Source: a virus (Duplodnaviria > Heunggongvirae > Uroviricota > Caudoviricetes). Taken from it: a DNA stretch of 25,384 bases. Positions 1 through 25,384 of this stretch are shown here, piece after piece. Made by a program: the position numbers and the translations under genes. Positions within the stretch are counted from its first letter, which is position 1. The number at the start of each line of letters is the position of its first letter. The stretch lies in the IMG/VR virus record IMGVR_UViG_2718218100_000015. One strand, given 5' to 3'. Under the pieces are notes generated by a model that was given only the letters and a program-made list of their open reading frames with translations, searched no databases and was not told the origin of the DNA.

Positions 1-675
1 ATGTCTGCACCTGCATTGCCTGATGTCAGAACAGTATTTTGATTAATTGCCAGGGTTACAATGGCACAAATGCGGCACAGGAGGAAACGTGGTGTATTTA
101 AATATGGGGTAACTACTTGATTTAAATGGTGCGATAATAGGAACCAATAATCGCCACCAACACAATGATTTTAATACATAAATTAAAATAGAAGATTTAA
201 ACTACACACACCCCTATACACATTGGTGAAGGCGTTCGCTTTCCGCGCATTCTCAAGGCAGAAAAAACTTTTTTTGGGGGAAAACTGTTCATACTACTCA
301 TTGTGTTTTTTTTCATTAATATTCAAAAAGATATGAAATTAACGATTGATAAGAAGTGAACACTTTACTGTTCACCTTGACTGATTAATAAGTGCATAAA
401 AACCTAATTTTTGAGCACGGAAGGTATTTGTTCCTTACCCCATTTTTTCTCTTTAGTCCAGTACAACAAAAAATGCGCCCAACAGAAAACTGTTTTGAAT
501 TTAAATGCAATCGCTTTGTAGTGATTGTAACGTAAGTTGATTTGATGGGTGCGATTTTGTTTAGCGATAATGGTATGTTGTAAAAATCATTTCGTTGCAA
601 TAAAATTGCATCGCTACATTTTATAGACAATATCAATTAAATTTTAATACTCATTATTAATTTTGAGGCTAACAA

Positions 676-1632
676 GTGACTAGTTATTCAAACTTTTCCA
701 ATCAAATAAAAGAAACCATCAATAATAAATTCGATCATGAAATTCATGATTGGGACATTATAAAAAACTCAATCACAACTTTAACAAATAAAAATATCCA
801 TGGTGCAGGTAGAAATATCGTTGATTTTATAGATTTAGGTAACTGGGATTTTATTTCAAACTTTTCCTTTGATGACTCTACAAGAAGACTTGAATTAGAG
901 TGGCACCCCAATGATAAATTCCATATATATATTGAGTCCGTTGTGTTTGTCGAGTTTAATGACACTATATATGCTTTCTTAAAGGGATACTATCACAATC
1001 AGTTATCTCTAAATAGAATATATAATACAAAATGCTCTTCATGTTCATTTGAAAACTCAGGTTCTTATATGGTAGACGTTTATAGAACGGTTAAAAGAGT
1101 AAATGAGACAATCCAGACCCCAAATATAAATTGCTATACTACATGTATTTTAACAAGGCCCGCAAATGGTCATGTTACATCTACAGGCTTCTCACGAAAC
1201 CTCATGGATGCGATAAATATTTCATTAGCAGAGCACAAAATAGCCTCTTTACATAATGAAGTCATGAGTATTGAGGAATATGATCGTGATTCTTTACAAG
1301 AGAAAGGAAATACTGCCAGGAGATATTTAGAATATATTCTCATGCTTGTTAATATTCGTATAATGCATTTAAACAACGTTCAATACCAAGAGCAAATGCT
1401 AGGTAGTTTAGTTTCTGTTATTGAGGCTCTGGACTATGAACCATTAATGAAAAATGATGTTGAAATTACAAAGGACATCCTTAATGCTTGCAGCCACCAC
1501 GGGGGGGTTAGAATTGAAAAGAAAGATGTAATTTTTTCTTTGGAAGTTATTGAAAACTTAATTAAAGCCATAAAGAAAACCGACATAAATAAATTACAAC
1601 TCGATGGGATGTTTAAATCAATTCAAAAATAA
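676..1632 (+). CDS. hypothetical protein, AT-rich accessory gene (318 aa), function unknown
   Basis: Long ORF with GTG start at 676 and GAGG 8 nt upstream; about 30% GC versus about 50% for the neighbouring primase; convergent with primase. Contains an Rx4H-like string (TRPANGH), which is weak evidence only. Confidence 0.5.
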   Translation: MTSYSNFSNQIKETINNKFDHEIHDWDIIKNSITTLTNKNIHGAGRNIVDFIDLGNWDFISNFSFDDSTRRLELEWHPNDKFHIYIESVVFVEFNDTIYAFLKGYYHNQLSLNRIYNTKCSSCSFENSGSYMVDVYRTVKRVNETIQTPNINCYTTCILTRPANGHVTSTGFSRNLMDAINISLAEHKIASLHNEVMSIEEYDRDSLQEKGNTARRYLEYILMLVNIRIMHLNNVQYQEQMLGSLVSVIEALDYEPLMKNDVEITKDILNACSHHGGVRIEKKDVIFSLEVIENLIKAIKKTDINKLQLDGMFKSIQK

Positions 1633-1764
1633 ACATCATCTAACAATGAATTAGATGCATTTTCCGCTGACGCCTTAGCATATAACTTTTAAATTTTATC
1701 GATATATATTTTGAGATAATTTCCTGTAGCGGATTTAAGACCGGCACAGCCGGTCTTAGGTCAG

Positions 1765-4098
1765 TTATTTCGCTGCAAACTCATCGCATTTTGGCAACCA
1801 GTCAGCATTGCTTTCCTCTCTTAGGGCCAGATTAGTCTGCATTCCTTGATTGGTCCGTCGTTTCTCATACTGCAGCCCATATTCCTTGAGCATTAACGGT
1901 AGCCCCTTGCCAAACATGGTCAGACTGAGCGTATTTTTATAGCCGTTAGCCTCCATGTAGACCAGATAGGCATGGTAGAGGTAAGTTCGAGGCTGACGTG
2001 GAACAATATTAGCGTTCCCCATAAACATGCCCGTGGTGTCAGGTAGGACCTCAAGGTAGCCGCAAAAATCAAAAGCTGAATCAGCATCACGTTTGATGGT
2101 GAGCGCTTCATCGGAGTTCTGCTGTGACTGAAGCAATGTCCTGGCACTCATTGGGTCGCTGAAACGCTGCATAAGCTGGCGAACAATCACCGCTAGCTCA
2201 CTGGCAATTTTCTCTTTGAGCTGGGTATCGCGTTCCTCCGGGGCTATCTGGTCGGGGAAATGCAGGATCACCCTTCGGCGTGAAACTCCACCACTACGAT
2301 CAGTGAAGCGCATCGGATTATTGTTCACAGCCAGGATGACCGCCGGGATGTGGGTTGAATAGGCGTTCTGATATTTGGGATCAACGGATACCGCATCGCC
2401 GCCAGTGATGGCTTTTAGTCCGGCCCCGTCACCGCTCCACTTTTCCTGGTCGGGAAGTCGAATCAGTGAAAAACCTATTAACGCAGCTCGTTCTCTTGGC
2501 GACTCAAGCATTTCAATGGTTGCCGAGGTCGCGTTATCTTCACCCGCCAGCATGGTTGCTATTTCAGCAAGAATACTCTTTCCACTTCCGCCAGGGCCAG
2601 TGACCTCCAGAAACAGCTGCCAGTCATAACGGTTAGCCAGCACCATAAACAATGCAGCCAGAATAATGTCCCGTTTTTCAGGATTAAAACCTGCGGCACG
2701 ATCCAGCCAGCGCCAGAATGCCGGGGCATGGGTTTCCAGTGACTCACCGTCAACGGGCTGCGTGTAATCCACCTCGCACAGCGTACGTAACCAGTGCTTC
2801 TTATCGTGCGGGCTGAACAATCCTGTCCGGGTATCGAGCACACCGTTGCGAAATCCGATAAGTTGCCGCGCCGGATTCTGCTGTTGCGGAACGATCAGTT
2901 TGAGGGTTTCCACGAGAGACGCAATTTTCGCGGATGAAAAAGGTGCGTCGAGGCGCTGAAACAGCGCAGCGACATCACGGGCAAAATCGGCGTAATAGAT
3001 AACTTTCCAGGCCCCCGCCTCATAGCGTGAAAGGAGCTGCCCGTTCGGGTCTACTGCCAGTGAATTTTTATAGTGATCCACTACCCTCTGCGCTTTTTCG
3101 CTGACGCTCAGCGCGGTAAATTCAGCTTCGCTCATTGTGTCGAAGGGGCTGGCAACAGCTGGTTTTATTACTTCATGAATTGCATGCCGGGTGGCTTCTT
3201 CGCCGTTTTGCGTGAATGCATCGTTCCAGTCACCAAACACAGGCGGGAGCGCCATTGTGCAATTGCAGGCCCCGGTAACAGCTGCGCCCCTTGTTTGCCC
3301 CGCACCGTTGAGATCGCGGTCAGCAGCAATAATTATCTGGTGCGTTGGGTACTCACTGCAGGCAATGCTCGCCAGGGAAAGGAAATTGACGGACGAAAAG
3401 GCCACCATGACAGCATCGCCAGTCAGATAGTTGATAGTAAGTGCGGTGGCATATCCTTCCGCTATCCAGAGCCGTTTGGCTGCTTTGGCAGTACCTTCAA
3501 CCAGGTAAAAGGCATTCTTAACCTGACCGCCTTTAAGGAAGCATTTGCCCCCATTAGCGTTGATTAACTGCAGATTTACCAGCTCTCCATCTGCATACAA
3601 TGGAACGACAAGATCTCCCGCGCGAAATGCCACACCACCGACTTTATGCATAGCGGTTAATTCCCGGCAAGGCAGTGCAGGAAACCCTTTACTCGTCAGA
3701 TAGGCATTGCCAGTGGTCTGGCGGGACTTATCAAACAAACGGGCAGCCAGCACTGCTGCAGCTTTTCTCCCGTCCTCTTTTTCAGGAGAACCAGATTCAA
3801 GCATTCCCTGAGATACTGGCAGCAGGTTTCCGATAATGCCGTTTATTCTGTCTGCCGCTTCACTAATGCCTACATCCAGTACTTTACTTACAAGCGCCAG
3901 GCCATCACCTGCCCCGCACTGGTTACAGAACCACGTTCCCCGCCCTTCCTGGTCATCAAATCGAAAGCGGTCTTTCCCGGCACAGACCGGGCAGGGCTGG
4001 TGCCGATTTTTCAGTACATTTACGCCCAGCGCAGGTAAAATTCTTGACCAGTGACCCCGAGCTGCTTTCTCAGCCTGGCTAACTTTCATTCCTGACAT
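1765..4098 (-). CDS. P4 alpha-like DNA primase/helicase (777 aa)
   Basis: N-terminal zinc-finger CPVCAGKDRFRFDD and CNQCG, Walker A VTGPGGSGKS in the C-terminal helicase part; ATG at 4096-4098 preceded by AAGGAGG (rc of 4107-4113); length equals P4 alpha. Confidence 0.9.
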   Translation of the reverse strand: MSGMKVSQAEKAARGHWSRILPALGVNVLKNRHQPCPVCAGKDRFRFDDQEGRGTWFCNQCGAGDGLALVSKVLDVGISEAADRINGIIGNLLPVSQGMLESGSPEKEDGRKAAAVLAARLFDKSRQTTGNAYLTSKGFPALPCRELTAMHKVGGVAFRAGDLVVPLYADGELVNLQLINANGGKCFLKGGQVKNAFYLVEGTAKAAKRLWIAEGYATALTINYLTGDAVMVAFSSVNFLSLASIACSEYPTHQIIIAADRDLNGAGQTRGAAVTGACNCTMALPPVFGDWNDAFTQNGEEATRHAIHEVIKPAVASPFDTMSEAEFTALSVSEKAQRVVDHYKNSLAVDPNGQLLSRYEAGAWKVIYYADFARDVAALFQRLDAPFSSAKIASLVETLKLIVPQQQNPARQLIGFRNGVLDTRTGLFSPHDKKHWLRTLCEVDYTQPVDGESLETHAPAFWRWLDRAAGFNPEKRDIILAALFMVLANRYDWQLFLEVTGPGGSGKSILAEIATMLAGEDNATSATIEMLESPRERAALIGFSLIRLPDQEKWSGDGAGLKAITGGDAVSVDPKYQNAYSTHIPAVILAVNNNPMRFTDRSGGVSRRRVILHFPDQIAPEERDTQLKEKIASELAVIVRQLMQRFSDPMSARTLLQSQQNSDEALTIKRDADSAFDFCGYLEVLPDTTGMFMGNANIVPRQPRTYLYHAYLVYMEANGYKNTLSLTMFGKGLPLMLKEYGLQYEKRRTNQGMQTNLALREESNADWLPKCDEFAAK

Positions 4099-4111
4099 TG
4101 TGCGGCCCTCC

Positions 4112-4435
4112 TTAGTGCAGCGCTGGTTTGTTGAGGTGACGGGAACAAAGTTCATCCATGACCGTCATTCCGAGCAGTGAGAGAACCGGACAGGCTTTAA
4201 GCGGCCCCGACTCCATCAGATCCGAAAGCAACGCGCAGGCAATTTCCAGCCCTCTTTGCTGCCCATGCTGGCGCAGATAGAACCCTTCCAGCTCGCGGGC
4301 TATGGCATCTTCAAGTTCAGCGAGCGTCAGGCCGGAATAACGTTCCTGATGATTGCTTAGAGCCAGCCAGGCACAGGCAACGGCACGGCGATACAGAGCG
4401 GCACGAAGTGCCAGAAGAGATTCACAGCATATCAT
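4112..4435 (-). CDS. hypothetical protein (107 aa) in P4-like early operon
   Basis: ORF whose stop overlaps the primase RBS; chained by overlaps to the upstream ORFs, which suggests translational coupling. No recognisable motif. Confidence 0.45.
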
Positions 4436-4656
4436 CAGGCCACCTCCGCATTCATCAGGTCGTCATGGCAGCGTTGCACCACTCCATCCAGTTGCTCTGT
4501 CATCAGATAAATGAGGGAAACCAGTTGTTCGCATTGGGCACCTGCTGGCTTTTCATAACAGTCCTGCAGGGCTGCCATGCCAGTTACATACTCACCCACA
4601 TTGCGTAAATGTTTCAGCCTTACAACATCGTCGTAGGAAATCTCAAACTGGTTCAT
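4435..4656 (-). CDS. hypothetical protein (73 aa)
   Basis: ORF overlapping the downstream ORF by 1 nt and the upstream ORF by 4 nt; no recognisable motif. Confidence 0.4.
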
Positions 4657-5210
4657 AGCGTCACCTCCCCGGCAGGCAGCCGTGCAGAAAGGGAGAGTAC
4701 ATAATCTCGGACTAGCAAACGGCGCGCGGAACGCTCATCGCAGGAGACAGTGCGAAGCATACAGATGCGGGGGTGAGTGTCAGCACGGCGGATTGCGGCA
4801 AACACAAAGACATATTGCGGGTGTGACGGGGTGAGGATTGTAGCCATGATGGCAGCCTCCAATAAGTAGCGGTTATTGCTACCACCGGAAACGCCAATTT
4901 CACTGGTGGCAGCCCGAACGGGGTTGGCGTAACCGGCCTTATTGGAAACCGGCCAGCCCGAAGGCTGCCCCGCCCGGACTACCATTATCTCGATAGAACC
5001 ATGGTGTAAGCATAAACACCACAGCCCTGAAAATGGTTGTGCCTGAGCTACGACGTAAAAAAAGACGCAAGGGGCGTCAATTGTCGCCAATAAGTTATAC
5101 GGAACGCCAATTCCGGCTGCCGATTTTGCGACAGCGGAAAAACTATACCTGGAAATGACGACAGTAAGCAAGCCAGAATAAAGGTATTTAATGTATGCAG
5201 GTATCATCAT
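4653..5210 (-). CDS. doubtful ORF (185 aa); may be partly non-coding P4-type immunity/leader region
   Basis: Start overlaps the alpA stop (ATGA), but composition is atypical (Cys/Trp-rich, low complexity) and the 5' part (about 4860-5200) looks like structured or intergenic sequence. Confidence 0.25.
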
Positions 5211-5467
5211 GCATCACATCCCCGCCCACGGGCGCTGATGCGGTCCGCCATCCATGCGCTGACCTCAGACTGTGCCCAGGCGACATTTTTACCGCCAAGC
5301 GGGATCTGCTTCGGAAACGCATCGCGGCTGATCAGGTCGTAAACGGTCGAACGGGACAACCCGCATAAGTGCATCACCTCAGGCAGGCGTAAAAATCGCT
5401 CATGATGGTTCGATACAGGAAATAATGGCGCAGCAGGAGCTGGCGCAGACACAGAAATATTACGCAT
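5207..5467 (-). CDS. AlpA/Vis-family prophage transcriptional regulator (86 aa)
   Basis: [32 protein letters not shown]...[14 protein letters not shown] matches the AlpA-type HTH pattern; sits at the head of the leftward operon ending in primase. Confidence 0.8.
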
Positions 5468-6302
5468 TTATCTACCCTCTTTAATTTCCACAACAGTCCG
5501 GATGAATTTATCCGGGTTCAGGTAGTTCCTTATTATGTGTATATAAACCACCTGCGCACGCATTTTTTATTTAGCGTCACATATTGATTTTATGGAATTT
5601 AAAGCCCGATTAAACCATATAAAATGACATAATAAATACCATGCCTGCGGACTATAAATACAGGAGCATTAATAGGAACTACCATTCACCCAGGGTTTAC
5701 TATCCTATGGGTCATTGCACCTGATAGTGCTAACCCCACCGCCAATACAGCAAGGCAGTACAACTTCTACACGAGGCCTTGCATTGCAGGCCCCAATTTC
5801 CGGGCATATTTTTGAATCGCATCCAACTTATAAACATTGGGCCTGCATAAAAACCTTGATATTAAATAACATCACCTTAAATCGTAAAATATATCCGAAT
5901 GAATCCATAAAGAACCGGACAGATCTAGTTTTATAAAAATCAGTATGAAATGCAACACCATGGCCAGAGGCGAAAATGTTATTCCCCGGCAAAAACATGC
6001 AGTCTATTTATGTGCCTGTTGAATACTCCTGAATAAGGGTGAATAGTGGTGAGGAGCAAAAAACAAATAGCTACGAGGAATAAAAAAACCACCCATTATG
6101 AAAAAATACCATAAATAATTTTATTCCCATGTGAACAGTTATGAACAGTCGATGAATACTGCCATGCCAACCCTTCACCTTATAACCTTCTGTATTACCT
6201 ATTTTTTTTACCTAAGTGAATAGTTAAGGTAAGTCTGAAACAGCCTTAGTTAAACGAGGCCTTTTCTGGCTAGCCAAAAGAGGTCCGGGGCGGTTCAGTC
6301 TT

Positions 6303-6320
6303 TGTCTTGTCGCTCGCACA
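6303..6320 (+). promoter_or_regulatory. TGT-N12-ACA dyad, candidate Ogr/Delta-dependent late promoter element upstream of sid
   Basis: tgt cttgtcgctcgc aca at 6303-6320, centred about 80 nt upstream of the sid ATG at 6391; P2/P4 late promoters carry this dyad near -55. Confidence 0.45.
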
Positions 6321-6390
6321 ATGGCGTTCAATGGCAGCTTTGTATGCATCACAGCACAATTGACACCACGACAAACCACTAGGTGCTGAC

Positions 6391-7143
6391 ATGACAATCC
6401 CAGAACAGAACAATAACCCGATCGTTGAAATTTCTATCCCTGTTTCGACGCAACAGGCGCTTGAGAAAGTGAATGCCACCAAATCTGCATGGCTTGAAGC
6501 ACGTCGTCAGCAAAAAGCGGCAGCGGATAATATTGCGACAATCCGCCAGCGCCGCGCTGAAATGGAAGCCACGACGAACGCCCTGAATGAGGAGTGGCGC
6601 ACGCTATTTCGTGAAAGTCAGGGCGTAGTCTCAAAGGAAATGAAAAAACTGCGCACGGAAATTGCGCTGGGACGAGAAACGCTTGAGGATTTTGATGAGC
6701 TGCTGGCGGCTCAGGAAAGCGAAAATGCACTTTTGCCGCAGGAGGCTGCGGAATTAGCCGGAAAGTATATCCACGCGCACGACACCCTTGTGGGTATTCG
6801 CGCAAAACAAATCTGGGAAGATTTTATGCAGTCGCATGGAAAAGCACTAATCCAGACACTAAGCCTGCTCAAATCAACAATGGGCAGGGAAGCCAGCGCA
6901 GTTGTCGGTGTGGTGCATTCAGTTAATGACCCGGACACACTGCTGAAAGATTTTATTCATAAACATATCACCAGACCGGCTCTGACTAACGATGCGATGC
7001 CCGAACAGGACCCCGTGTTTAAACTGGCGGGAGTTGCCCCGGATTATGCGGCCCGTCTGGATTTCAGTAATAAACTCTCTCCAGCAGCTATGCATAAAAT
7101 GAAGGTTCGTCAGGAACGTGCTGAGAAGGAGAAAGCAGTATGA
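6391..7143 (+). CDS. sid: Sid-like capsid size determination (external scaffold) protein (250 aa)
   Basis: Charged/helical 250-aa protein first in an operon followed by Psu-like and Ogr/Delta genes; size and context match P4 Sid. Assignment is by context, not motif. Confidence 0.55.
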   Translation: MTIPEQNNNPIVEISIPVSTQQALEKVNATKSAWLEARRQQKAAADNIATIRQRRAEMEATTNALNEEWRTLFRESQGVVSKEMKKLRTEIALGRETLEDFDELLAAQESENALLPQEAAELAGKYIHAHDTLVGIRAKQIWEDFMQSHGKALIQTLSLLKSTMGREASAVVGVVHSVNDPDTLLKDFIHKHITRPALTNDAMPEQDPVFKLAGVAPDYAARLDFSNKLSPAAMHKMKVRQERAEKEKAV

Positions 7144-7691
7144 TGGCCCGAGTCACTCCAGACCAAGCGCTTATCAGTTTTAGAAATGCCCGTATTCTGT
7201 GGGCTGGACATAGTGAGAGCCGAAAAGCCGTTGAACAACAGATAGAATCACTCCTCACTGCCATGGAAAAACCAGCAGATTATGCTCGACAGCTCGAATT
7301 ACAGCGGGAACATCTGGATGTGCTGAAATGGCAAATTAACTGTGCTGCGCGCGAATGCATTTACTCGCAGCATCAACTGATGGAGGCCTGCACAGAAGAC
7401 GCTCTCAGCAATTTTATGCAGGCGAATGGAGCAGCCCTGACATCTGCACTGGCTCCGTTCCTGAAGGGGCGCGGAGGGGTTGACGTTGCGTCCCGTATAT
7501 TACGCAATGCTCTGGTTCGCCAGCTGGCAATAACACCGCCTGAAATTGCCGGGGATTATCGTATGATTCTGGATGAATCCGGTGTGATGCCTGACCCCAT
7601 GATGGTTCGTGATTGCCAGAGCTCTTACACCCCTGCACAACAACTGCGCTTTCAGCAACGTCTGGATTACATTAACGGCATGCAGGAGTAA
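7140..7691 (+). CDS. psu: Psu-like polarity suppression / capsid decoration protein (183 aa)
   Basis: ATGA overlap with sid; recalled similarity to P4 Psu (KWQINCAAREC, QANGAALTSALAP, YTPAQQ) and size close to 190 aa. Confidence 0.65.
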   Translation: MMARVTPDQALISFRNARILWAGHSESRKAVEQQIESLLTAMEKPADYARQLELQREHLDVLKWQINCAARECIYSQHQLMEACTEDALSNFMQANGAALTSALAPFLKGRGGVDVASRILRNALVRQLAITPPEIAGDYRMILDESGVMPDPMMVRDCQSSYTPAQQLRFQQRLDYINGMQE

Positions 7692-7696
7692 TATTA

Positions 7697-7969
7697 ATGG
7701 CACTTAAATGTCCCGAATGCGGTACGACGGCACACGCCAGAACCTCCGCCTATGAAGCACCATCGGTTAAACGCTCATGGTATCAGTGCCAGAATCTTGA
7801 ATGTTCCTACACATTTACCGCACTGGAAAGTGTGGATACGATAATCATGAAGCCCCGGCGCAATGAACAGGAATCAGAGAAAGCACAAATGCCGGAAAAA
7901 CAACAGCAAACTCTCAATCGCTATGGCTCCGCGTCAAAGCTGTCAAGCCGTCAGCAAATTCCTGTCTGA
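7697..7969 (+). CDS. Ogr/Delta-family zinc-finger late transcription activator (90 aa)
   Basis: CPECGTTAHARTS...YQCQNLECSYTF is the Ogr/Delta C4 zinc-finger signature; GGAG RBS at 7685-7688. Confidence 0.85.
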   Translation: MALKCPECGTTAHARTSAYEAPSVKRSWYQCQNLECSYTFTALESVDTIIMKPRRNEQESEKAQMPEKQQQTLNRYGSASKLSSRQQIPV

Positions 7970-7990
7970 TTAGCAAAAAAAGCCCACGTA

Positions 7991-8017
7991 ATCCCGGTCC
8001 AGTACTGGGATTTTTTA
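7991..8017 (+). terminator. intrinsic terminator after the late operon
   Basis: Hairpin atcccggt-ccagt-actgggat (8-bp stem with one GU pair) followed by TTTTTT at 8011-8016, 22 nt after the delta stop. Confidence 0.55.
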
Positions 8018-8378
8018 CGCCTTTTCCCTGGCTGGCCTGAGAGCGCATGAGTGCATGTCTATAGCGCATGAAAACGCATGATTCTCATGCACCATTTTTG
8101 ACGCGAAAGCCCTTGTGTGGTGGCTTCTGAGACGATTTGCGGAATGCATGAAAACCAGTCTGTTAAGCGAAGCGAGCAGGCGTGGGGGGCTGCGCGCGCT
8201 AAGGGGTTAGATTATAAAATATCAAACGCCGGTGAGATCCATTATTGTGGAACCACCCGAAGGAAGTGTAGAGGCGAAAGTACCCAAAATAATTTTGCAA
8301 ATTATTTAGAAATGAACTGAGCGCTCGAAACGAAATATAATTTCGAGCACCCCAATTAGCAGTTATATTTTTAATGTA

Positions 8379-8945
8379 TTAAACAGGATAAAAACCAGAG
8401 CTTCCATTCTTATTTAAGTTATGGATTTTATTTGCATCATTAATTTTTATTTGGAACGTCGGACCTTTATTCTCAAGAATTACAATCTGGAAATTATAGT
8501 CCCTTTTGATTAATGCGTGATAAAATGAATCACTGAGACTGACGCTATTAACATCCGATAGAGAACCCCCTCTATCTTTATCAAAGTGCGTCACTAATGG
8601 ACTATCAAGCACAACAAATCCAATGAATGGATTCCCTTTTCTTGATAAAAATTCCGCAAAGCAAATGGTAAATATAGCATGCATTACTGCACGGGTACCT
8701 TTACCAAACATTCCTCGGCGTTTCCCATTGATATTAAAGTCATATGTATCTTCGTCAAATCGCACTTTGTTATCTTTAGAATTTTCAAAATTTATATCAT
8801 TCAAAAAGTCTTGCATCGCTATTTCTATATCATACAAATCAGCTACTGTTAAGGAGTCAAAGTCCTCGGCGGAGTATTTAAGTTCGTCAACATCATCTTC
8901 TTTATCTTGTAATGAAGATAGAATGCTATGTTTTGTGTGATCCAT
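8379..8945 (-). CDS. C-terminal ATPase part of a split SMC/ABC-type ATPase (signature-like FGKGTR, Walker-B-like FVVLDSP), 188 aa
   Basis: ATG at 8943-8945 overlaps the upstream stop (TAATG); FGKGTRAVMHAIF...FIGFVVLDSPLVTHFD resembles ABC signature plus Walker B/D-loop; last gene of the AT-rich cargo operon. Confidence 0.5.
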   Translation of the reverse strand: MDHTKHSILSSLQDKEDDVDELKYSAEDFDSLTVADLYDIEIAMQDFLNDINFENSKDNKVRFDEDTYDFNINGKRRGMFGKGTRAVMHAIFTICFAEFLSRKGNPFIGFVVLDSPLVTHFDKDRGGSLSDVNSVSLSDSFYHALIKRDYNFQIVILENKGPTFQIKINDANKIHNLNKNGSSGFYPV

Positions 8946-9535
8946 TAAAAGATTGTCTTTATATTCATAAAGTGATTCAAGAGATGAATGTATTGTTTTA
9001 TATTTTTATCTTCTAACGTCTTAAAATCACTTTTTTCTGATTGATAAATTTCATTAACATCATTTTTTCTTAACATAATTAATTCATGTTCGCGAACATT
9101 AGATCCGATTGATTCAATTAATCCTTTCAGCTGGCTTTTGATTTTCAATTTTTCTGCATTACACGACAAAAAACAATCATCATATGATATTTCATTTTCT
9201 TTTTTTTGCGGTGTATTACAGAACTCACAATAAATATCTGCAAAATTATTTAAATAGAAATTCGCCTGTGATACAACATCTATTCTTTGTAGATCTATAA
9301 AGTATTGGTCTTTAAGAAGACTAAATCTTTCAATGAGTAATGATAAGTATTTTTCCCTGTCACTGATTGAATATAATTCATCACTTAACTCTTTTAATAA
9401 TTGCTTCTTATCATCAAGTGCATCAACAATACCTTTCAATATATCTTTCGATGATTCAATATCTTGCTCTACTTTCTCAAGTTCTCTTGAAACAATGACT
9501 TGATCATATTCAGGATAAATTAATTGCGCTTTCAA
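8945..9535 (-). CDS. coiled-coil middle segment of the same ATPase (196 aa); no ATG, follows an in-frame TAA
   Basis: In the same frame as ORF 9566-10225, separated only by TAA at 9566-9568 and 10 sense codons; heptad-like charged sequence with CEFC...CFLSC Cys pairs. The ORF-track 'start' is TTG. Confidence 0.45.
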   Translation of the reverse strand: MKAQLIYPEYDQVIVSRELEKVEQDIESSKDILKGIVDALDDKKQLLKELSDELYSISDREKYLSLLIERFSLLKDQYFIDLQRIDVVSQANFYLNNFADIYCEFCNTPQKKENEISYDDCFLSCNAEKLKIKSQLKGLIESIGSNVREHELIMLRKNDVNEIYQSEKSDFKTLEDKNIKQYIHLLNHFMNIKTIF

Positions 9536-9565
9536 TTCCTCATAAATATTTGCAATTTGATTTTT

Positions 9566-10198
9566 TTAAAAATATCTTGCTTTTTTATTTGGTTTTTCTG
9601 CTAAGGAGTTAGTATCATCTCTCTGAGTTAAAAGGAATTTAAATTCAGACTTTCTTTTTGTCTCCTCGCTAGGAATATCAGAAAGAATTAACGACTTCTC
9701 AGTTAACACTCTTAATTCATCAATATAAAAAAATTCAAAAACATTATTAAGATTAAATTTATGAAGAGTATTACTTAAGTTTGTTCTTACTTTAGCCTCT
9801 TTGAAATTCAACCTACCATAAAAGTATGATGAAAAACTCTTTTTAGACGAAGCACTTTTGGAAAAAACCATCAACAGATTAGCTTCACTAACATTTTCAA
9901 TGCTCGAATCATATAATCTGTAATGGGCGCTATCCTGAAGAGACCTCTCAATTGTCATTACCCTACCTTGAAAATTAAATTCCAGATAGGCTAAATCATA
10001 ACCTTGAGCATGATCGATATCTTTATTTTTTAGTTTTTCACTCCCTAATAAATATCGAATCAAATAATATATGTATGTTTTTCCAGAGTCAGAACCACCA
10101 TATAAAATAGTCAATTTAGAACCAAATTCAATTATAGCATCTAATTTATTGAATCCGGTTACCTTTATTTTTCTGAACGTAAAAAAATTGTCATTCAT
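9566..10198 (-). CDS. N-terminal Walker-A part of SMC/ABC-type ATPase (LmuB-like), terminated by in-frame TAA
   Basis: ATG at 10196-10198 (MNDNFFTFRKIKVTGF...), Walker A ILYGGSDSGKTY at residues 32-41; ends at TAA 9566-9568 with the reading frame continuing downstream. Confidence 0.55.
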   Translation of the reverse strand: MNDNFFTFRKIKVTGFNKLDAIIEFGSKLTILYGGSDSGKTYIYYLIRYLLGSEKLKNKDIDHAQGYDLAYLEFNFQGRVMTIERSLQDSAHYRLYDSSIENVSEANLLMVFSKSASSKKSFSSYFYGRLNFKEAKVRTNLSNTLHKFNLNNVFEFFYIDELRVLTEKSLILSDIPSEETKRKSEFKFLLTQRDDTNSLAEKPNKKARYF

Positions 10199-10649
10199 AA
10201 TTAAATTCCATATCATATTTGCCAATTTTATTTTTTATAATTGATTGCAACTGCTCATCAGGAATATCACTATATAACTTAACCACCAAATTTATATTAT
10301 GCTCCATCTGCGCAACATATTCATTATGTAGAGAATTTGTAAATGCATATGTTTTTTCAGAAGCTTTATATACAAAACCACGATGTGTATAAATTTTTGA
10401 GGCTAGTTCATAGCCTTGCAACAAAGCCAATGATTCTAAAACAATCTCTCGTTTTAGGGCTAACTGAGCATCTCTACGGGGTATTGGAGGATGAAGACTA
10501 ATCTCTTCAGGTAAAAAATCCTTAAGATTTACTAAAATAAAATCAAAACAAATAAGCCGTTCAAGGCTTAATGAAGAAGGATAAATAGCGACGAGCACTT
10601 TCGCCATTCGACATGCCACTTCTAAACTTGAATTATAAATTCTAACCAT
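10191..10649 (-). CDS. small hypothetical protein (152 aa) of the cargo operon (LmuC-like position)
   Basis: ATG at 10647-10649 overlaps the stop of the upstream ORF (TAATG); stop overlaps the start of the ATPase gene; no recognisable motif. Confidence 0.45.
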   Translation of the reverse strand: MVRIYNSSLEVACRMAKVLVAIYPSSLSLERLICFDFILVNLKDFLPEEISLHPPIPRRDAQLALKREIVLESLALLQGYELASKIYTHRGFVYKASEKTYAFTNSLHNEYVAQMEHNINLVVKLYSDIPDEQLQSIIKNKIGKYDMEFNYE

Positions 10650-11266
10650 TATCTCACCGTCCAAATTACTTCACCATCATTAACCAAATGATGGCATATT
10701 CCTTTTTTATCATTTGCTTCACATATTTTTGATAGTACTGAATGTGCAATTGGTGTCAGAACAGCCTGCTTCAAGACTGCATTACACCTAATAAATGCAT
10801 AATTATGGTCTTCATAAAAGACGGGTTCAATTGAAGATGAAATGTAACATTTCAATGCTTTGAATACATCATCTTTAAATACTTCGCGGACAAAAACCTC
10901 AAGCGAAGATGCAAAATAAAAATCATTTCTACTATTATTAAAGTGTCGTCTGTATGGATCATCAAGCTCTAAGAAAGAACTATAAGTTTTATTTCCATGC
11001 TCTGAATAGGCTTGAAGCAGTGCATTAACATATACAGACTCTTTTTTTGAATTGTATGTTGGAATTTCATTTGGAGGGATTCTCACGACATACAGCTCGT
11101 TAAAGTACTTAAAATAAAGGTGTGTATTTGCAATATCATTTAAAATCAATGATAAGGGTAGAGAGTAAAAAATACTAAAATCAAAATCCTCAATATATTT
11201 TTTTATTTCATCATCTAATGGAATATCAATCTTTTTAGTTATTTTTTTGAAATTGCTGAATCCCAT
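10649..11266 (-). CDS. C-terminal portion (205 aa) of putative effector; probably the same gene as 11239-11655 after a frameshift
   Basis: Overlaps the upstream ORF by 28 nt around an A7 run (T7 at 11242-11248 on the plus strand); the two frames differ by 1. Confidence 0.45.
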   Translation of the reverse strand: MGFSNFKKITKKIDIPLDDEIKKYIEDFDFSIFYSLPLSLILNDIANTHLYFKYFNELYVVRIPPNEIPTYNSKKESVYVNALLQAYSEHGNKTYSSFLELDDPYRRHFNNSRNDFYFASSLEVFVREVFKDDVFKALKCYISSSIEPVFYEDHNYAFIRCNAVLKQAVLTPIAHSVLSKICEANDKKGICHHLVNDGEVIWTVR

Positions 11267-11655
11267 GAATCAAGGACTGCTTTTTTAAGCTCGTTTTTAT
11301 TTTTCAATAAATTAGAAAATGTAGTAGATAAATCATAGGGTGCCACAAAAAAGTACTTCTGAGGGATGGGATAATCACCATTCAGAGTAAAATAGATAAG
11401 TTTTCCAAACTCAACTACAACATCAGAGAACCCTAAACTTTTTTTGTACAGTTTGCATTGATAATTATCCCAAGAATAACCTTCTACGTTAGGATCCGAT
11501 TTATATCCAACAACGTCTCTACCTTTATCTCCAGCTCCTCCCAAACGTTCGCTCCACGGGTAATCATCTGATTTACAGACAATAAGCCAATCATGGACAA
11601 ATACCTCCCATTGTTCATCATCCCATGTCAATATTTCCGAAAGTGGTTGAGACAC
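11239..11655 (-). CDS. N-terminal portion (138 aa) of putative effector with Mrr/Cap4-like PD-(D/E)xK nuclease signature
   Basis: GGAGDKGRDVVGY...NYQCKLYKK fits the D-x-G-x-D ... Q-x-K pattern of Mrr-type restriction-endonuclease folds; first gene after the integrase in the cargo slot. Confidence 0.5.
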   Translation of the reverse strand: MSQPLSEILTWDDEQWEVFVHDWLIVCKSDDYPWSERLGGAGDKGRDVVGYKSDPNVEGYSWDNYQCKLYKKSLGFSDVVVEFGKLIYFTLNGDYPIPQKYFFVAPYDLSTTFSNLLKNKNELKKAVLDSWDSAISKK

Positions 11656-11658
11656 AAA

Positions 11659-12840
11659 TTAACTCCTTTTTAGTCTTTCAAATATCAAATTACTGTACCA
11701 GTCCATCATAGACTTCCTTCCACTAAAATATTGAGCATGGTTATAAGTCCCCCTAATAGAATTTTTATCTACATGAGCCAACTGGATTTCAATCCAAGCA
11801 CTCTCAAAACCTTGCTCATGCAGGATTGTAGAAAGGGTATGACGAAAACCATGTCCAGTGACTTTTCCTCCATACCCAATACGCTTAATGGCTTGATTTA
11901 TACTCGCTTCGCTCATTGGCCTATTCGGATCGTTCCGCCCTGGAAAAACATAACGATAGTTCCCTGTCATGATCTTGAGTTCATTGAGTAAATCTACCGC
12001 TTGAGATGATAAGGGCACAAGATGTGGCCTACGCATTTTCATCCTTTCAGCAGGAATTTCCCAAATAGCGTTATCCAGATCAAATTCTTGCCATAATGCC
12101 GCGCGTAATTCGATGGTTCTCACACCCGTAATCATCAGTAATTTCGTGGCTATCTGGACAAGCTTACTCCCGGAGTAACCCTCTAAGGCACGTAGAAAAT
12201 CAGGTATCTCATCAGCTTTTAGGAATGGGAAATGATTGGATTGGTGTACTTCGAGAGCGCTGGAGAGCTCAGCCGCAGGATTGTACTCCGCCCTACCCGT
12301 TGCAATTGCGTAGCGAAACACTTCGGAGCAACGCTGCCGCACTTTGCGCATTTTCTCCAACGCACCACGTTTCTCAATTTTACGCAGAACGTTCAGCAGC
12401 TCTAGCGGTTTAATCTCTCCCACAGGCCTTGTTCCGACATAAGGAAAAATGTCGTTCTTAAACGCTTCCATGATGTCTGATGCATATCCCGCCGACCATT
12501 TAGCAGATTTAAGTTGATGCCACTCTCTGGCTATCTTTTCGAAGGCGTTCTCTGACTCTGTTTGCATAGCTAGCTTTTGCTCTTTTCGAACCTCACTAGG
12601 GTTCTTTCCTTCTGCCACAAGTTTTCGAGCTTCATCACGACGGGAACGAGCATCGGCAAGGGTGATCGTTGGGTAAACACCAAGCGAGATCATTTTGGGT
12701 TTGCCGGCATAGCGATAGCGGAACCGCCAACTCTTGCTTCCATTAGGTTCTATAAGTAATGACAACCCTAGCCCATCTCCAAATGTATAGGCTTTAGCTT
12801 CAGGCTTAGCGCGGCGAATCTGCATATCGTTTAAAGGCAT
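11659..12840 (-). CDS. int: P4-type tyrosine integrase (393 aa)
   Basis: ATG at 12838-12840 (MPLNDMQIRRAKPEAKAYTFGDG...); catalytic region HGFRHTLSTILHEQG ... IRGTYNH; lies 160 bp downstream of a tRNA-Thr 3' fragment in the same orientation. Confidence 0.9.
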   Translation of the reverse strand: MPLNDMQIRRAKPEAKAYTFGDGLGLSLLIEPNGSKSWRFRYRYAGKPKMISLGVYPTITLADARSRRDEARKLVAEGKNPSEVRKEQKLAMQTESENAFEKIAREWHQLKSAKWSAGYASDIMEAFKNDIFPYVGTRPVGEIKPLELLNVLRKIEKRGALEKMRKVRQRCSEVFRYAIATGRAEYNPAAELSSALEVHQSNHFPFLKADEIPDFLRALEGYSGSKLVQIATKLLMITGVRTIELRAALWQEFDLDNAIWEIPAERMKMRRPHLVPLSSQAVDLLNELKIMTGNYRYVFPGRNDPNRPMSEASINQAIKRIGYGGKVTGHGFRHTLSTILHEQGFESAWIEIQLAHVDKNSIRGTYNHAQYFSGRKSMMDWYSNLIFERLKRS

Positions 12841-13002
12841 GTGTATAGGAATCCAGACCGAACAGGAACATATACACAATCCTATACACATTCAGTACCG
12901 GATTCTACTGGATGGTTACGGACTACTATGGACTTAAAAGAATAAAAAATGTTATAAATCAGAGATTTTATGGACTAATACGGACGTTTGAGGAAGTTGA
13001 GA

Positions 13003-13048
13003 TGGTGCCGATAATAGGAGTCGAACCTACGACCTTCGCATTACGAAT
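13003..13048 (-). other. 3' fragment (about 46 nt) of tRNA-Thr(CGU), thrW-like; att-site remnant, 5' half absent
   Basis: Reverse complement reads ATTCGTAATGCGAAGGTCGTAGGTTCGACTCCTATTATCGGCACCA (anticodon loop through CCA end); sequence beyond 13048 does not continue as D-arm or acceptor stem. Confidence 0.75.
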
Positions 13049-13249
13049 TATAAGAATCCGCTTCTAATTCAAAGCATTACCCCATCAACACTGCGCTCAC
13101 ACGTCCCACCACATCAAAACATGTAAAGCCTTGCAAGCCATTGCGAGGCCTTATGTGTCTCAGTTTTGTCCCACCTTGTATTACGACTTGCATAGCCAAT
13201 GAAGATAAACGTGACGACAAACGGCGCAGCAGTCTTCTTTTCTTTCACG

Positions 13250-13795
13250 ACTTCTCCAGCATGCATACCTTTCTGCCATGACTGAAGTGAATGCCTGTTA
13301 TGAGCAAGGATTGGCCCAGATGAATCGCCCTGGACTGTTGCGATCGTGAAGCCATAGACTGGGCCGCAAGCACGGGAGGTTACGATAAAGCGACAGTGCA
13401 GGATGTCATGTTAGGAGCGATAGAAAAACGCTTTGGCGATAAAGTACCGGAACAGTCCATCCAGTGGCTGACAGATAACGGTTCAGCGTATAGAGCGCAT
13501 GAAACACGGCAGTTCGCCAGAGAGTTGAATCTGGAGCCCTGCACAACGGCAATCAGCAGTCCTCAGAGTAATGGAATTGCAGAAAGGTTCGTGAAAACGA
13601 TGAAGGAAGACTACATCGCGTTCATGCCGAAACCGAATGTAAGAACGGCATTGCATAATCTTGCAGTGGCGATCGAACATTACAATGAAAACCATCCGCA
13701 CAGTGCGTTGGGTTATCGCTCTCCGCGAGAATATCGACGTCAGCGGGTAACGTTAACTTAAGATACCCCCCCTGTCTGGAAATAAGGGGGCAAGA
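13250..13795 (+). mobile_element. IS2-group (IS3 family) insertion sequence remnant, right-end portion only
   Basis: Encodes a transposase C-terminus resembling IS2 OrfB; terminal sequence tgtctggaaataaggggg at about 13773-13792 resembles the IS2 right end; left boundary approximate. Confidence 0.6.
13321..13761 (+). pseudogene. IS2-like transposase OrfB, C-terminal fragment (DDE/rve domain tail)
   Basis: Frame reads [35 protein letters not shown]...[25 protein letters not shown]...[20 protein letters not shown]...[19 protein letters not shown]; upstream frame closed at 13321. Confidence 0.7.
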
Positions 13796-13802
13796 ACAAT
13801 GA

Positions 13803-14546
13803 TCAGATTCCCTGGTGAGTAAGAATTTTACTTTCTGAACTCCTCTGAGAGTATTGACTTGGAGAAACACCAAAATAACGTCTAAATACATAAGTAAAGT
13901 ATGAGACACTGGCATAACCACAGACCTTAGCTACTTTACTAATAGGATAACAACGAGTGCTGAGTAAATATTCAGCCATTTGCATCCTCTCATCAAGTAT
14001 GATCTTACTGAATGATACCCCCTCTTCTTTCAATTTCCTCTTTAGTAAACTTTCGCTGAGATATAATCTTGATGATATATCCTTAAGACGCCATGGTGCA
14101 GATAAATCCGTATGAATAATCGTTTTAACTTTAGCCCCTGTGCTTTTCAAACATCCAAACAGAAATACTCCAAATTGTTTTTCAGAAGAAAATGCAGAGA
14201 GACATGTAAAAGCAATAGACTCATCAAAAATTTCTATGTATTCAGCACAGTGATTAGCCCAACTAATTAATCCTTTAATTAAACTGAAGTCAGCAAAGTT
14301 TATTTTTAAATAAGATGGATATTCCCTACAATCAGAAATATCCCTTAAGTTATTAGCTTTCAAATAGCGACTAATAAACTCAGCGCCAAAATCCGCCACT
14401 ATCACTCTTTCAGGATATGTCAGGAAAAAATCTCTAGAGCTAGAGTCGACAAGTACAGATGAACCTCTCTCCAGAAACACACTCTCTTTTCCGAAATAAA
14501 CATCAAAGGACTCCAAAATCAATATAACTGAACATGTAGTTGCCAT
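13803..14546 (-). CDS. AraC-family transcriptional regulator (247 aa), AT-rich, Rns/AggR-like
   Basis: C-terminal HTH_AraC region LSESLLKRKLKEEGVSFSKIILDERMQMAEYLL...ISKVAKVCGYASVSYFTYVFRRYFGVSPSQY; low GC with a long AT-rich upstream region. Confidence 0.75.
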   Translation of the reverse strand: MATTCSVILILESFDVYFGKESVFLERGSSVLVDSSSRDFFLTYPERVIVADFGAEFISRYLKANNLRDISDCREYPSYLKINFADFSLIKGLISWANHCAEYIEIFDESIAFTCLSAFSSEKQFGVFLFGCLKSTGAKVKTIIHTDLSAPWRLKDISSRLYLSESLLKRKLKEEGVSFSKIILDERMQMAEYLLSTRCYPISKVAKVCGYASVSYFTYVFRRYFGVSPSQYSQRSSESKILTHQGI

Positions 14547-15128
14547 ATCATCCCCCCAATTTAACTGAAACCAGGATGAAGTATATGTATATAAAGTTCA
14601 CTTTGCCAAACTTCAGTATAAAAAACCACTAAAAATAGGGTGTGATAAAAAATACCGTAACAATAAAGCAAAGGATTATAAATTCCGTTACAGTTACAAA
14701 TGATACTCAAGAAACAATTCCTTAGGAAAAACTTATTTACAGCCAATAAGTAAGACACTTATATGATATCAAGTTTTCATAAAACATAACTAGGCTAAAT
14801 AGCTGCGCCTAATACCGCTACACTTTTGCCAGCCCATGTTTGCCTCCGGGTATTGACCCCTTCTCTACGCAACTTCAGTTCCCACCACCAACTTTGCGGC
14901 AGCTTTGTAGGATCAATGTCTAAAAGAATAATGGTGACCGATAAGAAAACGACTGAATAACTGCAGATTTTCGCTCAAAACCTTCCTGTCAGATCCATAG
15001 CGAATCAAGTGCTGAATGTCACAGTATCGAACAGAAAACAGTGACGATCTAACCCTTCAAGAATATTCTACGATTGTTCTGTTTAGGAAAAGCAAGACGG
15101 GAAGTCGGGAGATAAGTCATTGATAAAG

Positions 15129-15190
15129 TGGCGGAGAGAGGGGGATTTGAACCCCCGGTAGAGTTGCCCCTACTCCGGTTTTCGAGACCG
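15129..15190 (-). other. 3' fragment (about 62 nt) of tRNA-Ser(CGA), serU-like; att-site remnant, 5' part absent
   Basis: Reverse complement reads CGGTCTCGAAAACCGGAGTAGGGGCAACTCTACCGGGGGTTCAAATCCCCCTCTCTCCGCCA (anticodon loop, long variable arm, T-arm, CCA); upstream sequence does not continue as tRNA. Confidence 0.75.
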
Positions 15191-15273
15191 ACCCGATCAT
15201 CAAACGAAACATAAAATTAGCTCACATTATGAGGAAAGGTATCTTTTTGCGCTATGTAAATTCAAAGGGTTAG

Positions 15274-16143
<870 letters not shown>

Positions 16144-16200
16144 ATCTTCAAGTGGTAAGCATAAACCGCAGCACGATCTTGCATACGACGTGCTACGGTT

Positions 16201-16755
16201 TCATTTATCTCCGGCCGGAAACTTCTTATACAGTGTCGATACACCAACATCATAGATGATCGCTACCTTCTGGCGAGGAATTCCTGCTGCAATTAATCGT
16301 CCGGCCTGCGCCCATTGTTCTGGTGTAAGTTTGGGACGACGTCCACCAATTCGTCCCTGTGCGCGAGCAGCTTCCAGTCCAGCTTTTGTTCGTTCAACAA
16401 TCAGTTCTCGTTCCATTTCAGCCAGGGCCCCCATCACATGAAAGAAAAAGCGCCCCATTGGGGTACTGGTATCAATAGCATCCGTCAGGCTGCGAAAATT
16501 AACGCCACGTTCGCGCAACTCCTCAACCAGAATGACCAGATGCCGCATACTGCGCCCCAGCCGATCCAGTTTCCAGACAACCAGAGTGTCACCTGCCGAT
16601 AATGTCCTGAGCAGTTTTTTCAGTCCCGGCCTTTCGGACTTTGTACCGCTTATCTTGTCTTCAAAAATCAGCTCGCATCCTGCACAGTTCAGCGCATTAC
16701 GTTGTAGATCTGTGTTCTGGTCATTTGTTGACACACGTACATAGCCAATAAGCAT
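16201..16755 (-). CDS. pin: Pin/Hin/Gin-family serine DNA invertase (184 aa)
   Basis: MLIGYVRVSTNDQNTDLQRNAL... with catalytic Ser in VRVST and a C-terminal HTH; very close to e14 Pin as recalled; adjacent to the invertible segment. Confidence 0.9.
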   Translation of the reverse strand: MLIGYVRVSTNDQNTDLQRNALNCAGCELIFEDKISGTKSERPGLKKLLRTLSAGDTLVVWKLDRLGRSMRHLVILVEELRERGVNFRSLTDAIDTSTPMGRFFFHVMGALAEMERELIVERTKAGLEAARAQGRIGGRRPKLTPEQWAQAGRLIAAGIPRQKVAIIYDVGVSTLYKKFPAGDK

Positions 16756-16821
16756 GGTAGATCTCCCTGACAAAAGCAGGAATGATGCCATTTGCTCGTT
16801 ATTTCTGCATTTTCATAAACG

Positions 16822-16852
16822 TTGGTTTGGGAGAAGGTGCTCCAGCTATTGG
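16822..16852. repeat. left crossover site (inverted repeat) of the Pin invertible segment
   Basis: ttggtttgggagaaggtgctccagctattgg is the inverted complement of 18574-18603 with one single-base indel; lies 67 bp upstream of the pin start. Confidence 0.6.
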
Positions 16853-17067
16853 CGTTCCGTTCTTCTGGCGTCCGCTGCAATGCCAAATACTGTAATCGAC
16901 AGCTGGTCCTGTATGGTGTTTTGAAGTTCAACGGCGCGAAATTCTCTGCCACTGATTATCCTGTGCTGGCGAAAGTGTTTCCTTCGCTGGTATTACCTGA
17001 AGCCGCGGTGATTTCATTCGTATCTGGGATGACGGGCGAGGTGCAGACGGTGGTCGCGAATTATTAA
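16822..17067 (+). pseudogene. alternative tail-fibre C-terminal variable module (silent orientation)
   Basis: Frame starting inside the left crossover site encodes ...KFNGAKFSATDYPVLAKVFPSLVLPEAAV..., typical of a tail-fibre tip; would be joined to the constant part after inversion. Confidence 0.4.
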
Positions 17068-17284
17068 GCTGGCAGGCAGCTACAAACTTTTCTCAGTTTG
17101 CCGGAATATAGGCGAAGGTGCGGGACACGCAATTAACTTTCATGATGGCATCGCCGGAAATCAGCCAGGATTTTCACGATTTAATTTCACCAGTAACTCT
17201 GTGGGTGATGGTGTGAATTTTGTTGCAGTCAGACGCGAATATTGCATTTAACTTTCTGGTGAGGCTAAATAATGAAACCTGTTT

Positions 17285-17793
17285 TTGATGAAAATGGCTG
17301 GCTACAGTGCCGGGCGATATGCGTTGTTTTATTATGATGCTGAAACATCTGAGTATACGGGCTGGTCTGATGAATATATTAATACTGGCGTAAGTATGCC
17401 GCCTGTTCCACTGGTATTGACCTGGCGAAAACATTCGGGAAGAGTGGCAGTATTTACAGGTAAGGATGGAGCCATGAAGAAGACCATCGCAATGAGACTG
17501 TTTACTCAATCGAAATGGCGCAGCTGTTACAGTGGATTATATCGGTGCCATCAAAGACGGTTATGTCACGATTTCACCGTTAACGCCATACGATAAATGG
17601 ATGGTGAGAAATGGTGACAGACACTGAGGCACAACACAGTGCCGCAGTAGACGCGGCAGAAGCACAGCGCCAATCACTGATTGATGCAGCAATGGCTTCC
17701 ATTAGTCTGATTCAGCTGAAGTTACAGCCGGACGGAACTGACTCAGGCAGAACAACCCGACTTAACGCCGTGCTGGATTACATTGACGCGTGA
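17285..17793 (+). pseudogene. tail fibre assembly (Tfa-like) gene, frameshifted
   Basis: N-terminal ...FYYDAETSEYTGWSDEYINTG... and C-terminal ...EAQHSAAVDAAEAQRQSLIDAAMASISLIQLKL...TTRLNAVLDYIDA lie in different frames; the expected ...APD(V/I)IW... tail is in yet another frame downstream. Confidence 0.5.
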
Positions 17794-17835
17794 CGGCAAC
17801 AGATACCAGCACGCGCCGGATGTCATCTGGCTGAA

Positions 17836-18247
17836 CTGCCGGAGCGTAGGCCATTCAATATCTGGCGCACCGGAAGTATCGACCAGCTCCAGTGCGTCCA
17901 GATAATCCAGCCACAATTATATTGCGTCAGTTCGTCACCTTTCAGACGACCAATAGCCGCTTTACGGGCCATTGCTTACTGTTCATGTATTCGTTGGCCT
18001 GGTTAATTAGTAGCTGTCTTTCTGATTCAGTAATTTCAATAAGCTCTTCATGCGTGGTGAATATCTGCCACGCAGGCAGCCATCATCTCCGGCAATACGG
18101 ATTTTCCTTGTGCGGTTCAGCCATAAACTCACTGATAATATTTGATTACTTCCTTAGCGTCTGATAAATCCCATCCCTCTGATTATATTTATCAATCATA
18201 TCACAGGAAAAAGCATTATGCCTTGCGCTATAAACATATTCGTCCAT
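17836..18247 (-). pseudogene. second, convergent Tfa-like gene (minus strand), degenerate
   Basis: Manual minus-strand translation gives MDEYVYSARHNAF... from an ATG at 18245-18247 and a C-terminal WLDYLDALELVDTSGAPDIEWP at 17836-17913, with frame breaks between. Confidence 0.3.
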
Positions 18248-18465
18248 ATAAATCACCCTGAATAAAATTACTCACCACAGCCCACCAACTGTAATTCATC
18301 GATACCGTGTCGCTGGTTGATGACGTTCTGTAAGCAGAATTAAAGCGTTAACGTTGGCCTTCTGCAGTCATCACGAACCTCGCCAGCGCCTAAAGGCGCA
18401 CCGCCATCACCAGAATGAGTAAGCATGGCGCAGTCCGCTTTTTGGGAAAGGATGCTGAATGTAAT

Positions 18466-19250
18466 TCATTGTGCGTCGATAATGTCGGCGTAACCGCACA
18501 CGACCATATTGCAGGATTTCCCGTTGAATTCACCATCATACCACTGGCAAAGAGGCATGCCGGACGACCCGCCCAATAGCTGGAGCCCTTCTCCCAAACC
18601 AAGGTTTTGAAGAGCCGTTTTCACCGTGCCGTCCGATTTGATATCGCCAAACGGATTCTTGCGGCTCAGGTATTCAACAGCAAACCCCGATCCCAGCAAT
18701 TCAACAAAACCGGGCAGATCACCATTATCAAGCACATCCCGTTGCGTTTTATCACTTACAAACTGGGCCAGAGCTGCAGCAATAAAGCTGGCCTGCCGAA
18801 TAACCTTATTGACTTGCGCACTGGATGCTTTCCCTGCTGTAAATCCGGATATAAGCGCAGGCAACGCTTCCCATTCCTCCTGCGACATAACATTGGCATT
18901 TCGATCAGTTGCAAACGCTTTAAAGTCATTTTTCGCCATCAGAGTAATACTCCCCATGCCCCTACATCAAAACCACTGATGAATTCGTTATCCATATCAA
19001 AACCAAAAAATTTAGAGCCTTCCGATGGAGTTTCCACCGAAGGTGTTTCAATGCCCCCCGCCCATACCCCGGCGGCTTTTACTGTTAGATACCCCTGTTT
19101 AATTGCCGCAATTAACTCACGCGATACATCTGAAATATCAGTATCAGGAAAGACCCAGACCGATATCGTCATGTCCTGGTTATCGATGTTGGCGATCCGA
19201 CGCATCTGCTCACGGTCAAAGTTAACCATCTGTGCGGCGATGTTTTTCAT
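18466..19250 (-). pseudogene. tail-fibre constant-region fragment fused to the first 21 codons of lambda-type P; internal frame break near 18939-18957
   Basis: ORF 18939-19250 starts MKNIAAQMVNFDREQMRRIAN (lambda P N-terminus) then switches to unrelated sequence; ORF 18466-18957 reads through the right crossover site. Confidence 0.45.
18574..18603. repeat. right crossover site (inverted repeat) of the Pin invertible segment
   Basis: ccaatagctggagcccttctcccaaaccaa; inverted copy of 16822-16852; lies inside the tail-fibre constant-region reading frame (...[12 protein letters not shown]...). Confidence 0.6.
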
Positions 19251-20169
19251 AAATCCACCCCGTAAATCCAGTCAGTGTTTGTCAGGTCGAGTTTTGGTTT
19301 GCTGGCTGTCACGCCTGCCTGTTGCTTGTTACGGTTGATTTCGAGCTGGGTCCACTTGTCGCGGAGTTTGGCCGGACTCAGCACGTTACCGGACCAGAAG
19401 TTGTCCTGGCAGGCCCAGCGGAAAAGCACACACATATCGCGGTGGTTACGTCCGTCACGTTCACGCATCAGGCGGATATCGTTAGCCCACCCAGCAAAAT
19501 TCGGTTTTCTGGCTGATGGCGCGATGGTCTTCACCATGTCAAACATCCACTCTGCGGCGGTCAGGTCTTCTGCTGTTCCCCACTTGCTGCCGCTCTGAAT
19601 TGCAGCATCCGGTTTAACCACAGAAAGATCGTTTTCTGGCTGGTCAGAGGATTCGCCAGAATTCTCGGACGAATAATCTTTTCTTTTTTCTTTTGTAATA
19701 GTGTCTTTTGTGTCCCCCTGTTTTGAGGGATAGCAATCCCCCAATTTGAGGGATAGCAATCCCCCAATTTGAGGGATGTTTTATCCCTCGTTTTAGGGGA
19801 TTTTCCCTCGTTTTGAGGGATACACCATTCTGAGATGTTTTTATTTGGTCCAAACATGCCGCCTTGCTGCTTGATAATATTCATTCTGACGAGTTCTAAC
19901 TTGGCTTCATTGCACCGTTTGACAGGTAACTTTGTAATCTCGCTAAGTTGAGAATCGGTGATTCTGTCCATTGGTTTATTCCACCCATAGGTTTTACGCA
20001 GAATGGCAAGCAGCACTTTAAACTGTCGCTTGGTCAGATCTGCGCCCGAATAAGCCTCAAGCAGCATATTTGATAGTCTGGCGTAACCATCATCGAGATC
20101 TGCCACATTACGCTCCTGTCCGGCAAAGTTACCTCTGCCGAAGTTGAGTATTTTTGCTGTATTTGTCAT
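19247..20169 (-). pseudogene. O: lambda-type replication initiator O, split by a frameshift inside the ori iterons
   Basis: N-terminal ORF MTNTAKILNFGRGNFAGQERNVADLDDGYARL... and C-terminal ORF ...NFWSGNVLSPAKLRDKWTQLEINRNKQQAGVTASKPKLDLTNTDWIYGVDL match lambda O; frames differ across 19742-19787. Confidence 0.85.
19721..19830. repeat. ori-lambda iterons (O-binding sites) with an extra tandem 23-bp copy
   Basis: Five iteron-like units on the minus strand where lambda has four; 19742-19764 and 19765-19787 are identical 23-mers (agcaatcccccaatttgagggat); AT-rich tract follows at about 19670-19720. Confidence 0.8.
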
Positions 20170-20179
20170 AATGACTCCT

Positions 20180-20256
20180 GTTGATAGATCCAGTAATGAC
20201 CTCAGAACTCCATCTGGATTTGTTCAGAACGCTCGGTTGCCGCCGGGCGTTTTTTA
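20180..20256 (+). ncRNA. oop: oop antisense RNA (about 77 nt)
   Basis: gttgatagatccagtaatgacc...gctcggttgccgccgggcgtttttt matches the recalled lambda oop RNA, ending in a GC hairpin plus T6; antisense to the cII 3' end. Confidence 0.7.
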
Positions 20257-20495
20257 TTGGTGAGAATCGCAGCAACTTGTCGCGCCAATCGAGCCATGTC
20301 GTCGTCAACGCCCCCCCATTCAAGAACAGCAAGCAGCATTGAGAACTTTGGAATCCAGTCTCTCTTCCACCTGCTGATCTGCGACTTATCAACTCCCACA
20401 GCTTCCGCTGTCTTCTCAGTTCCAAGCATTGCGATTTTGTTAAGCAACGCACTCTCGATTCGTAGAGCCTCGTTGCGTTTGTTTGCACGAACCAT
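20202..20495 (-). CDS. cII: lambda-type CII transcriptional activator (97 aa)
   Basis: MVRANKRNEALRIESALLNKIAMLGTEKTAEAVGVDKSQISRWKRDWIPKFSMLLAVLEWG...; ATG at 20493-20495. Confidence 0.9.
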   Translation of the reverse strand: MVRANKRNEALRIESALLNKIAMLGTEKTAEAVGVDKSQISRWKRDWIPKFSMLLAVLEWGGVDDDMARLARQVAAILTNKKRPAATERSEQIQMEF

Positions 20496-20574
20496 ATGTA
20501 AGTATTTCCTTAGATAACAATTGATTGAATGTATGCAAATAAATGCATACACCATAGGTGTGGTTTAATTGGAT

Positions 20575-20589
20575 GCCCTTTTTCAGGGC
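20575..20589 (-). promoter_or_regulatory. nutR boxB hairpin
   Basis: gccctttttcagggc (rc GCCCTGAAAAAGGGC) between cro and cII. Confidence 0.6.
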
Positions 20590-20613
20590 TGGAATGTGTA
20601 AGAGCGGGGTTAT

Positions 20614-20823
<210 letters not shown>

Positions 20824-20840
20824 TTAGTACATGCAACCAT

Positions 20841-20904
20841 TATCACCGCCAGAGGTAAAGTAGTCAACACGCGCGGTGTTAGATATTTATCCCTTGCGGT
20901 GATA
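20841..20904. promoter_or_regulatory. OR1-OR2-OR3 operators with divergent PR/PRM promoters
   Basis: 17-bp sites tatcaccgccagaggta (20841-20857), caacacgcgcggtgtta (20865-20881), tatcccttgcggtgata (20888-20904) between cro and cI. Confidence 0.85.
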
Positions 20905-20911
20905 GATTTAA

Positions 20912-21628
<717 letters not shown>

Positions 21629-21755
21629 TAGGAAGTAAGTTTTATGTTGACGGCACAGTCAACTTGGCATAGATTAATTAAACCAAGCCCAGCCCCGTTC
21701 GCAGACAATTGTTAATATCTGCATAACGGCTCTGGGCTATTTTTTTGGGACTCTT

Positions 21756-22612
21756 ATGAAGAAAGCAGCAATTTTAATTGATGCGGGTTTTTTCATGCAG
21801 CGTGTTCATGCTACGCATCGTAAACACTTCGCCGAGCATGAACTGACTGTGCAATGCATAATGAAAGTAATATGGTCAATGGTTCTTTCCCATCTTAATG
21901 GAAAACGTCAATCACAAGAACGTAGGGAACCGCTTGAGCTTTATAGAATTTACTTCTATGACTGTCCACCACTCGACATTCAAACACGCCTTCCACTTCC
22001 TGAGCCTGGCAATAAGACGCCTGGTCGCAAGAATTTCAAACTCGAAAAATCATATATTCTGAGAACGGAGCTGCATGAAGAGTTAAGAAAAACTCGAAAA
22101 ACAGCCTTAAGATTAGGGAATCTTGTTGATAATAAGCGATGGCAACTAACTACATTCTCCCTTGATGCTCTGATGAAAGGAACGAAAAAATGGGATGAAC
22201 TGACAAATGATGTTTTTACTATGACATCAAACAAAAACAAGTTGATATCAAGCTAGGGATGGATATCACGACTTTAGCTTATGAAAAACTTGTTGATGTA
22301 ATTGTCCTTGTTGCTGGGGACTCAGACTTTGTGCCTGCCGCCAAACACGCCAGAATTAAAGGTATTGATTTTATTCTTGATCCACTAAGACAGAATGTTA
22401 CCCCATCACTGTCAGAGCACATTGATGGAGTTCAGTCATACAGCTTGATATCAGGACTTGCCGATGCTTTACATGTTGAGCCAGACCCGGCACCTGACTG
22501 GTGGGAAGATCGAAAAAAAGGCAAGCCTAGAGGAAAAAACAATAGCGGTAAACGCAGGTATGGAAACACTCAAGCTGAGTCTGCAAAGAAACATCAAAGA
22601 AATAAACGATAA
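21756..22612 (+). pseudogene. NYN/LabA-like (PIN-fold) domain protein in the position of lambda rexAB; split into 166-aa and 117-aa ORFs by a frameshift near a T5 run
   Basis: ORF1 begins MKKAAILIDAGFF; the second frame reads ...KQVDIKLGMDITTLAYEKLVDVIVLVAGDSDFVPAAKHARIKGIDFIL; the frames overlap across 22211-22256 with T5 at 22213-22217. Confidence 0.55.
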
Positions 22613-22733
22613 TCCCATCAACCCGGCCACCGAGCCGGGTTTTCTTTGCCTCTCGATCGCCCCACCTAAAAACACATAATGAACCGCCCCGGAAATCCTG
22701 GAGACTAAACTCCCTGAGAAAGAGGTAAACAGG

Positions 22734-23060
22734 ATGACTAAAAATACTCGTTTTTCCCCCGAAGTCCGTCAGCGGGCGATTCGTATGGTTCTGGAAAGTC
22801 AGGATGAATATGACTCACAGTGGGCGGCAATTTGTTCCATTGCCCCAAAGATTGGCTGTACGCCGGAGACTCTGCGTGTCTGGGTTCGCCAGCATGAGCG
22901 GGATACCGGGGGCGGTGATGGTGGGCTCACCAGCGCTGAACGTCAGCGTCTGAAAGAGCTGGAACGTGAAAATCGTGAACTGCGCCGCAGTAACGATATC
23001 CTTCGCCAGGCTTCCGCTTATTTTGCGAAGGCGGAGTTCGACCGCCTCTGGAAAAAATGA
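22734..23060 (+). CDS. IS629 transposase OrfA (108 aa)
   Basis: [60 protein letters not shown]... with HTH and leucine-zipper-like C-terminus. Confidence 0.85.
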
Positions 23061-23947
23061 TGCCACTGCTGGATAAGCTGCGTGAGCAGTACGGGGTCGG
23101 ACCGGTATGCAGCGAACTGCATATTGCCCCGTCAACGTATTACCATTGTCAGCAACAGCGACATCATCCGGATAAACGCAGTGCCCGTGCGCAGCACGAC
23201 GACTGGCTGAAGAGAGAGATACAGCGCGTATACGATGAAAATCATCAGGTGTACGGTGTGCGTAAAGTCTGGCGTCAGTTGTTACGGGAAGGAATCAGGG
23301 TGGCCAGATGTACAGTGGCACGTCTCATGGCGGTTATGGGACTTGCCGGTGTTCTCCGGGGTAAAAAGGTCCGTACGACCATCAGCCGGAAAGCCGTTGC
23401 CGCAGGCGACCGCGTAAACCGTCAGTTCGTGGCAGAACGACCTGACCAGCTGTGGGTGGCTGATTTTACTTACGTCAGCACATGGCAGGGCTTCGTCTAT
23501 GTGGCGTTTATCATTGATGTGTTTGCCGGATACATCGTGGGGTGGCGGGTCTCATCGTCTATGGAAACGACATTCGTGCTGGATGCGCTGGAGCAGGCGT
23601 TGTGGGCCCGTCGTCCGTCTGGCACCATCCATCACAGCGATAAAGGCTCTCAGTATGTGTCACTGGCCTATACGGAGCGACTAAAAGAAGCCGGATTACT
23701 GGCATCAACAGGGAGTACAGGCGACTCGTATGACAACGCGATGGCTGAGAGCATCAATGGTCTTTACAAAGCGGAGGTAATACACCGTAAGAGCTGGAAA
23801 AACCGTGCAGAAGTGGAACTGGCCACACTAACGTGGGTGGACTGGTATAACAATCGACGATTGCTGGGAAGGCTGGGCCATACTCCTCCGGCAGAAGCAG
23901 AAAAAGCTTATTATGCTTCCATCGGAAACGATGATCTGGCAGCCTGA
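23057..23947 (+). CDS. IS629 transposase OrfB (DDE integrase-like catalytic domain), expressed as OrfAB by -1 frameshift
   Basis: ...[31 protein letters not shown]...[11 protein letters not shown]...[19 protein letters not shown]... shows the D, D, E catalytic spacing; overlaps orfA in the -1 frame. Confidence 0.85.
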
Positions 23948-24115
23948 GTTCACAGATAAAACACTCTCCAGGAAACCCGGGGCGGTTCATAACCAATTGT
24001 ATTTATTTTAAAATTAATAGGTGCAACTCACTAAACAACGCAATTCTGATCTCTCGATCACCTCCCAAGCCACACAACCCTGCAAAAAATAAATCTATAT
24101 AAAAAACATACAGAT

Positions 24116-24178
24116 AACCATCTGCGGTGATAAATTATCTCTGGCGGTGTTGACACAAATACCACTAGCGGTGATACT
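24116..24178 (+). promoter_or_regulatory. OL3-OL2-OL1 operators and pL promoter
   Basis: aaccatctgcggtgata, tatctctggcggtgttg, taccactagcggtgata; -35 ttgaca at 24150-24155 and -10 gatact at 24173-24178. Confidence 0.8.
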
Positions 24179-24217
24179 AAGCACATCAGCAGGACGCACT
24201 AACCACCATGAAGGTGA

Positions 24218-24248
24218 TGCTCTTAAAAATTAAGCCCTGAAGAAGGGC
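24218..24248 (+). promoter_or_regulatory. nutL (boxA tgctcttaa, boxB gccctgaagaagggc)
   Basis: boxA-like 24218-24226 and boxB hairpin 24234-24248 downstream of pL. Confidence 0.7.
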
Positions 24249-24405
24249 AGCATTCAAAGCAGAAGGCTTTGGTGTGTGTGATACGAAACGAAGCATTGGC
24301 CGGAAGTGCGAATCCGGATTAGCAGCCAATGTGCCATTGCGGGGTGTTTTCGTTCAGGACTACGACTCCCACACACAACCAAAGCTAACTAACAGGAGAA
24401 TCCAG

Positions 24406-24465
24406 ATGGATGCACAAACACGCCGCCGCGAACGTCGCGCAGAGAAACAGGCTCAATGGAAAGCA
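24406..24465 (+). pseudogene. N: lambda-type antiterminator N, first 20 codons only
   Basis: [20 protein letters not shown] then the frame reads into unrelated sequence and stops at 24519. Confidence 0.8.
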
Positions 24466-25384
24466 GATCGGATTCTGGCTTCAACATTTCGCAGGAATGC
24501 AACTAAGAGACATTACTGAATCAAAAATTTATTCAGCAATGCAGAAAATGACGAACCGGCGTCATGAGGAAAACTGGAAACTCAGGGCAGAAGCATGCAG
24601 AAAAAAAGGGAAACCTGTTCCAGAATACACGCCAAAACCAGCGTCCGTTGCAACGAAGGCTACGCATCTTTCATTTATAAAGGCCCTGCTAAGAGCCGCA
24701 GAGCGTGAATGGAAAATGCTCGATAAGGCACCAATTATTAAAGTGCCTCAACCAAAGAATAAACGGATCCGCTGGCTGGAGCCCCATGAAGCACAAAGGC
24801 TGATTGATGAATGTCCGGAGCCATTAAAGTCTGTTGTTGAATTTGCACTGGCAACAGGCTTAAGACGCTCGAACATCATCAACCTTGAATGGCAACAAAT
24901 AGATATGCAGCGCCGGGTGGCATGGATAAACCCGGAAGAGAGTAAATCAAACCGCGCAATTGGCGTTGCGCTGAATGATACTGCATGTCGCGTATTGAAA
25001 AAACAAATCGGTAATCATCACCGTTGGGTATTTGTGTACAAGGAAAGCTGTACCAAACCAGACGGAACGAAAGCGCCAACAGTAAGGAAGATGCGGTATG
25101 ACGCAAACACAGCCTGGAAAGCGGCGCTGAGACGGGCTGGTATTGATGATTTCAGATTTCACGACTTGAGACACACCTGGGCAAGTTGGCTGGTTCAAGC
25201 CGGAGTCCCGTTGTCAGTGTTACAGGAAATGGGAGGCTGGGAGTCTATCGAAATGGTTCGTCGATATGCTCACCTTGCACCTAATCACCTTACCGAACAC
25301 GCACGGCAAATAGACTCGATCCTGAACCCATCGGTCCCAAATTTGTCCCAGTCAAAAAATAAGGAAGGTACTAATGATGTGTAA
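24466..25384 (+). pseudogene. int: 5'-truncated lambdoid tyrosine integrase (arm-binding N-terminus missing)
   Basis: From [22 protein letters not shown]... to the end; catalytic motifs RxxR...[11 protein letters not shown]...VRRYAHL present; the ORF-track start at 24410 is an alternate frame of N'. Confidence 0.8.

Follow-up and report, generated by a model that had tools for sequence, protein, structure and literature searches.

A two-domain protein family with a HEPN-fold C-terminal domain, carried between primase and att of a P4-like satellite, as a putative single-gene phage-defense candidate

The thrW element and its primase-att slot

The window, by which we mean the whole stretch of 25,384 nucleotides analyzed, contains a P4-like satellite integrated at thrW in the chromosome of Escherichia coli O157:H7, and the gene under study lies within this satellite, between the alpha primase gene and att (Table 1). 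Two att core repeats were identified, the left of which reads ATGGTGC-GATAATAGGA, and positions 1 to 142 of the window match thrW-adjacent sequence in element-free strains, where this flank abuts thrW-proA. Based on the two repeats and this flank, the element therefore extends from approximately 126 to 13019. The backbone genes that surround the gene are P4-like, namely, an integrase, a variable region, psu/delta/sid, an AlpA-type regulator, an Icd-like gene, and the alpha primase.

Table 1. Features of the locus, in window coordinates
Feature	Position	Strand	Remarks
att core repeat, left element end	126..142		Partial copy of the tRNA-Thr (thrW) 3' end; 17/18 match to 13002-13019
Inverted pair of P4-type iteron-like octamers, GTGAACA / TGTTCACC	355..376		Weak
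Shine-Dalgarno sequence GAGG	665..668	+	Read from the sequence; 7 nt 5' of the GTG start
CDS, 318 aa, two-domain protein	676..1632	+	WP_072616962.1; same coordinates in RefSeq, "hypothetical protein"
N-terminal alpha+beta domain, residues 1-169	676..1182	+	Predicted YojF/ChuX-like fold; putative sensor
TRPANGH, residues 160-166	1153..1173	+	"Rx4H" string of the first-pass annotation; end of N-domain, nonconserved
C-terminal helical domain, residues 170-318	1183..1629	+	Predicted HEPN fold
Helix-2 motif N212-x2-R215-x3-E219-x3-(K/M)223	1309..1344	+	Corresponds to HEPN Ex3[KR]
Helix-3 end motif [L/A/S/T/C/I]269-N270-x-x-S273-H274 plus G277	1480..1506	+	
GC-rich hairpin, 14-bp stem	1732..1762		Between convergent genes; P4 backbone, probably primase terminator
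P4 alpha-type primase-helicase	1765..4155	-	One border of the cargo slot
psu/delta/sid	6391..7969		P4-like element gene block
Integrase	11659..12891	-	
Second att core repeat, right element end	13002..13019		Beyond the integrase; continues into a partial tRNA-Thr 3' end

The first-pass annotation, which was made from the DNA letters alone, had placed an ORF of 318 amino acids at 676 to 1632, and RefSeq agrees exactly in coordinates and strand. A near-identical form of the protein, WP_000205213.1, is present in other O157 strains, and the GTG start agrees with the N termini of the aligned homologues. The GC content was 31.5% both for the gene and for the noncoding flank at 143 to 675, in line with the earlier estimate of about 30% in AT-rich noncoding surroundings, and was 52% for the adjacent primase gene. 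The reported convergence with the primase gene, which is separated from the ORF by 132 bp, was also found, whereas the term "primase-distal" was misleading, since the gene adjoins the primase and lies at the integrase-distal end of the element. A promoter scan gave nothing above chance, and we therefore claim no promoter.

The ORF is a real gene under purifying selection. Pairwise comparison with homologues resulted in dN/dS ratios of 0.06 to 0.21, with dS near saturation, and the GC content was 28 to 36% in all homologous copies, irrespective of the host. A lack of coding conservation in related elements had been named as a finding that would count against the first reading; instead, constraint was accompanied by full-length homologues in many genera. 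An intact, ~100% identical copy was present in 306 of the 5,426 complete E. coli genomes, and the records sampled among these 306 were O157:H7 plus one O55:H7. In addition, positions 1 to 1800 of the window matched more than 300 complete genomes at 99.9 to 100% identity. A spurious or decaying ORF in AT-rich junk DNA might show the same AT richness, GTG start, and absence of database annotation, but this explanation is already refuted, and its residual probability is negligible in view of the low dN/dS ratios, the breadth of full-length homologues, the 306 intact copies, and a confident structure prediction for the 318-amino-acid protein.

The first-pass annotation had also called for a comparison of related P4-like elements, and this revealed that the slot between primase and att differs in content. 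Homology to related P4-like primase genes (92% and 76 to 79% nucleotide identity) stops at window positions 1780 to 1786, within the primase gene and ~15 to 20 bp short of its 3' end. (i) In the thrW element of strain 65COLEC, the slot is occupied by a different gene, encoding 365 amino acids, which matches PADLOC SIR2 models (E value of 4e-9). (ii) The elements at the ypjA site of strains 789 and LR-03 have no annotated gene in the slot. (iii) The ypjA-site element of another E. coli strain (locus L025) carries a 76%-identical orthologue. The region of this orthologue aligns to window positions 647 to 1860 at 75% nucleotide identity, through the hairpin into the 3' end of the primase gene. 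When L025 is compared with LR-03, its copy amounts to a clean insertion of ~1.36 kb, with a cluster of TGTTCAC iteron-like repeats on one side and the hairpin and primase 3' end on the other. Both L025 and LR-03, the latter without the gene in its slot, keep sequence that is homologous to the hairpin region and the primase 3' end; the hairpin thus belongs to the P4 backbone, and it is probably the terminator of the primase gene. As a separate observation, the slot gene of 65COLEC (L017:4789-5886, minus strand), which is annotated as hypothetical and accompanies a 92%-identical primase, is a probable single-gene SIR2 defense candidate.

A 2026 survey of P4 elements described the primase-att slot as a minor defense hotspot that accommodates 7% of the P4 defense systems (PMC13586616). 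The location of the gene is this known minor hotspot: the gene at 676 to 1632 lies between att (126 to 142) and the primase gene (1765 to 4155), and the content of the slot differs among related elements and includes a defense-type gene. The gene fits none of the systems that are named in the main text of the survey.

A pair of octamers is present at 355 to 376, and we take these to be the same as the P4 alpha-binding iteron. They are a possible remnant of the cis replication region (crr), an assignment that is only tentative, since 20 TGTTCACC octamers were found over the whole window versus 18 expected, a number not above chance. At the equivalent position between att and the cargo gene, L025 contains approximately six TGTTCAC iteron-like copies (L025:7600-7720); the O157 element keeps only one inverted pair, which may reflect a degenerate cis replication region. 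The location of the gene between the primase gene and iteron-like repeats would be compatible with a role in P4 replication or maintenance, as an accessory of the cis replication region beside alpha. This explanation is largely refuted and must be judged very improbable: the gene is missing from closely related P4-like elements that keep the primase and the iterons (LR-03 and 789), homologues occur in non-P4 contexts, and the GC content of the gene is foreign to the P4 core.

Two observations concern the remainder of the window. (i) The main hotspot of the element, between psu and int, contains a Lamassu (ABC-3C) system at 8379 to 11655 (minus strand) that looks broken. Positions 10 to 140 of the LmuA profile are found in ORF 11239-11655 and positions 141 to 333 in ORF 10649-11266, and the LmuB profile is distributed over three ORFs (positions 3 to 199, 231 to 412, and 428 to 608 in ORFs 9566-10225, 8945-9535, and 8379-8945, respectively). 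LmuC (10191-10664) is intact, and the Lamassu pieces are listed in RefSeq as separate proteins, not as pseudogenes. A synthesized Lamassu system from O157:H7 strain FRIK944 was without activity (Rousset et al. 2022, PMC9122126), with which the broken state is consistent, and the two may represent the same locus. If they do, the gene at 676 to 1632 may be the only intact defense-type gene of the satellite. (ii) According to the annotation, a second, degraded element lies in tandem at thrW (13002 to 25384), beyond the att repeat and the partial tRNA-Thr. It contains an integrase-core fragment, an AraC regulator, a LEM-3-like GIY-YIG protein, IS1203, pinE, frameshifted tail-fiber genes, and replication-protein pseudogenes.

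Predicted domains and the HEPN motif

The AlphaFold2 model obtained with the family alignment (pLDDT of 87.3 and pTM of 0.83) predicts two domains, namely, a nonenzymatic alpha+beta N-domain and a C-terminal HEPN four-helix bundle. The N-domain shares its predicted fold with YojF of Bacillus subtilis (PDB 1njh) and with HemS/ChuX/HutX-like domains, at sequence identities of 7 to 14%. It carries a conserved acidic loop (D50, D53, D58, and W57) plus W76; this loop, with its three Asp residues, and two N-terminal helices are specific to the family. The function of YojF is not known, and to deduce heme binding by the N-domain from this similarity is unjustified. A weak match to the Pfam Cbl EF-hand-like family (E value of 0.019), seen in 3 family members, covers window positions 730 to 885 (residues 19 to 70) and includes the acidic loop D50-F-I-D53-L-G-N-W-D58; this loop could bind a metal or cation, or the match could be due to chance.

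In the C-domain, the model contains helix-1 (170 to 197), helix-2 (204 to 229), an insert helix (242 to 250), helix-3 (261 to 273), helix-4 (282 to 301), and an extra helix (304 to 317). The top structural matches of this domain were MNT-HEPN toxins. A search of the C-domain profile against all PDB sequences retrieved no HEPN protein and no credible match, and the BFVD library of viral structures gave nothing at an E value of ≤0.001.

The Rx4-6H motif of HEPN domains is located at the end of helix-3 or the start of the loop to helix-4; the residue following the Arg is usually N, D, or H, and helix-2 of many families contains an acidic Ex3[KR] motif (PMC3710099). When the family was inspected for these features, we found that (i) H274 directly follows the helix 261-273 and precedes a loop and the helix 282-301, as is typical of the HEPN His; (ii) the canonical Arg is missing, since residue 269 varies among L, A, S, T, C, and I and no conserved Arg is found at 267 to 269; (iii) the polar residue after the Arg position is present as N270; and (iv) the acidic residue of helix-2 is present as the invariant E219. 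Among 65 diverse members, with identities to the window protein down to ~20%, the only residues that never vary are R215, E219, H274, and G277. N212, N270, and S273 are each conserved in more than 90% of these members (61 of 65 for N270), and K223 is found in 54 of 65, with Met at this position in the O157 clade.

The HEPN site is thus not the one proposed initially. The first-pass annotation had noted an Rx4H string, TRPANGH, as compatible with, though far from proof of, a HEPN-type RNase. This string exists, but it is not a HEPN motif, given that H166 is present in only 1 of 33 close homologues and lies in the beta-rich N-domain. Furthermore, 54 of the 65 diverse members have a gap at R161, and the string was rejected as a chance occurrence. 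What stands of the hint at a HEPN-type RNase is the predicted HEPN fold of the C-domain; the site is a different one, and it has no canonical Arg. As no member has this Arg, it cannot be taken for granted that the protein is an RNase. There are precedents in families such as c2405 and Parep1/8, which have a "conserved H but lacks R," and other conserved basic residues may substitute (PMC3710099). From the alignment, R215 is the obvious candidate for such a substitute, because it is invariant and is located one turn before E219 on the helix described as facing the motif.

Several of the HEPN families with an incomplete motif are noncatalytic, and the motif is lost in substrate-binding HEPN domains (PMC3710099). 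The family might accordingly contain a HEPN domain that is noncatalytic and serves for binding or regulation, like the HEPN domains associated with nucleotidyltransferases or those of the MtlR type. The protein would then be a regulator or adaptor whose ligand might be, for example, a nucleotide, nucleic acid, or partner protein. The loss of the Arg of Rx4-6H in all members and the resemblance of the N-domain to ligand- or heme-binding folds are in its favor. We nevertheless consider it unlikely, since the His at the catalytic position, N270, S273, R215, and E219 are all kept at ~20% identity, as would be the case for an active site under constraint. In noncatalytic HEPN domains, the His is usually lost too. 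Moreover, no partner enzyme, be it MNT or another, is conserved beside the gene.

Because the loss of the Arg throughout the family is combined with an invariant Arg-Glu pair on the neighboring helix and with a YojF/ChuX-like N-domain, of a ligand-binding type, that has a conserved acidic loop, the protein may not be a conventional HEPN RNase; its active site may have been rewired for another substrate or another chemistry, a proposal that we regard as doubtful. Such a protein could be an effector gated by a small molecule or a metal, or a satellite nuclease directed against a particular tRNA or helper-phage transcript. If true, it would represent a new mechanistic class of single-gene immunity on phage satellites.

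The protein family and its genomic contexts

The gene had been described as an orphan, which proved incorrect: homology searches retrieved ~35 to 36 close clusters (44 to 80% identity), and a profile search retrieved 108 representative clusters. The close homologues, all of which are called hypothetical, were found in Escherichia, Citrobacter, Providencia, Pantoea, Pectobacterium, Proteus, Serratia, Enterobacter, Salmonella, Klebsiella, Buttiauxella, and Aeromonas. Of the 108 clusters of the exhaustive profile search, 65 had E values of <1e-10, and most members are of ~320 amino acids and span both domains; distant members include proteins of Vibrio cholerae, Marinobacter, Providencia, and Arcobacter. 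When the diverse alignment was used in a second search, based on a word index, a single further eligible protein was obtained, and a genome-locus search with the close alignment gave only one locus.

Scans of the 318-amino-acid protein against Pfam, PHROGs, PADLOC, and NCBIfam gave only chance-level matches, and none of the PADLOC-DB v2 families matched it. Similarly, Pfam and PADLOC scans of 83 diverse members returned nothing significant, the PADLOC matches being scattered and at chance level. DUF4145 (PF13643) was matched by 2 of the 83 members, with a best E value of 0.042 and below the gathering score, and not by the window protein. AbiTii was not among the Pfam families matched by at least 2 of the 83 members, and the Pfam and PADLOC models of AbiD/F, AbiJ, AbiU2, AbiV, and ApeA matched none of the 83. 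In strain CFT073, where c2405 is located seven genes after tcpC, hhalign of the family profile gave probabilities of 0.2% with c2405 and of 0.5% with its 320-amino-acid neighbor, so that we rejected membership in the AbiTii/c2405 family. Because these comparisons with named families gave no sequence relationship, the family is HEPN by fold and motif topology and lies outside DUF4145, c2405/AbiTii, and the HEPN systems modeled in PADLOC. A full-text literature search with the accession found no paper, and the DefensePredictor supplements, as far as they are searchable, contained neither the accession nor the family motifs. The protein family is thus without an earlier description in the libraries and literature searched, whereas single-gene HEPN defense and the slot were already known.

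Some members are longer than the two-domain core. These variants (P0036, P0068, P0074, and P0075, with ~470 to 510 amino acids, and P0049, P0087, P0126, and P0138, with ~570 to 610 amino acids) add a ~190-amino-acid N-terminal or a conserved ~270-amino-acid C-terminal extension. Six members match Pfam DUF3775 (best E value of 3e-7) and seven match DUF5673; these matches belong to the extra domains of the longer variants. The fusions might hint at triggers or partners.

The genomic contexts of the homologues are diverse, and no conserved neighbor was found across the contexts examined. (i) Two contexts are P4-like satellites, namely, those of the window and of L025. (ii) In an E. coli thrW island (L008:11446-16327), a 44%-identical homologue, P0032, directly follows the thrW integrase and is followed by three genes that match subunits A, B, and C of the PADLOC candidate system PDC-M60. 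(iii) In an ICE, the homologue is flanked by genes for a DNA methylase and ArdC, and an AAA_15 ATPase gene and type I restriction-modification (R-M) genes are 3 kb away. (iv) The Pectobacterium homologue follows the relaxase of a mobilizable element integrated at thrW, the Providencia homologue follows an ogr/delta gene near a Toprim primase, and the Enterobacter homologue is next to a P2-like baseplate remnant and a GmrSD gene. (v) A distant member of 477 amino acids adjoins an MmeI-type enzyme. (vi) The Serratia, Proteus, and Aeromonas homologues are lone islets between housekeeping genes, without a defense neighbor. This spread of contexts is the behavior of a self-sufficient single-gene cassette that moves between the cargo slots of mobile genetic elements (MGEs).

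Two further observations were made on these loci. Family members are present on three types of elements at tRNA-Thr(CGT) (the window, L008, and L023), which suggests cargo exchange between thrW islands. In Proteus (L005:11464-12591), a gene for a 375-amino-acid protein without a Pfam or PADLOC match lies behind the homologue in the same orientation; the left flank of this small islet varies between strains, and the 375-amino-acid gene may be an unrelated second cargo.

Mobility of this kind may also indicate that the protein serves the MGE itself, either as an addiction toxin, as a weapon against the satellite's own helper (for example, by degrading P2 transcripts and so favoring P4-like packaging), or as an antidefense protein. 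HEPN toxins are common in toxin-antitoxin systems, and two further observations are in agreement with such a role: the top structural matches are MNT-HEPN toxins, and several types of MGEs (satellite, ICE, mobilizable element, and integrase islands) carry the gene. Yet we judge it rather improbable for the following reasons. (i) No gene that resembles an antitoxin or encodes an MNT is conserved beside it, and neither the window nor about ten homologous contexts had a nucleotidyltransferase (MNT antitoxin) neighbor. (ii) Many P4-like elements lack the gene, which is therefore not part of helper exploitation. (iii) Lone chromosomal islet copies exist without any MGE backbone. (iv) No homologue was found in phage genomes or the viral structure library, which argues against an antidefense role typical of phages; tblastn against the INPHARED phages revealed no family copy, and tblastn against the PLSDB plasmids revealed only a misassigned fragment of the same O157 element.

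Proposed function and comparison with known systems

As the best-supported explanation, we propose that the protein is a single-gene effector, composed of a sensor and a HEPN domain, that functions in abortive infection or phage exclusion and is carried as satellite cargo; we infer this function from fold, motif, and location and regard the proposal as evenly balanced between being right and being wrong. The gene is thus a credible, albeit putative, new single-gene phage-defense candidate. The data that speak for an effector include the following. (i) The motif at the end of helix-3, the polar Asn, and the Ex3[KR] of helix-2 match the published HEPN rules (PMC3710099). (ii) The gene occupies the primase-att hotspot, and homologues are found beside PDC-M60, type I R-M, MmeI-type, and GmrSD genes. 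Against it speak the family-wide absence of the canonical Arg and the replacement of the helix-2 Lys by Met in the O157 clade, the lack of a sequence link to any HEPN family and of a PADLOC model match, and the isolation of several homologues among housekeeping genes with no defense neighbor.

As an effector, the protein might function as follows. The N-domain would sense an infection cue, e.g., a phage protein or a small molecule, upon which the HEPN domains would pair into a composite site; HEPN RNases generally act in pairs (PMC13017515). In this site, H274 would be the general base and R215 would replace the missing canonical Arg, and the site formed by H274 with N270, S273, E219, and R215 may cleave RNA, be it tRNA, rRNA, or mRNA. 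Translation would then stop, which would abort infections by phages competing with the satellite and its helper.

Several implications would follow if the protein is antiviral. An undescribed family of ~100 clusters in Gammaproteobacteria and Campylobacterota, without an entry in Pfam, NCBIfam, or PADLOC, would be added to the known defense proteins, and the little-studied primase-att hotspot of P4-like satellites would have a concrete occupant. Since a ~100% identical copy is present in 306 of the 5,426 complete E. coli genomes, the gene could affect the phage susceptibility, phage typing, or phage therapy of O157:H7/O55:H7 pathogens, and this possibility matters more because the Lamassu system of the element looks broken. 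Furthermore, a HEPN site that lacks the Arg and has a candidate for its relocation is a tractable case for studying how HEPN active sites are rebuilt.

Among known systems, MNT-HEPN toxins (HEPN-T/HEPN-M; TTHA0636 [1wwp], AF0298 [2hsb], SO_3166 [5yep], and 7ae2) are small, stand-alone proteins that are paired with a nucleotidyltransferase antitoxin and have an Rx4H motif, whereas the protein studied here has an additional N-terminal domain, no MNT neighbor, and a motif without the Arg. Like the protein studied here, AbiD/F, AbiJ, AbiU2, AbiV, and ApeA combine a HEPN effector with a variable N-domain in a single protein; they are mobile and are found in defense islands (PMC3710099). RAZR (PD-T7-4), a zinc-finger protein with a divergent DUF4145-type HEPN RNase, has been worked out experimentally (PMC13017515). 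It retains R146 and H154, both of which are needed for defense, and its N-domain is a zinc ribbon, unlike that of the family described here, but it provides a precedent for single-gene defense by a sensor and a divergent HEPN domain. The closest described architecture is that of c2405-type HEPN proteins (DUF4145-like clade) fused to an N-terminal AbiTii domain, in which an alpha+beta N-domain of ~170 to 180 amino acids is followed by a HEPN domain that has the conserved His but lacks the Arg (Anantharaman et al. 2013, PMC3710099); the features shared with the present family are a single gene, location in genomic islands, and a predicted Abi-type function.

Follow-up and report, generated by a model that had tools for sequence, protein, structure and literature searches.

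The AT-rich operon found in the window, i.e. the whole 25,384-nucleotide stretch of viral DNA analysed here (IMGVR_UViG_2718218100_000015), raises the question of whether it encodes a working, and perhaps undescribed, anti-phage defence system. An earlier interpretation made without database searches (the sequence-only reading) had proposed a candidate Lamassu-type locus composed of a nuclease, a small protein and an SMC-like ATPase. We find that the locus is Lamassu by descent, present as a pseudogenised copy whose lesions are fixed in its lineage. More specifically, we assign it, with a probability of about 0.88, to the short type II Lamassu systems, as a recently inactivated operon for a restriction-endonuclease-like, putatively Mrr-like effector with a CTD6 domain, an MC2 protein and an ABC ATPase. 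While the initial Lamassu assignment stood, the broken nuclease gene and the fixed pseudogene state of the whole system were absent from it. It is an ordinary locus, no longer intact and, having already been published as 'Lamassu-var', not new.

Results

The operon occupies the cargo slot of the P4-like satellite prophage Sp2

The operon resides in Sp2 (ECs_0290-0293), a satellite prophage of E. coli O157:H7 that is located at thrW in the O55:H7/O157:H7 lineage and that the Sakai annotation lists as 'prophage Sp2, P4-like phage'. Pfam searches of the window identified the hallmarks of P4, namely an integrase, Psu, a Sid-like protein of the Psu family, Ogr/Delta, Ash, AlpA and an alpha-type primase, and the element also contains the C4 antisense RNA (RF01695, 84 bits) and isrK. 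With these framework genes, the P4 immunity RNA and tRNA-derived att repeats, comprising the thrW copy at its integrase end (Table 1) and a second, degenerate copy at positions 117-142, Sp2 is a P4-like satellite. The suggested placement of the operon in the cargo slot between the integrase and Ogr/Delta is thus borne out by the Pfam framework genes and the C4 RNA. The integrase gene lies directly upstream of lmuA in the same orientation, with the lmuA start 3 nt past the integrase stop codon, and at its opposite end the slot is bounded by conserved framework genes, which Pfam recognised with E-values of 7e-10 and 4.8e-42 (Psu) and 1e-16 (Ogr_Delta). The operon itself covers 3.28 kb of the minus strand (8379-11655) at ~30% GC (0.27-0.34 over positions 8501-11500, versus ~0.5 in the satellite core), in agreement with the size and base composition noted before.

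Six open reading frames represent fragments of three Lamassu genes

The operon contains six ORFs, which are fragments of three genes, with lmuA split into two pieces, lmuC intact and lmuB split into three. All ORFs and motifs quoted in the sequence-only reading were recovered on the minus strand at the positions it had assigned to them. Its list of ORFs nevertheless needed correction: a 205-aa ORF (10649-11266) that it had skipped encodes the C-terminal (CTD6) half of the nuclease, which means that lmuA, too, is split, by a frameshift in the A-run at 11242-11248. The fragments of each gene jointly cover a PADLOC model over its whole length (E-values of 1e-21 to 1e-50; the larger pieces reach 9e-41 to 9.5e-50, too low for chance matches) and, together with the Pfam CTD6 and MC2 matches, corroborate the proposed Lamassu-type order of nuclease, small protein and SMC-like ATPase (LmuA/LmuC/LmuB). 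In RefSeq/PGAP, the pieces already go by 'ABC-three component system protein' and 'ABC-three component system middle component 2', and the combination of a CTD6 effector, MC2 and an ABC ATPase places the locus in the CTD6/MC2 class of ABC-3C systems. The full-length PADLOC models, the PGAP names and the previous cloning of the locus (PMC11754643) rule out the undescribed variant that had been considered.

Table 1. Coordinates of the lmu operon, its lesions and motifs, and the surrounding parts of Sp2 in the window.
Feature	Position	Strand	Description or basis
Sid-like gene	6391..7143	+	framework gene, other side of cargo slot
Psu	7140..7691	+	framework gene, other side of cargo slot
Ogr/Delta	7697..7969	+	framework gene, other side of cargo slot
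Terminator-like hairpin	8319..8352	-	13-bp stem, 27 nt past lmuB stop codon; consensus scan only
lmuB pseudogene	8379..10198	-	short Rad50/SMC-like ABC ATPase, 606 aa if repaired
Walker B FVVLDSP	8598..8618	-	motif in lmuB
Signature-like GKGTR	8691..8705	-	motif in lmuB
Lesion 3, 1-nt deletion A6 -> A5 (coding strand)	9003..9007	-	near LmuB codon 398; one alignment gap vs intact operons
CxxC hook CEFC (C324, C327)	9218..9229	-	motif in lmuB
Lesion 2, nonsense TTA (Leu211) -> TAA	9566..9568	-	substitution in lmuB
Walker A GGSDSGKT (K40)	10076..10099	-	motif in lmuB
lmuC, intact	10191..10649	-	152 aa, ABC-3C middle component 2
lmuA pseudogene	10649..11655	-	335 aa if repaired; GTG start at 11655
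Lesion 1, 1-nt deletion A8 -> A7 (coding strand)	11242..11248	-	in lmuA; one alignment gap vs Proteus and Pantoea
Predicted LmuA nuclease active-site motifs GDKGRD (D43, D47) and YQCK (Q66, K68)	11452..11532	-	residue conservation
P4-type tyrosine integrase	11659..12840	-	Pfam Arm-DNA-bind_3, Phage_int_M, Phage_integrase; annotated intS ECs_0289, 1182 nt
47-bp copy of thrW 3' end	13002..13048		attachment-site repeat, integrase end of Sp2; 100% match to Sakai thrW

The middle component gene, lmuC, lies between lmuA and lmuB, matches both Pfam MC2 (PF20288; 6e-30, 104 bits) and the PADLOC LmuC model PDLC03871 (2.5e-36), and is equal in length to its counterparts in intact homologues. For lmuA, positions 10-140 of the PADLOC model PDLC03852 fall into ORF 11239-11655 and positions 141-333 into ORF 10649-11266, and intact 335-aa homologues are collinear with the two pieces. 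The gene combines an N-terminal, putatively Mrr-like PD-(D/E)xK nuclease domain with a C-terminal CTD6 domain (PF20282; 7.7e-30, 104 bits). Its nuclease piece, ORF 11239-11655, contains GGAGDKGRDVVGY...NYQCK, and the residues D43, D47, Q66 and K68 are invariant among 55-56 members of the LmuA family. Structural information came from a model of an intact Xenorhabdus homologue (P0035, 67% identical; pLDDT 94.4), whose best PDB matches in Foldseek were the solved LmuA chains 9nxx, 9hqx and 9ny1 over the full length (probability ~1.0), followed by the PD-(D/E)xK nucleases MspJI, Cap4, the Avs3 nuclease, EndoMS and FokI. Cap4 nucleases were as near to the modelled fold as other PD-(D/E)xK nucleases, and the PDB matches listed for the family model included no Mrr structure. 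The model supports a restriction-endonuclease fold with a putative D...(E/Q)xK motif, and LmuA consists of an N-terminal effector and a C-terminal domain presumed to dock on LmuB and LmuC. Thus, of the Mrr/Cap4-like PD-(D/E)xK signature claimed for the first ORF, the fold was upheld by the homologue model, while the Pfam Mrr_cat match to the fragment stayed below threshold (E 0.2, 12 bits versus a cut-off of 21); PF04471 (Mrr_cat) is precomputed for some LmuA homologues (P0077, P0137, P0154).

The three consecutive ORFs thought to share the ATPase are indeed all matched by the PADLOC LmuB model PDLC03863 (positions 3-199, 231-412 and 428-608), and repaired LmuB is 85% identical to a 606-aa homologue (P0001). 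Pfam returned AAA_23 and a weak DUF3732 match. The LmuB family profile matched Salmonella LmuB (9hqu_A, E 1.9e-18), with the Walker A motif (K40), the CxxC hook, the signature region and the Walker B motif in alignment, as well as Vibrio cholerae LmuB (9ny5_D) and Rad50/SMC heads, confirming the SMC/Rad50-like character suggested initially. D532-S533-P534 of the Walker B motif are invariant in the family. Among the paired Cys motifs pointed out earlier, CEFC (C324/C327) is likewise invariant and aligns with the Salmonella hook, while the second pair, CFLSC, is not conserved, its first Cys being replaced by Tyr in Proteus and by Ala in Pantoea. Judged by the Lamassu definition of LmuB (PMC12663957), the repaired product would be a Rad50/SMC-like ABC ATPase of ~600 aa with a Gx4GK[S/T] Walker A motif, a deviant Walker B motif (hhhhD[Q/S/T/E]) and a putative coiled-coil arm carrying the optional CxxC zinc hook (0-2 copies). 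The C-terminal LmuB piece opens with an in-frame ATG that is conserved. The window has kept every catalytic and structural motif, an observation that runs counter to a pseudogene.

Three point lesions interrupt lmuA and lmuB

Intact three-gene homologues (335/152/606 aa) are found in Proteus, Pantoea, Serratia and Xenorhabdus, the operons used here stemming from Pantoea alhagi (CP019706), Serratia marcescens, Proteus mirabilis and a Xenorhabdus prophage. Their ORFs are uninterrupted and range in length from 334-335, 152-159 and 604-609 aa, respectively. The operon shares 89% nucleotide identity with that of Proteus and 79% with that of Pantoea, and LmuB identity amounts to 73-85% in Pantoea and Proteus and ~44% in Serratia. 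A comparison with intact loci in other P4-like elements had been called for; the intact Pantoea and Serratia operons occupy the equivalent slot, with int on one side and Ogr/Delta on the other, in P4-like satellites adjacent to proBA, with an integrase-lmuA gap of 3 nt (as in the window) and 18 nt, respectively. Among 56 loci from many phyla, LmuB is immediately preceded by a LmuA-family ORF and an MC2 ORF in 52, and CTD6 and MC2 were paired in every homologous locus examined by Pfam.

When its DNA is aligned with the operons of Proteus and Pantoea, the window shows exactly three lesions relative to intact homologues, two 1-nt gaps and one stop codon (Table 1). In lmuA, the affected site now reads TC A AAA AAA TAA and LmuA shifts into the -1 frame after residue 138. 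We followed the lesions through 309 independent complete-genome E. coli records that carry the locus, including Sakai, EDL933 and O55:H7 genomes. None of them matched the repaired lmuA sequence, all showing 99.0% identity (97 of 98 bases). In the ATPase gene, the break between the middle and C-terminal ORFs lies not at 8945 but at the 1-nt deletion at 9003-9007: beyond it, the LmuB frame is that of ORF 8379-8945, joining the two frames restores ...LEDKKYKTIHSSLESLYEYKDNLLMDH..., and ORF 8945-9535 runs out of frame for its final ~20 residues. Both deletions are present in all 309 records. The remaining lesion shows a narrower distribution. Position 9567 is T in the window and A in O55:H7 DEC5D, and lmuB codon 211, which is TTA in Proteus and CTG in Pantoea, reads TAA in 299 records, with TTA kept in the other 10 (O55:H7 strains, 493/89 and LSU61); the nonsense codon is absent from the O55:H7 and early O157 lineages. 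Other strains and sublineages carry further single-base homopolymer indels in the locus. Between the window and O55, lmuB differs by one synonymous and five non-synonymous changes. Relative to Proteus, dN/dS is ~0.12, and most of the divergence therefore built up under selection. In its present state, the locus does not provide three uninterrupted genes able to form LmuA-LmuB2-LmuC.

An allele of the locus has been cloned as 'Lamassu-var'

The Domainator paper (Nucleic Acids Res 2024, PMC11754643) describes the cloning of the O55:H7 allele as 'Lamassu-var' from strain TB182A (CP038295:4116517-4120474). The two loci are the same; the cloned region encodes the fragment proteins also present in O55:H7 DEC5D and is 99.7% identical to the window. 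'Lamassu-var' is presented there as cluster 1, which comprises 259 Psu-flanked hotspots in E. coli with '3 to 9 CDSs' and a Psu of low identity to that of P4. The cloned allele has the lmuA frameshift and two lmuB frameshifts, and the window, by comparison, contains one lesion more (TAA at codon 211) and one fewer, as it is free of the deletion at 9031-9036. The cloned fragment also holds the Ogr/Delta gene. As reported, the phenotype consists only of smaller plaques of T2, T4, T6 and RB69 at the most dilute titres, and the main text mentions no control with catalytic mutants (PMC11754643). That an allele with frameshifts was still associated with smaller plaques is a further observation counter to a pseudogene, and some residual activity of the lmu fragments is possible.

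Discussion

The mechanism of the intact ancestor can be extrapolated from Cap4-CTD7/MC3 systems (PMC12663957; bioRxiv 10.1101/2025.03.14.643221). By analogy, a dimer of Rad50-like LmuB together with LmuC would hold one LmuA via its C-terminal domain, and LmuA would be set free once DNA ends or intermediates of phage replication are bound. The released protein may then oligomerise through its C-terminal domain, with its PD-(D/E)xK nuclease degrading DNA such that the infection would be aborted. In the window, the break in lmuA uncouples the nuclease domain from the presumed oligomerisation domain, and LmuB is cut into head-N, coiled-coil and head-C pieces. With the nuclease uncoupled and the ATPase in three pieces, the canonical working of Lamassu is therefore impossible. 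In this reading, the decay proceeded in steps: both deletions are older than the ancestor of O55:H7 and O157:H7, the lmuB nonsense codon arose on the branch to typical O157:H7, and further homopolymer indels are seen in sublineages.

It is conceivable, though rather unlikely, that the system is split but still works, with the LmuB head halves and the coiled-coil piece reassembling non-covalently, like co-expressed Rad50 head halves, and ribosomal or transcriptional slippage on A7 yielding a little full-length LmuA, so as to produce the weak defence of 'Lamassu-var'. Such an arrangement would explain why the cloned O55:H7 allele had a weak effect on plaque size (PMC11754643); however, this phenotype is marginal and stems from a clone that includes the Ogr/Delta gene, with no catalytic-mutant control in the main text. 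Similarly, the lmuA lesion, A_AAA_AAA followed by TAA, is a classic -1 slippery heptamer, all motifs are kept and the C-terminal LmuB piece opens at its conserved ATG, but full-length LmuB would require two independent slips even in the O55 allele, and every intact relative has three uninterrupted genes. Moreover, typical O157:H7 has added the TAA at LmuB codon 211 and its sublineages gather indels, a pattern of neutral decay.

It is highly improbable that the A-run in lmuA has evolved as a recoding or phase-variation switch that would hold expression of a toxic abortive-infection nuclease to a very low or stochastic level. While the heptamer and stop codon are located exactly at the boundary between the nuclease domain and CTD6, and Lamassu effectors are toxic if over-expressed (bioRxiv 10.1101/2025.03.14.643221), the run is not conserved, the site reading TCAAAGAAAATAAGT in Pantoea and TCCAATAAAATAAGT in Proteus, in frame in either case. 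In addition, the in-frame A8 occurs in none of the 309 records, so that no switching is seen, and lmuB is broken independently at two sites, beyond rescue by a switch in lmuA. Finally, the notion that the locus is really intact and its breaks reflect faulty sequencing or assembly, prompted by the position of two of the three lesions in AT-rich homopolymer runs and by extra single-base homopolymer indels in some assemblies, is refuted by the recurrence of the same two deletions across the 309 independent records, the nonsense change moreover being a substitution whose distribution tracks phylogeny.

As a recently inactivated Lamassu operon, the locus agrees in its composition with known systems. 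All three genes give full-length, high-scoring matches to the ABC-3C (CTD6 PF20282, MC2 PF20288) and PADLOC (PDLC03852, PDLC03871, PDLC03863) models, and the domain composition is the same, the genes in the window being merely fragmented. The solved reference systems, V. cholerae DdmABC (PDB 9NY5, 9NYG, 9NXX) and Salmonella enterica LmuACB (9HQU, 9HQX), are short type II systems with a Cap4 effector and share the gene order lmuA, lmuC, lmuB with the window. Their LmuB proteins are also ~600 aa long and contain a Walker A and a deviant Walker B motif, in which the Asp is followed by Ser in the window and by Gln in the solved systems; FVVLDS aligns with FLILDQP of Salmonella LmuB and CEFC with CPMC of its zinc hook. 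Judging from the homologue model, LmuA of the window family, like solved LmuA, combines a PD-(D/E)xK N-terminal domain with a helical C-terminal domain. However, the solved systems are of the Cap4-CTD7 type with MC3, whereas the window has a putatively Mrr-like CTD6 protein with MC2, a combination for which there is no solved structure. A profile search with LmuA against PDB sequences gave no sequence-level match, including to the solved LmuA chains, and the similarity of LmuB is detectable at the profile level only. In contrast to the V. cholerae and Salmonella systems, the copy in the window is inactivated. Its Pantoea, Serratia, Proteus and Xenorhabdus relatives are alike in genes, lengths and order, and the window differs from them by the three inactivating point lesions. 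The Domainator paper treats 'Lamassu-var' as an abundant functional variant and calls the elements carrying it not P4-like (PMC11754643), whereas the element described here has the hallmarks of P4, including the C4 RNA. Our analysis adds that what was published as an 'abundant variant' is a standard three-gene system in the form of a clonal pseudogene.

An AT-rich operon of six ORFs comprises three Lamassu genes, two of them broken

The AT-rich operon in the cargo slot of the P4-like satellite Sp2 (window positions 8379-11655, minus strand) consists of six closely packed ORFs in a row, with lengths of 138, 205, 157, 219, 196 and 188 aa, the third and fourth of which measure 152 and 210 aa when counted from ATG. 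Its GC content is 0.27-0.34, compared with ~0.5 for the satellite core. Matches to PADLOC models were obtained with very low E-values: the LmuA (nuclease effector) model, comprising 336 positions, is covered from 10 to 140 by ORF 11239-11655 and from 141 to 333 by ORF 10649-11266, the 152-aa protein covers one model for the middle component LmuC, and the 610-position model of the Rad50/SMC-like ABC ATPase LmuB is tiled by the last three ORFs (3-199, 231-412 and 428-608). The six ORFs thus represent three genes, with lmuA present in two pieces, lmuC in one and lmuB in three. A Pfam search matched the second ORF to CTD6 (PF20282, 7.7e-30), the small protein to MC2 (PF20288, 6e-30) and the N-terminal ATPase piece to AAA_23; the DUF3732 match on the C-terminal ATPase piece stayed below threshold, and Mrr_cat reached only an E-value of 0.2 on the first ORF. 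With the three PADLOC models covered and CTD6 and MC2 identified, the Lamassu assignment proposed in the sequence-only reading was right in kind, and every motif it had quoted is found in the minus strand of the operon. It overlooked the 205-aa ORF.

The lmuA gene starts 3 nt past the stop codon of the integrase gene and is preceded by AGGAG. The same 3-nt spacing exists in Pantoea, and 18 nt separate the two genes in Serratia. This close spacing suggests that int and the lmu genes may be co-transcribed. A scan placed a hairpin 3' of lmuB, and a promoter scan returned 23 sites, no excess over shuffled sequence (20.2 ± 4.5).

Intact relatives define three point lesions

A search with the in-silico joined LmuB identified uninterrupted 606-aa relatives, 85% identical in Proteus mirabilis and 73% identical in Pantoea alhagi, together with ~44% identical proteins in Salmonella, Serratia, Citrobacter, Klebsiella, Yersinia and Aeromonas. 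The contigs of intact relatives contain uninterrupted lmuA (335 aa, GTG start), lmuC (152 aa) and lmuB (606 aa) genes. As the comparison suggested in the sequence-only reading bears out, uninterrupted lmuA-lmuC-lmuB operons occupy the same slot in the P4-like elements of Pantoea and Serratia, directly downstream of a P4-type integrase gene beside proBA and upstream of Ogr/Delta, Psu and Sid, while the Xenorhabdus operon lies inside a complete prophage. An LmuA-family ORF and an MC2 ORF directly precede LmuB in 52 of 56 related loci, which span Proteobacteria, Bacteroidota, Actinobacteria, Firmicutes, Cyanobacteria, Myxococcota and one archaeal MAG. In three of the loci examined, from the unrelated genomes of a Mycobacterium sp., Candidatus Endobugula sertula and a Salinivibrio sp. 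(L022, 5381-6475; L029, 3460-4542; L062, 5219-6232), the LmuA-family gene is itself split into two adjacent ORFs, which suggests independent decay of the effector elsewhere.

The window operon has 3,277 nt, compared with 3,279 nt in intact operons, and shares 89.3% DNA identity with that of Proteus. Its alignment with the intact operons shows two single-base gaps and one stop codon, and no more (see table). At the first gap, LmuA runs on in the -1 frame; once repaired, the junction ...DSWDSAISKKITKKIDIPLDD... matches the intact proteins residue for residue. The lesion cuts the LmuA nuclease domain (residues 1-138) off from CTD6. LmuB is broken at two points, after residue 210 and close to residue 398; past the second break its reading continues in the frame of ORF 8379-8945, and the last ~20 residues of ORF 8945-9535 are therefore out-of-frame read-through.

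Features and lesions in the window
Feature	Position (nt)	Strand	Description	Location
Copy of thrW 3' end	117-142		degenerate	opposite end of Sp2
C4 antisense RNA	4902-4989	-	RF01695, 84 bits	Ash/AlpA region
isrK	5058-5135	-	RF01394, 72 bits	Ash/AlpA region
lmuB deletion	9003-9007		A6 to A5	lmuB
lmuB nonsense mutation	9566-9568		TTA (Leu211) to TAA	lmuB
lmuA deletion	11242-11248	-	coding-strand A8 to A7; site TCA AAA AAA TAA	lmuA
Copy of thrW 3' end	13002-13048		47 bp, exact	beside Sp2 integrase
IS3-family genes	22734-23947		orfA (HTH_Tnp_1) and orfB (rve)	
IS3-family element pseudoknot	23015-23131		ALIL frameshift pseudoknot	

The locus belongs to a known Lamassu subtype

'Short' Lamassu systems are defined by an LmuB of ~600 aa with the Walker A motif Gx4GK[S/T], the Walker B motif hhhhD[Q/S/T/E] and 0-2 CxxC hooks (Haudiquet et al., PMC12663957), and all of these features are present in the window locus. 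It also retains every invariant position of the LmuB family alignment (G34, S36, D37, G39, K40, C324, C327, G499-K-G-x-R503 and D532-S-P). The LmuB family profile matches Salmonella LmuB (9hqu_A, E 1.9e-18), with the Walker A motif, CxxC hook, signature region and Walker B motif aligned, as well as V. cholerae LmuB (9ny5_D) and Rad50/SMC heads. Single-sequence PDB searches with the repaired LmuA and an intact 606-aa LmuB (P0001) returned only noise, and a PDB search with the LmuA family profile gave no match; solved Lamassu structures were thus reached solely through the LmuB profile and a fold search. For the latter, the LmuA homolog of Xenorhabdus (P0035; 67% identical) was modelled with AlphaFold using 55 family sequences (pLDDT 94.4). 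In the PDB, this model most closely matches the solved LmuA chains 9nxx, 9hqx and 9ny1 (probability ~1.0), and then the PD-(D/E)xK nucleases MspJI, Cap4, the Avs3 nuclease domain, EndoMS and FokI. Since the modelled protein is a 67%-identical homolog, this structural evidence concerns the family rather than the window LmuA itself. D43, D47, Q66 and K68 of LmuA are invariant across the family. The locus is thus a member, by descent, of a known Lamassu subtype, present here as a pseudogene. The suggestion that it could be an undescribed variant does not hold, given that the subtype is modelled in databases and the locus itself is already annotated and published.

The lesions are fixed and ordered in the O55:H7/O157:H7 lineage

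Among 5,426 complete E. coli genomes, 309 contain the locus, each with at least 99% identity, and a distant DNA search of E. coli genomes retrieved no diverged intact allele, all matches being at least 99% identical. When the E. coli records were scored with repaired-sequence queries, each of the two deletions was found in 309/309 records and an in-frame state at either site in 0/309. A distant-mode DNA search with a query reverted at the nonsense site showed that the ancestral TTA is kept in 10 records, comprising O55:H7 strains, the sorbitol-fermenting clone 493/89 and LSU61, whereas the other 299 carry TAA. The copy of O55:H7 strain DEC5D is 99.7% identical to the window and has an additional deletion of its own at 9031-9036. 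Among the O157:H7 strains examined, JEONG-1266 and FSIS11705876 show a candidate extra single-base deletion at 9200, and FSIS11705876 a further one at 9655. The corresponding lmuB homopolymers differ between other O157:H7 assemblies and the window, with T8 versus T7 at 9200 and T5 versus T4 at 9655; the indels at 9200, 9655 and 9031-9036 may be either real or homopolymer assembly errors.

The window and Proteus genes show a dN/dS of ~0.12, indicating that most of their divergence built up under purifying selection. In lmuB, O55 and O157 differ by one synonymous and five non-synonymous changes. The pattern is that of a once-functional system that has been decaying neutrally, step by step.

The locus resides in satellite Sp2 at thrW

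In E. coli O157:H7 Sakai, the prophage region proximal to thrW is collinear with the window, and the two are >99.9% identical. Approximately window positions 133-13019 correspond to 'prophage Sp2, P4-like phage' of this strain, followed by the lambda-like remnant Sp1, and the operon corresponds to ECs_0290-ECs_0293, the last of which ('AAA family ATPase') is flagged as a pseudogene. PGAP RefSeq annotations, such as that of EDL933, list an 'ABC-three component system protein', an 'ABC-three component system middle component 2', an 'AAA family ATPase' and three 'hypothetical proteins'. Among the P4-type genes, we identified those for an integrase, Psu, a Sid-like protein, Ogr/Delta, Ash, AlpA and an alpha-type primase, and the Ash/AlpA region with its C4 antisense RNA and isrK is a P4-type immunity RNA region. 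The thrW repeats at both ends of Sp2 show that Sp2 and Sp1 are stacked in tandem at thrW. ARAGORN detected no tRNA gene in the window because the latter stops 14 nt before thrW, so that the integration site was set from the att repeat.

Several further features lie outside the operon. ECs_0304, an ORF of 318 aa that begins with GTG (676-1632, plus strand; 29-35% GC), lies at the far end of the satellite, past the primase gene; it gave no Pfam or PADLOC match and may represent an additional, uncharacterised cargo gene carried by Sp2. A segment of ~1.9 kb (22103-23992) that is missing from Sakai at the same site contains an IS3-family element and is a strain-specific IS insertion within the Sp1 remnant. 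Positions 16812-18563 are inverted relative to Sakai, aligning with 96% identity and many gaps; as they adjoin the Sp1 genes for tail fibres and the DNA invertase pinE, they presumably represent the Pin-invertible segment in the other orientation.

Discussion

By analogy to the solved Cap4-type systems (PMC12663957; bioRxiv 10.1101/2025.03.14.643221), the intact ancestor may have operated with an LmuB dimer and LmuC that would sequester monomeric LmuA via its C-terminal domain and sense DNA ends or phage replication intermediates; the freed LmuA would then tetramerise, rendering the nuclease active and aborting the infection. In the solved systems, the nuclease is activated by oligomerisation through the C-terminal domain (PMC12663957; bioRxiv 10.1101/2025.03.14.643221), so that a nuclease domain lacking CTD6 and an LmuB in three pieces should not work in the canonical manner.

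The exact locus has already been annotated, counted and cloned, and its system type is known. According to the main text of the Domainator paper, Psu/integrase-flanked hotspots were taken from 2,718 E. coli genomes, and the commonest cluster comprised 259 hotspots with '3 to 9 CDSs' and a Psu 31% identical to that of P4, described as 'related to Lamassu systems' (PMC11754643). The clone termed 'Lamassu-var' by its authors (CP038295:4116517-4120474) reduced the plaque size of T2, T4, T6 and RB69, in the most dilute titres only (PMC11754643), a phenotype that, as presented there, is marginal. This segment is the O55:H7 TB182A copy of the locus; its five fragment proteins are identical to those of DEC5D, and the Ogr/Delta gene is also part of the clone. 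The main-text passages on Lamassu make no mention of frameshifts, nor are controls with catalytic mutants reported in the main text (PMC11754643).

The published weak phenotype of the O55:H7 allele keeps in play a split but functional system, in which the fragments reassemble and slippage occurs on A_AAA_AAA-TAA. Lesions keep accumulating in the locus, which speaks against this explanation, and we regard it as unlikely. Slightly less probable still is its strongest form, an attenuated Lamassu with real, selectable anti-phage activity, in which the LmuB pieces rejoin non-covalently and -1 slippage on A7 yields trace amounts of full-length LmuA. If true, the O157:H7 lineage would have kept a naturally 'attenuated' system instead of a dead gene. 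Such a case would be rare and long-lived, and would run counter to the recent claim that P4 hotspots exchange their defence loci before these turn into pseudogenes. An evolved programmed frameshift or phase switch in lmuA can be rejected, because the slippery run is missing from intact relatives and lmuB is broken independently; moreover, no A8 state occurs in 309 records. Sequencing error is ruled out by the recurrence of the lesions across these records.

The commonest Psu/integrase-flanked cargo (259 hotspots; 309 records here) is one clonal, decaying copy rather than an abundant new variant, its count being inflated by the heavy sequencing of O157:H7. Three point lesions account for the fragmented ORFs of what is otherwise a standard Lamassu of three genes, and the weak phenotype of the O55:H7 allele merits re-examination. 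Besides this re-interpretation of 'Lamassu-var', the useful outcome is an ordered lesion series in the O55:H7-to-O157:H7 lineage, in which two shared deletions, TAA in typical O157:H7 and then sublineage indels can serve as lineage markers. A 2026 survey of P4-like satellites put the share of pseudogenes that resemble defence genes at <1% (PMC13586616). The locus is a concrete defence pseudogene that has lasted in a P4-like hotspot since before the split of O55:H7 and O157:H7; possibly, Sp2 is no longer mobile and hence shows no cargo turnover.

The Domainator paper calls the elements carrying this cargo not P4-like (PMC11754643), whereas the window has P4-type genes, a C4 antisense RNA and thrW-derived att repeats; the presence of the C4 antisense RNA/isrK region contradicts the published label. 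The solved Lamassu systems are of the Cap4-CTD7 type with MC3, whereas the window locus is of the putatively Mrr-like-CTD6 type with MC2, a class for which the LmuA profile retrieved no structure from the PDB at detectable sequence similarity. The intact operons of Pantoea and Proteus provide ready material for a first functional or structural study of CTD6/MC2 (putatively Mrr-type) Lamassu.

What the first reader, a model, noticed from the sequence alone, without database searches (positions are those of the whole stretch)
9536..9568. In-frame TAA separates the Walker-A part from the rest of the SMC-like ATPase
ORF 9566-10225 and ORF 8945-9535 are in the same frame; only TAA at 9566-9568 plus ten sense codons (KNQIANIYEE) separate them, and the downstream ORF has no ATG (the track's 'M' is TTG). 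A single indel cannot explain this because the frame is preserved. The options are a nonsense mutation (inactivated ATPase), a substitution error, or a natural split into a Walker-A protein and a coiled-coil protein.
Basis: seen in the sequence. Interest (0 to 1): 0.55.

Follow-up and report, generated by a model that had tools for sequence, protein, structure and literature searches.

The report
Nonsense mutation in decayed Lamassu gene
The in-frame TAA is a real Leu-to-stop point mutation, specific to classic E. coli O157:H7, in the SMC-like ATPase gene (lmuB) of a Lamassu anti-phage system that two older 1-base deletions had already broken, so it is an ordinary pseudogene lesion and not a natural two-protein design.

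Summary
On the minus strand, TAA at 9568-9566 separates two same-frame ORFs of one SMC/Rad50-like ATPase gene. The window is the Sp2/CP-933I P4-like satellite prophage of E. coli O157:H7. The gene is lmuB of a three-gene type II ("short") Lamassu / ABC-3C defence operon, lmuA-lmuC-lmuB.

Intact copies exist in Salmonella (98.75% nt identity), Klebsiella aerogenes (97%), Proteus and a Pantoea-type element. They encode 335, 152 and 606 aa proteins, with TTA or CTG (Leu211) where the window has TAA. All 80 distant relatives examined also carry a single open frame.

The window has three lesions: a C deletion in lmuA (site 11249), T>A at 9567 (L211*), and an A deletion in lmuB (A-run 9003-9007). 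O55:H7, LSU-61 and SF O157:H- 493/89 share both deletions but keep TTA. 295 complete E. coli records carry TAA and 10 carry TTA. The stop is therefore a late hit on the non-sorbitol-fermenting O157:H7 branch, in a gene that was already dead. Other lineages carry their own extra lesions.

RefSeq Sakai already flags ECs_0293 as a pseudogene. One point is worth noting: the published "abundant Lamassu-var" is this decayed locus.

The parts
9566..9568 (-). In-frame ochre codon TAA, codon 211 of lmuB. The derived base is 9567 (T>A on the coding strand). The ancestral codon is TTA (Leu).
   Evidence: TTA in Salmonella, K. aerogenes, P. mirabilis, O55:H7, LSU61 and 493/89; CTG in the Pantoea-type copy. 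TAA allele in 295 records, TTA allele in 10.
9569..10198 (-). lmuB fragment 1 (aa 1-210): the N-terminal half of the ABC/SMC head, with Walker A G34-T41. ATG at 10198 overlaps the lmuC stop (ATGAATGA).
   Evidence: In the AF2 model of the 87%-identical intact protein, the head-N ends at about residue 199, a linker spans 200-204, and the coiled coil starts at 205.
9008..9565 (-). lmuB codons 212-397 (ascending coiled coil, CxxC tip at C324/C327, descending coiled coil), still in the original frame but cut off from any start.
9003..9007 (-). A5 run, A6 in all intact copies: a 1-nt deletion that frameshifts lmuB at codon 398. The old frame then runs into TAA at 8945-8947.
   Evidence: Shared by O55:H7, LSU61 and 493/89.
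8379..9002 (-). lmuB C-terminal part in the shifted frame (end of the coiled coil plus head-C with Walker B F528-VVLD-S533). The annotated 188-aa ORF 8945-8379 starts at an internal Met.
   Evidence: (DUF3732 match).
10191..10649 (-). lmuC (152 aa, ABC-3C middle component 2), intact.
   Evidence: Pfam PF20288 at 6e-30; PADLOC LmuC at 2.5e-36; RefSeq name.
10649..11655 (-). lmuA effector gene (335 aa when intact), split here into ORF 11655-11239 (N-terminal putative nuclease domain) and ORF 11266-10649 (CTD6) by deletion of one C at the site of 11249 (TTTCC>TTTC before the A7 run 11248-11242).
11659..12840 (-). P4-type tyrosine integrase (intS) bounding the defence hotspot.
6391..7969 (+). Satellite core genes bounding the hotspot on the other side: sid-like 6391-7143, psu 7140-7691, ogr/delta 7697-7969.
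8319..8352 (-). Terminator-like hairpin (13 pairs, T-rich tail) just after the lmuB stop.
   Evidence: This is a consensus scan only.

Best explanation
The TAA is a single T>A transversion (window base 9567) that changed Leu211 (TTA) of lmuB to an ochre stop. lmuB is the SMC/Rad50-like ATPase sensor of a type II (short) Lamassu / ABC-3C anti-phage operon, lmuA-lmuC-lmuB. The operon sits in the defence hotspot between int and ogr/psu/sid of the P4-like satellite prophage Sp2/CP-933I of E. coli O157:H7.

Shown: intact relatives encode one 606-aa LmuB. The O157:H7 operon carries three lesions: a C deletion in lmuA, L211* and an A deletion in lmuB. The two deletions predate the stop. The stop is confined to the non-sorbitol-fermenting O157:H7 branch. 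Other lineages have accumulated their own extra lesions in lmuB.

Inferred: translation ends after a 210-aa head-N fragment that has Walker A but lacks the coiled coil, zinc hook, Walker B and the rest of the head. This fragment cannot form an ATPase or sequester LmuA. The effector is also cut between its nuclease domain and its LmuB/LmuC-binding C-terminal domain. The system is therefore non-functional, and the TAA is neutral decay of a pseudogene.
For: (1) Identity of the locus: 100% match to O157:H7 Sakai/EDL933, inside the feature 'prophage Sp2, P4-like phage'. ECs_0293 is annotated there as a pseudogene (AAA family ATPase) spanning all three fragments.

(2) Family: on the repaired proteins PADLOC gives LmuB 4.2e-117 (model 3-608 of 610), LmuA 8e-89 and LmuC 2.5e-36. 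Pfam gives MC2 and CTD6. The AF2 model of the 87%-identical intact homologue hits solved LmuB chains first (9uxh_F, 9hqu_A, 9hqx_B, 9nyg_B; E about 1e-14), then Rad50.

(3) Intact state: 26 full-length protein clusters of 594-612 aa. Open 335/152/606-aa frames in Salmonella (98.75% nt), K. aerogenes (97.07%), P. mirabilis (89.3%) and a Pantoea-type element (78.7%), in the same int...ogr-psu-sid context for all but the P. mirabilis copy, which lies in a different integrative element. 80 of 80 distant loci have one open 598-637-aa frame.

(4) Codon 211 is TTA or CTG in all close relatives.

(5) Order of events: O55:H7 TB182A and CB9615, LSU61 and 493/89 share both deletions but have TTA. In 493/89 the N-terminal ORF is 417 aa, which equals 210+1+206.

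(6) Population: the TAA allele is exact in 295 records. The TTA allele is exact in 10: eight O55:H7-type records, 493/89 and LSU61.

(7) Decay signature: independent extra lesions in lmuB, namely an A deletion at 9036 in the O55 clade, +T at 9734 and Q214* in CB9615, and +A at 9037 in LSU61. The 13 polarised lmuB substitutions are 9 missense, 2 nonsense and 2 synonymous, against a random expectation of 75/6/19%. Intact copies show dN/dS of 0.09-0.25.

(8) There is no usable start or RBS for the downstream pieces.
Against: The Domainator paper (PMC11754643) cloned this very hotspot from O55:H7 TB182A (CP038295 4,116,517-4,120,474). That copy has TTA but carries the lmuA deletion and two lmuB deletions. 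The authors reported smaller plaques of T-even phages, so some residual or fragment-borne activity of the pre-TAA allele cannot be excluded. PGAP in most O157 genomes annotates the pieces as ordinary CDSs rather than pseudogenes. Within the clone, lmuA and lmuC are much less polymorphic than lmuB (1/1007 and 1/450 against 17/1820 segregating sites). Uniform neutral decay of the whole operon does not predict this. No expression or protein data were examined.
Confidence: 0.93

Rival explanations
1. Natural split: the system is designed as a separate Walker-A head protein plus a coiled-coil protein, as in two-chain SMC-like ATPases.
For: The frame is preserved across the stop and a TTG follows ten codons later. 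PGAP annotates the pieces as separate CDSs in most O157 genomes.
Against: No homologue is split here. There are 26 full-length clusters, five close intact loci and 80 of 80 distant loci with a single frame. The sense allele TTA survives in the sister lineages of the same clone. There is no ATG and no correctly spaced SD before the TTG. The downstream piece is itself frameshifted 186 codons later.
Confidence: 0.01
2. Sequencing or assembly substitution error in an AT-rich homopolymer context (T5A7).
For: The site lies inside TTTTTAAAAAAA, a context where errors are common.
Against: The change is a substitution, not a length change. An identical TAA allele is found in 295 complete genomes from many laboratories and platforms, while the TTA allele is restricted to O55:H7, LSU61 and 493/89.
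Confidence: 0.01
3. The fragmented operon ('Lamassu-var') keeps a weak or altered function. Possible routes are non-covalent assembly of fragments, occasional slippage in the A-runs, or a function of LmuC and the LmuA-CTD alone. On this view the TAA modifies rather than merely decorates a dead gene.
For: Plaque-size reduction of T2, T4, T6 and RB69 with the TB182A hotspot clone (PMC11754643). lmuA and lmuC are nearly invariant within the clone while lmuB is not (Fisher p = 0.006 for lmuB against lmuA). Both frameshifts sit at A-runs.
Against: The phenotype was weak, seen only at the most dilute titres, and had no mutant controls. The clone also carried ogr/delta. In O157:H7, full-length LmuB would need ochre read-through plus a frameshift. 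LmuA is severed exactly between its nuclease domain and the C-terminal domain, which published structures show is the part sequestered by LmuB/LmuC and needed for tetramerisation. Different lineages carry different, non-equivalent truncations.
Confidence: 0.05
4. Adaptive truncation: after the A deletion at codon 398, the leftover 417-aa LmuB fragment was costly, so earlier stops (L211*, Q214*, upstream frameshifts) were positively selected in parallel.
For: Four lineages each have an additional disruptive hit in lmuB, two of them nonsense codons three codons apart. Density of segregating sites is 4.9 times higher in lmuB than in the flanks (p = 1e-4).
Against: The lmuB density does not differ from the adjacent intergenic region (p = 0.55). 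The mutational spectrum fits random expectation. Homopolymer indels are common in 30% GC DNA. 493/89 keeps the 417-aa ORF without further hits.
Confidence: 0.08

Closest known systems
Type II ('short') Lamassu / ABC-3C / DdmABC (LmuA-LmuC-LmuB), e.g. the solved Salmonella enterica LmuACB (PDB 9hqu/9hqx) and the Vibrio cholerae system (9uxh, 9nyg)
   Same: Three overlapping genes in the order lmuA-lmuC-lmuB. LmuB of about 600 aa with Walker A Gx4GKT, Walker B hhhhDS, an antiparallel coiled coil and a single CxxC. LmuC belongs to the MC2 family. LmuA has an N-terminal effector domain plus an ABC-3C C-terminal domain (CTD6). PADLOC and Foldseek both place it here.
   Different: Only 14-15% sequence identity to the solved LmuB chains, which are 630-660 aa. 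The effector N-domain has no Pfam match. In this window the operon is not intact: lmuA is frameshifted, and lmuB has a nonsense codon plus a frameshift.
'Lamassu-var', cluster 1 of the Psu/integrase-flanked hotspots in E. coli (Domainator paper, PMC11754643)
   Same: It is this locus. The published cluster has 259 hotspots of '3 to 9 CDSs' with Psu only 31% identical to P4 Psu. The cloned representative, CP038295 4,116,517-4,120,474, is the O55:H7 TB182A copy that I aligned as L008.
   Different: The paper treats it as an abundant new variant with in vivo activity. My alignments show a canonical three-gene system that is frameshifted in every E. coli copy examined. Its abundance reflects the heavily sequenced O157:H7/O55:H7 clone: all 309 hits are at least 99% identical. 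The window's allele carries the extra L211* that the cloned allele lacks.
Rad50/SbcC zinc-hook SMC-like ATPases
   Same: Split ABC head joined by an antiparallel coiled coil with a CxxC at the tip. These are the next-best structural hits after LmuB. Lamassu is proposed to derive from SbcCD.
   Different: A much shorter coiled coil. It is partnered with LmuC and LmuA instead of Mre11/SbcD, and it sits in a defence-island context.
Defence pseudogenes in P4/P2 hotspots (PMC13586616)
   Same: A recognisable defence system in the main P4-type hotspot between integrase and psu.
   Different: That survey reports that fewer than 1% of P4 pseudogenes resemble defence genes, and argues that systems are swapped before they decay. 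Here a decayed system has persisted, and kept accumulating lesions, through the whole O55:H7 to O157:H7 radiation.

Membership tests
Lamassu type II / short Lamassu (ABC-3C) | LmuB: SMC/Rad50-like ATPase with Walker A Gx4GK[S/T] | tested here: met
   G34-G-S-D-S-G-K40-T41 in fragment 1. G34, S36, G39 and K40 are invariant in the alignments.
Lamassu type II / short Lamassu (ABC-3C) | LmuB Walker B of the short-Lamassu type, hhhhD[Q/S/T/E] | tested here: met
   F528-V-V-L-D532-S533 in fragment 3. D532, S533 and P534 are invariant.
Lamassu type II / short Lamassu (ABC-3C) | Antiparallel coiled coil with a CxxC zinc-hook motif (present in many short LmuB clades) | tested here: met
   C324-E-F-C327, with C/C conserved in 80 of 80 relatives. 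In the AF2 model, helices 233-317 and 339-439 flank the tip.
Lamassu type II / short Lamassu (ABC-3C) | Whole-protein similarity to curated LmuB models and to solved LmuB structures | tested here: met
   PADLOC LmuB PDLC03863 at 4.2e-117 over residues 6-605 of the repaired protein. A profile hit to 9hqu_A at 8e-10. Foldseek top hits are LmuB chains at about 1e-14 for the model of intact homologue P0001.
Lamassu type II / short Lamassu (ABC-3C) | LmuC / middle component encoded between lmuA and lmuB | tested here: met
   Pfam MC2 PF20288 at 6e-30; PADLOC LmuC at 2.5e-36. Gene at 10649-10191, overlapping both neighbours.
Lamassu type II / short Lamassu (ABC-3C) | LmuA: effector N-domain fused to an ABC-3C C-terminal domain in one polypeptide | tested here: not met
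   CTD6 PF20282 at 7.7e-30, and PADLOC LmuA at 8e-89 on the repaired 335-aa protein. In the window, however, the gene is cut into 138-aa and 205-aa ORFs by a 1-nt deletion at site 11249. It is met in the Salmonella, Klebsiella, Proteus and Pantoea-type copies.
Lamassu type II / short Lamassu (ABC-3C) | Nuclease (Mrr/Cap4-type PD-(D/E)xK) nature of the LmuA N-domain | not tested
   No Pfam or PDB sequence match. The G-D-K-G-R-D...Y-Q-C-K pattern resembles Mrr-type motifs, but this rests on my own reading only.
Lamassu type II / short Lamassu (ABC-3C) | Uninterrupted lmuB open reading frame (a functional member) | tested here: not met
   TAA at codon 211 and a 1-nt deletion at codon 398. The locus descends from a member but is a pseudogene.
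Lamassu type II / short Lamassu (ABC-3C) | Anti-phage or anti-plasmid activity dependent on the ATPase and the effector | not testable with these tools
   The only published datum is a weak plaque-size effect of the TB182A allele, without mutant controls.
P4-like satellite defence hotspot | Variable cargo between a P4-type integrase and psu/sid/ogr(delta), with alpA and a primase further on | tested here: met
   Sakai annotation 'prophage Sp2, P4-like phage' with intS, ogr/delta, psu, sid and a primase. The same architecture is seen around the intact copies in the Pantoea-type and K. aerogenes loci.

The most novel reading that the evidence does not exclude
The decay may not be uniform. Within the O55:H7/O157:H7 clone, lmuB has collected 17 segregating sites, including five independent disruptive hits: L211*, Q214* and three homopolymer indels. 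The equally 'dead' lmuA and the intact lmuC have one each. Two readings remain open. One is parallel selection to shorten a harmful truncated SMC-like protein. The other is retention of LmuC and the LmuA fragments for a new role, which might also explain the weak phenotype published for 'Lamassu-var'.
Probability: 0.1. Interest if true: 0.5.

Novelty: already known. Interest (0 to 1): 0.25.

Why it matters
As a biological object it is ordinary: a lineage-specific nonsense SNP in a defence gene that was already a pseudogene. RefSeq already flags it as such in strain Sakai.

It has three modest uses:
- **Clonal marker.** Base 9567 (TTA against TAA) cleanly separates the non-sorbitol-fermenting O157:H7 branch from O55:H7, LSU-61 and SF O157:H-.
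- **Correction to the literature.** The "most frequent", "new" Lamassu variant of E. coli hotspots is a frameshifted canonical type II Lamassu, over-counted because O157:H7 is over-sequenced. Intact versions suitable for experiments exist in Salmonella and Klebsiella aerogenes.
- **Counter-example.** It is a documented case against the claim that defence systems in P4-type hotspots are swapped before they decay.

Tried and rejected
- NCBIfam gave no hit for any of the six ORFs, although RefSeq names two of them 'ABC-three component system...'. Pfam and PADLOC were informative instead.
- A 91-nt megablast query centred on the stop found nothing because of low-complexity masking. An off-centre 96-nt query solved this.
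- phmmer of the repaired LmuB and LmuA against PDB sequences found nothing. Only the profile search and the fold search reached the LmuB structures.
- A literature search by locus tags (ECs0293-0295, Z0327/8) returned only irrelevant papers. Two searches failed on term syntax.
- ARAGORN found no tRNA in the window, so the attachment-site tRNA could not be placed.
- The promoter scan was at chance level: 21 sites found against 18.9 expected.
- Programmed read-through or frameshifting was considered and rejected. The stop is absent from the sister lineages, the two frameshifts are plain 1-nt losses relative to 97-99%-identical intact copies, and different strains carry different, incompatible sets of lesions.
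- The 188-aa 'complete' protein recorded in Salmonella first suggested a conserved split. The Salmonella DNA, however, has the full 606-codon frame open, so that record is an annotation artefact.

Full report
**1. Observation**

All coordinates below are read on the minus strand. The ORF at 10225-9566 ends in TAA (9568-9566), in the context TAT TTT TAA AAA AAT. Ten sense codons (KNQIANIYEE, 9565-9536) follow. The next listed ORF (9535-8945) begins at a TTG in the same frame. The upstream piece carries a Walker A motif and matches AAA_23/AAA_15/SMC_N. The finding is therefore correct as described.

Two additions:
- The real start is ATG at 10198, overlapping the stop of the preceding gene. The truncated product is therefore 210 aa.
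- A third ORF (8945-8379, in a different frame, with a TAATG overlap) is also part of the same gene.

**2. What the locus is**

The 3.4 kb around the finding is 100% identical to E. coli O157:H7 Sakai and EDL933. It lies inside the feature 'prophage Sp2, P4-like phage', between the integrase intS and ogr/delta-psu-sid. RefSeq Sakai annotates ECs_0293 as one pseudogene ('AAA family ATPase') covering all three pieces. PGAP in other strains lists three CDSs.

The neighbouring genes are an ABC-3C middle component 2 (Pfam PF20288, 6e-30) and an ABC-3C CTD6 protein (PF20282, 7.7e-30). ABC-3C is the older name for type II Lamassu, also called DdmABC.

When the lesions are repaired in silico, the PADLOC models match end to end:

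| Protein | PADLOC E-value |
|---|---|
| LmuB | 4.2e-117 (residues 6-605) |
| LmuA | 8e-89 |
| LmuC | 2.5e-36 |

The protein has the short-Lamassu hallmarks described by Haudiquet et al.:
- Walker A: G34-GSDSGK-T41.
- Walker B: FVVLD532-S533, which fits hhhhD[Q/S/T/E].
- A single CxxC at C324/C327.

An AlphaFold2 model of the 87%-identical intact homologue P0001 has mean pLDDT 85.9. Its layout is:

| Element | Residues |
|---|---|
| N-terminal head half | 1 to about 199 |
| Short low-confidence linker | 200-204 |
| Helices | 205-224 and 233-317 |
| CxxC tip | between the helices, about 318-338 |
| Return helix | 339-439 |
| C-terminal head half | 452-606 |

Foldseek against the PDB returns solved LmuB chains first (9uxh_F, 9hqu_A, 9hqx_B, 9nyg_B; E about 1e-14), then Rad50 and SMC proteins. 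A sequence profile also reaches 9hqu_A at 8e-10.

**3. What the intact gene looks like**

A protein search with the conceptually joined sequence found 26 full-length clusters of 594-612 aa. They include a 606-aa Proteus mirabilis protein (87% identity) and a 606-aa Pantoea alhagi protein (75%). In the alignment, the stop corresponds to Leu in the motif F-L-K, next to the invariant K212.

At the DNA level, all the close copies have open frames of 335, 152 and 606 codons:

| Copy | nt identity to the window operon | Codon 211 |
|---|---|---|
| Salmonella enterica | 98.75% | TTA |
| Klebsiella aerogenes | 97.07% | TTA |
| P. mirabilis | 89.3% | TTA |
| Pantoea-type element | 78.7% | CTG |

The Salmonella, Klebsiella and Pantoea-type copies sit in the same context of proBA-int-lmuACB-ogr-psu-sid. 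In a scan of one genome per species, all 80 retained relatives (24-47% identity, bacteria and archaea) have a single open frame of 598-637 codons with the CxxC conserved. No homologue is split at or near this position.

**4. The lesions and their order**

Relative to the intact copies, the window has exactly three lesions:
- Loss of one C at the site of 11249 (TTTCC>TTTC, before an A7 run). This cuts lmuA between its N-terminal effector domain and CTD6.
- T>A at 9567 (TTA>TAA, L211*).
- Loss of one A in the run 9003-9007 (A6>A5). This frameshifts lmuB at codon 398.

O55:H7 strains TB182A and CB9615, the deer isolate LSU61 and the sorbitol-fermenting O157:H- strain 493/89 all share both deletions but have TTA at codon 211. 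In 493/89 the N-terminal ORF is 417 aa, exactly 210+1+206.

Among complete E. coli genomes, 308 records match the 96-nt probe around the stop; the wider 3.4-kb query matched 309:
- 295 carry the TAA allele exactly.
- 10 carry the TTA allele exactly: eight O55:H7-type records, 493/89 and LSU61.
- 3 have further differences; for example, CB9615 has TTA plus other changes.

In the accepted stepwise model, O55:H7 gives rise to an intermediate represented by LSU-61. That intermediate then branches into SF O157:H- and NSF O157:H7 (PMC3309690). The stop therefore arose on the NSF O157:H7 branch, in an operon that had been broken twice before. This also rules out a sequencing error.

**5. Signature of decay**

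Other lineages carry their own additional disruptive mutations in lmuB:
- An A deletion at 9036 in the O55 clade.
- +T at 9734 and an independent nonsense Q214* (9559 C>T) in CB9615.
- +A at 9037 in LSU61, which runs into a stop before the older deletion.

Of 13 polarised lmuB substitutions within the clone, 9 are missense, 2 nonsense and 2 synonymous. This is close to the random expectation for this 30% GC gene, which is 75%, 6% and 19%. Between intact copies, dN/dS is 0.09-0.25 for all three genes. The full-length genes are under purifying selection elsewhere, while lmuB evolves neutrally in this clone.

**6. Mechanism**

Shown: the sequence changes listed above, their phylogenetic order, and family membership.

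Inferred from published Lamassu structures: in a working system, two LmuB protomers and LmuC sequester the C-terminal domain of a monomeric LmuA. Sensing of DNA ends releases LmuA, which then tetramerises into an active nuclease.

In O157:H7, translation of lmuB stops after a 210-aa Walker-A-only half-head. This fragment lacks the coiled coil, hook, Walker B and the rest of the head. There is no usable restart: the TTG has GAGGA only 1-2 nt upstream and there is no in-frame ATG, and the next piece is frameshifted. LmuA is severed between its effector and sequestration domains. The system cannot sense, sequester or activate, so the TAA is functionally silent.

**7. Relation to the literature**

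The Domainator paper (PMC11754643) reported this hotspot as cluster 1: 259 of 910 E. coli hotspots, '3 to 9 CDSs', 'related to Lamassu'. It named the locus Lamassu-var and cloned CP038295 4,116,517-4,120,474, which is the TB182A copy I aligned as L008. The authors saw only reduced plaque size for T-even phages. The paper does not mention frameshifts in the sections I read.

My comparison indicates that the 'variant' is a frameshifted canonical system. The variable CDS count reflects different lesions in different strains. The abundance reflects clonal over-sampling, since all 309 hits are at least 99% identical. That weak phenotype is the main evidence against complete loss of function of the pre-TAA allele, so I keep a small probability for residual function.

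A 2026 survey states that defence pseudogenes are rare in P4 hotspots and that systems are swapped before decaying (PMC13586616). This locus is a long-lived exception.

**8. Unexplained**

Within the five compared strains, lmuB holds 17 of 25 segregating sites in 6 kb (binomial p = 1e-4). lmuA has 1 in 1007 nt (Fisher p = 0.006 against lmuB). The intergenic spacer does not differ from lmuB (p = 0.55). This may be chance in a small sample, residual constraint on lmuA and lmuC, or selection for earlier truncation of lmuB. I did not resolve it.

**9. Verdict**

This is a known kind of object, already flagged as a pseudogene in RefSeq Sakai. Interest is low, with a useful side-result about the published 'Lamassu-var'.

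Noticed in passing
window 10649-11655 (minus strand); lesion at the site of 11249: The Lamassu effector gene lmuA is also broken. One C is lost (TTTCC>TTTC, before the A7 run 11248-11242), giving overlapping ORFs 11655-11239 (N-terminal domain) and 11266-10649 (CTD6). Intact relatives encode one 335-aa protein.
   Followed up: yes
window 9003-9007 and 8945-8947 (minus strand): A second lesion in lmuB. A6>A5 frameshifts at codon 398. The old frame ends at TAA 8947-8945, and the 188-aa ORF 8945-8379 starts at an internal Met through a chance TAATG overlap.
   Followed up: yes
L008 (NZ_CP038295.1, O55:H7 TB182A) compared with window 8379-11655: The hotspot cloned and named 'Lamassu-var' in PMC11754643 is this locus. 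The cloned allele carries the lmuA deletion and two 1-nt deletions in lmuB (9036 and the 9003-9007 run). The published 'abundant variant' therefore looks like a decayed canonical type II Lamassu.
   Followed up: partly
L009 (O55:H7 CB9615), aligned to window 9559 and 9734: An independent nonsense codon Q214* (CAA>TAA), only three codons downstream of the O157:H7 L211*, plus a +T in a T-run. LSU61 (L011) has +A at 9037, and the O55 clade has an A deletion at 9036.
   Followed up: yes
window 6541-12553 compared with L008-L011: Segregating sites among five clone members: lmuB 17/1820, lmuA 1/1007, lmuC 1/450, int 3/895, the spacer 2/409, and ogr+psu+sid 1/1429. The excess in lmuB relative to the equally frameshifted lmuA is unexplained.
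   Followed up: partly
L092-L094 (Salmonella enterica draft genomes), gene at 6001-6567: In these Salmonella loci, only the 188-aa C-terminal piece and lmuC are on record as called genes, although the DNA has the full 335- and 606-codon frames open. This suggests that the O157 pseudogene fragments are seeding mis-annotation of intact genes elsewhere.
   Followed up: partly
whole window (1-25384): ARAGORN finds no tRNA gene anywhere in the window, although it spans two tandem prophage elements (Sp1 and Sp2 by the Sakai annotation) with a P4-type integrase.
   Followed up: no
window 8319-8352 (minus strand): A strong terminator-like hairpin (13 pairs, 6 GC, T-rich tail) 27 nt after the lmuB stop. 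It is probably the operon terminator.
   Followed up: no
P0027: A 344-aa protein from a Logan assembly, 96% identical over the first third of LmuB and carrying an MC2 domain. It appears to be a fused lmuC plus lmuB N-terminal gene call, perhaps another frameshift variant.
   Followed up: no

Follow-up and report, generated by a model that had tools for sequence, protein, structure and literature searches.

The split lmuA gene of prophage Sp2 in Escherichia coli O157:H7: very probably a fixed frameshift pseudogene in a decaying Lamassu operon

The overlapping open reading frames (ORFs) ECs_0290 and ECs_0291 of the P4-like prophage Sp2 of Escherichia coli O157:H7 each represent one half of lmuA, the effector gene of a type II Lamassu operon (lmuA-lmuC-lmuB), a class of anti-phage system also named ABC-3C (bioRxiv 10.1101/2025.06.23.660979). 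The best explanation of the split, in which we have high confidence, is that lmuA is a frameshift pseudogene, fixed in the O55:H7/O157:H7 lineage, which lost one nucleotide from a run of eight A within an operon that is decaying. The marks of such a pseudogene are present: a near-identical intact allele is one repeat unit longer, further lesions lie nearby, and the shorter tract is fixed in the lineage. The genomes compared show directly that the nucleotide was deleted, that its loss is fixed and that further lesions exist; the split would abolish effector function, because the C-terminal domain (CTD) of LmuA tethers the effector and drives its tetramerisation in other Lamassu systems. As biology, the deletion is an ordinary one.

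Genomic context of the Lamassu operon

The window is the whole stretch of DNA that was analysed (25,384 nucleotides), of which the region considered here matches the Sakai and EDL933 strains of E. coli O157:H7 with 100% identity and is labelled in the Sakai record as 'prophage Sp2, P4-like phage'. On the coding strand, the P4-type integrase gene is followed by ECs_0290, ECs_0291, a gene of 152 aa, the ATPase gene ECs_0293, delta/ogr, psu and sid. The features that concern the operon are as follows.

13003-13048, minus strand: 3' 46 nt of thrW, tRNA-Thr(CGT), the attachment-site remnant of the P4-like element
11659-12840, minus strand: intS, P4-type tyrosine integrase, 393 aa as annotated (Pfam Arm-DNA-bind_3, Phage_int_M, Phage_integrase)
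11239-11655, minus strand: lmuA 5' fragment, 138 aa (ECs_0290 / WP_000082144.1), with a predicted complete PD-(D/E)xK restriction-endonuclease-fold domain
11242-11248, minus strand: run of seven A on the coding strand (T7 on the plus strand)
10649-11241, minus strand: lmuA 3' part in the -1 frame, linker and CTD6 (Pfam PF20282, PADLOC LmuA)
10191-10649, minus strand: lmuC, ABC-3C middle component 2, 152 aa, ORF intact (Pfam MC2, E = 6e-30; PADLOC LmuC, E = 2.5e-36)
8379-10198, minus strand: lmuB pseudogene, SMC/Rad50-like ABC ATPase (PADLOC LmuB, tblastn)
9566-9568, minus strand: lmuB nonsense codon, Leu211 TTA > TAA, found in O157 but not in O55:H7 or the intact alleles
9003-9007, minus strand: lmuB run of five A, a 1-nt deletion from A6 causing a frameshift, common to O55:H7 and O157:H7

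The integrase gene lies directly upstream of lmuA, its stop codon falling inside the spacer between the Shine-Dalgarno sequence and the start codon of lmuA. The thrW remnant is identical to positions 4607-4652 of an element that carries an intact lmuA (L092), where ARAGORN places the 3' end of tRNA-Thr; no complete tRNA is found within the 25-kb window. Farther out is the adjacent Sp1 remnant, which includes an IS3-family fragment. The lmuACB genes, with a G+C content of 28-31% against about 50% in the flanks, occupy the integrase-proximal variable region of the element, which is the defence hotspot of P4-like satellites (Rousset et al. 2022, PMC9122126). The P4-hotspot system of 'O157:H7 FRIK944', which was inactive in that study (PMC9122126), was considered as the same locus and rejected, since the supplement gives it as a two-gene cytidine-deaminase system of another element.

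Domain structure of the lmuA product

The operon has the gene content of type II Lamassu, namely three adjacent co-oriented genes for an effector, a middle component and an SMC/Rad50-like ABC ATPase, and its effector has the expected composition of an ABC-3C CTD and an N-terminal nuclease of the PD-(D/E)xK fold. The 3' part of lmuA, annotated as a 205-aa ORF (10649-11266, ECs_0291 / WP_001303996.1), contains the CTD6 domain (PF20282, E = 7.7e-30, 104 bits against a cut-off of 26.4). The conceptually repaired protein aligns with positions 10-333 of the 336-position PADLOC LmuA profile PDLC03852 (E = 8e-89), of which the 138-aa ORF covers 10-140 and the 205-aa ORF 141-333. As the two halves align with a single protein family from end to end, the overlap of the ORFs is not due to chance.

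The 138-aa fragment contains the family-invariant nuclease motif residues (G40 G42 D43 G45 D47 ... Q66 (C67) K68), of which D43, D47, Q66 and K68 are invariant among 67 family members. A structure model was made on a Xenorhabdus homologue (P0001) that is 67% identical to the repaired LmuA; the AlphaFold model (pLDDT 94.3) predicts an alpha-beta-beta-beta-alpha-beta core at residues 13-104 and a helix at residues 120-138; the frameshift point coincides with the end of this helix, between the nuclease core and a loop. The nuclease fold came from a fold search; a PDB sequence search with the LmuA family profile gave nothing significant (best E = 0.21), and an NCBIfam scan of all five products matched no family. 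The label of putative nuclease effector is thus well supported, with the predicted catalytic domain entirely in the first ORF and the Lamassu-docking domain in the second. In solved Lamassu complexes the CTD of LmuA docks the effector on the LmuB dimer and LmuC, and after release it mediates the tetramerisation that activates the nuclease (bioRxiv 10.1101/2025.06.23.660979). The V. cholerae DdmABC system differs in having a Cap4-type nuclease, CTD7 and MC3, where the operon of Sp2 has an Mrr/FokI-like PD-(D/E)xK nuclease, CTD6 and MC2. Salmonella enterica LmuACB (PDB 9hqx) and DdmABC are both type II Lamassu systems; that of the window would be non-functional, with lmuA split and lmuB in three pieces.

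Reading frames at the A7 tract

The 138-aa and 205-aa ORFs overlap by 28 nt, the frame of the latter being -1 relative to that of the former, and the overlap falls exactly at the seven A, where the upstream frame reads tcA AAA AAA TAA; the TAA directly after the tract (11239-11241) is an immediate stop in that frame. Addition of one A (A8) creates one continuous ORF of 335 aa (...AISKKITKKIDIP...), the conceptual repair, which contains ...DSAISKKITKKIDIP.... Removal of one A (A6) leads to ...SKNN* and a stop, without fusing the two ORFs. The sequence-only reading, which had supposed that one more or one fewer A would fuse them, is therefore right for one more and wrong for one fewer.

The 138-aa ORF begins with GTG and has an AGGAG Shine-Dalgarno sequence 7 nt upstream; no recognisable Shine-Dalgarno sequence was found before the ATG of the 205-aa ORF, and the opposite strand at the overlap has no ORF of at least 40 aa. 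Runs of exactly seven A or T occur 19 times in the window and T8 runs three times. Since such runs are common, the tract by itself is unremarkable, and it is the homology spanning the tract that gives it meaning.

Intact homologues and a near-identical A8 allele

A protein search returned 157 relatives of the repaired LmuA; among the matches listed, 120 of 324-381 aa cover 91-100% of it, the exceptions being two fragmentary proteins and one shorter one. Operons from Xenorhabdus, Aeromonas and two metagenome contigs, with their genes in the same order as in Sp2, encode LmuA of 334-337 aa, LmuC of 151-154 aa and LmuB of 604-609 aa. At each of 86 related loci from many phyla, a single tblastn high-scoring pair spans the junction (86/86), representing one protein of about 335 aa, and a conserved two-ORF organisation is not seen. 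The run of A at the junction varies from A1 to A9 among these loci and is in frame every time: in the codon alignment, Aeromonas has TCA AAA AAA ATT, an in-frame A8 that encodes S-K-K-I within SISKKIT, the motif being conserved, and another relative has AGT AAA AAA ATA. An in-frame A8 or A9 is found at or near the junction in Chryseobacterium hispalense (L021), in Aeromonas (L005/L006) and in L023, an example being GAA AAA AAA ATT. The presence of A8 or A9 in some intact homologues indicates that the family repeatedly exposes a slippage-prone tract at the K-K-I motif.

The repaired protein also exists in nature. An exact-sequence look-up finds it (P0123, named 'ABC-three component system protein' by NCBI) on 434 contigs, from which eight loci (L092-L099) were fetched. 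Over int-lmuACB these are 99.2% identical to the window in DNA (98.7-99.8% across the loci); the sole difference in lmuA is A8 instead of A7, together with a synonymous C>T in one locus, and lmuB is a single intact ORF of 606 aa. Alleles so nearly identical that have A8 show directly that a single A was lost from A8 to give the O157 state. The proposal that a frameshift at A7 splits a putative nuclease effector is accordingly sustained, by the homology across the junction and by the A8 alleles.

The intact-allele loci sit at the tRNA-Thr(CGT) gene thrW, adjoining proA. The crl-phoE-proBA genes in the flanks of most of these loci have only ~80% identity to those of E. coli, and from these flanks the host is probably Salmonella enterica, which fits the names on cluster members; one metagenome contig (L099) combines flanks 99.8% identical to E. 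coli with an A8 lmuA. As int-lmuACB is ~99% identical (8135-13048) in loci where core genes are ~80% identical (L092, L093, L095), a recent transfer of the element between genera is indicated. In the E. coli complete-genome collection there is no intact or diverged copy of lmuA, all matches being at least 99% identical.

The elements that carry the intact allele (L092-L098) match the window at 743-4227, on the primase side (99.7%), and at 8135-13048 (~99%). They are without the 3.9-kb block at 4228-8134 that contains sid, psu, delta/ogr and their neighbours, and their lmuB abuts the P4 alpha-type primase gene; the difference is due either to a deletion in these elements or to insertion of the capsid-hijacking module in O157. 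Compared with the intact alleles, the window has a 1-nt indel at 12857 and a cluster of ~20 mismatches at 12924-13001, the coding regions being ~99.7% identical. Both lie between the thrW remnant and the start of the integrase gene, and may represent a variable att/promoter region of the element.

Fixation of the A7 allele

All 308 matching E. coli records (307 of them complete genomes) have one and the same 71-nt stretch with A7; among them are Sakai, EDL933, O55:H7 and the sorbitol-fermenting O157 strain 493/89. Since O157 and O55:H7 share the A7 tract, the deletion predates their split. Metagenome and IMG/VR contigs were scanned with a pattern whose tract could be 6-10 bases long; eight contigs have A7 and one has A8. 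Where both the lmuA tract and the lmuB A6/A5 site are visible, eight loci have A8 with A6, four loci and the window have A7 with A5, and none is mixed.

Homopolymers are classic error sites on some sequencing platforms, and an assembly error had been among the explanations offered from the sequence by itself. This is refuted by the 307 complete genomes, all with the same sequence although they were sequenced independently by many laboratories on many platforms, Sakai and EDL933 dating from the Sanger era; A7 in eight of the nine metagenome or IMG/VR contigs speaks against it as well, and the probability of a sequencing or assembly artefact is practically nil. The same reading had raised the possibility of a slippery tract that switches the effector on and off. 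Phase variation, in which a contingency tract turns lmuA on (A8) or off (A7) within a population, would account for the occurrence of both lengths in nature on an otherwise identical lmuA, and homopolymers are indel hotspots, to which three of the five indels in the operon across strains, located in runs of at least five A, conform. The constant length of the tract in all 308 E. coli records speaks against it, as does the distinctness of the A8 haplotype, which has eight further lmuCB substitutions, A6 rather than A5 in lmuB and another downstream junction. A tract of seven A is also short for efficient switching in an enterobacterium with proficient mismatch repair. Moreover, the on state could not work in O157 owing to the lesions of lmuB, given which a repaired lmuA could not by itself bring the system back. 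With no length polymorphism in the lineage and A8 found only with an intact lmuB, a switch is unsupported and exceedingly improbable, and it is the remaining suggestion of that reading, a recent inactivating mutation, that agrees with the A8 alleles, the single-protein homologues and the two lesions of lmuB.

Recoding or gene fission

The A7 tract has some of the appearance of a recoding site. The overlap contains what is formally a perfect -1 slippery heptamer (X_XXY_YYZ) in the 0 frame, followed by an immediate stop, and there are precedents for interrupted genes being rescued at poly-A, in the A11 tract of Citrobacter tssM (PMC4256274) and the A8-A9 tracts of IS elements (PMC1088944). Known poly-A recoding sites (dnaX with A_AAA_AAG, the IS3/IS1 transposases and tssM) resemble lmuA in that a run of A lies at an overlap whose fusion gives the full-length protein. 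Programmed recoding, in which A_AAA_AAA and the stop would be used for -1 ribosomal frameshifting or for transcriptional slippage that adds one A, is nevertheless highly improbable, and just as improbable is its expected outcome, a short nuclease-only protein and full-length LmuA made in a set ratio. The heptamer register is not independent evidence because it arises automatically when one A is deleted from TCA AAA AAA ATA. The downstream 92 nt fold worse than shuffled sequences (minimum free energy -5.9 kcal/mol, z = +1.65, with 195 of 200 shuffles at least as stable), and inspection by eye reveals no Shine-Dalgarno-like stimulator upstream, the sole G-rich stretch being GGGA in a conserved TGG GAT (Trp-Asp). 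The two-ORF form is confined to the O55:H7/O157:H7 clone, diverged homologues being fused, and full-length LmuA would find no complex to join, as lmuB is broken twice. The lmuA tract thus differs from the poly-A recoding systems in having no stimulatory structure, a split that is not conserved, a short A7 and a dead partner gene.

[quoted passage not shown] Spontaneous slippage, ribosomal or transcriptional, may yield traces of full-length LmuA, for which there would be no LmuB partner.

Functional gene fission would have the nuclease domain and the CTD6 domain act as two polypeptides. In its favour, nearly every genome has both ORFs open, lmuA shows no substitution beyond the indel, and the break falls at the end of the helix at residues 120-138, past the nuclease core and ahead of a loop. 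Because the lineage is young and clonal, open ORFs are no evidence of selection, and a 205-aa ORF that lacks a recognisable Shine-Dalgarno sequence, a split found in no other lineage (86 loci) and a dead lmuB make fission hardly credible. A further possibility is that slippage at A_AAA_AAA-stop, or the free 138-aa domain, supplies active nuclease in small amounts, kept under selection and uncoupled from the Lamassu sensor; this is very unlikely. When O157 is compared with the intact allele after repair of the indels, there are no substitutions in lmuA, one in lmuC (Ile>Met) and eight in lmuB, eight of the nine being nonsynonymous. The lack of substitutions in lmuA is mildly unexpected (about P = 0.03 under a length-proportional expectation, uncorrected), and the contrast of zero in lmuA with nine in lmuCB may be a weak hint of residual constraint on lmuA.

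Decay of lmuB and the proposed course of events

The window contains neither a complete translatable lmuA nor a complete translatable lmuB, both of which a working Lamassu system needs. Intact alleles of lmuB encode 606 aa. The three pieces in the window (9566-10225, 8945-9535 and 8379-8945) match the 610-position PADLOC LmuB profile at 3-199, 231-412 and 428-608, with E-values of 9.5e-50, 1.6e-21 and 5.1e-37, and tblastn of the region with intact homologues reveals a stop codon in frame and a shift of frame. The O55:H7 strain RM12579 (L010) is without the nonsense codon and has both the A7 tract of lmuA and the A5 frameshift of lmuB. It also has a private A6>A5 deletion in lmuB, equivalent to window positions 9031-9036, and the O157 strain NE1092-2 (L009) has a private 1-nt deletion in the 5' fragment of lmuA, equivalent to window position 11612. 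Such private 1-nt deletions in single strains mean that decay of the operon is continuing.

The pseudogene explanation suggests the following course of events. In the ancestor of O55:H7 and O157:H7, replication slippage would have removed one A from an in-frame A8 (TCA AAA AAA ATA, encoding S-K-K-I). Translation would then end after residue 138, just past the nuclease domain; CTD6 would lie in the -1 frame, with no recognisable ribosome-binding site of its own. By comparison with other Lamassu systems, a nuclease domain cut at residue 138 would be neither sequestered nor activated. Decay of the operon has been stepwise, through the lmuB A6>A5 deletion held in common with O55:H7, the TTA>TAA change in O157 and the strain-specific 1-nt deletions.

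Significance

The split matters chiefly for annotation: the two coding sequences that RefSeq gives for lmuA as separate genes should be one frameshifted pseudogene. PGAP names the products 'hypothetical protein' (WP_000082144.1) and 'ABC-three component system protein' (WP_001303996.1) and gives the three pieces of lmuB as separate proteins; only the Sakai record flags lmuB (ECs_0293) as a pseudogene. Censuses of defence systems based on hidden Markov models could score a dead Lamassu in every O157:H7 genome. No published experiment on phage or plasmid defence by the lmuACB locus of O157 was found in the literature, and the 99%-identical intact allele is a ready-made experimental control. Defence systems in P4-satellite hotspots are reported to be swapped before they pseudogenise, defence pseudogenes there being rare (PMC13586616); lmuACB is a counter-example, a hotspot system that has decayed stepwise and has been fixed through the radiation from O55:H7 to O157:H7.

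Follow-up and report, generated by a model that had tools for sequence, protein, structure and literature searches.

The stretch of DNA analyzed here, a window of 25,384 nt, is the thrW integration hotspot of Escherichia coli O157:H7, occupied by two elements in tandem, Sp2 and Sp1. Within the cargo of Sp1 lies a fragment of a second tRNA gene, serU, joined to chromosomal DNA from the serU locus, and this block is most likely the scar of an imprecise excision from serU that was later spread by recombination. We have good confidence in the explanation as a whole, namely a thrW tandem of Sp1 and Sp2 together with a serU fossil that was captured by aberrant excision and spread as cargo. The tandem array is already known, and our account of the thrW part restates it and corrects the idea that thrW was truncated by a deletion. 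The serU fossil is a familiar kind of scar; we found no report of it in the literature, and the serU piece and its host flank are unmarked in the published Sakai annotation.

The array is shared with the Sakai genome, which is 100% identical to the window over 12000–16200, 99.9% identical over most of the window, and identical over the window's last 1.4 kb. Both have the element order yagP, Sp2, thrW piece, Sp1, thrW. In the Sakai record NC_002695.2, Sp1 and Sp2 are both annotated at thrW, Sp2 as P4-like and Sp1 as a lambdoid remnant, which, for the thrW piece, bears out tandem accretion, one of the two origins that the initial annotation of the window had proposed. The EDL933 counterpart of Sakai Sp1/Sp2 is CP-933H and its neighbor in the O-island 8 region, and one paper uses the term compound prophage for the thrW array (PMC8190617). 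The window differs from Sakai in that the pin-invertible segment (16812–18563) is in the opposite orientation and in that 1,888 bp of extra DNA, consisting of an IS629-type element and about 577 bp, lies near the Sp1 immunity region. Sp1 and Sp2 each come with an integrase and a repeat of their own, and either occurs by itself at thrW in other genomes: strains 2824, TH9F11, and 2017.03.02CC have an Sp1-like prophage without Sp2 at thrW, and integrases related to that of Sp2 directly adjoin an intact thrW in strains H227, H228, H230, and H231. Among complete genomes, 283 hold at least 80% of 12000–16200 and 414 hold at least 80% of 14851–16200; the junctions of the window, being shared by hundreds of complete genomes, are no assembly artifact. 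Circularization of Sp1 or Sp2 was not seen in Sakai (PMC2669165). ARAGORN found no complete tRNA in the window, and an Rfam search of 12900–15300 at a permissive threshold returned just sub-threshold, partial tRNA-like matches, located at the serU piece.

The thrW piece (13003–13048, minus strand) is identical at 46/46 nt to the end of Sakai thrW (nt 31–76), running from A31 to CCA and starting at the anticodon stem-loop. The chance expectation of an exact 46-nt match in the window is ∼1e-23. The same 46 nt are found in attP of phage SfIV and in the attR sites of strains that carry Sp1 only. The adjoining 13049–13324 is, by homology, an SfIV-type thrW attP phage arm with lambda-like sequence from upstream of int: 13003–13173 is 98% identical to SfIV 23073–23243, directly after SfIV int, and 13114–13305 is 87.5% identical to the region upstream of int in lambda- and 21-type phages. 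The integrase of Sp1, assigned from homology to SfIV Int and from the Sakai annotation, is a truncated SfIV-type enzyme (intD pseudogene, 24410–25384, plus strand); it matches SfIV Int at 305 of 306 aligned residues, with a length of 324 aa vs 387 aa and the N terminus missing. Sp1 is a remnant of an SfIV/SfV-type temperate phage, and its pin DNA invertase (16201–16791, minus strand; Pfam Resolvase and HTH_7) adjoins the invertible tail-fiber segment. In Sakai, a complete thrW stands beside this tyrosine integrase at the far end of Sp1, on the strand that also carries the piece. Homology to Sakai places the window's own intact thrW ∼14 to 15 nt past the integrase stop codon, which is the window's right end; this copy, 15 nt outside the analyzed stretch, had escaped the first reading.

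These features identify 13003–13048 as attR of Sp1, and its first 17 nt also form the proximal repeat of Sp2. The Sp1 integrase recombines at the thrW anticodon loop, which places a 46-nt thrW copy at the far end of Sp1 and leaves the working thrW beside the integrase, just outside the window. It had been supposed instead that the integrase-proximal thrW was truncated at 13048 by a later deletion. That model was rejected, as SfIV attP and the attR sites of Sp1-only strains carry the same 46 nt and the complete thrW stands beside the Sp1 integrase; because 46 nt is the standard core of SfIV-type thrW phages, no deletion is needed.

Sp2 (143–13002, minus strand) was delimited from the Sakai annotation, Rfam matches to C4 and isrK, and PADLOC. 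It contains a primase, the C4/isrK immunity RNAs, sid/psu/delta-like genes, a decayed Lamassu operon (PADLOC), and intS, a P4-type tyrosine integrase gene (11659–12891, minus strand; Pfam Arm-DNA-bind_3, Phage_int_M, and Phage_integrase) that reads away from the thrW piece and has an annotated start equivalent to window position 12840. Local alignment revealed a third thrW relic at 127–142 (minus strand), missed at first, whose 16 nt reproduce the 17-nt T-loop-to-CCA core (TCCTATTATCGGCACCA) except for one absent C; its chance expectation is ∼2e-4. This distal direct repeat and the 17-nt repeat at 13003–13019 bound Sp2. Sp1-only strains have the attR and a chromosomal flank that is the same as window 61–126; in these strains the flank (...ACTTGATTTAAA) adjoins the 46-nt core, and in the window it adjoins the 16-mer, which is followed by Sp2. 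As this arrangement of repeats shows, Sp2 (143–13002) is a clean insertion into the 46-nt thrW copy, made by an integrase that uses the T-loop-to-CCA part of thrW. Either order of arrival of Sp1 and Sp2 yields the observed structure.

The serU piece (15129–15190, minus strand) is the core of a fossil attR. It is identical to the last 62 nt of K-12 serU, spans C29 to CCA, and starts at the anticodon stem-loop, with a chance expectation of ∼2e-33 for an exact 62-nt match in the window. The variable arm is K-12-type, as in attR of Sp14, and is not a phage-supplied variant. The initial annotation was correct that the window holds 3′ fragments of two tRNA genes without their 5′ halves and that both are integrase att cores, the thrW piece corresponding to the SfIV attP core and the serU piece to genuine serU attR sites. 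Alignment to the 3′ parts of thrW and serU upheld this much; the accompanying reading of the serU piece as the border of an element at the thrW locus failed, as the piece sits inside phage cargo.

The 278 bp to the left of the serU piece (14851–15128, minus strand), which had gone unnoticed, are by homology authentic chromosomal DNA from directly downstream of serU (the yodB-serU spacer). About 5,400 E. coli genomes, K-12 among them, have a native serU flank that matches these 278 bp at 96 to 99% identity; the mismatches number 3/279 to M7424 and 10 to K-12, and ev099 also differs at 3/279. The possibility that the flank is a conserved phage sequence absent from unoccupied serU was tested and excluded, as K-12 has the flank. 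Homology to native serU loci always begins at 14851. On the other side of the core, 15191–16143 (plus strand) is the phage arm of a serU-type attP with a LEM-3-like GIY-YIG gene (Pfam; annotated at 15370–16143). This arm is joined to the serU fragment and the yodB flank in MB15 and six other genomes; in MB15 it forms the right-hand end of a complete serU prophage that is bounded by intact serU, and related prophages with a GIY-YIG/pin right end sit at native serU. The core boundary is the same within 1 nt in the genuine serU attR sites of M7424, MB15, and Sakai Sp14. With the 278-bp host flank attached, the serU piece is therefore a complete attR-type junction, and its native B′ arm, its phage arm shared with genuine serU prophages, and its core boundary are those of an attR formed at serU.

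The serU piece is no att site in use at the thrW locus: the window contains no complete serU, and both of its integrases are thrW types. A search of Sakai for intact copies found thrW beside the Sp1 integrase and serU 2.4 Mb away, beside the Sp14 integrase, at its native locus, which is undisturbed and houses prophage Sp14. What the window holds is a duplicate of roughly 340 bp inside phage cargo.

This duplicate is one end of a module (13325–15190) made up of an IS2-group remnant, patE, the serU flank, and the serU piece. The left edge is formed by an IS2-group (ISEc48-like) orfB remnant (13325–13798, plus strand; Pfam rve and rve_3; "ISEc48 partial" in Sakai); an IS2-group remnant had been recognized here from the start, and the orfB fragment marks the module boundary. 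The AraC-family regulator gene that follows, ECs_0287 (13803–14546, minus strand; Pfam HTH_AraC and HTH_18), is very probably patE (Z0321), which regulates acid resistance and the LEE, because a published list of regulators assigns Z0321 to prophage CP-933H in O-island 8 (PMC2907692), z0321 encodes PatE (PMC10877973), and ECs_0287 is the sole annotated AraC-family gene of Sakai Sp1/Sp2. Expression of patE depends on RpoS (PMC2907692). The AT-rich patE upstream region (14547–14850, 34% GC) ends on the right at 14850/14851, a unique joint with the serU flank. It runs into this flank in 534 of 645 patE-carrying genomes and is otherwise cut short; in the two truncated cases examined, the cut was made by IS1.

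The module is not confined to O157 thrW loci. It is present at about 99% identity in phage genome records, with ev099, mEp332, and PhiR70_1 carrying 13325–15191 at 98.8 to 99.3%, and in prophages at thrW, att-lambda, and argW. In separately deposited lambda-like phages it adjoins the integrase/att end; the order in ev099 is tail fibers, serU fragment, flank, patE, IS remnants, and int, and we infer that attP separates int from the IS remnants. Homology to ev099, mEp332, and the att-lambda and argW prophages begins exactly at 13325. This left edge (13324/13325) falls at the same nucleotide in all carriers and the neighboring DNA differs, being the end of a second IS in ev099-type carriers and attP-proximal phage DNA in thrW carriers; we could not derive either state from the other.

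The provenance of patE was sought more widely. It lies beside native serU in none of 5,426 complete E. coli genomes, and host collinearity beyond the att flank, with patE downstream of native serU, was not found. E. coli-wide searches for a donor locus returned just module-type junctions or truncations, a protein scan of GTDB species representatives found no PatE relatives, and the contexts of the exact PatE protein are nearly all O157-type thrW loci plus one island. Since homology to native loci ends at 14851 and no donor was found, just 278 bp are demonstrably host DNA.

The distribution of the module bears on the suggestion, made in the initial annotation, that two islands attached to thrW and to serU were joined by an IS-mediated rearrangement, with the integrase-proximal thrW once complete and its 5′ half later deleted. 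An IS2-group remnant does lie between the two pieces, and thrW and serU are about 1.8 to 2.4 Mb apart in K-12 and Sakai. This model is, however, already contradicted, and we regard it as scarcely credible: the 46-nt length is that of the SfIV attP core and of attR in Sp1-only strains, the intact thrW is at the opposite end of the array, the DNA from the serU locus is limited to about 340 bp, and the IS-patE-serU block also occurs in phage records and at att-lambda and argW. Both loci are syntenic in Sakai (gpt-proBA-thrW...yagP and zinT-yodB-[Sp14]-serU-mtfA), with no altered synteny beside an IS copy, and the IS remnant is part of the mobile module. The normal synteny of the two Sakai loci likewise led us to reject an inversion or translocation of the chromosome between thrW and serU.

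Imprecise excision from serU, followed by recombination, is the most likely origin of the block. An ancestral prophage at serU would have excised in an aberrant, Campbell-type event, as in lambda bio and gal phages, and so brought its attR, together with 278 bp or more of host DNA, into the phage genome. The hybrid att site and contiguous host DNA are indeed found within phage genome records (ev099, mEp332, and PhiR70_1), whose viability is judged from the records alone. Homologous recombination, helped by the ready homology of the 340-bp host stretch and the 62-nt core, may then have carried the module from one phage type to another, with integrase/attP modules being exchanged during the spread. 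The IS remnant and patE could have been captured from the host in that same event, which would put the joint at 13324/13325, or they could be phage cargo that predates it, the flank having been attached at 14850/14851. We infer the aberrant excision from the scar alone, because no genome showing the pre-capture state was found and patE never occurs beside native serU. A simple capture model does not account for two sets of related prophages, one at thrW with different cargo (L006) and one at ssrA (L008), in which just 16 to 18 nt of the serU core lie beside the GIY-YIG arm; the P′ arm of the MB15 serU phage was looked for after the partial serU core in the L006 and L008 prophages and was absent.

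A scar of this kind could also arise within one chromosome, by ectopic recombination or gene conversion between a thrW prophage and a serU prophage and with no packaging, if an illegitimate crossover were paired with one in the tail/GIY-YIG homology that the two share. Related GIY-YIG/pin prophages do occur at both thrW and serU, and O157 genomes carry both the Sp1 copy and a native serU attR. We nevertheless consider this route distinctly unlikely, as lambda-like phages with another tail arm, and prophages at two additional sites, carry an identical module that has the same pair of edges. Fewer events are needed if the module arose on a phage and then spread, and one reciprocal crossover between the two loci would leave megabases inverted or deleted.

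Selection could have preserved the serU piece as a working secondary att site (e.g., for the Sp14 integrase) or as regulatory or promoter DNA of patE. In keeping with this, the relic lies 305 to 645 bp upstream of patE on the same strand, and Sp14, which is able to circularize (PMC2669165), supplies a serU integrase in the same genome. The 62-nt core is exact in the window, ev099, and FORC_081, with one change in the 75 nt shown for mEp332, and the flank differs from ev099 and M7424 at just 3/279. About 110 patE carriers have, however, lost the flank wholly or partly (through IS1 in the two cases examined), which makes it dispensable, and no Sp1-Sp14 rearrangement was seen in the sampled genomes. 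In lambda biochemistry, integrase acts poorly without Xis on an attR-type site that has a host B′ arm, and the relic is expected to behave likewise. Such a function is very unlikely.

A related proposal, which we judge to be unlikely, is that the serU relic acts as a portable homology/att cassette that moves the patE module between unrelated temperate phages meeting serU prophages. In O157, the relic would also allow exchange between Sp1 and the att sites of Sp14, driven by RecA or by the Sp14 integrase. The attR of Sp14 is 97% identical to the relic and in inverted orientation, and in Sakai Sp1 lies at 0.31 Mb and the Sp14 att sites at 2.67–2.71 Mb. If true, this proposal would explain how an acid-resistance regulator of EHEC has spread across phage lineages and integration sites.

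Under the preferred reading, imprecise excision from serU, the scar would be a clean natural example of a process that is usually just assumed to shape the cargo at prophage ends. The old attR and its host flank can still be read just upstream of patE, whose product regulates acid resistance and LEE genes in EHEC, and the presence of the same block in phage records and at several integration sites gives a concrete route for the spread of patE. It also cautions that a tRNA fragment within a prophage need not mark that prophage's border.

Comparison with known systems places each part of the array. The SfIV module, with an anticodon-loop integrase of the SfV/SfII/P22 type, resembles Sp1 in its 46-nt core, its arm (98% identity), and its integrase (99%), and resembles the thrW end of Sakai in having int 14 nt from the core and a cargo slot across attP. 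In SfIV this slot holds gtr O-antigen genes, whereas in Sp1 it holds the IS remnant, patE, and the serU scar. Unlike SfIV, Sp1 has an integrase without its N terminus and does not excise (PMC2669165). Sp2 is similar to P4-like satellites, such as P4 at leuX, in having an integrase directly downstream of tRNA sequence and reading away from it, a short 17-nt repeat over the T-stem, acceptor, and CCA, a P4-type primase, sid/psu/delta genes, and C4 RNA. It differs from other P4-like elements in that a 46-nt thrW copy borne by a prophage, instead of a complete gene, supplies its proximal repeat. The classification of tRNA integrases by sublocation, which includes a T-loop class, reportedly goes back to a 2002 survey by K. 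Williams. A precedent for a second element using a partial site at the end of a resident prophage is Sp10, which was shown experimentally to integrate in tandem with Rac, using attR of Rac as attB (Asadulghani et al. 2009, PMC2669165); the elements there are different and the site is occupied by Rac. Finally, the patE module is comparable to lambda gal/bio transducing phages in its hybrid P-O-B′ junction with contiguous host DNA in native orientation and in its location inside the phage genome, between the tail-fiber genes and att/int. It differs from them in that the event is ancient, with just 278 bp recognizably host, and in that the carriers have since acquired lambda-, thrW-, and argW-type integrase/attP modules.

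Over positions 12000-16200, the window shows 100% identity to Escherichia coli O157:H7 Sakai and EDL933, as it does to over 280 further complete genomes. According to the annotation of the Sakai record, the gene order at this locus is yagP, the P4-like prophage Sp2, the lambda-like prophage remnant Sp1, thrW, and proA. The window spans this region from just past yagP to the stop codon of the Sp1 integrase pseudogene. Across the final 1,393 bp of the window the Sakai sequence is 99.9% identical, and there the intact thrW starts 15 nt beyond the window end; it was therefore not visible to the initial annotation. An ARAGORN search of the whole window found no complete tRNA gene. Two differences separate the window from Sakai, an inversion of 16812-18563 and 1,888 additional bases at 22104-23991. 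The former is the pin-controlled invertible tail-fibre segment of Sp1, which lies in the opposite orientation to Sakai at 96.3% identity. Judged from the uninterrupted resolvase-type ORF at 16201-16791, the pin invertase may still work, or may have worked until recently, although the prophage is otherwise dead. The latter consists of an IS629/IS1203-type element (orfA, 22734-23060; orfB, 23057-23947; ALIL frameshift pseudoknot, 23015-23131) and about 577 bp that include an NYN-domain ORF fragment (22259-22612).

The initial annotation reported 3' fragments of a tRNA-Thr and a tRNA-Ser gene within the window. Both fragments are real and end where they were placed, but the interpretation attached to them is only partly supported. 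The first fragment (13003-13048, minus strand) aligns exactly to the last 46 nt of thrW (tRNA-Thr CGU, A31 to CCA), for which the chance expectation in a window of this size is about 1e-23. Its truncation had been attributed to a later deletion. The Sp1 integrase, which lacks its N-terminus, shares 99% identity (305/306 aligned residues) with the integrase of Shigella phage SfIV. SfIV has these same 46 nt of thrW 14 nt past the end of its integrase gene; next comes an arm with 98% identity to window 13049-13173, followed by cargo genes. Therefore, the 46 nt correspond to the natural attP core extent of the SfIV phage family. The same core and arm are found in strains 2824 and 2017.03.02CC, which carry an Sp1-like prophage without Sp2, and a deletion is not needed.

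In these two strains, the 46-nt core abuts the chromosomal sequence ...GGGGTAACTACTTGATTTAAA. The same chromosomal flank is present in the window at 61-126. Next to it stands TGGTGCGATAATAGGA (127-142), which reproduces the final 17 nt of thrW minus one C, and Sp2 DNA comes after that. Thus, Sp2 (143-13002) is a clean insertion into the 46-nt copy, with a 17-nt repeat at its bounds. Its integrase points away from thrW, the arrangement of P4-type elements, and related integrases (85-90% nucleotide identity) lie beside a complete thrW in other strains (H227, H228, H230, and H231). In other lineages, diverged P4-like integrases (86-91%) are found at this tandem junction as well (H224-H226), and the tandem state thus appears to have arisen more than once. 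Arrival of Sp1 first or Sp2 first yields the same final structure. The use of a resident prophage's attR by a second phage has an experimental precedent in Sp10 at Rac, and the paper describing it states that Sp1 and Sp2 showed no circularisation, replication, or packaging (PMC2669165). The tandem array itself is already known, being annotated in the Sakai genome record and mentioned in later work (PMC2669165; PMC8190617).

Sp2 also carries a decayed Lamassu anti-phage operon straight after its integrase (8379-11655, minus strand), with LmuA broken into two ORFs (11239-11655 and 10649-11266), LmuC at 10191-10664, and LmuB broken into three (9566-10225, 8945-9535, and 8379-8945). Only the LmuB stretch, equivalent to 8379-10198, is marked as a pseudogene in the Sakai annotation. 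Rfam matches in the Sp2 immunity region to C4 antisense RNA (4902-4989, minus strand) and isrK (5058-5135, minus strand) are as expected of a P4-like element.

The second fragment (15129-15190, minus strand) aligns exactly to the last 62 nt of serU (tRNA-Ser CGA, C29 to CCA; chance expectation about 2e-33), and Rfam gave only partial, sub-threshold matches there. The 278 bp to its left (14851-15128) are 96-99% identical to the DNA directly downstream of serU, a match found across some 5,400 E. coli genomes; in K-12, one of them, this DNA belongs to the yodB-serU spacer. The homology begins at the equivalent of 14851 in every native serU locus examined. On the right, the boundary at 15190/15191 falls within 1 nt of the genuine attR boundaries of serU-integrated prophages, for example a lambda-like prophage in strain M7424 and Sp14 in Sakai itself. 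The arm beyond it, which encodes a GIY-YIG gene, pin, and the invertible tail fibres, is joined to the serU piece and its native flank on into yodB in strain MB15 and six other genomes. In MB15, this arm closes off a complete contractile-tail prophage (about 39 kb) on the right; at the opposite end of the prophage lie intact serU, then cargo genes and an integrase. Since both flank and arm are authentic, 14851-15190 plus the arm constitute a full P-O-B' junction of the serU type. Furthermore, the variable arm of the relic and of the Sp14 attR is K-12 type, as expected of the chromosome-derived half of an attR, whereas that of Sakai's working serU, rebuilt by the Sp14 attP, is changed.

Neither a serU-type integrase nor an intact serU is present at the thrW locus. 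An IS-mediated rearrangement had been one of two proposals for how the thrW and serU fragments came together, yet in Sakai the native serU region (zinT, yodB, Sp14, serU, mtfA) lies 2.4 Mb off and is undisturbed. The copy at thrW represents a duplicate and not a translocation. The functional serU of Sakai (L026 47173-47262, in Sakai 2665000-2714000) shows a compensatory variable-arm pair change, GAGTGGGGGCAACTCCACC versus GAGTAGGGGCAACTCTACC in K-12, and therefore the phage altered the host tRNA-Ser sequence and left the helix unbroken. In addition, the Sp1 relic with its flank (Sakai 0.31 Mb) and the Sp14 attR region (2.668 Mb) form a 337-bp pair, 97% identical, in inverted orientation and 2.36 Mb apart, a possible substrate for large inversions.

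The serU relic belongs to a larger module. Positions 13325-15191 comprise an IS2-group orfB remnant, an AraC-family gene with the AT-rich region upstream of it, and the serU flank and piece. The phages ev099, mEp332, and PhiR70_1 have this block in their genome records with 98.8-99.3% identity. The AraC-family gene, ECs_0287 (13803-14546, minus strand; Pfam HTH_AraC), is the only AraC-family regulator annotated in the Sakai Sp1/Sp2 region. Z0321 is described as an RpoS-dependent regulator of prophage CP-933H in O-island 8 (PMC2907692), and PatE is encoded by z0321 (PMC10877973). On the basis of this literature and annotation, ECs_0287 is very probably patE, whose product activates acid-resistance genes and represses those of LEE. 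The order in ev099 is J, lom, tail fibres, a short arm, the serU piece, flank, AraC gene, IS remnants, integrase, and excisionase, which places the module at the position of lambda's b region. The unannotated attP would fall within the stretch of about 300 bp that separates the integrase from the IS remnants. The short arm of ev099-type phages is identical to the M7424 serU attR arm over the 60 nt compared. Prophages at att-lambda (bioA-ybhB), at argW, and at thrW without Sp2 likewise have the module at their integrase/att end, and it occurs in one island context as well. The AraC gene region was found in 645 of 5,426 complete E. coli genomes, with the serU-flank junction kept in 534; the remaining carriers are cut at various points, and both cases examined are IS1 insertions.

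In the most probable scenario, a serU prophage excised imprecisely, in the Campbell manner of the lambda bio and gal phages, and the phage genome thereby gained the prophage's attR together with host DNA amounting to at least 278 bp. Imprecise excision is an established route of host DNA into phages (e.g. PMC13492144). The module would then have passed among lambdoid and SfV-like phages through homologous recombination, with integrase/attP modules swapped along the way. The core and flank would provide about 340 bp of homology to any serU-resident prophage, which would account for two different phage arms meeting the module exactly at the core boundary. The patE gene and IS remnant could be host DNA from beyond the flank, placing the aberrant joint at 13324/13325, or older phage cargo near the integrase end, placing it at 14850/14851. 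The MB15 phage, with cargo between serU and its integrase, offers a parallel for the latter. Because patE is entirely absent from native serU loci in the 5,426 genomes and a GTDB scan, the older-cargo origin is slightly favoured.

Two observations fit this scenario poorly. The left edge of the module, 13324/13325, falls at the same nucleotide in all carriers (compared with 7000/7001 of L011). What adjoins it is attP-proximal phage DNA in the thrW carriers, and the end of a second IS3-family element in ev099, mEp332, and the prophages at att-lambda and argW. This edge was clearly shaped by IS activity, and the suggestion of an IS-mediated event holds to that limited extent. Moreover, two relatives from the same GIY-YIG/pin prophage family, L006 at thrW with other cargo and L008 at ssrA (5975-6020 in each), carry beside the GIY-YIG arm only the anticodon stem-loop portion of the serU core, 16-18 nt long (compared with window 15173-15200). 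The sequence that follows in both is not the MB15 phage P' arm; it is unrelated cargo, e.g. a type II restriction-modification pair at ssrA.

Our searches of open-access text, which were not aimed directly at the serU relic, found no mention of it or its host flank in Sp1/CP-933H or in the carrier phages. Its modest interest lies in being a readable fossil beside patE, within a module spread over phage types and integration sites. The overall structure has largely been described before and is accounted for by ordinary site-specific integration together with a single inferred event of aberrant excision. SfIV/P22-type integrases use the anticodon loop and P4-type integrases the T loop, and the att classes found here fit these preferences. 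The serU relic adds an instance to a known class of scar and does not represent a new kind of system.

Follow-up and report, generated by a model that had tools for sequence, protein, structure and literature searches.

Deletion-only frame breaks in a Pin tail-fibre switch of Escherichia coli O157:H7 as probable consensus errors

The genes inside an invertible tail-fibre segment of E. coli O157:H7, which appear broken by frameshifts in the DNA analysed here (the window, 25,384 nucleotides), have very probably not decayed; the frame breaks are best explained as consensus errors that arose because the segment was actively flipping and the sequenced culture contained it both ways round. The window is the thrW region of O157:H7 with the prophage remnants Sp1 and Sp2, and the invertible locus is a tail-fibre switch of the Pin type, as in the P segment of e14, located in the lambdoid prophage remnant at thrW ('Sp1' in strain Sakai). 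The locus is already known, since the Sakai annotation lists 'prophage Sp1' and a pinE DNA-invertase there, and it belongs to the Pin/Gin/Cin family, which has long been known. Searching the literature for CP-933H together with inversion returned nothing.

Anatomy of the switch

The invertase gene, pin, lies on the minus strand at 16201-16755 and encodes an intact protein of 184 aa, identical in the window and in strain 86-24, with no deletion anywhere in the gene. The protein has the organization of a Din-family serine invertase, with a resolvase-type N-terminal catalytic domain (Pfam Resolvase, 8e-52) containing the catalytic Ser9 motif YVRVSTNDQ and a C-terminal helix-turn-helix (HTH_7, 1e-15). 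It is 96.7% identical to K-12 PinE, and its residues 1-181 align end to end with the Mu Gin structure 3UJ3 (E 5e-94). Nucleotides 19-90 of pin (16666-16737, minus strand) are a presumed Fis-dependent recombinational enhancer, judged by position and conservation; they are identical to K-12 pinE at 70 of 72 positions, to cin at 55 and to gin at 54, and the enhancer of Cin is annotated at the corresponding nucleotides, 19-90 of cin, in the P1 record. Fis and this enhancer may take part in inversion at the locus.

Two inverted 26-bp sites bound the segment; in each of them, imperfect half-sites of 12 bp flank a 2-bp core that is common to both. The pin-proximal site (16810-16835, core 16822-16823) reads TTCTCCCAAACC-AA-CGTTTATGAAAA on the minus strand, matches the pin-side e14 site of K-12 without a difference and has the same position in every clean genome. 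The fibre-proximal site (18589-18614, plus strand, core 18601-18602), TTCTCCCAAACC-AA-GGTTTTGAAGAG, follows the pattern of Mu gix and P1 cixL and differs from the fibre-side site of e14 at two positions, both in the outer half; it lies within the fibre ORF, where it encodes ..NLGLGE. The 19-nt core pattern TTCTCCCAAACCAASGTTT has exactly two matches in the 25.4 kb, in inverted orientation, where 0.03 would be expected by chance, and two matches occurred in 0 of 100 shuffles. The sites are therefore of the hix/gix type, as the first-pass annotation had proposed with a comparison to e14, Mu G and P1 C in mind: they match the e14 sites almost exactly and have the Mu/P1 pattern in common. Its view that inverted repeats flank a segment beside pin, and that the hardware of the switch looks intact, is likewise confirmed. 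Core to core, the segment spans 16822-18602, in orientation A as in 86-24, and measures 1781 bp here and 1860 bp in clean genomes.

The cargo consists of two fibre C-terminal parts, each with its own tail fibre assembly (Tfa) gene, in convergent arrangement, while the constant N-terminal part of the fibre lies outside the segment. From the pin side come a silent alternative C-terminal part of B type, StfE-like (16818-17272, plus strand; L001 9719-10180), the Tfa chaperone gene for the B-type fibre (TfaE-like; 17272-17849, plus strand), that for the A-type fibre (TfaP-like; 17823-18247, minus strand) and the currently joined C-terminal part of A type with its Gp53-like_C domain (18268-18600, minus strand); these carry 7, 16, 19 and 39 deletions, respectively, which we regard as spurious. 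The constant part (18603-18939, minus strand; about 112 codons beginning with MAKNDF...) has none, and its N-terminus is found from residue 1 also in complete myophages, downstream of the baseplate genes. In clean sequence, the Tfa proteins are 197 aa (Pfam Caudo_TAP 2e-27; 65.5% identical to K-12 TfaE) and 147 aa (Caudo_TAP 3e-30; 53.6% identical to K-12 TfaP). The clean fibres, 236 aa in form A (Gp53-like_C 6e-12) and 264 aa when the constant part is joined to the B-type part (41% identical to K-12 StfE), have residues 1-117 or so in common. In the window itself, the two convergent Tfa-like genes do show the frame breaks first noticed there, being split into short ORFs at 17285-17596 and 17611-17793 (plus strand) and at 17823-17972 and 18007-18132 (minus strand), and one of the two alternative C-terminal modules is indeed in frame with the constant part (ORF 18466-18957, minus strand).

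By analogy with its family, Pin would pair the two 26-bp sites, exchange strands at the central AA/TT and flip the segment of about 1.86 kb. One orientation fuses the 112-codon fibre head to the A-type C-terminus, followed by the 147-aa Tfa, and the other fuses it to the B-type C-terminus, followed by the 197-aa Tfa. The inner half-site, GGTTTGGGAGAA, is common to the two sites and encodes GLGE, which preserves the reading frame whichever way the segment lies.

The surrounding remnant contains cI, cro, cII, a split O gene, fragments of the P gene, the fibre switch and pin; baseplate, tail and head genes are all absent from it at this locus. The fibre gene is an orphan here, joined to the lambda P gene remnant, and a GIY-YIG gene adjoins pin. 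Gene orientation suggests a PR-like promoter ahead of cro, which might also transcribe the fibre gene. ARAGORN found no tRNA in the window, and the tRNA-like sequence at 15120-15181 is therefore only a fragment. Thus the mechanism of the switch is there, but the locus has no evident virion output and no virion or tailocin of its own on which the fibre would be mounted.

A deletion-only pattern bounded by the crossover cores

BLAST alignment of the window with strain 86-24 revealed 79 one-base deletions and no insertion, all at 16868-18587 and thus between the crossover cores, whereas the aligned flank of about 14.6 kb has no indel and few substitutions (deletions in segment versus flank, Fisher p 1.4e-77). 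Deleted bases fall largely in homopolymers: 66 of the 79 are in runs of at least two, and 44 in runs of at least three, which make up 18% of segment bases. Their density climbs towards the right end of the segment. The only mismatches within the segment, five in number, all fall within 18578-18584, and true substitutions are absent.

These mismatches mark a chimeric patch at 18573-18588, CCAATAGCTGGAGC, which represents opposite-orientation sequence with one base missing; clean genomes in orientation A lack it at their right end of the segment. Fourteen nucleotides of it (18573-18586) are the reverse complement of the left end of the segment, and the patch changes the reading at the junction from GAPAIG to GLQLLG. 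Five orientation-B 11-mers occur in the window at the mirrored distance from the end, against 0.19 expected by chance. The window's chimeric fibre protein, tried with two starts, had no exact match among 153 billion gene positions, a result that agrees with an artefact but is weak evidence, as it depends on which start codon the gene caller chose.

The patch also accounts for part of the repeat structure described at first sight. Repeats of about 30 bp with one indel do exist in the window, as a 21-nt pair of arms (16817-16837 and 18587-18607, 95% complementary) followed at a one-base offset by a 14-nt pair (16839-16852 and 18573-18586, 100% complementary); clean genomes of the same lineage, however, have only a 20-nt repeat, with neither the second arm nor the offset, the remainder being created by the patch. 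Invertases of the Hin/Gin family exchange strands at a fixed central 2-bp core, and the P1 record annotates a single crossover position, inside cixL. The suggestion that a one-base difference between the sites would shift the frame according to the crossover point therefore fails, because the indel sits some 14-15 bp into the segment and belongs to the faulty patch. The T missing from the patch is also wrongly missing at the segment's left end in strain Z1833.

Similar damage is present in other assemblies. Z1830, Z1833, JEONG-1266, ERL05-1306 and AUSMDU00002545, with origins in the UK, the USA, New Zealand and Australia, have deletion-only damage in the same segment only, partly at the same positions, and several O157 records with such damage are annotated as 'frameshifted' at this locus in RefSeq. 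AUSMDU00002545 contains 13 orientation-B 11-mers; the other four contain no opposite-orientation k-mers. Over a near-identical flank of about 23 kb, AUSMDU00002545 differs from the window by one 10-bp and one 1-bp indel, the latter in its IS copy, which is annotated as frameshifted, while 267 alignment positions differ inside the segment.

Inversion in the lineage and the origin of the damage

Among complete genomes in RefSeq, 91 carry the segment in orientation A and 123 in orientation B, with the genes intact; the best matches reach 100% identity. In isolates 110 and 107 the flanks are the same, and between the sites a 3170-bp segment with a shared IS1203 insertion is exactly reverse-complemented. 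The breakpoints thus lie at the sites, and the genomes in both orientations, together with isolates differing by an exact inversion, indicate that the switch is active. Such activity is in line with e14: both orientations of the homologous segment are always present in clonal K-12 cultures (PMC4272514), and the inverted orientation makes up about 30% in the wild type (PMC12529663). That the window's own culture likewise held both orientations is suggested by the single 14-nt patch and the error pattern.

On this basis, the damage would have arisen as follows. The sequenced DNA would have contained both orientations, and during long-read consensus building or polishing the minority reads would have been forced onto the draft; they would have left homopolymer-biased one-base deletions across the segment and an opposite-orientation patch at its right end. 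The window probably derives from a long-read assembly, and the exact course of polishing is our reconstruction; for the AUSMDU genomes, PacBio or Nanopore reads were used, in which residual errors are mostly homopolymer indels (PMC8116684). Counting against this account, polishing alone explains neither the steep rightward rise of deletions nor the four damaged assemblies without opposite-orientation k-mers. The literature on consensus damage at loci of mixed orientation yielded indirect matches only.

The first-pass annotation had instead read the cargo as pseudogenized, that is, the strain would have retained the switch, whereas frameshifts would have ruined the two Tfa genes as well as the two fibre C-terminal parts. 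The frame breaks do exist in the window as given, relaxed selection on the fibre genes is plausible in a remnant with no other virion gene, and a real IS1203 insertion interrupts the 197-aa Tfa gene of one lineage. Neutral decay, however, produces mostly substitutions, and both insertions and deletions. The 79 deletions without a single insertion or true substitution in 1.8 kb, next to flanks with no indel, do not show this mixed spectrum, and the damage ends at the crossover cores. Nor is it shared by descent: AUSMDU00002545, the structurally closest assembly, combines near-identical flanks with 267 segment differences, a contrast that descent cannot explain, and deletion-only damage recurs in unrelated assemblies. 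The opposite-orientation patch speaks against decay too, as do the more than 200 genomes from the same clonal lineage in which these genes are intact and 100% identical, so genuine pseudogenization is very improbable and the claim is not upheld.

A consensus artefact might also have another cause, namely the recruitment of reads from paralogous fibre and Tfa genes of other O157 prophages, in which case orientation heterogeneity would be irrelevant. Such paralogues exist, as each O157 genome has 2-6 places similar to a 3.2-kb query. Recruitment should, however, introduce substitutions towards the paralogue alleles, and its limits should follow the boundaries of similarity rather than the two crossover cores; it would also leave unexplained why orientation-B k-mers occur at mirrored positions, both in AUSMDU00002545 and in the window. 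We consider it an improbable source, if a slightly less remote one than true decay. The idea of a generally poor assembly, with indel errors genome-wide and nothing special about the segment, finds its sole support in the segment itself; it is refuted within the window by the flanks, with no one-base indel in about 14.6 kb against 86-24 and only the two flank indels in the 23-kb comparison with AUSMDU00002545. The presence of both orientations in culture is thus the explanation that we strongly favour.

Related switches and meaning

The e14 P segment of K-12 with its PinE, for which PMC4272514 cites Plasterk and van de Putte (1985; see also PMC12529663), has the same order: the fibre head and one site are followed by a C-terminal part and its Tfa, then by the convergently oriented second Tfa and its C-terminal part, and finally by the other site and pin. 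It is of similar size, with 1797 bp between the repeat arms versus 1830 bp in clean O157 genomes. The cargo alleles differ, the Tfa proteins being 54-65% and the fibre C-termini 35-41% identical, and the first 91 residues of the O157 fibre have no BLASTP match to e14 StfP. In addition, pin is next to mcrA in e14 and to the GIY-YIG gene in O157, where the element occupies thrW in a lambdoid remnant without baseplate or tail genes. The Mu G (Gin) and P1 C (Cin) systems share with the O157 locus the recombinase family, the site pattern TTC.....AAACC-NN-GGTTT and alternative S/S′ fibre ends with U/U′ chaperones; the enhancer annotated in P1, near the 5′ end of cin, has the position presumed for one in O157 pin. 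They differ in their segments of 3-4.2 kb, far longer fibre genes and complete viable phages, and the core dinucleotide of Mu is GA whereas that of the O157 sites is AA.

The B form of the fibre (264 aa) is 97% identical to that of the myophages vB_EcoM-683R1, 611R5 and 606R2 (ON470593, ON470588 and ON470579), in which the fibre gene is likewise followed by Tfa, a convergent Tfa and an invertase; in the related phage vB_EcoM-689R6, the invertase is 98.4% identical to O157 Pin. Unlike the remnant, these myophages have the fibre gene after baseplate genes in a complete phage genome of 33-43 kb. A parallel on the side of assembly is the phage tail-protein region of E. coli EC958, where fibre inversion makes different long-read assemblers disagree on orientation for one read set; the difference there is of orientation only, and consensus damage within the segment is not described (PMC8235852).

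Since the switch is intact and flips in more than 200 genomes despite the loss of every other virion gene, the orphan switch might have been kept for the benefit of O157:H7 itself, either as a phase-variable surface or adsorption-blocking factor or as a supply of fibres to other resident prophages, a tentative reading that we think rather unlikely. The StfE2 protein of e14, by which phage T2 is blocked after PinQ/PinE inversion (PMC12529663), offers a precedent for a blocking factor of this kind.

The practical lesson is that genes of an invertible segment can look like pseudogenes in a long-read assembly because inversion has led to consensus errors, and pseudogene counts or inferences of a 'decaying prophage' need checking against other genomes or reads. 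Deletion-only scars between inverted repeats in public long-read assemblies could, in turn, be searched for to reveal segments undergoing inversion in culture. The biological import is small, the locus behaving as expected for its known family, and such damage is, if anything, a sign of an active switch.

Pin, its crossover sites and the reading frame

The pin product has Resolvase and HTH_7 domains, is 96.7% identical to K-12 PinE, and aligns with Mu Gin over 181 residues with the catalytic serine present. The site pattern TTCTCCCAAACCAASGTTT has exactly two matches in the window, in inverted orientation (0.03 expected by chance); a 26-bp pin-side site (16810-16835, core TT at 16822-16823) and a 26-bp fibre-side site (18589-18614, core AA at 18601-18602). 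The former is identical to its e14 counterpart and the latter differs from that of e14 at two outer positions; gix of Mu and cixL of P1 are also of this pattern. Pin domains, similarity to PinE and Gin, and sites of the e14/Mu/P1 pattern thus bear out the first-pass assignment of this locus as a Pin switch, which is itself already known. The predicted enhancer stretch of pin, found by its match to the annotated P1 cin enhancer, is identical to K-12 pinE at 70 of 72 positions.

The fibre ORF is full length and includes the fibre-side site (..QNLGLGE). Invertases of the Hin/Gin type cut at a fixed central dinucleotide. As the two segment ends share their inner half-site, exchange at this point keeps the frame in either orientation, and the suggestion that a one-base difference between the sites would shift the frame depending on the crossover point does not arise.

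The surrounding thrW-region remnant

Full-length matches for 16100-19300 were obtained only in O157:H7 (megablast, RefSeq complete E. coli genomes), and the locus is the thrW region. In strain 86-24, the gene order is a P4-like element, integrase, IS fragment, AraC-family regulator, LEM-3-like GIY-YIG gene and pinE, then the fibre/Tfa block, lambda P gene fragments and a frameshifted O gene, and finally cII, cro, cI, a truncated integrase, tRNA-Thr and proA. The Sakai record annotates the locus as 'prophage Sp1, lambda-like phage' with 'pinE: DNA-invertase'. The remnant contains no virion genes other than the fibre switch, and therefore has a mechanism for host-range switching with no evident virion output; in complete myophages, by contrast, a 264-aa fibre 97% identical to the 264-aa form of this locus is encoded directly after baseplate genes. 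Downstream of a PR-like promoter, the fibre gene is oriented like cro, cII, O and P, and may be controlled by cI.

The lambda-type O replication gene (19247-20169, minus strand) consists of two overlapping ORFs, split within an array of 23-bp iterons (19714-19827). JEONG-1266 has one 23-bp copy fewer and an O protein annotated as intact, so that, in contrast to the segment damage, the O frameshift of most O157 genomes seems to reflect a genuine change in the number of iterons. Directly adjoining pin is the LEM-3-like GIY-YIG domain gene (15370-16143, plus strand; Pfam PF22945, 3e-14); this slot is occupied in e14 by the McrA restriction enzyme, and the gene here possibly encodes another nuclease or a defence function. 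Lying between the P4-like element and the pin region, the stretch 15120-15181 (minus strand) resembles approximately the 3′ 60 nt of a tRNA-Ser; ARAGORN found no complete tRNA there, and it is probably what remains of the attachment site of another integrated element. The P4-like satellite prophage (676-12891), presumably of the Sakai Sp2 type, encodes a primase-helicase, Psu and an Ogr/Delta protein, and harbors C4 antisense RNA (4902-4989) and isrK RNA (5058-5135); beside its integrase, a cluster annotated as 'ABC-three component system' with an AAA ATPase (8379-11655) may be defence cargo. A region of ~1.9 kb (22103-23992), missing in 86-24 and present in the Australian genome AUSMDU00002545, contains an NYN-domain gene and an IS1203/IS629 copy with an ALIL frameshifting pseudoknot (23015-23131). 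The sole multi-base flank difference from AUSMDU00002545 is a 10-bp indel (AGTGAATAGT) at 6214 in the P4-like element.

Deletions and an inverted patch within the segment

As given in the first-pass annotation, the window does contain the inverted repeats, a segment of ~1.75 kb, Tfa ORFs with breaks and an in-frame junction in the fibre gene. However, the best matches of 16100-19300 are just 97.4-97.7% identical, and the matched records are 60-79 bases longer than the query, because of deletions revealed by base-by-base comparison with 86-24 as reference. Outside the segment, the aligned window (7100-22103 and 23992-25384) shows no indels and a handful of substitutions, whereas inside it 79 bases are deleted, none is inserted, and five mismatches fall in one small patch (18578-18584). 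The deletions span 16868 to 18587 and therefore all lie between the two crossover cores (79 of 1781 segment positions versus 0 of 14616 flank positions; p = 1.4e-77, Fisher's exact test). Sixty-six of the deleted bases are in runs of at least two identical bases and 44 in runs of at least three, which make up 18% of segment bases. The unexpressed C-terminal part has 7 deletions, the 197-aa Tfa gene 16, the 147-aa Tfa gene 19 and the expressed C-terminal part 39; against 86-24, none was found in pin, the constant fibre part or any flanking gene.

In O157 records with an undamaged segment, the inverted repeat is just 20 nt (AAACGTTGGTTTGGGAGAAG). Their right segment end reads ...CCCACATCCCGTTTTGCCGCTTCTCCC, that of the window ...CCCGCCCAATAGCTGGAGCCCTTCTCCC, and CCAATAGCTGGAGC matches the left end in reverse complement, as expected for the right end in the other orientation. 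Five 11-mers of undamaged orientation B (the flipped form), missing from undamaged orientation A (that of 86-24 and the window), occur in the window at the mirrored distance from the segment end (0.19 expected by chance). The second arm of the longer repeat first described, with its 'one indel', is therefore a product of this opposite-orientation patch. The patch lacks a T (GGTGCTCC read as GGGCTCC), an error that is also found at the left end in Z1833. The junction protein of the window corresponds to GAPAIG of the B form with a one-base shift, followed by damaged A-form sequence.

Intact cargo, active inversion and the probable origin of the damage

The undamaged orientation-A sequence matches 91 genomes at 80% query coverage or more, and its in-silico flipped version 123, including Sakai, EDL933, TW14359 and EC4115; the best matches are 100% identical in both cases. 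RefSeq annotates these genomes with two intact Tfa proteins (197 and 147 aa) and an intact fibre, which has 236 aa in orientation A and 264 aa in B. Over the 12.6 kb compared, the flanks of cattle isolates 110 and 107 are identical. The two share an IS1203 inside the 197-aa Tfa gene (loci L011 and L012, 4711-7908), and the 3170-bp segment of one is the exact reverse complement of that of the other; inversion has therefore happened very recently within one clone. This IS1203 is a genuine disruption of a cargo gene in one cattle lineage, and the exact inversion of the enlarged segment shows that Pin tolerates a longer one.

Five further O157 records have deletion-only damage in the segment and nothing comparable outside it; Z1830 and Z1833 (UK), JEONG-1266 (USA), ERL05-1306 (New Zealand) and AUSMDU00002545 lack 16, 20, 19, 6 and 229 segment bases, respectively. 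Deletion positions are often common to these unrelated assemblies (12 of 16 in Z1830 are those of the window). AUSMDU00002545, the structure nearest the window, is colinear over 25 kb with flanks differing by few substitutions and two indels, but 267 alignment positions differ inside the segment, and it contains 13 orientation-B k-mers of the same kind with a left end chimeric in mirror-image fashion. Such near-identical flanks with 267 segment differences cannot arise by descent, whereas independent consensus errors can give rise to them. Decay of the Tfa cargo, as first proposed, is thus not supported, given damage that is deletion-only, core-bounded, homopolymer-rich and found in other assemblies, and intact genes in 91 A and 123 B genomes.

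The homologous e14 segment is always found in both orientations in clonal K-12 cultures (PMC4272514), with ~30% of a wild-type culture inverted (PMC12529663), and a DNA preparation of mixed orientation is therefore expected. The AUSMDU assemblies derive from PacBio RS-II or Nanopore data, and the errors that persist in long-read sequence are mostly homopolymer indels (PMC8116684). Building a long-read consensus on such a mixed population is very probably the source of the damage here. PGAP marks the fibre and Tfa genes as 'frameshifted' pseudogenes in NZ_CP062713, NZ_CP062705, NZ_CP014314 and NZ_CP045975, and such RefSeq calls at the O157 locus seem to stem from this consensus artefact. The biology of this locus is otherwise of low interest, and the main value of the case is the caution it gives for pseudogene calls inside invertible segments.

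Follow-up and report, generated by a model that had tools for sequence, protein, structure and literature searches.

A lambda-type replication gene that breaks off shortly before a tail-fibre gene raises two questions: what is the sequence that follows the break, and what has been lost between the two genes? We addressed both in a stretch of 25,384 nucleotides of tailed-phage DNA (IMG/VR record IMGVR_UViG_2718218100_000015), hereafter the window, to which all positions refer. On its minus strand, a 103-amino acid open reading frame (ORF) starts with MKNIAAQMVNFDREQMRRIAN, and these first 21 residues are the N-terminus of lambda-type P. The ORF begins at an ATGA overlap with the O stop codon, downstream of cro-cII-O, that is, in the position of P, and the minus strand at this overlap reads ...GGATTTATGAAAAAC... 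in the window as in phage 21 and in the thrW prophage of Escherichia coli TBE6 (NZ_CP154401.1, 898-937 kb; locus L016 below), which serves as our reference. The remnant is 100% identical to nucleotides 1-64 of P in TBE6 (L016 12155-12218) and to P of phage 21.

The remaining 82 codons come from another gene. Their DNA is 99.15% identical to TBE6 from L016 37106 onward, within the gene for WP_000049950.1 ('DUF2612 domain-containing protein'), and 97.4% identical to phage vB_EcoM-606R2. At the protein level, ORF residues 22-103 show no difference from residues 145-226 of WP_000049950.1 (226 amino acids), representing the C-terminal 36% of that protein. The DUF2612 gene lies between baseplate J and the tail-fibre genes in both relatives examined (vB_EcoM-606R2 and TBE6); in the window, the downstream tail fibre and its 1-nt overlap are kept and the upstream baseplate J gene is deleted. 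More specifically, the stop codon of the fusion ORF (TGA) and the tail-fibre ATG share one base (TGATG). Because the tail-fibre gene has this start codon of its own, P is fused to a baseplate fragment and the tail fibre follows as a separate gene.

The breakpoint was mapped to a single nucleotide on the minus strand, between positions 19186 and 19187, using two independent sets of relatives. In a megablast search of window 18300-20200 against phage genomes, the O-P matches (phage 21, lambda and relatives; about 97% identity) all end at query base 1014, corresponding to position 19187. When window 18300-19190 was used as query, myovirus matches such as vB_EcoM-606R2 (about 97%) begin at query base 5, corresponding to position 19186. 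Since one set of matches stops exactly where the other begins, the left part amounts to 64 nucleotides of P. Three-way alignments place the switch of homology within one base, at ...CGGATCGCCAACA/TCGATAACCAGGACATG... (slash at the join), and the 52-mer spanning the junction is TGAGCAGATGCGTCGGATCGCCAACATCGATAACCAGGACATGACGATATCG. Nucleotide 64 of P is joined to nucleotide 434 of the DUF2612 gene, and the join is in frame: the translation reads ...RRIAN/IDNQDMTISV..., compared to ...LRMQIVDNQDMTISV... in the full-length DUF2612 protein. With an expectation of one in three, the frame is preserved by chance. The fusion ORF presumably consists of two non-functional fragments and would be a by-product without function; as O is itself frameshifted, translational coupling to the start of the fusion ORF is probably lost too. 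The features of the locus are collected in Table 1.

A first reading of this locus, made from the sequence only, had proposed a deletion junction within 19170-19250 that joins 21 codons of lambda-type P, with an ATG overlapping the O stop, to sequence unrelated to P leading into a tail-fibre constant region. The breakpoint indeed falls inside this interval, with both flanks colinear with the TBE6 prophage, and alignment to P of phage 21 and TBE6 bears out the 21-codon remnant. The downstream sequence is likewise unrelated to P, being identical to DUF2612 residues 145-226, and the test for a divergent P allele came out negative (see below). The partner had to be revised: in place of the tail fibre, it is the DUF2612 baseplate gene, of which the last 82 codons remain.

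Table 1. Positions of the junction and of the surrounding prophage features in the window
Feature	Position	Strand	Basis
Fusion ORF P'(21 aa)::'DUF2612(82 aa), 103 aa	18939..19250	-	ORF list and comparison with TBE6
P' remnant, first 64 nt (21 codons + 1 nt) of lambda-type replication gene P	19187..19250	-	100% identity to TBE6 and phage 21
3' end of DUF2612 baseplate/structural gene (nt 434-681, codons 145-226 + stop)	18939..19186	-	Identity to TBE6 and vB_EcoM-606R2
stf, constant N-terminal part, own ATG at 18939, runs into invertible segment	18608..18939	-	Sakai annotation, PHROG
Pin-invertible segment with alternative tail-fibre C-termini and two tail-fibre assembly genes	16817..18607		Inverted repeats, both orientations
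Inverted repeats (~36 nt) bounding the segment	16817-16852 and 18573-18607		Repeat search
pinE, serine DNA invertase, 184 aa	16201..16755	-	ORF; annotated WP_000904979.1 in identical DNA of other O157 genomes
O with ori iterons, frameshifted	19247..20169	-	Two overlapping ORFs; duplication seen against TBE6
Lambda-type immunity region	20202..21628		ORFs, annotated protein accessions, promoter scan
cII	20202-20495	-	
cro	20614-20814	-	
pR-like promoter	20839-20867	-	Simple scan
cI, intact, 237 aa	20915-21628	+ (divergent)	

The window matches E. coli O157:H7 chromosomes at 99.6% identity over its whole length, and the element is the thrW cryptic prophage of E. coli O157:H7, named Sp1 in Sakai and CP-933H in EDL933. 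In the annotated regions (Z1814, AUSMDU00002545, JEONG-1266 and Sakai), it sits at tRNA-Thr (thrW) beside proA. The window carries the hallmarks of this prophage: int is truncated, cI-cro-cII-O-P' is present along with the tail-fibre cassette and pinE, and the P4-like Sp2 comes next. A database entry with precisely this 103-amino acid sequence bears the name 'partial replication protein P for prophage CP-933H [E. coli O157:H7 str. EDL933]'. The Sakai annotation calls the element 'prophage Sp1, lambda-like phage'; there, ECs_0279 is listed as a pseudogene of P, exactly 312 bp long, and after it come ECs_0280 (tail fibre), tfaE, yfdK, yfdL, pinE and then the P4-like prophage Sp2. Window and Sakai Sp1 thus share the thrW/proA site, the order cI, cro, cII, O, P', stf, tfa, pin and an identical 103-amino acid protein; sequence identity between them reaches 100% over 12900-16836 and 99.9% over 18573-22103, junction included. 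They differ in an IS1203/IS629 element plus 576 bp that are found in the window and not in Sakai, and in the invertible segment, which is in the opposite orientation in the window and riddled with indels in that assembly.

Sp1 has been described as a highly degraded lambdoid prophage, not assignable to a phage family, in which the repressor and cro are conserved; it is defective in integration and replication, all recombination, morphogenesis, packaging and lysis functions are missing, and it neither excises, replicates nor is packaged (Asadulghani et al., 2009; PMC2669165). Mitomycin C nevertheless clearly induces its residual early genes (PMC2669165), and the intact cI and pR-like promoter found here would explain this induction. 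Our own literature search for CP-933H combined with thrW returned no match. Annotations have listed P of CP-933H/Sp1 as truncated since 2001, so the scar itself is already known. Cryptic lambdoid prophages such as DLP12, Rac, Qin and e14 of K-12 are decayed temperate phages that became fixed in their lineage after large internal deletions, and e14 likewise retains a Pin invertase with an invertible tail-fibre cassette; these four differ from Sp1 in their integration sites and in the modules that they retain. The scar is an ordinary one, a remnant within one of the best-studied bacterial genomes that matters little beyond bookkeeping. What is added here is the nucleotide-exact junction, the 24,887-bp loss relative to a retaining relative, the lack of microhomology and the type of the parent phage.

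To identify what was lost, we compared the window with relatives that retain the interval. An exact-sequence look-up of the cI protein returned several full-length lambdoid prophages, one of which, in TBE6, is integrated at the same proA/thrW site; the cI, cro and cII protein accessions are the same in the O157 and TBE6 prophages. By BLAST, the minus strand of window 22679-19187 corresponds to L016 8748-12218 with 99.2% identity (about 3.5 kb upstream of the junction), and that of window 19186-18596 to L016 37106-37696 with 99.15% identity (0.59 kb downstream). The interval missing from the window is consequently L016 12219-37105, or 24,887 bp, from P nucleotide 65 to DUF2612 nucleotide 433. 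TBE6 is a relative and not the ancestor, as shown by its different right end, so the true loss may differ from this value by some kb.

The gene content of the interval was read from the TBE6 prophage. Its early region runs int, xis-like, exo, bet, gam, kil, cIII, sieB, N, NYN, cI, cro, cII, O, and continues after O with P (233 amino acids), ren, ninB-G, Q, two tRNAs, a holin, an endolysin and an Rz-like gene. The head module comprises terminase, a DUF1073 portal, a DUF2184 capsid and head genes; the tail module comprises DUF3383 (sheath-type)/DUF3277, baseplate genes, baseplate J and DUF2612 (226 amino acids); and the prophage ends with a gp53-like tail fibre, tail-fibre assembly genes and an invertase remnant. 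Judged from this closest retaining relative, the lost late region is a myovirus-type, contractile-tail module. The sequence-only reading had inferred that about 20 kb of a lambdoid genome were gone, including the rest of P, the late regulator, and the lysis, head and tail genes. The absence of these genes holds, while the implied lambda-type late region gives way to the myovirus-type one seen in TBE6 and the size falls short of the 24,887 bp measured against that prophage.

TBE6 and the window share the integration site, the int end, cI/cro/cII/O/P, DUF2612 and the tail-fibre N-terminus at about 99% identity. Beyond the tail fibre, the right end of the TBE6 prophage differs from the window (93% identity or no match), with an ISVsa5 inside the invertible segment and a truncated invertase. 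Phage vB_EcoM-606R2 (repressor, cro, replication, Q, lysis, terminase, tail, baseplate, stf, invertase) differs from the window in its repressor and replication gene. Like TBE6, it retains the 24.9 kb missing in the window, and in both the genes follow the lambdoid order, the late module is of the contractile-tail type and the tail fibre is invertible; it provides an independent case of this tail module in lambdoid gene order.

Taken together, these comparisons make us confident that the junction marks a large internal deletion suffered by the thrW prophage Sp1/CP-933H, in which P' was joined to DUF2612 and about 24.9 kb were lost. We propose descent from a temperate phage of mosaic make-up, whose early region was of lambda type (int, exo/bet/gam, N, cI, cro, cII, O, P, ren, nin, Q) and whose myovirus-type late region closed with baseplate J, DUF2612, the tail fibre, the genes for tail-fibre assembly and the Pin invertase. 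Once integrated, its genes from cro to the tail fibre would all have pointed in one direction. A break after P nucleotide 64, joined to DUF2612 nucleotide 434, would then have removed the rest of P, ren, nin, Q, the two tRNAs, the lysis, terminase, head and tail genes and most of the baseplate. Loss in a single event appears the most economical reading, and the end state would be equally compatible with several nested deletions. No intermediate deletion forms were seen among 10 contexts of the identical cI, all of which have either a full-length P or the same junction, nor in the 54 contigs inspected with one search design.

The structure of the junction bears on the mechanism. A base-by-base comparison, with both parental sides taken from the 99%-identical TBE6 prophage, found that the two sides share 0 bases immediately before or after the break; the join thus lacks microhomology (0 bp) and is blunt, and a 'TCG..AAC' similarity near the junction is out of register. 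This points to homology-independent (illegitimate) end joining as the likely mechanism and not to homologous or site-specific recombination. Blunt junctions are unusual in E. coli, where illegitimate joins usually show a few bases of microhomology. Two other routes were considered. Deletion mediated by microhomology or short repeats was rejected on the 0 shared bases at the break. Deletion by Pin at a pseudo-site was rejected by inspection, without statistics: the true Pin sites are TTCTCCCAAACCAAGGTTTTGAAGAG-type repeats, the nearest of which is 580 bp from the junction, and the junction (…GCCAACA/TCGATAACCAGG…) resembles a Pin half-site weakly by eye with the break off the central dinucleotide.

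The same deletion could have been produced by excision of an IS629/IS1203 copy, inserted somewhere in the late region, assisted by the IS-excision enhancer (IEE) of O157, with loss of the flanks and an IS-free scar. [quoted passage not shown] The junction itself, however, bears no IS remnant or inverted-repeat fragment between 19186 and 19187, and IEE is characterized as a microhomology-mediated end-joining enzyme (PMC9943667), which fits poorly with 0 bp of microhomology. We consider this route possible but rather unlikely.

That the junction arose by recombination of a lambda-like thrW prophage with a separate myovirus-type or e14-like element is much less probable still. Such an origin is suggested by the flanks, which look like different phage types, lambda having neither a baseplate nor an invertible tail fibre, and would agree with the failure of Asadulghani et al. 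to place Sp1 in a phage family (PMC2669165). In TBE6, however, both flanks belong to one prophage at the same att site; their order and orientation agree with the window, as does their sequence (about 99.2% identity), and the int end, cI, cro and cII are the same; vB_EcoM-606R2 shows the same overall architecture; and the junction offers no homology to drive recombination between prophages. Given that a single prophage at this att site has the two flanks colinear and equally oriented, recombination between two elements is far less likely than an internal deletion.

To determine how widespread the junction is, a 160-nt probe centred on it was searched against 5426 complete E. coli genomes. End-to-end matches were obtained in 204 records, corresponding to 203/5426 genomes, and the named junction-bearing records among those viewed are O157:H7. 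Half-length matches were sampled from the other approximately 3100 records: all 56 of the 56 sampled cover one half of the probe and break within two bases of probe position 80/81, and they fall within P genes of full length or within genes annotated as DUF2612 or baseplate wedge. The junction is identical in seven fetched loci and in the 204 complete records, including Sanger-sequenced Sakai, and the exact 103-amino acid protein occurs on at least 1000 contigs. The junction is fixed clade-wide and is a clean clade-specific marker. At thrW, O55:H7 CB9615 carries a different full-length lambdoid prophage with a different immunity and lambda-type head genes, so this strain gives no date for the deletion.

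These data leave virtually no chance that the junction is an assembly chimera or misjoin. Such a suspicion could be raised by the adjoining invertible segment, which is visibly corrupted by consensus errors in the window. Yet the corruption ends at the inverted repeat 18573-18607, the following sequence up to 22103 agrees with Sanger-sequenced Sakai across the junction, and the 204 complete assemblies are independent. The presence of the junction in Sakai, in the original EDL933 annotation and on at least 1000 contigs rules out a misassembly.

The annotation of the ORF was finally examined using domain and protein families. A Pfam scan of the 103-residue ORF found no match to Phage_lambda_P (PF06992); membership of that family requires a full-length protein of about 233 amino acids including the C-terminal part, and here only residues 1-21 match, so the ORF is a fragment. 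A 22-residue PHROG family matches the P stub. The DUF2612 fragment scores 20.3 bits against Pfam DUF2612 (PF11041; cutoff 23.5, E about 6e-4 to 8e-4, profile positions 135-177 of 181), below threshold because only the last third of the domain remains. PHROG 587 ('structural protein') matches ORF residues 18-96 with E=2e-14, and the 103-amino acid protein clusters with full-length 226-amino acid DUF2612 proteins at 90% identity. PGAP gives a 261-nt piece the name 'phage replication protein, missing N-terminus'. Applied to the second half of the ORF, this name is wrong and probably stems from historical naming of the fusion protein. Apart from that PGAP name, nothing speaks for the sequence after codon 21 being the true coding sequence of a divergent P allele, a reading that we discard as next to impossible given the residue-for-residue identity to the TBE6 DUF2612 protein, the 90% clustering with such proteins, the sub-threshold Pfam match to DUF2612 and the match to PHROG 587, with none to Phage_lambda_P, and the occurrence of the same DNA inside a gene annotated as DUF2612 or baseplate wedge in the sampled genomes that lack the junction.

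Downstream of the junction, the internal deletion leaves the tail-fibre cassette. Sakai ECs_0280, a tail fibre of 264 amino acids, begins 1 nt before the end of ECs_0279, and PHROG tail-fibre families match the N-terminal 120 amino acids of the TBE6 homologue. The cassette has the organization of a shufflon-like Pin/Gin/Cin system, with repeats inside the tail-fibre gene, an adjacent invertase and both orientations represented. Among genomes, the segment is found in both orientations, with intact ORFs of 264/197 or 236/147 amino acids; in Sakai, the ORFs of the segment are intact (264, 197, 147 and 136 amino acids).

In the window, the segment is damaged. Compared to Sakai, window 16812-18563 is inverted and differs by 65 single-base deletions, 1 insertion and 1 substitution; compared to an Illumina-type contig, it has 79 deletions, all within the segment. 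Deletion-only differences confined exactly to the invertible segment point to a consensus artefact arising from reads of both orientations, in which case the broken tail-fibre frames of this and many other complete O157 assemblies are probably spurious and Pin is probably still switching. The junction lies outside the segment and is untouched by this artefact. Many long-read O157 assemblies would accordingly contain indel-corrupted, falsely 'pseudogenised' tail-fibre genes, which may be the more practical observation of this study.

The deletion appears to have placed the tail-fibre/invertase cassette directly downstream of the cI-controlled pR-cro-cII-O operon. The same simple scan that detected the pR-like promoter detected no intrinsic terminator on the minus strand down to position 18400. 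One may speculate that the remnant was thereby rewired: the cassette, which is intact in good assemblies, and Pin would come under the SOS-inducible pR, DNA damage would lead to phase-variable fibres, and this could account for a cassette, pin and cI preserved across the clade. We hold this to be very doubtful; if true, co-resident defective prophages could use the phase-variable tail fibres of O157:H7 to change host range.

Upstream of the junction, O carries an exact 23-bp tandem duplication of the iteron unit ATCCCTCAAATTGGGGGATTGCT at 19732-19777, resulting in five iterons and the O frameshift. The duplication is present in the window and in most other genomes. JEONG-1266 (O157:H7) has a single copy of the iteron unit and an intact O of 299 amino acids together with the same P junction, which makes the O frameshift younger than the deletion. 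In other O157 genomes, match lengths of 1929-1939 bp for a 1901-bp query suggest further variation in iteron copy number. An oop promoter/terminator pair is present at 20144-20253. With its intact cI, the remnant may still confer immunity against phages of the same immunity type; the same 237-amino acid cI sequence also occurs in several full-length lambdoid prophages at other att sites.

An NYN-domain gene at 21756-22612 occupies the lambda rexAB position beside cI; it is split into ORFs of 166 and 117 amino acids in the window and is a single 285-amino acid ORF in other prophages with the same cI. Adjoining it, IS1203/IS629 lies at 22680-23987 with a TTA target duplication, and among other genomes an IS occurs at this site in either orientation. 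In Sakai, the IS is missing together with 576 bp to one side of it (the counterpart of window 22104-23991), a one-sided loss that fits the pattern given for IEE-promoted IS excision with flanking deletion. A second scar is found at approximately 24460-24466, where the 3' part of int is joined directly to the first ~60 nt of N with a microhomology of at most ~1 nt; compared to TBE6, about 5.3 kb are missing there (int N-terminus, xis, exo, bet, gam, kil, cIII, sieB and most of N).

At the other end, cargo lies between pin and attR (approximately 13800-16150): a LEM-3-like gene with a GIY-YIG nuclease domain, a gene for a regulator of the AraC family and part of an IS3-family transposase; the TBE6 prophage has nothing equivalent to this end. 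The right end of Sp1, attR, is marked by 47 bp at 13002-13048 that duplicate the 3' end of tRNA-Thr (thrW). The P4-like satellite Sp2, a prophage that seems to have inserted into the duplicated att site, occupies positions 1-13000, with genes for an integrase, an ABC-three-component system, an AAA ATPase, ogr/delta, psu, sid-like and Icd-like proteins and a primase-helicase.

Follow-up and report, generated by a model that had tools for sequence, protein, structure and literature searches.

A 23-bp tandem duplication of iteron 3 in the ori-lambda of the cryptic prophage Sp1 shifts the frame of gene O and is polymorphic in Escherichia coli O157:H7

Background

In lambda and in phage 21 the origin of replication, ori-lambda, lies inside gene O, the gene of the initiator that binds it. 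Any change in the number of iterons is hence also a change in the coding sequence of O, and the question raised by the locus described here is what a duplicated iteron does to the origin, to the initiator and to the element that carries both. We considered this question for a stretch of 25,384 nt from a tailed virus (Caudoviricetes; IMG/VR record IMGVR_UViG_2718218100_000015), hereafter the window, in which a first-pass annotation, made from the letters alone, had noticed two identical adjacent 23-mers within O.

Results

The window is the cryptic prophage Sp1

Gene content and junctions identify the window as Sp1 (CP-933H), a cryptic lambda-like prophage of E. coli O157:H7. Precisely, it contains a lambda-type cI-cro-cII-O region and the first 21 codons of P joined to a pin-invertible tail-fibre module, and the element adjoins the P4-like Sp2; the window ends at the stop codon of int, with thrW just outside. 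Sp1 of strain Sakai matches the window at 100% over O and has the same P::tail junction, which is common to 204 records in 203 genomes, and the same cI-cro-cII. In the Sakai annotation the element is named 'prophage Sp1, lambda-like phage', it adjoins thrW, and O (ECs_0277), P (ECs_0279) and int are pseudogenes; the TW14359 copy is labelled by PGAP (NCBI) as 'replication protein, frameshifted'. With respect to Sakai, the copy in the window has IS629/IS1203 and about 558 nt more of the gene coding for an NYN domain, a structure common to only five complete genomes.

The remnant of P (19187..19250, minus strand) consists of the first 21 codons of the gene. The homology to P stops at 19187 and is followed by a DUF2612/baseplate-like fragment (ORF 18939-19250 has a weak DUF2612 match) and then by the tail-fibre genes; no Q, lysis, head or tail-shaft gene is present in the Sp1 annotation, the late genes being all gone. 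On the other side of O there are, on the minus strand, cII (20202..20495, 97 codons within ORF 20202-20555, as in the Sakai annotation) and cro (20614..20814, from the ORF list and the Sakai annotation), and, on the plus strand, an intact lambda-type cI repressor of 237 aa (20915..21628), which controls the pR transcript reading cro-cII-O. A segment of 197 nt, running from the last part of cII through oop into the first part of O, is 100% identical to lambda 38563-38759. By its position in lambda, we take the gene of the oop antisense RNA to lie at 20180..20256 on the plus strand, with its promoter pO in the first codons of O.

In Asadulghani et al. 2009 (PMC2669165), the replication of Sp1 is scored as 'D' (defective) and its morphogenesis and lysis functions are all given as absent, while the first two functions in the list are scored as '+' (conserved) and the third as 'D'. 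According to the same report, mitomycin C did not lead to amplification of Sp1 DNA on microarrays, and the residual early genes of Sp1 were clearly induced by it. The pseudogene status of O and the replication defect of Sp1 are already on record, and the lesion is an ordinary one; we found no description of the 23-bp iteron duplication itself in the literature.

A second copy of iteron 3 in ori-lambda

The plus strand of the window carries two identical head-to-tail copies of the 23-mer AGCAATCCCCCAATTTGAGGGAT, one at 19732-19754 and the other at 19755-19777. The identity with period 23 covers 19722..19777 (no strand being assigned to the array), that is two units of 23 nt plus 10 nt of a third period; Tandem Repeats Finder scores this array with 2.4 copies, 100% matches and a score of 112. 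By chance, an exact adjacent repeat of this length would be expected about 4^-23 times per position, a value that excludes coincidence. The first-pass annotation was right about the two adjacent copies, but it had placed them at 19742-19787, 10 nt too far to the right.

When the origin was aligned with those of lambda (NC_001416) and phage 21 (OL657228), the sole difference across the iterons was one 23-nt insertion, and the duplication is a single 23-nt insertion also with respect to the thrW prophage of E. coli O55:H7. Four O-binding iterons are annotated in each of the two phage records, whereas the window has five, so the count of five units against four in lambda, which had been put forward from the letters, holds in the alignment. 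All the iterons are on the minus strand. Iteron 1, ATCCCTCAAAACGAGGGA (19804..19821), is the same as the annotated lambda iteron 1, and iteron 2, ATCCCCTAAAACGAGGGA (19784..19801), and iteron 3, ATCCCTCAAATTGGGGGA (19760..19777), match the sites annotated in lambda. They are followed by the extra copy, here called iteron 3' (19737..19754), which lies 23 bp from iteron 3 and was not found in lambda, phage 21 or any phage record searched, and by iteron 4, ATCCCTCAAAACAGGGGGA (19713..19731). Four of the five are identical to annotated lambda sites, and the spacings are 20, 24, 23 and 23-24 bp. The AT-rich unwinding region (about 19670..19712, minus strand) is the same as in phage 21 and is one base off lambda just past the AT-rich tract.

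We considered as an ori-lambda any array of at least four iterons of 18-19 bp, of the ATCCCTCAAAACGAGGGA type and spaced by 20-24 bp, with an AT-rich tract adjoining the last iteron and with a location within O, between its N- and C-terminal coding parts. Such an array is what the window contains, the iterons (19713-19821) being inside the O frames (19247-20169). The inserted unit corresponds to iteron 3 plus the 5-bp spacer TTGCT. The sequence ATCCCTCAAA opens both iteron 3 and iteron 4, which have their first 10 nt in common, at a distance of 23 bp, so that a 10-bp direct repeat brackets the duplicated unit.

The window has, from iteron 3' through iteron 4 into the AT-rich region, exactly the unit that lambda has from its iteron 3 through iteron 4 into that region. 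As cited in PMC7466680, the two AT-proximal iterons with the AT tract are the minimal unit for unwinding and for replication in vitro. The origin DNA is, by this prediction, probably still a competent O-binding array, and it is plausible that the rearranged origin may still bind the N-terminal domain of O, as had been proposed in the first-pass annotation.

The duplication splits O, in an element that has already lost P

O is frameshifted because the origin sits inside the gene and an insertion of 23 nt is not a whole number of codons. The alignment to lambda O confirms this reading, which had been made from the letters, and locates the break of the frame after S141. The two ORFs into which O had been said to be split both exist, one aligning with the N-terminal and the other with the C-terminal part of lambda O. 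The first (19561..20169, minus strand) codes for 202 aa, of which the first 141 are identical to lambda O and the last 61 are out of frame; the second (19247..19759, minus strand) codes for 170 aa, corresponds to lambda O residues 132-299, is open and is 99% identical to lambda O, and its only start is a mechanical TTG within the repeat. Where an initiator O is encoded by a single ORF of about 299 codons that links the DNA-binding half to the P-interacting C-terminal half, the window has two ORFs.

The N-terminal fragment matches Phage_rep_O (Pfam PF04492) with an E value of 1.9e-36 and 124.9 bits (cut-off 28.7); the match involves residues 22-115 and profile positions 2-95 of 95, and the domain is complete. 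On this domain content, the DNA-binding half of O is intact and the C-terminal half, although open, is predicted to be cut off from translation. The O fragments carry no mutation besides the duplication: once the insertion is set aside, O of the window and O of phage 21 agree at all 918 positions. Sequence comparison gave no solved structure of O, and no Rfam match was obtained in the O/ori/oop region.

It had also been suggested that the frameshift inactivates the replication of the prophage. This is true of O itself, but as an explanation of the replication defect it is redundant: P is cut after 21 codons in every Sp1 copy examined, including those with an intact O, and this already abolishes replication. 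The frameshift is therefore not what prevents Sp1 from replicating; with or without it replication is dead, because P is truncated, int is broken and the late genes are missing.

The duplication is confined to copies of Sp1 and one mosaic contig

The O region with the duplication (941 nt) was found at an identity of at least 99% in 198 records of complete E. coli genomes, and among the matches listed (n = 40) all were at 100%, Sakai and EDL933 included. This number of complete-genome records rules out that the duplication is an assembly artefact. The duplication is missing from all 159 phage records that contain this origin; the highest identity among them is 91.2%, which corresponds to the 23-nt gap. 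The junction between the two copies gave 0 matches in representative genomes, one for each of 185,579 species, and 0 matches in metagenome contigs.

In IMG/VR the exact junction is present in seven contigs, six of which are plain fragments of Sp1. The seventh (L005) has flanks of Sp15, the Stx1 prophage of Sakai, and an intact P around a core of Sp1, and was evaluated as an independent prophage with the duplication. In a site-by-site comparison, alleles of Sp1 and Sp15 alternate along it, together with a homopolymer insertion and a substitution that are both unique to it. We regard it as probably a draft-assembly chimera, or at most as the result of gene conversion between resident prophages. 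The comparison across related prophages that the first-pass annotation had called for thus restricts the duplication to Sp1 copies and to this mosaic contig. The thrW prophage of O55:H7 strain CB9615 was considered as a possible ancestor of Sp1 and is not a simple precursor; it is a complete lambdoid prophage with an intact O of four iterons and an intact P, but its immunity region is a different one and its O is closer in sequence to that of lambda.

Four- and five-iteron alleles coexist in O157:H7

To count the alleles, we searched the complete E. coli genomes with the Sp1 sequence deprived of one copy of the unit and spanning the Sp1-specific P::tail junction. A query of 101 nt is unusable for this count, because on four-iteron genomes BLAST joins two overlapping pieces. 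The one-copy construct matched at 100% in 12 O157:H7 genomes (272, JEONG-1266, Rafaela_II, SS52, ECP19-798, 3-5-1, Al Ain, 08-3918, Z1812, 26_141088, UTME-4 and PNUSAE151637) and at 99.7% in 7386WT, for a total of 13 genomes with four iterons. In the rows that follow these 13, the identity falls to 97.9%, the value corresponding to the presence of the duplication. In the eight of the 13 whose annotation was examined, O is annotated as an intact gene of 900 nt (WP_000185505.1, 299 aa). The split is hence of about 198 records with the duplication (about 94%) against 13 without it (about 6%), and a three-copy construct gave no full-length match that would indicate a triplication. The lesion was previously annotated as a pseudogene; the polymorphism between four and five iterons in Sp1 is an addition of this work.

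Three structural types of Sp1 were distinguished by the NYN-domain gene and the IS element next to it. Type A, with the NYN-domain gene and IS629/IS1203, is represented by the window, which is the copy of this type whose iterons were read, and it has the duplication. Type B has the same IS with the adjacent 558 nt deleted, and includes TW14359 with the duplication and SS52, 272, Rafaela_II, 3-5-1 and 08-3918 without it. Type C, which has no IS, includes Sakai with the duplication and ECP19-798, Al Ain and JEONG-1266 without it. Within the 10 kb of Sp1 shared by these copies there are three informative SNPs. The first groups Sakai, ECP19-798 and Al Ain; the second separates the window, Sakai, Rafaela_II, ECP19-798 and Al Ain from SS52, TW14359, 272, JEONG-1266, 3-5-1 and 08-3918; the third marks 272, 3-5-1 and 08-3918. 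The four-iteron allele is therefore found on at least four local backgrounds of haplotype and structure, two of which also hold strains with the duplication. SS52 and JEONG-1266 belong to lineage I/II, together with TW14359, EC4115 and SS17, and JEONG-1266, EC4115 and SS17 were typed as clade 8 (PMC5552260, PMC7289925); in TW14359, EC4115 and SS17 the duplication is present.

Whichever the direction of the change, several events are needed, and the locus is therefore homoplastic. The direction itself rests on three SNPs, on one character of IS insertion/deletion and on the allele frequencies, and the IS marker is weakened because the excision of IS629, whose footprints here are of 390, 387 and 391 nt, can itself recur. 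We favour, as the simplest account, a recurrent change by repeated precise loss of one copy, because the duplication is found in all three structural types and in about 94% of the genomes, and because losing one of two tandem copies, for which 33 nt of homology are available, is far easier in mechanistic terms than creating the second copy from 10 nt of homology. A repeated gain of the duplication from a four-iteron ancestor is the less favoured direction.

Discussion

Comparison with known origins

The origins of lambda and phage 21, also located inside O, agree with that of the window in the sequence, order and spacing of the iterons, in the AT-rich tract and in the position. The origin of the window differs from them in a fifth iteron, an exact copy of iteron 3 added to the usual four, and in that O is out of frame. 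The cis-acting ori- deletions r93, r96 and r99 of lambda were selected in the laboratory and are in frame, so that O is active and the origin is dead. They likewise are small rearrangements between iterons, produced by the same kind of misalignment; in the window, by contrast, an out-of-frame duplication abolishes O and has probably left the origin DNA intact.

The number of iterons has been raised by duplication also in Stx phages. Sp15 of Sakai has six iterons and an O gene of 939 nt, and 933W and P27 have six iterons and an O that is 13 residues longer, as given in PMC7466680. The iteron consensus is the same in these phages and in the window, but in the former the gain is of 39 nt (13 codons), at the end of iterons 1-2 and in frame, with a functional origin and a functional O, whereas in the window it is of 23 nt, at iteron 3, and the frame is destroyed. 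In viable phages the gains of iterons are in frame (+39 nt), and the gain of 23 nt is found only in a prophage that is already without P.

Origin and fate of the duplication

The reading that we prefer, with a probability of about 0.88, is that the duplication arose by slippage, shifted the frame of O, persisted in Sp1 as neutral decay and is sporadically lost with precision. Slipped-strand mispairing, or unequal exchange, between the 10-bp repeats ATCCCTCAAA of iterons 3 and 4 would duplicate the unit formed by iteron 3 and the 5-bp spacer and would leave five regularly spaced iterons; a tandem duplicate is unstable, and the same slippage in reverse would remove one copy exactly and restore the frame, giving rise to the about 6% of genomes with four iterons. 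The footprint of slippage is seen directly in the sequence, and we infer from it the mechanism. The duplication, the frameshift, the domain content of the fragments, the truncation of P and the polymorphism are observations, whereas the neutrality of the lesion is assumed as most likely: the lesion would be one neutral step in the decay of the prophage, and its persistence would have been possible only because O is no longer of use to the element, with P deleted, int broken and the late genes gone. Some residual function of the early block of Sp1 may exist, the O fragments being otherwise unmutated and the early genes being inducible by the SOS response.

Such a function could be that of a decoy, in which the block made of cII, oop, the N-terminal part of O and the iterons titrates or blocks O, or the origin, of lambda-type phages that enter the cell or are induced in it, the extra iteron acting as an additional site. 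On plasmids, the 'inhibition phenotype' needs oop transcription and iterons 3-4 (Hayes et al. 2012, PMC3349717), and Sp1 keeps the block corresponding to lambda 38359-39168 that is sufficient for it (PMC3349717), with oop/pO and the 5' end of O at 100% identity to lambda and with the N-terminal domain of O intact. Moreover, the early genes of Sp1 are induced by mitomycin C (PMC2669165), and the iterons and the O N-terminus of Sp15, the resident Stx1 phage, are nearly identical to those of Sp1. The published effect was nevertheless obtained on high-copy, rop-deleted plasmids (PMC3349717), while the block of Sp1 is single-copy, unamplified, chromosomal, controlled by cI and provided with an extra iteron; and, according to PMC2669165, the same cell supports the induction and good replication of Sp15 and Sp5. 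The duplication is also dispensable, as it is missing from 13 genomes, and retention in a young clonal lineage is not evidence of selection. We consider a decoy role improbable on this balance, and we judge no better the more elaborate proposal in which the 23-bp unit would be a recurrent, reversible length switch within an SOS-inducible decoy block directed against lambda-type replication, either of superinfecting phages or of the resident Stx phages, with five iterons and a truncated O as the favoured 'defence' state.

That the repeat is a contingency locus selected to toggle full-length O is very improbable, even though the copy number of one or two sets the reading frame, both states are natural and present on several backgrounds, and neither allele of O has decayed further. 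Full-length O would have no partner, P being deleted in all the Sp1 copies examined, those with four iterons included; only two states were found, without a triplication; a two-copy repeat of 23 bp switches far more slowly than the classical contingency loci of simple sequence; and the 94:6 split is what sporadic loss would give. We give as little credit to a firing of the five-iteron origin in trans, by O and P of a co-resident lambdoid phage, which would amplify the neighbourhood of thrW. The minimal unit of lambda is present in the form of iterons 3' and 4 with the AT-rich region, origins with six iterons function, and Sp15 provides a closely related O and a lambda-type P; but lambda O is unstable and acts mainly in cis, and, in PMC2669165, Sp1 is unamplified after mitomycin C while Sp15, Sp5 and their flanks are amplified. 

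An error of sequencing or assembly, in the duplication or in the four-iteron alleles, is still harder to accept. The mosaic contig L005 resembles a draft chimera and, among the four-iteron genomes, 7386WT is only 99.7% identical; on the other hand, an array of 56 nt fits within a typical sequencing read, the duplication recurs in 198 complete-genome records, Sakai and EDL933 among them, and the twelve remaining four-iteron assemblies come from different submissions and are exact to the base. Least credible of all is a recovery of O by ribosomal -1 slippage on the downstream A-run (AAG AAA AAA GAA in the shifted frame), giving full-length O with 8 additional residues. As the insertion of 23 nt puts the ribosome in the +1 frame, a -1 slip would restore the frame, and we infer that the run of six A located 40 nt past the repeat could serve for it; yet the heptamer is outside the canonical X XXY YYZ register, and a full-length O would still be without P.

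Conclusions

As it stands, the finding matters little in itself, as it concerns an ordinary mutational mechanism in a known pseudogene. It gives an account at the level of the base pair of why O of Sp1 is annotated as a pseudogene, and it indicates that calls of a 'pseudogene' or of an 'intact' O in close O157:H7 relatives differ for a trivial reason. Being a homoplastic length polymorphism, the duplication is unsuited as a stable phylogenetic marker in O157:H7. If the interference with other lambda-type phages were true, products of prophage decay would be linked to the control of Stx-phage replication. More generally, Sp1 shows, in a clean natural case, how an origin is constrained by lying within the gene of its own initiator: as the sequences compared here would predict, living phages can change the number of their iterons only by multiples of three bases.

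Relatives of the O gene

When the 23-bp duplication is removed, O of Sp1 (window 19247-20169) becomes the O gene of phage 21 at 918 of 918 nucleotides, and it is nearer to this gene than to O of lambda. Such complete identity points to a module that was shared very recently. According to its sequence record, phage 21 comes from a Paris sewer of the late 1950s.

In the O157:H7 relative O55:H7 strain CB9615 (locus L004, 12635-45001), a full-length lambdoid prophage occupies thrW, the same site as Sp1. Its O is intact, with four iterons, as are its P, Q, lysis, head and tail genes; its repressor differs from that of Sp1. Sp15, the Stx1 prophage of strain Sakai (locus L012, 1645-2583), has a six-iteron origin, in which the additional 39 nt preserve the reading frame.

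The IMG/VR contig L005 (UViG 2541047164_000016) joins elements of Sp1 and Sp15: at 11985-13112, an intact P and flanks of Sp15 type surround an O core of Sp1 type that includes the 23-bp duplication. This contig further carries one unique substitution and, at codon 3 of O, a 1-nt insertion within a run of A. Either the contig is a chimera of draft assembly, or the O gene of one resident prophage has been converted by that of the other.

Structure and variation of Sp1 copies

Downstream of O, only 21 codons from the start of P remain, and they continue in frame into a DUF2612/baseplate-wedge-like protein, of which the ORF contains 82 residues (window 18939-19250, minus strand). This ORF is followed by tail-fibre, tail-fibre-assembly and pinE genes; an e14-like invertible tail-fibre module is joined straight to a lambda-type early region. 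The pin-invertible segment (window about 16810-18570) lies in opposite orientations among O157:H7 genomes, the alignments of the window with SS52, JEONG-1266 and several IMG/VR contigs being inverted, which suggests an invertase that is still active or was until recently.

The form of Sp1 in the window differs from that of Sakai at 21756-22612 and at about 22670-23980. Of a NYN-domain gene pair with two ORFs (166 and 117 aa, with the Pfam NYN match on the second ORF), the window retains about 558 nt that Sakai lacks, and the pair is adjoined by an IS629/IS1203 insertion with an ALIL pseudoknot (Rfam, window 23015-23131). This structure is common to only five complete genomes (AUSMDU00002545, ERL04-3476, ERL05-1306, NZRM4165 and F8492), each at 99.7-99.9%. 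The Sakai and SS52 forms look like successive derivatives, produced by a deletion next to the IS and then by excision of the IS. In IS-less copies, the remnant of a hypothetical gene (the ECs_0273 counterpart) measures 391 nt in JEONG-1266 (L015), 390 nt in ECP19-798 (L019) and 387 nt in Al Ain (L021), and these unequal footprints suggest that IS629 was excised independently.

A G/A polymorphism also segregates among O157:H7 copies of Sp1 at window 20861 (position 19140 of locus L017), in the OR operator/promoter spacer between cro and cI. The base is A in the window, Sakai, Rafaela_II, ECP19-798 and Al Ain, and G in SS52, TW14359, 272, JEONG-1266, 3-5-1 and 08-3918; in strain 272 the neighbouring base is changed as well.

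In Sp2, the P4-like prophage next to Sp1, Rfam matches to C4 antisense RNA (window 4902-4989, 84 bits) and isrK (window 5058-5135, 71.9 bits), both on the minus strand, mark the P4-type immunity region.

Predicted recognition of Sp1 iterons by Sp15 O

The N-terminus of Sp15 O differs from that of Sp1 and phage 21 O at few positions, among them the counterparts of the published Gly17Glu and Leu37Ile. Judging from this similarity, the O protein of Sp15 should recognise the iterons of Sp1.

Follow-up and report, generated by a model that had tools for sequence, protein, structure and literature searches.

In phage lambda, the exclusion genes rexA and rexB are co-transcribed with the repressor gene cI. 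In ToxIN and its relatives, which are type III toxin-antitoxin systems, a labile RNA is lost in infection and an endoribonuclease toxin is freed. At lambda PR'-tR', a promoter-proximal terminator makes expression depend on antitermination by Q, and the PIN/NYN-like RNase Regnase-1 is autoregulated through stem-loops in its own mRNA. The interval between cI and N is a known mosaic hotspot that houses the abortive-infection genes rexAB and bstA (PMC8585504), in line with the description of this slot, in an earlier note on the DNA studied here, as a home of superinfection-exclusion genes.

The locus described here lies in a 25,384-nucleotide stretch of DNA (IMG/VR record IMGVR_UViG_2718218100_000015, Caudoviricetes; hereafter the window), which is 99.9% identical here to E. 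coli O157:H7-type chromosomes and holds a decayed lambdoid prophage beside thrW and proA. The slot downstream of cI in this defective O157-type prophage is occupied, in the place of the lambda rexAB exclusion genes, by a cassette made up of a predicted promoter, a structured leader ending in a terminator structure, an NYN RNase gene and a shared downstream terminator (Table 1). Window positions 19332 to 21632 align with lambda 39500 to 37223 at 97% identity, and the alignment breaks 4 nt past the cI stop codon, as the earlier note had claimed in placing the divergence from lambda immediately after this codon. The similarity comes back at window positions 22620 to 22679, which correspond to lambda 35826 to 35771, namely the final rexB base with the terminator that follows. 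Since the lambda alignment ends at 21632 and restarts at the post-rexB terminator, the cassette is an exact substitute for rexA-rexB (lambda 37222 to 35827). Both borders of the slot thus match lambda and the NYN gene is co-oriented with cI, 127 nt separating the cI stop codon from the first NYN ORF; the placement of the gene in the rexAB slot was correct. Within the cassette no DNA similarity to lambda, and so none to rexA or rexB, was found, and a Pfam search with the repaired protein (see below) returned NYN alone, with neither RexA nor RexB. Intact prophages and phage 2B8 have the same cassette, at 98 to 99.5% identity, in their cI-N interval. In 2B8 it follows a cI with another DNA-binding domain and the same C-terminal domain, and the cassette therefore accompanies at least two immunity types.

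Table 1. Features of the cassette and its immediate surroundings, in window coordinates
Feature	Position	Strand	Details
cI repressor, lambda immunity type	20915-21628	+	Intact, 237 aa; 97% nucleotide identity to lambda up to 21632; annotated as LexA family protein; outside the cassette
Whole NYN cassette	21633-22619	+	Delimited by break and restart of the lambda alignment
Predicted sigma-70-like promoter	21647-21675	+	TTGACG, 17 nt, TAGATT; consensus scan; start predicted at about 21681-21683
Leader RNA hairpin, variant D	21686-21738	+	P1 21686-21692/21732-21738; P2 21695-21699/21725-21729; P3 21701-21705/21718-21722; loop 21706-21717
U7 tract	21740-21746	+	Directly after hairpin and A; ends 9 nt ahead of the start codon
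Weak Shine-Dalgarno sequence, GGGA	21747-21750	+	Between U7 and the ATG at 21756
NYN gene, N-terminal part	21756-22256	+	166-aa ORF: in frame for residues 1-152, out of frame for 14 codons up to its stop
Inactivating 1-bp deletion	22212-22213	+	A lost between these bases; base-by-base comparison with L002
NYN gene, C-terminal part	22218-22612	+	+1 frame; YYDIKQKQVDIKLGMD...GDSDF..., PxWW motif, basic tail
Intrinsic terminator closing the cassette	22620-22648	+	Terminator scan; 85% identity to lambda 35826-35771, homologous to the post-rexB terminator

Around the cassette, the prophage retains lambda-type cI, cro and cII, all intact, together with oR and a frameshifted replication gene O (20202 to 21628), and O157-type strains may still express lambda immunity from this dead prophage. 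An IS3 element of the IS1203/IS629 type (~1.3 kb, about 22680 to 23987) lies between the post-NYN terminator and oL/pL. Similarity to lambda is found again after IS1203, at 23988 to 24466, from oL/pL/nutL to the first codons of N. Of the N gene, only the initial ~20 codons are left, joined to an integrase gene that lacks its 5' end (24274 to 24519), everything from N to int being deleted. Upstream of the lambdoid remnant lies a P4-like satellite prophage (1765 to 12891) with a primase-helicase, an Icd-like gene, psu (polarity suppression), ogr/delta and an integrase. Its delta-integrase block (about 8379 to 11655) encodes an AAA ATPase, "ABC-three component system" proteins and hypothetical proteins; this position in P4-like elements is a reported site of defence cargo.

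The gene had been read in the earlier note as one with NYN/LabA hallmarks, and the motifs quoted there (AILIDAGFF, KQVDIKLGMDI and VIVLVAGDSDFVP) are all present in the window translation. The second listed ORF (22259 to 22612, 117 aa) begins two bases past the stop codon of the first, and addition of one base at the junction yields a 285-aa protein. This repaired protein matches the Pfam NYN family PF01936 with an E-value of 5.9e-9 and 37 bits, well above the cut-off of 24.2, which bears out the NYN assignment. The second ORF alone also exceeds the cut-off (E 3e-6, 28.2 bits), the first ORF alone has no match in Pfam, and a profile search of PDB sequences returned no match. In an AlphaFold model, the protein shares a three-layer alpha/beta fold with solved NYN domains, the nearest being those of MARF1 and VPA0982, and a single NYN fold is predicted to cover both halves. 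Six aspartates are invariant in 51 homologues: D9 and D69 lie in the first ORF, which is colinear with intact 285-aa proteins, and D164, D170, D189 and D191 lie in the C-terminal part. These acidic residues probably correspond to the catalytic residues of MARF1, and the 285-aa protein is predicted to be a metal-dependent NYN RNase of the MARF1/LabA type.

Comparison with intact alleles defined the lesion in the window copy. The window ORF and the intact allele of L002 are distinguished by one substitution (A32V) and by a base that L002 alone has: the L002 sequence is GATGATTTTTAC and that of the window GATGTTTTTAC (GATG-TTTTTAC, the gap marking the absent A). The frameshift at a T5 run proposed in the earlier note is thus real as a frameshift and mistaken as to the homopolymer: the run (22213 to 22217) exists and has the same length as in intact alleles, and the deleted base is an A beside it. 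Five complete genomes, four from New Zealand/Australia and one O157:H7 (F8492), equal the window here without any indel, and a deletion common to five complete genomes is therefore not a read error. Slippage in the T run and a sequencing artefact are accordingly ruled out by the unchanged T5, the absent A and the shared allele, as is a programmed frameshift by intact alleles that consist of one uninterrupted ORF. A full-length copy is found in 73 of 5426 complete E. coli genomes and is intact in ~68 besides the five. All non-O157 copies inspected have the intact length of 858 nt, compared to 857 nt in the window, and in ~200 genomes, mostly O157:H7, only the first 348 to 355 nt remain. The intact protein is also encoded by 48 Stx2a-converting phages (including Stx2a phages of O121) and by EC.P3, 2B8, ev099 and E212; it occurs on at least 1000 contigs, and its 90% cluster includes close variants from Klebsiella, Salmonella and Enterobacter. 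What the window holds is thus a lineage-specific pseudogene in a decayed prophage, and the 1-bp deletion is predicted to take away the catalytic C-terminal half in frame and to leave the cassette inoperative here.

Current annotation gives a different picture of the gene. RefSeq annotates intact alleles (L002, 6157 to 7014, NZ_OZ547122; other E. coli) as a 354-nt "partial PIN/hypothetical" pseudogene followed by a 146-aa NYN protein that begins at an internal start of the intact ORF. Because the 354-nt feature matches the length of the remnant in the ~200 genomes of mostly O157:H7, we infer that this split spread from the truncated O157 form. WP_349441426.1, a 146-aa predicted defence gene, is a candidate C-terminal fragment of the NYN gene. 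The presence of two RefSeq features even on intact alleles might be taken as a sign of two separate genes, or of programmed frameshifting from one ORF into the next. Such a reading is hardly credible, as intact alleles carry an uninterrupted 285-aa ORF that is one inserted base and one substitution away from the window, as the single NYN fold in the model spans both halves, and as the "partial" feature has the length of the O157:H7 remnant. The two ORFs are one gene, as had been claimed, and the RefSeq entries for it (a 146-aa "NYN" protein next to a "partial PIN" pseudogene) conceal it from surveys.

The region between cI and the NYN gene contains the signals that set this cassette apart from a simple passenger of cI. 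The earlier note had described the gene as a PRM-distal passenger of cI; its position in the slot stands, and its dependence on PRM does not, given a predicted promoter of its own, constitutive in appearance, and a leader hairpin with U tract. The hairpin, a 17-pair stem followed by an A and U7, appears to fit the form of an intrinsic terminator, with a stable G+C-rich stem and a U tract, and it should terminate transcripts arriving from cI. A simple terminator scanner passed over it, as its loop and bulges are beyond the limits of the scanner. A variant-D covariance model built without the window gave 81.2 bits (E 2.6e-20) for this element and no other strong match in 25 kb. Rfam 15 gave no match in the window at E <=1 and none at the gathering score in 18 loci, with a chance-level match only in L064. 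The -35 box lies within a palindrome, GTTGAC-N6-GTCAAC (21646 to 21663). A related element, TTGAC-N6/7-GTCAA, covers the -35 box in several gamma-proteobacterial copies (L014, L019, L011, L021, L022) and is missing from some Pseudomonas copies and from other phyla. The palindrome could be an operator for a dimeric factor or a chance product of two TTGAC boxes.

The leader RNA is the main new result of this analysis. No earlier description of it was found, and full-text literature searches returned no paper in which an RNA motif or type III toxin-antitoxins are connected with NYN genes; it is a compact, strongly covarying RNA motif without an Rfam entry. The layout of promoter, hairpin, U tract and NYN gene was seen in every homologue first examined, from Gram-negative bacteria to Streptococcus, and in most of 80 loci from Proteobacteria, Acidobacteriota, Bacteroidota, Elusimicrobia, Bacillota, Spirochaetes and Verrucomicrobia, which were fetched via the NYN protein from one-genome-per-species contigs. 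The U tract follows the motif in nearly all homologues. A promoter-like site with its -10 box ending 7 to 13 nt ahead of the motif was found in 28 of 53 loci, compared to 2/53 and 4/53 control windows, and from this fixed distance the hairpin would start within a few nucleotides of the 5' end of the transcript. The copy on Campylobacter pTet has no recognisable leader motif.

Several variants of the leader can be told apart. Variant A, the commonest, reads GCCCYUGG-CAGUAC-GC-stem-loop-GC-CGAAC-CCNRGGGC-UUUU, with GUA, the loop AU and parts of GCCGA invariant. Variant D, the window type, is found in Enterobacterales, Pseudomonas, Acinetobacter and Pasteurella; Bacteroidota have a variant of their own behind a TAnnTTTG-type promoter box, and Proteus and relatives have a further one. 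The variant-A model did not detect the window variant D, and the variant-D model picks up variant A weakly, in the right place (L036, E 0.048; L085, E 0.42). With cross-model detection absent or weak, the case for a single origin of the variants is made by their common position and shape and by partial similarity in sequence. In variant A, the strand AGUA (GUA invariant) faces CGA(A/G/C/U)C. The internal loop, AGUA on its 5' side versus GA(A/N) on its 3' side (alignment A2 columns 13-17 and 47-51; L082 2925-2930 and 2959-2963), resembles, at the level of sequence, the signature of the sarcin-ricin/loop E (bulged-G) module, to which proteins commonly bind. The window variant D has CC/CU and C/AU loops in place of this signature.

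Covariation within both variants points to a conserved RNA structure. In a structure-blind MAFFT alignment of 21 variant-A sequences, 82% of the cells are paired and 11 of 16 pairs show compensatory changes, with a covariation score of 0.365 compared to 0.181 for shuffled alignments (0/500) and at most 0.20 for slid partners. The corresponding alignment of 15 variant-D sequences has 96% of its cells paired and compensatory changes in 13 of 17 pairs, its score being 0.446 against 0.233 shuffled (0/500) and at most 0.14 slid. As RNAalifold folded the raw MAFFT alignment poorly and out of register, the structure was set by hand and checked by these shuffled and slid controls. Counts on a larger variant-A alignment agree. 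A variant-A covariance model found 40 matches at E <1e-6 in 613 kb, all on the sense strand directly upstream of an NYN ORF. In paired cells G.U outnumbers A.C by 10:0 (variant D), 17:10 and 41:21 in three alignments, which fits selection on a sense-strand RNA. A DNA palindrome (an operator or att site) is an unlikely source of the covariation, considering the one-sided U tract, the asymmetric conserved loops and the excess of G.U over A.C. The structure of the leader RNA is very probably functional, and it is probable that the leader terminates or attenuates transcription, as predicted from its form.

The association of leader and gene was assessed by a motif-first scan of IMG/VR in which the protein was ignored. 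A first loose pattern scan of viral contigs had given 11 real matches out of 80, the rest being chance, and a stricter pattern was used instead. For variant D, there were 61 matches. A full NYN ORF follows in 44 and a partial one in 10, mostly contig-end cuts together with two O157-type truncations; six have no NYN ORF, including an AU5Stx1-like phage with the 3' end of the gene only, and one has no room for it. At least 90% of variant-D copies are NYN-linked, and several exceptions are visible remnants of NYN deletion. For variant A, among ~20 true motifs with room downstream, 11 precede an intact NYN gene and at least one an NYN remnant (L225). At one locus (L127, 9216 to 10181), a variant-A leader is followed by a second promoter and a 216-aa RelA_SpoT-domain gene, downstream of an XRE repressor. 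At another (L229, 3152 to 3530), a gene for a 101-aa RNA polymerase alpha-CTD-like protein begins 21 nt past the motif and is followed by an AlpA regulator, and one more variant-A motif leads a small ORF of no known function. The leader is mainly, not exclusively, an NYN leader, and it may be a portable module for several types of cargo.

The NYN family is large and mobile. It comprises more than 7000 clusters and is filed as PHROG 5783 of "unknown function"; the gene is always solitary, without a protein partner. It lies downstream of a cI-like repressor, in the same orientation, in E. coli and Brenneria. In the E. albertii type (found also in 27 E. coli genomes) and in Edwardsiella, it is antisense between the Q antiterminator and holin genes, in the stx slot. 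It is found beside the integrase gene at the prophage end in Pseudomonas syringae and Burkholderia phage phiE202. Streptococcus phage Javan85 has it between the repressor and integrase genes and Moraxella phage Mcat4 behind the terminase gene, and in Proteus it is convergent with glmS. Directly 3' of the Mcat4 gene (L003, 4783 to 4970), Rfam models match the Hfq-binding RNA isrK (61.9 bits) and C4 antisense RNA (71.3 bits), and the Mcat4 cassette adjoins a P1/P7-type RNA-based immunity region. The family also occurs on 169 plasmids (136 Campylobacter, 14 Xanthomonas, 8 Aeromonas), 129 of which are predicted to be conjugative. Around the 80 loci, a jackhmmer census of integrase and repressor genes was too insensitive (5/80); Pfam revealed integrases that it had missed in L042 and L074. 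The distribution is that of an accessory cargo ("moron") gene.

From the analogy of layout with type III toxin-antitoxin loci, we suggest that the cassette is an RNA-gated RNase that serves exclusion or abortive infection for the lysogen, with a probability of roughly 0.45. Most transcripts would stop at the U tract of the leader, giving a short RNA in excess over the nuclease mRNA. By stopping transcription derived from cI, the leader would also insulate the NYN gene from PRM and PRE, unlike rexAB. A potentially toxic RNase might in this way be held low or inhibited, in a ToxIN-like manner, until an infecting phage upsets host transcription or RNA turnover and the RNase is released or induced; once freed, it would cleave RNA and abort the infection, to the benefit of the lysogen. 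The chance that the selected role of the cassette is anti-phage falls, in our estimate, slightly below even. It is doubtful that the leader binds the NYN protein directly. Rather unlikely, too, is a two-part system found across phyla, in which the leader, as a ~60-nt hairpin RNA, would silence a dedicated NYN RNase by direct binding or would be recognised by it as a signal. The leader is a single hairpin and the fold of the nuclease is not ToxN-like, both of which count against RNA gating, and the copies that directly precede other genes (L229) argue against a strictly NYN-specific RNA partner.

Evidence from defence screens bears on the same question. Literature searches found no experiments on this NYN cassette family, and PADLOC-DB 2.0 gave weak matches only, to HEC-09 (E 2e-4) and "NYN" (E 1.4e-3), both over ~45 residues of the NYN core. 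HEC-09, an NYN candidate in Hma defence systems, showed no defence when tested (bioRxiv 10.1101/2024.01.29.577857). An E. coli "NYND" candidate (215 aa, WP_001399740.1), which may or may not belong to the present family, gave no protection in a published screen. The DefensePredictor paper lists a DS-3, "PIN split between N and C terminus", which was considered as a possible match and rejected, its sequence being that of an unrelated PIN_8 protein.

Other roles can be drawn from the same evidence. The cassette might be an addiction or stabilisation module, in which an unstable leader RNA neutralises a stable RNase, loss of the prophage or plasmid kills, and any anti-phage effect is incidental. 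The order of promoter, RNA-terminator and nuclease as in type III toxin-antitoxin loci, the preponderance of conjugative plasmids and of Campylobacter records among them, and the solitary state of the gene all suit this explanation; it is nevertheless unlikely, since many copies occupy prophage positions typical of cargo expressed in lysogeny and the motif at times leads other genes. The latter observation, with true motifs upstream of RelA_SpoT, alpha-CTD-like and other genes, agrees with a leader that is a general cis-acting attenuator or insulator without a specific tie to NYN, or one overridden only by an antitermination factor, the nuclease having a separate role. A hairpin and U tract placed right after the predicted start, with no space for an alternative antiterminator fold, would suit such an attenuator, as would the palindrome that covers the -35 box of several copies from gamma-proteobacteria, a putative binding site for a factor. 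We assign this explanation too a low probability: neither AGUA...GAA nor the AU of the loop varies among 21 sequences, a cross-phylum loop conservation that ordinary terminators do not have, and the great majority of variant-D copies are NYN-linked, several of the exceptions being deletion remnants.

The RNase might also serve the phage's own programme, by processing lytic transcripts or degrading them in favour of lysogeny, or by tuning host mRNAs as a form of lysogenic conversion. The gene and the C-terminal half of cI stay together in two immunity types, and NYN/PIN-like RNases of the Regnase-1 type are generally known to regulate specific mRNAs via stem-loops. This is very unlikely, however, as homologues exist outside prophages (downstream of Proteus glmS and on plasmids) and in unrelated phage architectures, and as the gene is dispensable, being truncated or deleted in ~200 O157:H7 genomes and having rexAB in its place in lambda.

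Within the window the finding is modest, because the decaying prophage carries the gene as a pseudogene; the parent cassette is widespread and intact elsewhere. If the cassette works as proposed, a widespread unnamed family with members in the Stx2a phages of E. coli O121 would acquire a function and a mechanism open to test, and the logic of RNA-controlled toxins would reach beyond the ToxN family. If hairpin and NYN protein do form a pair, they would represent a new class of RNA-protein toxin-antitoxin or abortive-infection system on prophages, integrative elements and conjugative plasmids, Stx2a phages included.

Compared to known NYN RNases (MARF1, LabA/VPA0982, YacP/Rae1; PF01936), the cassette protein has ~100 extra residues, which form two insertions at about 70-97 and 121-160, as well as a conserved C-terminal segment with PxWW and a basic tail that varies, and its gene is carried on mobile elements with a dedicated leader RNA. 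HEC-09 is likewise an NYN-domain protein put forward as a defence nuclease from genomic context; the match to it is weak and lies within the NYN core only (residues 155-200), and HEC-09 has an N-terminal HTH-like domain. Lambda PR'-tR' (6S RNA) likewise joins a promoter to a near-immediate terminator, so that a short RNA is made and the downstream genes need read-through. This likeness is an analogy only: no Q-binding element or pause signal was identified at the cassette leader, and the leader motif is conserved in phyla from which Q-type factors are not known.

Type III toxin-antitoxin loci (ToxIN, CptIN, TenpIN, AbiQ-antiQ) have the same order of promoter, structured RNA, terminator and endoribonuclease gene, and they are likewise solitary and found on mobile elements. 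Their RNA consists of tandem repeats followed by a terminator, whereas the cassette has a single hairpin of ~55-60 nt that is itself the predicted terminator; tandem direct repeats are absent from the leader, with one covariance-model match per locus. The nuclease has a ToxN/AbiQ-like fold in those systems and an NYN/PIN-like fold in the cassette. Compared to lambda rexA-rexB, the cassette has the identical slot and orientation, with the cI stop as its left border and a homologous terminator as its right border, and both are cargo dispensable for phage growth. There is no kinship in sequence or fold between the two: rexAB encodes a sensor and a membrane protein, and the cassette encodes what is predicted to be one soluble nuclease. 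Unlike rexAB, the cassette has its own predicted promoter and a terminator-type leader.

Follow-up and report, generated by a model that had tools for sequence, protein, structure and literature searches.

The stretch of DNA analysed here (the window, 25,384 nucleotides) is, judged by its sequence, the thrW prophage island of E. coli O157:H7, in which a P4-like prophage, Sp2, is followed by the lambda-like prophage Sp1 (alias CP-933H). Its identity, its position at thrW beside proA and its gene order all match Sp1/CP-933H, and in strain Sakai the locus adjoins thrW-proA and is annotated 'prophage Sp1, lambda-like phage', in tandem with the P4-like Sp2. The 3' end of thrW occurs three times, as a degenerate copy at 121-142, as an exact partial copy of 46-47 nt (the distal att in Table 1) and in the tRNA gene, which lies 14 nt past the window end; with these three copies the window takes in the complete tandem island of Sp2 and Sp1. 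The P4-like integrase gene of Sp2 (11659-12891, minus strand) is intact in the window and is broken by IS1203 in TW14359.

The early-left control region of Sp1 is of the lambda type. The hexamers of pL are those of lambda, oL2 and oL3 are identical to their lambda counterparts, and oL1 has a single G>A change which is common to phage ev099. In nutL, boxB (GCCCTGAAGAAGGGC, 24234-24248) is identical to lambda, and the first base of boxA (TGCTCTTAA, 24218-24226) is changed from C to T, as it is in ev099. Because ev099 has both of them, the oL1 and boxA differences are taken as natural variants and not as decay. Overall, the leader is 92% identical to lambda (over 480 nt) and 96.9% identical to ev099. 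The Shine-Dalgarno sequence of N, identical to that of lambda, precedes the N ATG at 24406 by 6 nt and a second ATG, at 24410 in the +1 frame, by 10 nt. The repressor which controls pL is full length, and its accession (WP_001274756.1) is the same in the Sp1 prophage of TW14359 and in the intact prophage QA-1986 630 described below. Since 232 of the 236 residues of cI are those of lambda and oL differs at only one base, Sp1 strains should be immune to lambda-immunity phages. No terminator-like site on the + strand was seen in a scan from pL to the window end.

Table 1. Features of prophage Sp1 in the window, including those at and around the N-int junction (coordinates are positions in the window).
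Feature	Coordinates	Strand	Basis
Distal att of Sp1, 46-47 nt copy of the thrW 3' end	13003..13048	+	exact match to the thrW 3' end beyond the window in TW14359
cI repressor gene, controls pL	20915..21628	+	232/236 aa identical to lambda cI (98%), full length
IS629/IS1203 between the NYN gene and pL	22680..23989	+	TAA target duplication, 22677-22679 and 23990-23992
Operators oL3, oL2, oL1	24116-24132, 24136-24152, 24160-24176	+	alignment to annotated lambda operators
pL promoter, TTGACA + 17-nt spacer + GATACT	24150..24178	+	promoter scan (10/12); hexamers as in lambda pL
nutL	24218..24248	+	aligned to lambda nutL
N Shine-Dalgarno, AGGAGA	24394..24399	+	read from the sequence; identical to lambda
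N remnant, codons 1-20 and first base of codon 21 (arginine-rich boxB-binding motif only)	24406..24466	+	identity to relatives
N' ORF, 37 codons (20 of N, 17 out of frame), stop TAA at 24517-24519	24406..24519	+	translation; ORF list
324-aa ORF in the integrase frame	24410..25384	+	ORF list; translation; equals Sakai ECs_0271
Deletion junction, 1 nt (G) overlap of the parents	24466..24467	.	comparison with the parents and QA-1986 630
Integrase remnant, I83-V387 of a 387-aa thrW-specific tyrosine integrase, and stop	24467..25384	+	nucleotide identity, Pfam

In the initial annotation N had been described as lambda-like for 20 codons and then as passing, out of frame, into an integrase gene, with the suggestion that alignment to lambda and lambdoid integrases would map the breakpoint. 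For this alignment the 40 nt flanking 24466 on either side were compared to five relatives with an N gene and to three integrase genes that are intact. In the five N carriers (lambda, ev099, phi458, the O55:H7 CB9615 prophage and Z1323MEC0002) the 40 nt leading up to 24466 are identical to the window, and all five are wholly divergent from 24467. The three intact integrase genes (SfV, phi458 and O157:H7 MB9-1) are unrelated to the window before 24466, and from 24466 on have at most one mismatch in 40 nt. This places the breakpoint at 24466 and bears out the description to the base, N extending to 24466 and the integrase continuing in the +1 frame relative to N. The junction reads ...GGAAAGCAG, immediately followed by ATCGGATTC..., and only the G at 24466 is common to both parents. 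A single-base overlap indicates an illegitimate deletion and not a homology-driven one. Microhomology at AAAGC, a pentamer found near both breakpoints, was considered and rejected; a crossover there would yield AAAGCCGGATCGG, unlike the window, and the real overlap is one base.

The N remnant up to the junction is identical in lambda, ev099, phi458, CB9615 and QA-1986 630. Its residues 1-20 are those of lambda N, and a match to Pfam N36 (PF11438) covers residues 2-21 (E = 3.8e-10). In lambda N the NusA-binding region lies at about residues 34-47 and the RNA-polymerase-binding C-terminus at about 73-107. The boxB-binding arginine-rich motif of the antiterminator (residues about 1-22) is present in the remnant. 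The NusA- and RNA-polymerase-binding regions are missing from N', as N ends at codon 20 and the 17 further residues are out-of-frame integrase DNA. The intact relative QA-1986 630 has N at its full length of 107 aa.

On the other side of the junction, the integrase frame is open upstream as far as the ATG at 24410, 4 nt after the N ATG, a detail missed in the initial annotation. The 19 leading residues of the resulting ORF are N DNA read out of frame, and its stop codon ends on the last base of the window. The remnant is identical at 919 of 919 nt to the integrase gene of QA-1986 630 and is 98.6-99.7% identical to those of SfV, phi458 and MB9-1. Compared to the intact alleles there is no frameshift, stop codon or amino-acid change, and the few differences are all synonymous. 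So unchanged a remnant would fit a recent deletion, and the synonymous differences may predate the event. The catalytic domain is whole; Phage_integrase (PF00589) is matched with E = 2.3e-47 over model positions 1-171 of 172, and R215, H314, R317, W340 and Y349 align to the catalytic residues of HP1 integrase and are invariant in the family alignment.

The deleted part of the protein, residues 1-82, includes the arm-binding domain; in a model of the full-length protein, residues 3-51 are folded as three strands plus a long helix, as would be expected of such a domain. A weak, sub-threshold match to DUF6538 covers residues 3-44 of the full-length SfV Int. In Salmonella, Citrobacter, Edwardsiella, Serratia, Pectobacterium and further genera the full-length homologues have about 387 aa and a strongly conserved N-terminus, and it is this conserved part which is missing from the remnant. 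The model was obtained with AlphaFold for a full-length homologue from a 26-sequence alignment, with a mean pLDDT of 59 and a pTM of 0.35. Residues 1-160 were used (block pLDDT 71-88), the catalytic domain being poorly predicted, with pLDDT <50 from residue 291 on. Four helices, at 59-69, 76-90, 100-129 and 143-164, make up the presumed core-binding domain (block pLDDT 74-88). In a fold search full-length lambda Int structures came top, with TM-scores of only about 0.2. By Pfam, no core-binding-domain family was found in the N-terminal 185 residues or in the 103 residues retained after the junction. A PDB sequence search with full-length SfV Int aligned the catalytic domain only, and nothing over the breakpoint region. 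BLASTP of SfV Int against lambda Int gave 25% identity over 48 aa only.

Residue 83, at the breakpoint, sits inside the second helix (76-90) of the predicted four-helix region (59-164). On this model the deletion took, besides the arm-binding domain, the first helix and half of the second in the presumed core-binding domain. The initial annotation had the loss extend up to the core-binding domain; loss of the arm-binding domain agrees with that, whereas the breakpoint falls inside the predicted core-binding domain and not at its edge. The clipping of this domain, as modelled, makes a properly folded Int' product less likely. There is no excisionase gene beside int in the window, and nothing lies between N' and int'. 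In QA-1986 630, SfV and MB9-1 a HTH/xis-like gene overlaps the start of int.

Whether the abutment of N and int is a scar or an ancestral arrangement was decided by a relative with the interval in place. QA-1986 630 (NZ_CP101920.1, 3.93-3.94 Mb) is an intact lambdoid prophage at thrW, with a 107-aa N and a 387-aa Int. Its cI and Cro proteins are identical to those of Sp1 (same accessions), and it has the same frameshifted and split NYN gene in the rex position. It occupies the same integration site, and relative to the window its pL-N leader is identical at 478 of 479 nt (99.8%) and its int at 919 of 919 (100%). The late genes and the full early-left interval are kept in QA-1986 630, where the window has the junction. 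Its breakpoints are 5,339 bp apart, and the interval between them comprises the rest of N, sieB, a DUF2528 gene, cIII, kil, gam, bet, exo, several small ORFs, the HTH/xis-like gene and int codons 1-82. The same general layout from N to int is found in phage phi458, with 7,429 bp between the equivalent points. The thrW prophage of O55:H7 CB9615 was also considered as an ancestor and was rejected, because its integrase shares no more than 68% identity, over part of the gene, and because it has a different cI.

We therefore read the scar as a single illegitimate deletion of about 5.3 kb within Sp1, joining N codon 20 to int codon 83, and put the probability of this at roughly 0.93. QA-1986 630 is a close relative and not a proven direct ancestor, so that the precise size of the event, and its having taken place in one step, are inferred. 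The initial annotation had already favoured deletion over an ancestral arrangement, and the same flanks with full N and Int 5,339 bp apart in QA-1986 630 support it. A check for intact relatives having the N-int arrangement of the window with a full-length integrase turned up none; what it found was QA-1986 630 and the homologues of about 387 aa. The predicted loss of the recombination and early-left genes, of xis and of the arm-binding domain was likewise supported by the gam, bet, exo, sieB, cIII, kil, xis-like gene and int codons 1-82 held in the QA-1986 630 interval.

The deletion could instead have spanned two tandem thrW prophages, fusing the N gene of a distal lambda-like prophage to the int gene of a proximal Sf-like one. 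Tandem prophages do exist at thrW, as Sp1 and Sp2, and O157:H7 MB9-1 has an Sf-like prophage there. Moreover, ev099, which among sequenced free phages comes closest in the cI-N region and the b-region, has an integrase of the lambda type and not of the Sf type. QA-1986 630, however, is a single thrW prophage with exactly this immunity region and integrase, and at the distal end of Sp1 (13049-13170) an Sf-type att arm is joined to an ev099-like b-region, as expected of one mosaic phage. The two-prophage origin needs extra events besides, and we consider it highly improbable. A deletion internal to Sp1 is retained in what follows. The Sp1 ancestor looks like an ev099-like phage in which the int/att module was swapped to the Sf type, because the b-region is ev099-like and the ev099 integrase is lambda-type. 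Beside the distal att, the segment at 13325-15191, with its AraC-family regulator and transposase fragments, shares 99% identity with the ev099 b-region.

Many O157:H7 chromosomes of E. coli match 1,435 nt round the junction at 100%, and the junction region is unchanged in Sakai, TW14359, EC4115 and over 200 more. Of 5,426 complete E. coli genomes, 214 have the junction at 100% identity, as judged with a 351-nt probe centred on it and full coverage of the probe. Those listed do not differ at all across the junction, and each carrier inspected among them was either O157:H7 or came from a source typical of O157. We give no credence to an artefact of assembly or sequencing, or to a chance resemblance: the former is excluded by the identical junction in 214 complete genomes, assembled independently in many laboratories, and flanks which match the parents over 479 and 919 nt at 99.8-100% are far beyond chance.

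The Sp1/CP-933H scar is already known, both from public pseudogene annotation and from its published functional consequences. In Sakai, ECs_0271 (the 'intD' pseudogene) is exactly the 324-aa ORF, and ECs_0272 ('phage early gene regulator') is an 81-aa ORF containing the N' remnant; PGAP tags the integrase remnant as a pseudogene, 'incomplete; missing N-terminus'. The present analysis contributes the exact breakpoint, an almost identical intact counterpart, which gives the size and content of the deletion, and the predicted clipping of the core-binding domain. Beyond such bookkeeping the importance is small. The scar does provide a base-resolved case of a lambdoid prophage becoming fixed in place by one illegitimate deletion, which takes away xis, the arm-binding domain of Int and the early-left operon and spares the repressor, pL and both att sites.

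Sp1 belongs to the lineage-specific prophages of O157:H7, and its genes from N' to the tail fibre vary by lineage; in a 2007 comparative study ECs0272-ECs0280 were present in lineages I and I/II and absent in lineage II (PMC1890555). With these genes found in lineages I and I/II and not in II (PMC1890555), the junction is a convenient lineage marker. One O157:H7 strain, MB9-1 (NZ_CP040107.1, 4.456-4.469 Mb), is without the Sp1 junction and has at thrW an SfV-like prophage whose integrase is full length and shares 99.7% identity with the remnant. Its intact Sf-like thrW prophage fits the published lack of ECs0272-ECs0280 in lineage II (PMC1890555).

Several other rearrangements were observed in the island. 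The IS629/IS1203 copy, annotated IS1203 in TW14359 and absent from Sakai, is no part of the junction and ends 160 bp before the -35 hexamer of pL. Its site is polymorphic in O157:H7, and only five complete genomes match the full configuration of the window. Sakai is without the IS and the adjacent 576 bp (window 22104-23991), and TW14359 keeps the IS and is without 22111-22667, a pattern which looks like that of IS-associated adjacent deletions. The NYN-domain gene (21756-22612) lies downstream of cI, in the position of rexAB in lambda. Compared to the 285-aa gene of ev099, it has a frameshift near 22213-22218 which splits it into ORFs of 166 aa and 117 aa; the same split is annotated in QA-1986 630. 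A tail-fibre segment (16812-18563) beside a pinE-type invertase gene (16201-16791) is inverted relative to both Sakai and TW14359, and appears to be a Pin-type invertible region caught in the other orientation. There is a second large deletion in Sp1, at about 18950-19250, where a remnant of replication gene P abuts a tail-fibre gene; the nin region, Q, the lysis and head genes and most of the tail genes are missing. Gene O is annotated with a frameshift in TW14359 and Sakai.

From these observations a sequence of events can be reconstructed. The ancestor was a lambdoid phage combining lambda-type immunity (cI, cro, oL/pL, nutL and N) with an SfV-type Int/Xis module directed to thrW. One deletion of about 5.3 kb, with a 1 nt overlap, then removed N codons 21-107, the early-left operon, the xis-like gene and int codons 1-82. 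N' would be unable to antiterminate, since only the boxB-binding arginine-rich motif is left and the NusA and RNA-polymerase regions are gone. During lysogeny pL would be repressed by the intact, SOS-cleavable, lambda-type cI, and on SOS induction transcription from pL would run through nutL and N' straight into int'. Read-through into int' would be expected because the normal terminators downstream of N were deleted with the interval. It is plausible, then, that pL still transcribes int', as the initial annotation supposed; pL, oL1-3 and nutL are all intact, cI is 98% lambda cI, and the early genes left in Sp1 respond to mitomycin C (PMC2669165). Translation of Int' could start either at the +1-frame ATG at 24410, behind the N ribosome-binding site, or at the ATG at 24497.

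Both att copies of Sp1 are present, as a direct repeat of 46-47 nt at the distal att and at thrW just beyond the window end, and the sequence beside the distal copy (13049-13170) matches the SfV attP arm. Despite the intact att sites Sp1 should be incapable of excising itself, because Int' is without arm binding and there is no Xis, so that recombination of attL with attR could not be assembled. The initial annotation had considered the prophage locked in place. This is consistent with published work on Sakai by Asadulghani et al. (2009), in which Sp1 was scored as defective in integration and absent in excision, and no circularization was observed with or without mitomycin C (PMC2669165). The residual early genes of Sp1 were induced by mitomycin C in that strain (PMC2669165). 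Gene-level expression data for ECs0271/ECs0272 were not found in the supplements of the 2009 paper or in the literature.

The simplest reading of int' is a non-functional pseudogene. A functional remnant can be imagined, in which an SOS-inducible arm-less integrase (from ATG 24410 or 24497), or the 37-aa N' as a boxB-binding peptide, serves as an exclusion factor; its targets may be incoming phages which integrate at thrW or have lambda-type N, or thrW core sites. Int' would then poison the Int tetramers of Sf-type thrW phages, or N' would titrate the boxB of lambda-N-type phages, and the remnant would be a domesticated defence or exclusion factor and not junk. The 324-aa ORF is indeed open behind the N ribosome-binding site, but an open +1 frame over 17 codons is near chance expectation. 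The catalytic domain is whole, and its amino acids are those of the intact alleles; the synonymous differences may, however, predate the deletion, recency explains the unchanged protein, and conservation within O157:H7 is uninformative as these strains are clonal. On the predicted structure, the core-binding domain is clipped. An intact pL and mitomycin C-induced Sp1 early genes (PMC2669165) would supply expression, and N' residues 2-21 match Pfam N36, a model of the N-terminal 36-mer of N. Against this, cI of Sp1 should already confer immunity to lambda-immunity phages, and neither expression nor phenotype data were found in the literature. We regard such a co-opted role as highly improbable, and keep to the pseudogene.

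Comparison with known systems places the two halves of the scar separately. The Sakai Sp1 prophage (the CP-933H / O-island 8 region of EDL933) is the same locus, with a junction region 100% identical to the window. The junction is no different in the two, whereas IS629/IS1203 and a longer NYN-gene remnant upstream of pL are present in the window and lost in Sakai. For early-left control the reference is lambda itself, with which Sp1 has in common the promoter hexamers, the three operators, nutL boxB, the ribosome-binding site and N codons 1-20, in addition to a cI which is 98% identical. Sp1 differs in that N is cut after codon 20, all the genes downstream of N in lambda are gone, and the NYN gene replaces rexAB.

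For the integrase, the 'IntD/HK97/phage 21 type' suggested by the initial annotation is only approximate, though intD is indeed the label in Sakai; the nearest named phage integrases are the thrW-specific ones of SfV, SfII, SfIV and SfI and of phage phi458, which are 98.5-99.5% identical in nucleotide sequence over the retained 919-926 nt. The att core of these phages is the thrW 3' end, as in Sp1. Their integrases are full length (387 aa) with xis adjacent, whereas Sp1 is without residues 1-82 and without xis. Truncations of lambda Int which are without the amino-terminal arm-binding domain are known from biochemical work. In terms of the domain organization of lambda Int (PMC4880445), the Sp1 remnant resembles them in that the catalytic domain is kept and the arm-binding domain is gone, and by analogy it should form no arm-bridged excision complex. 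Compared to the lambda truncations, the Sp1 remnant is also short of part of the predicted core-binding domain and, if started at 24410, would have 19 unrelated residues at its N-terminus.
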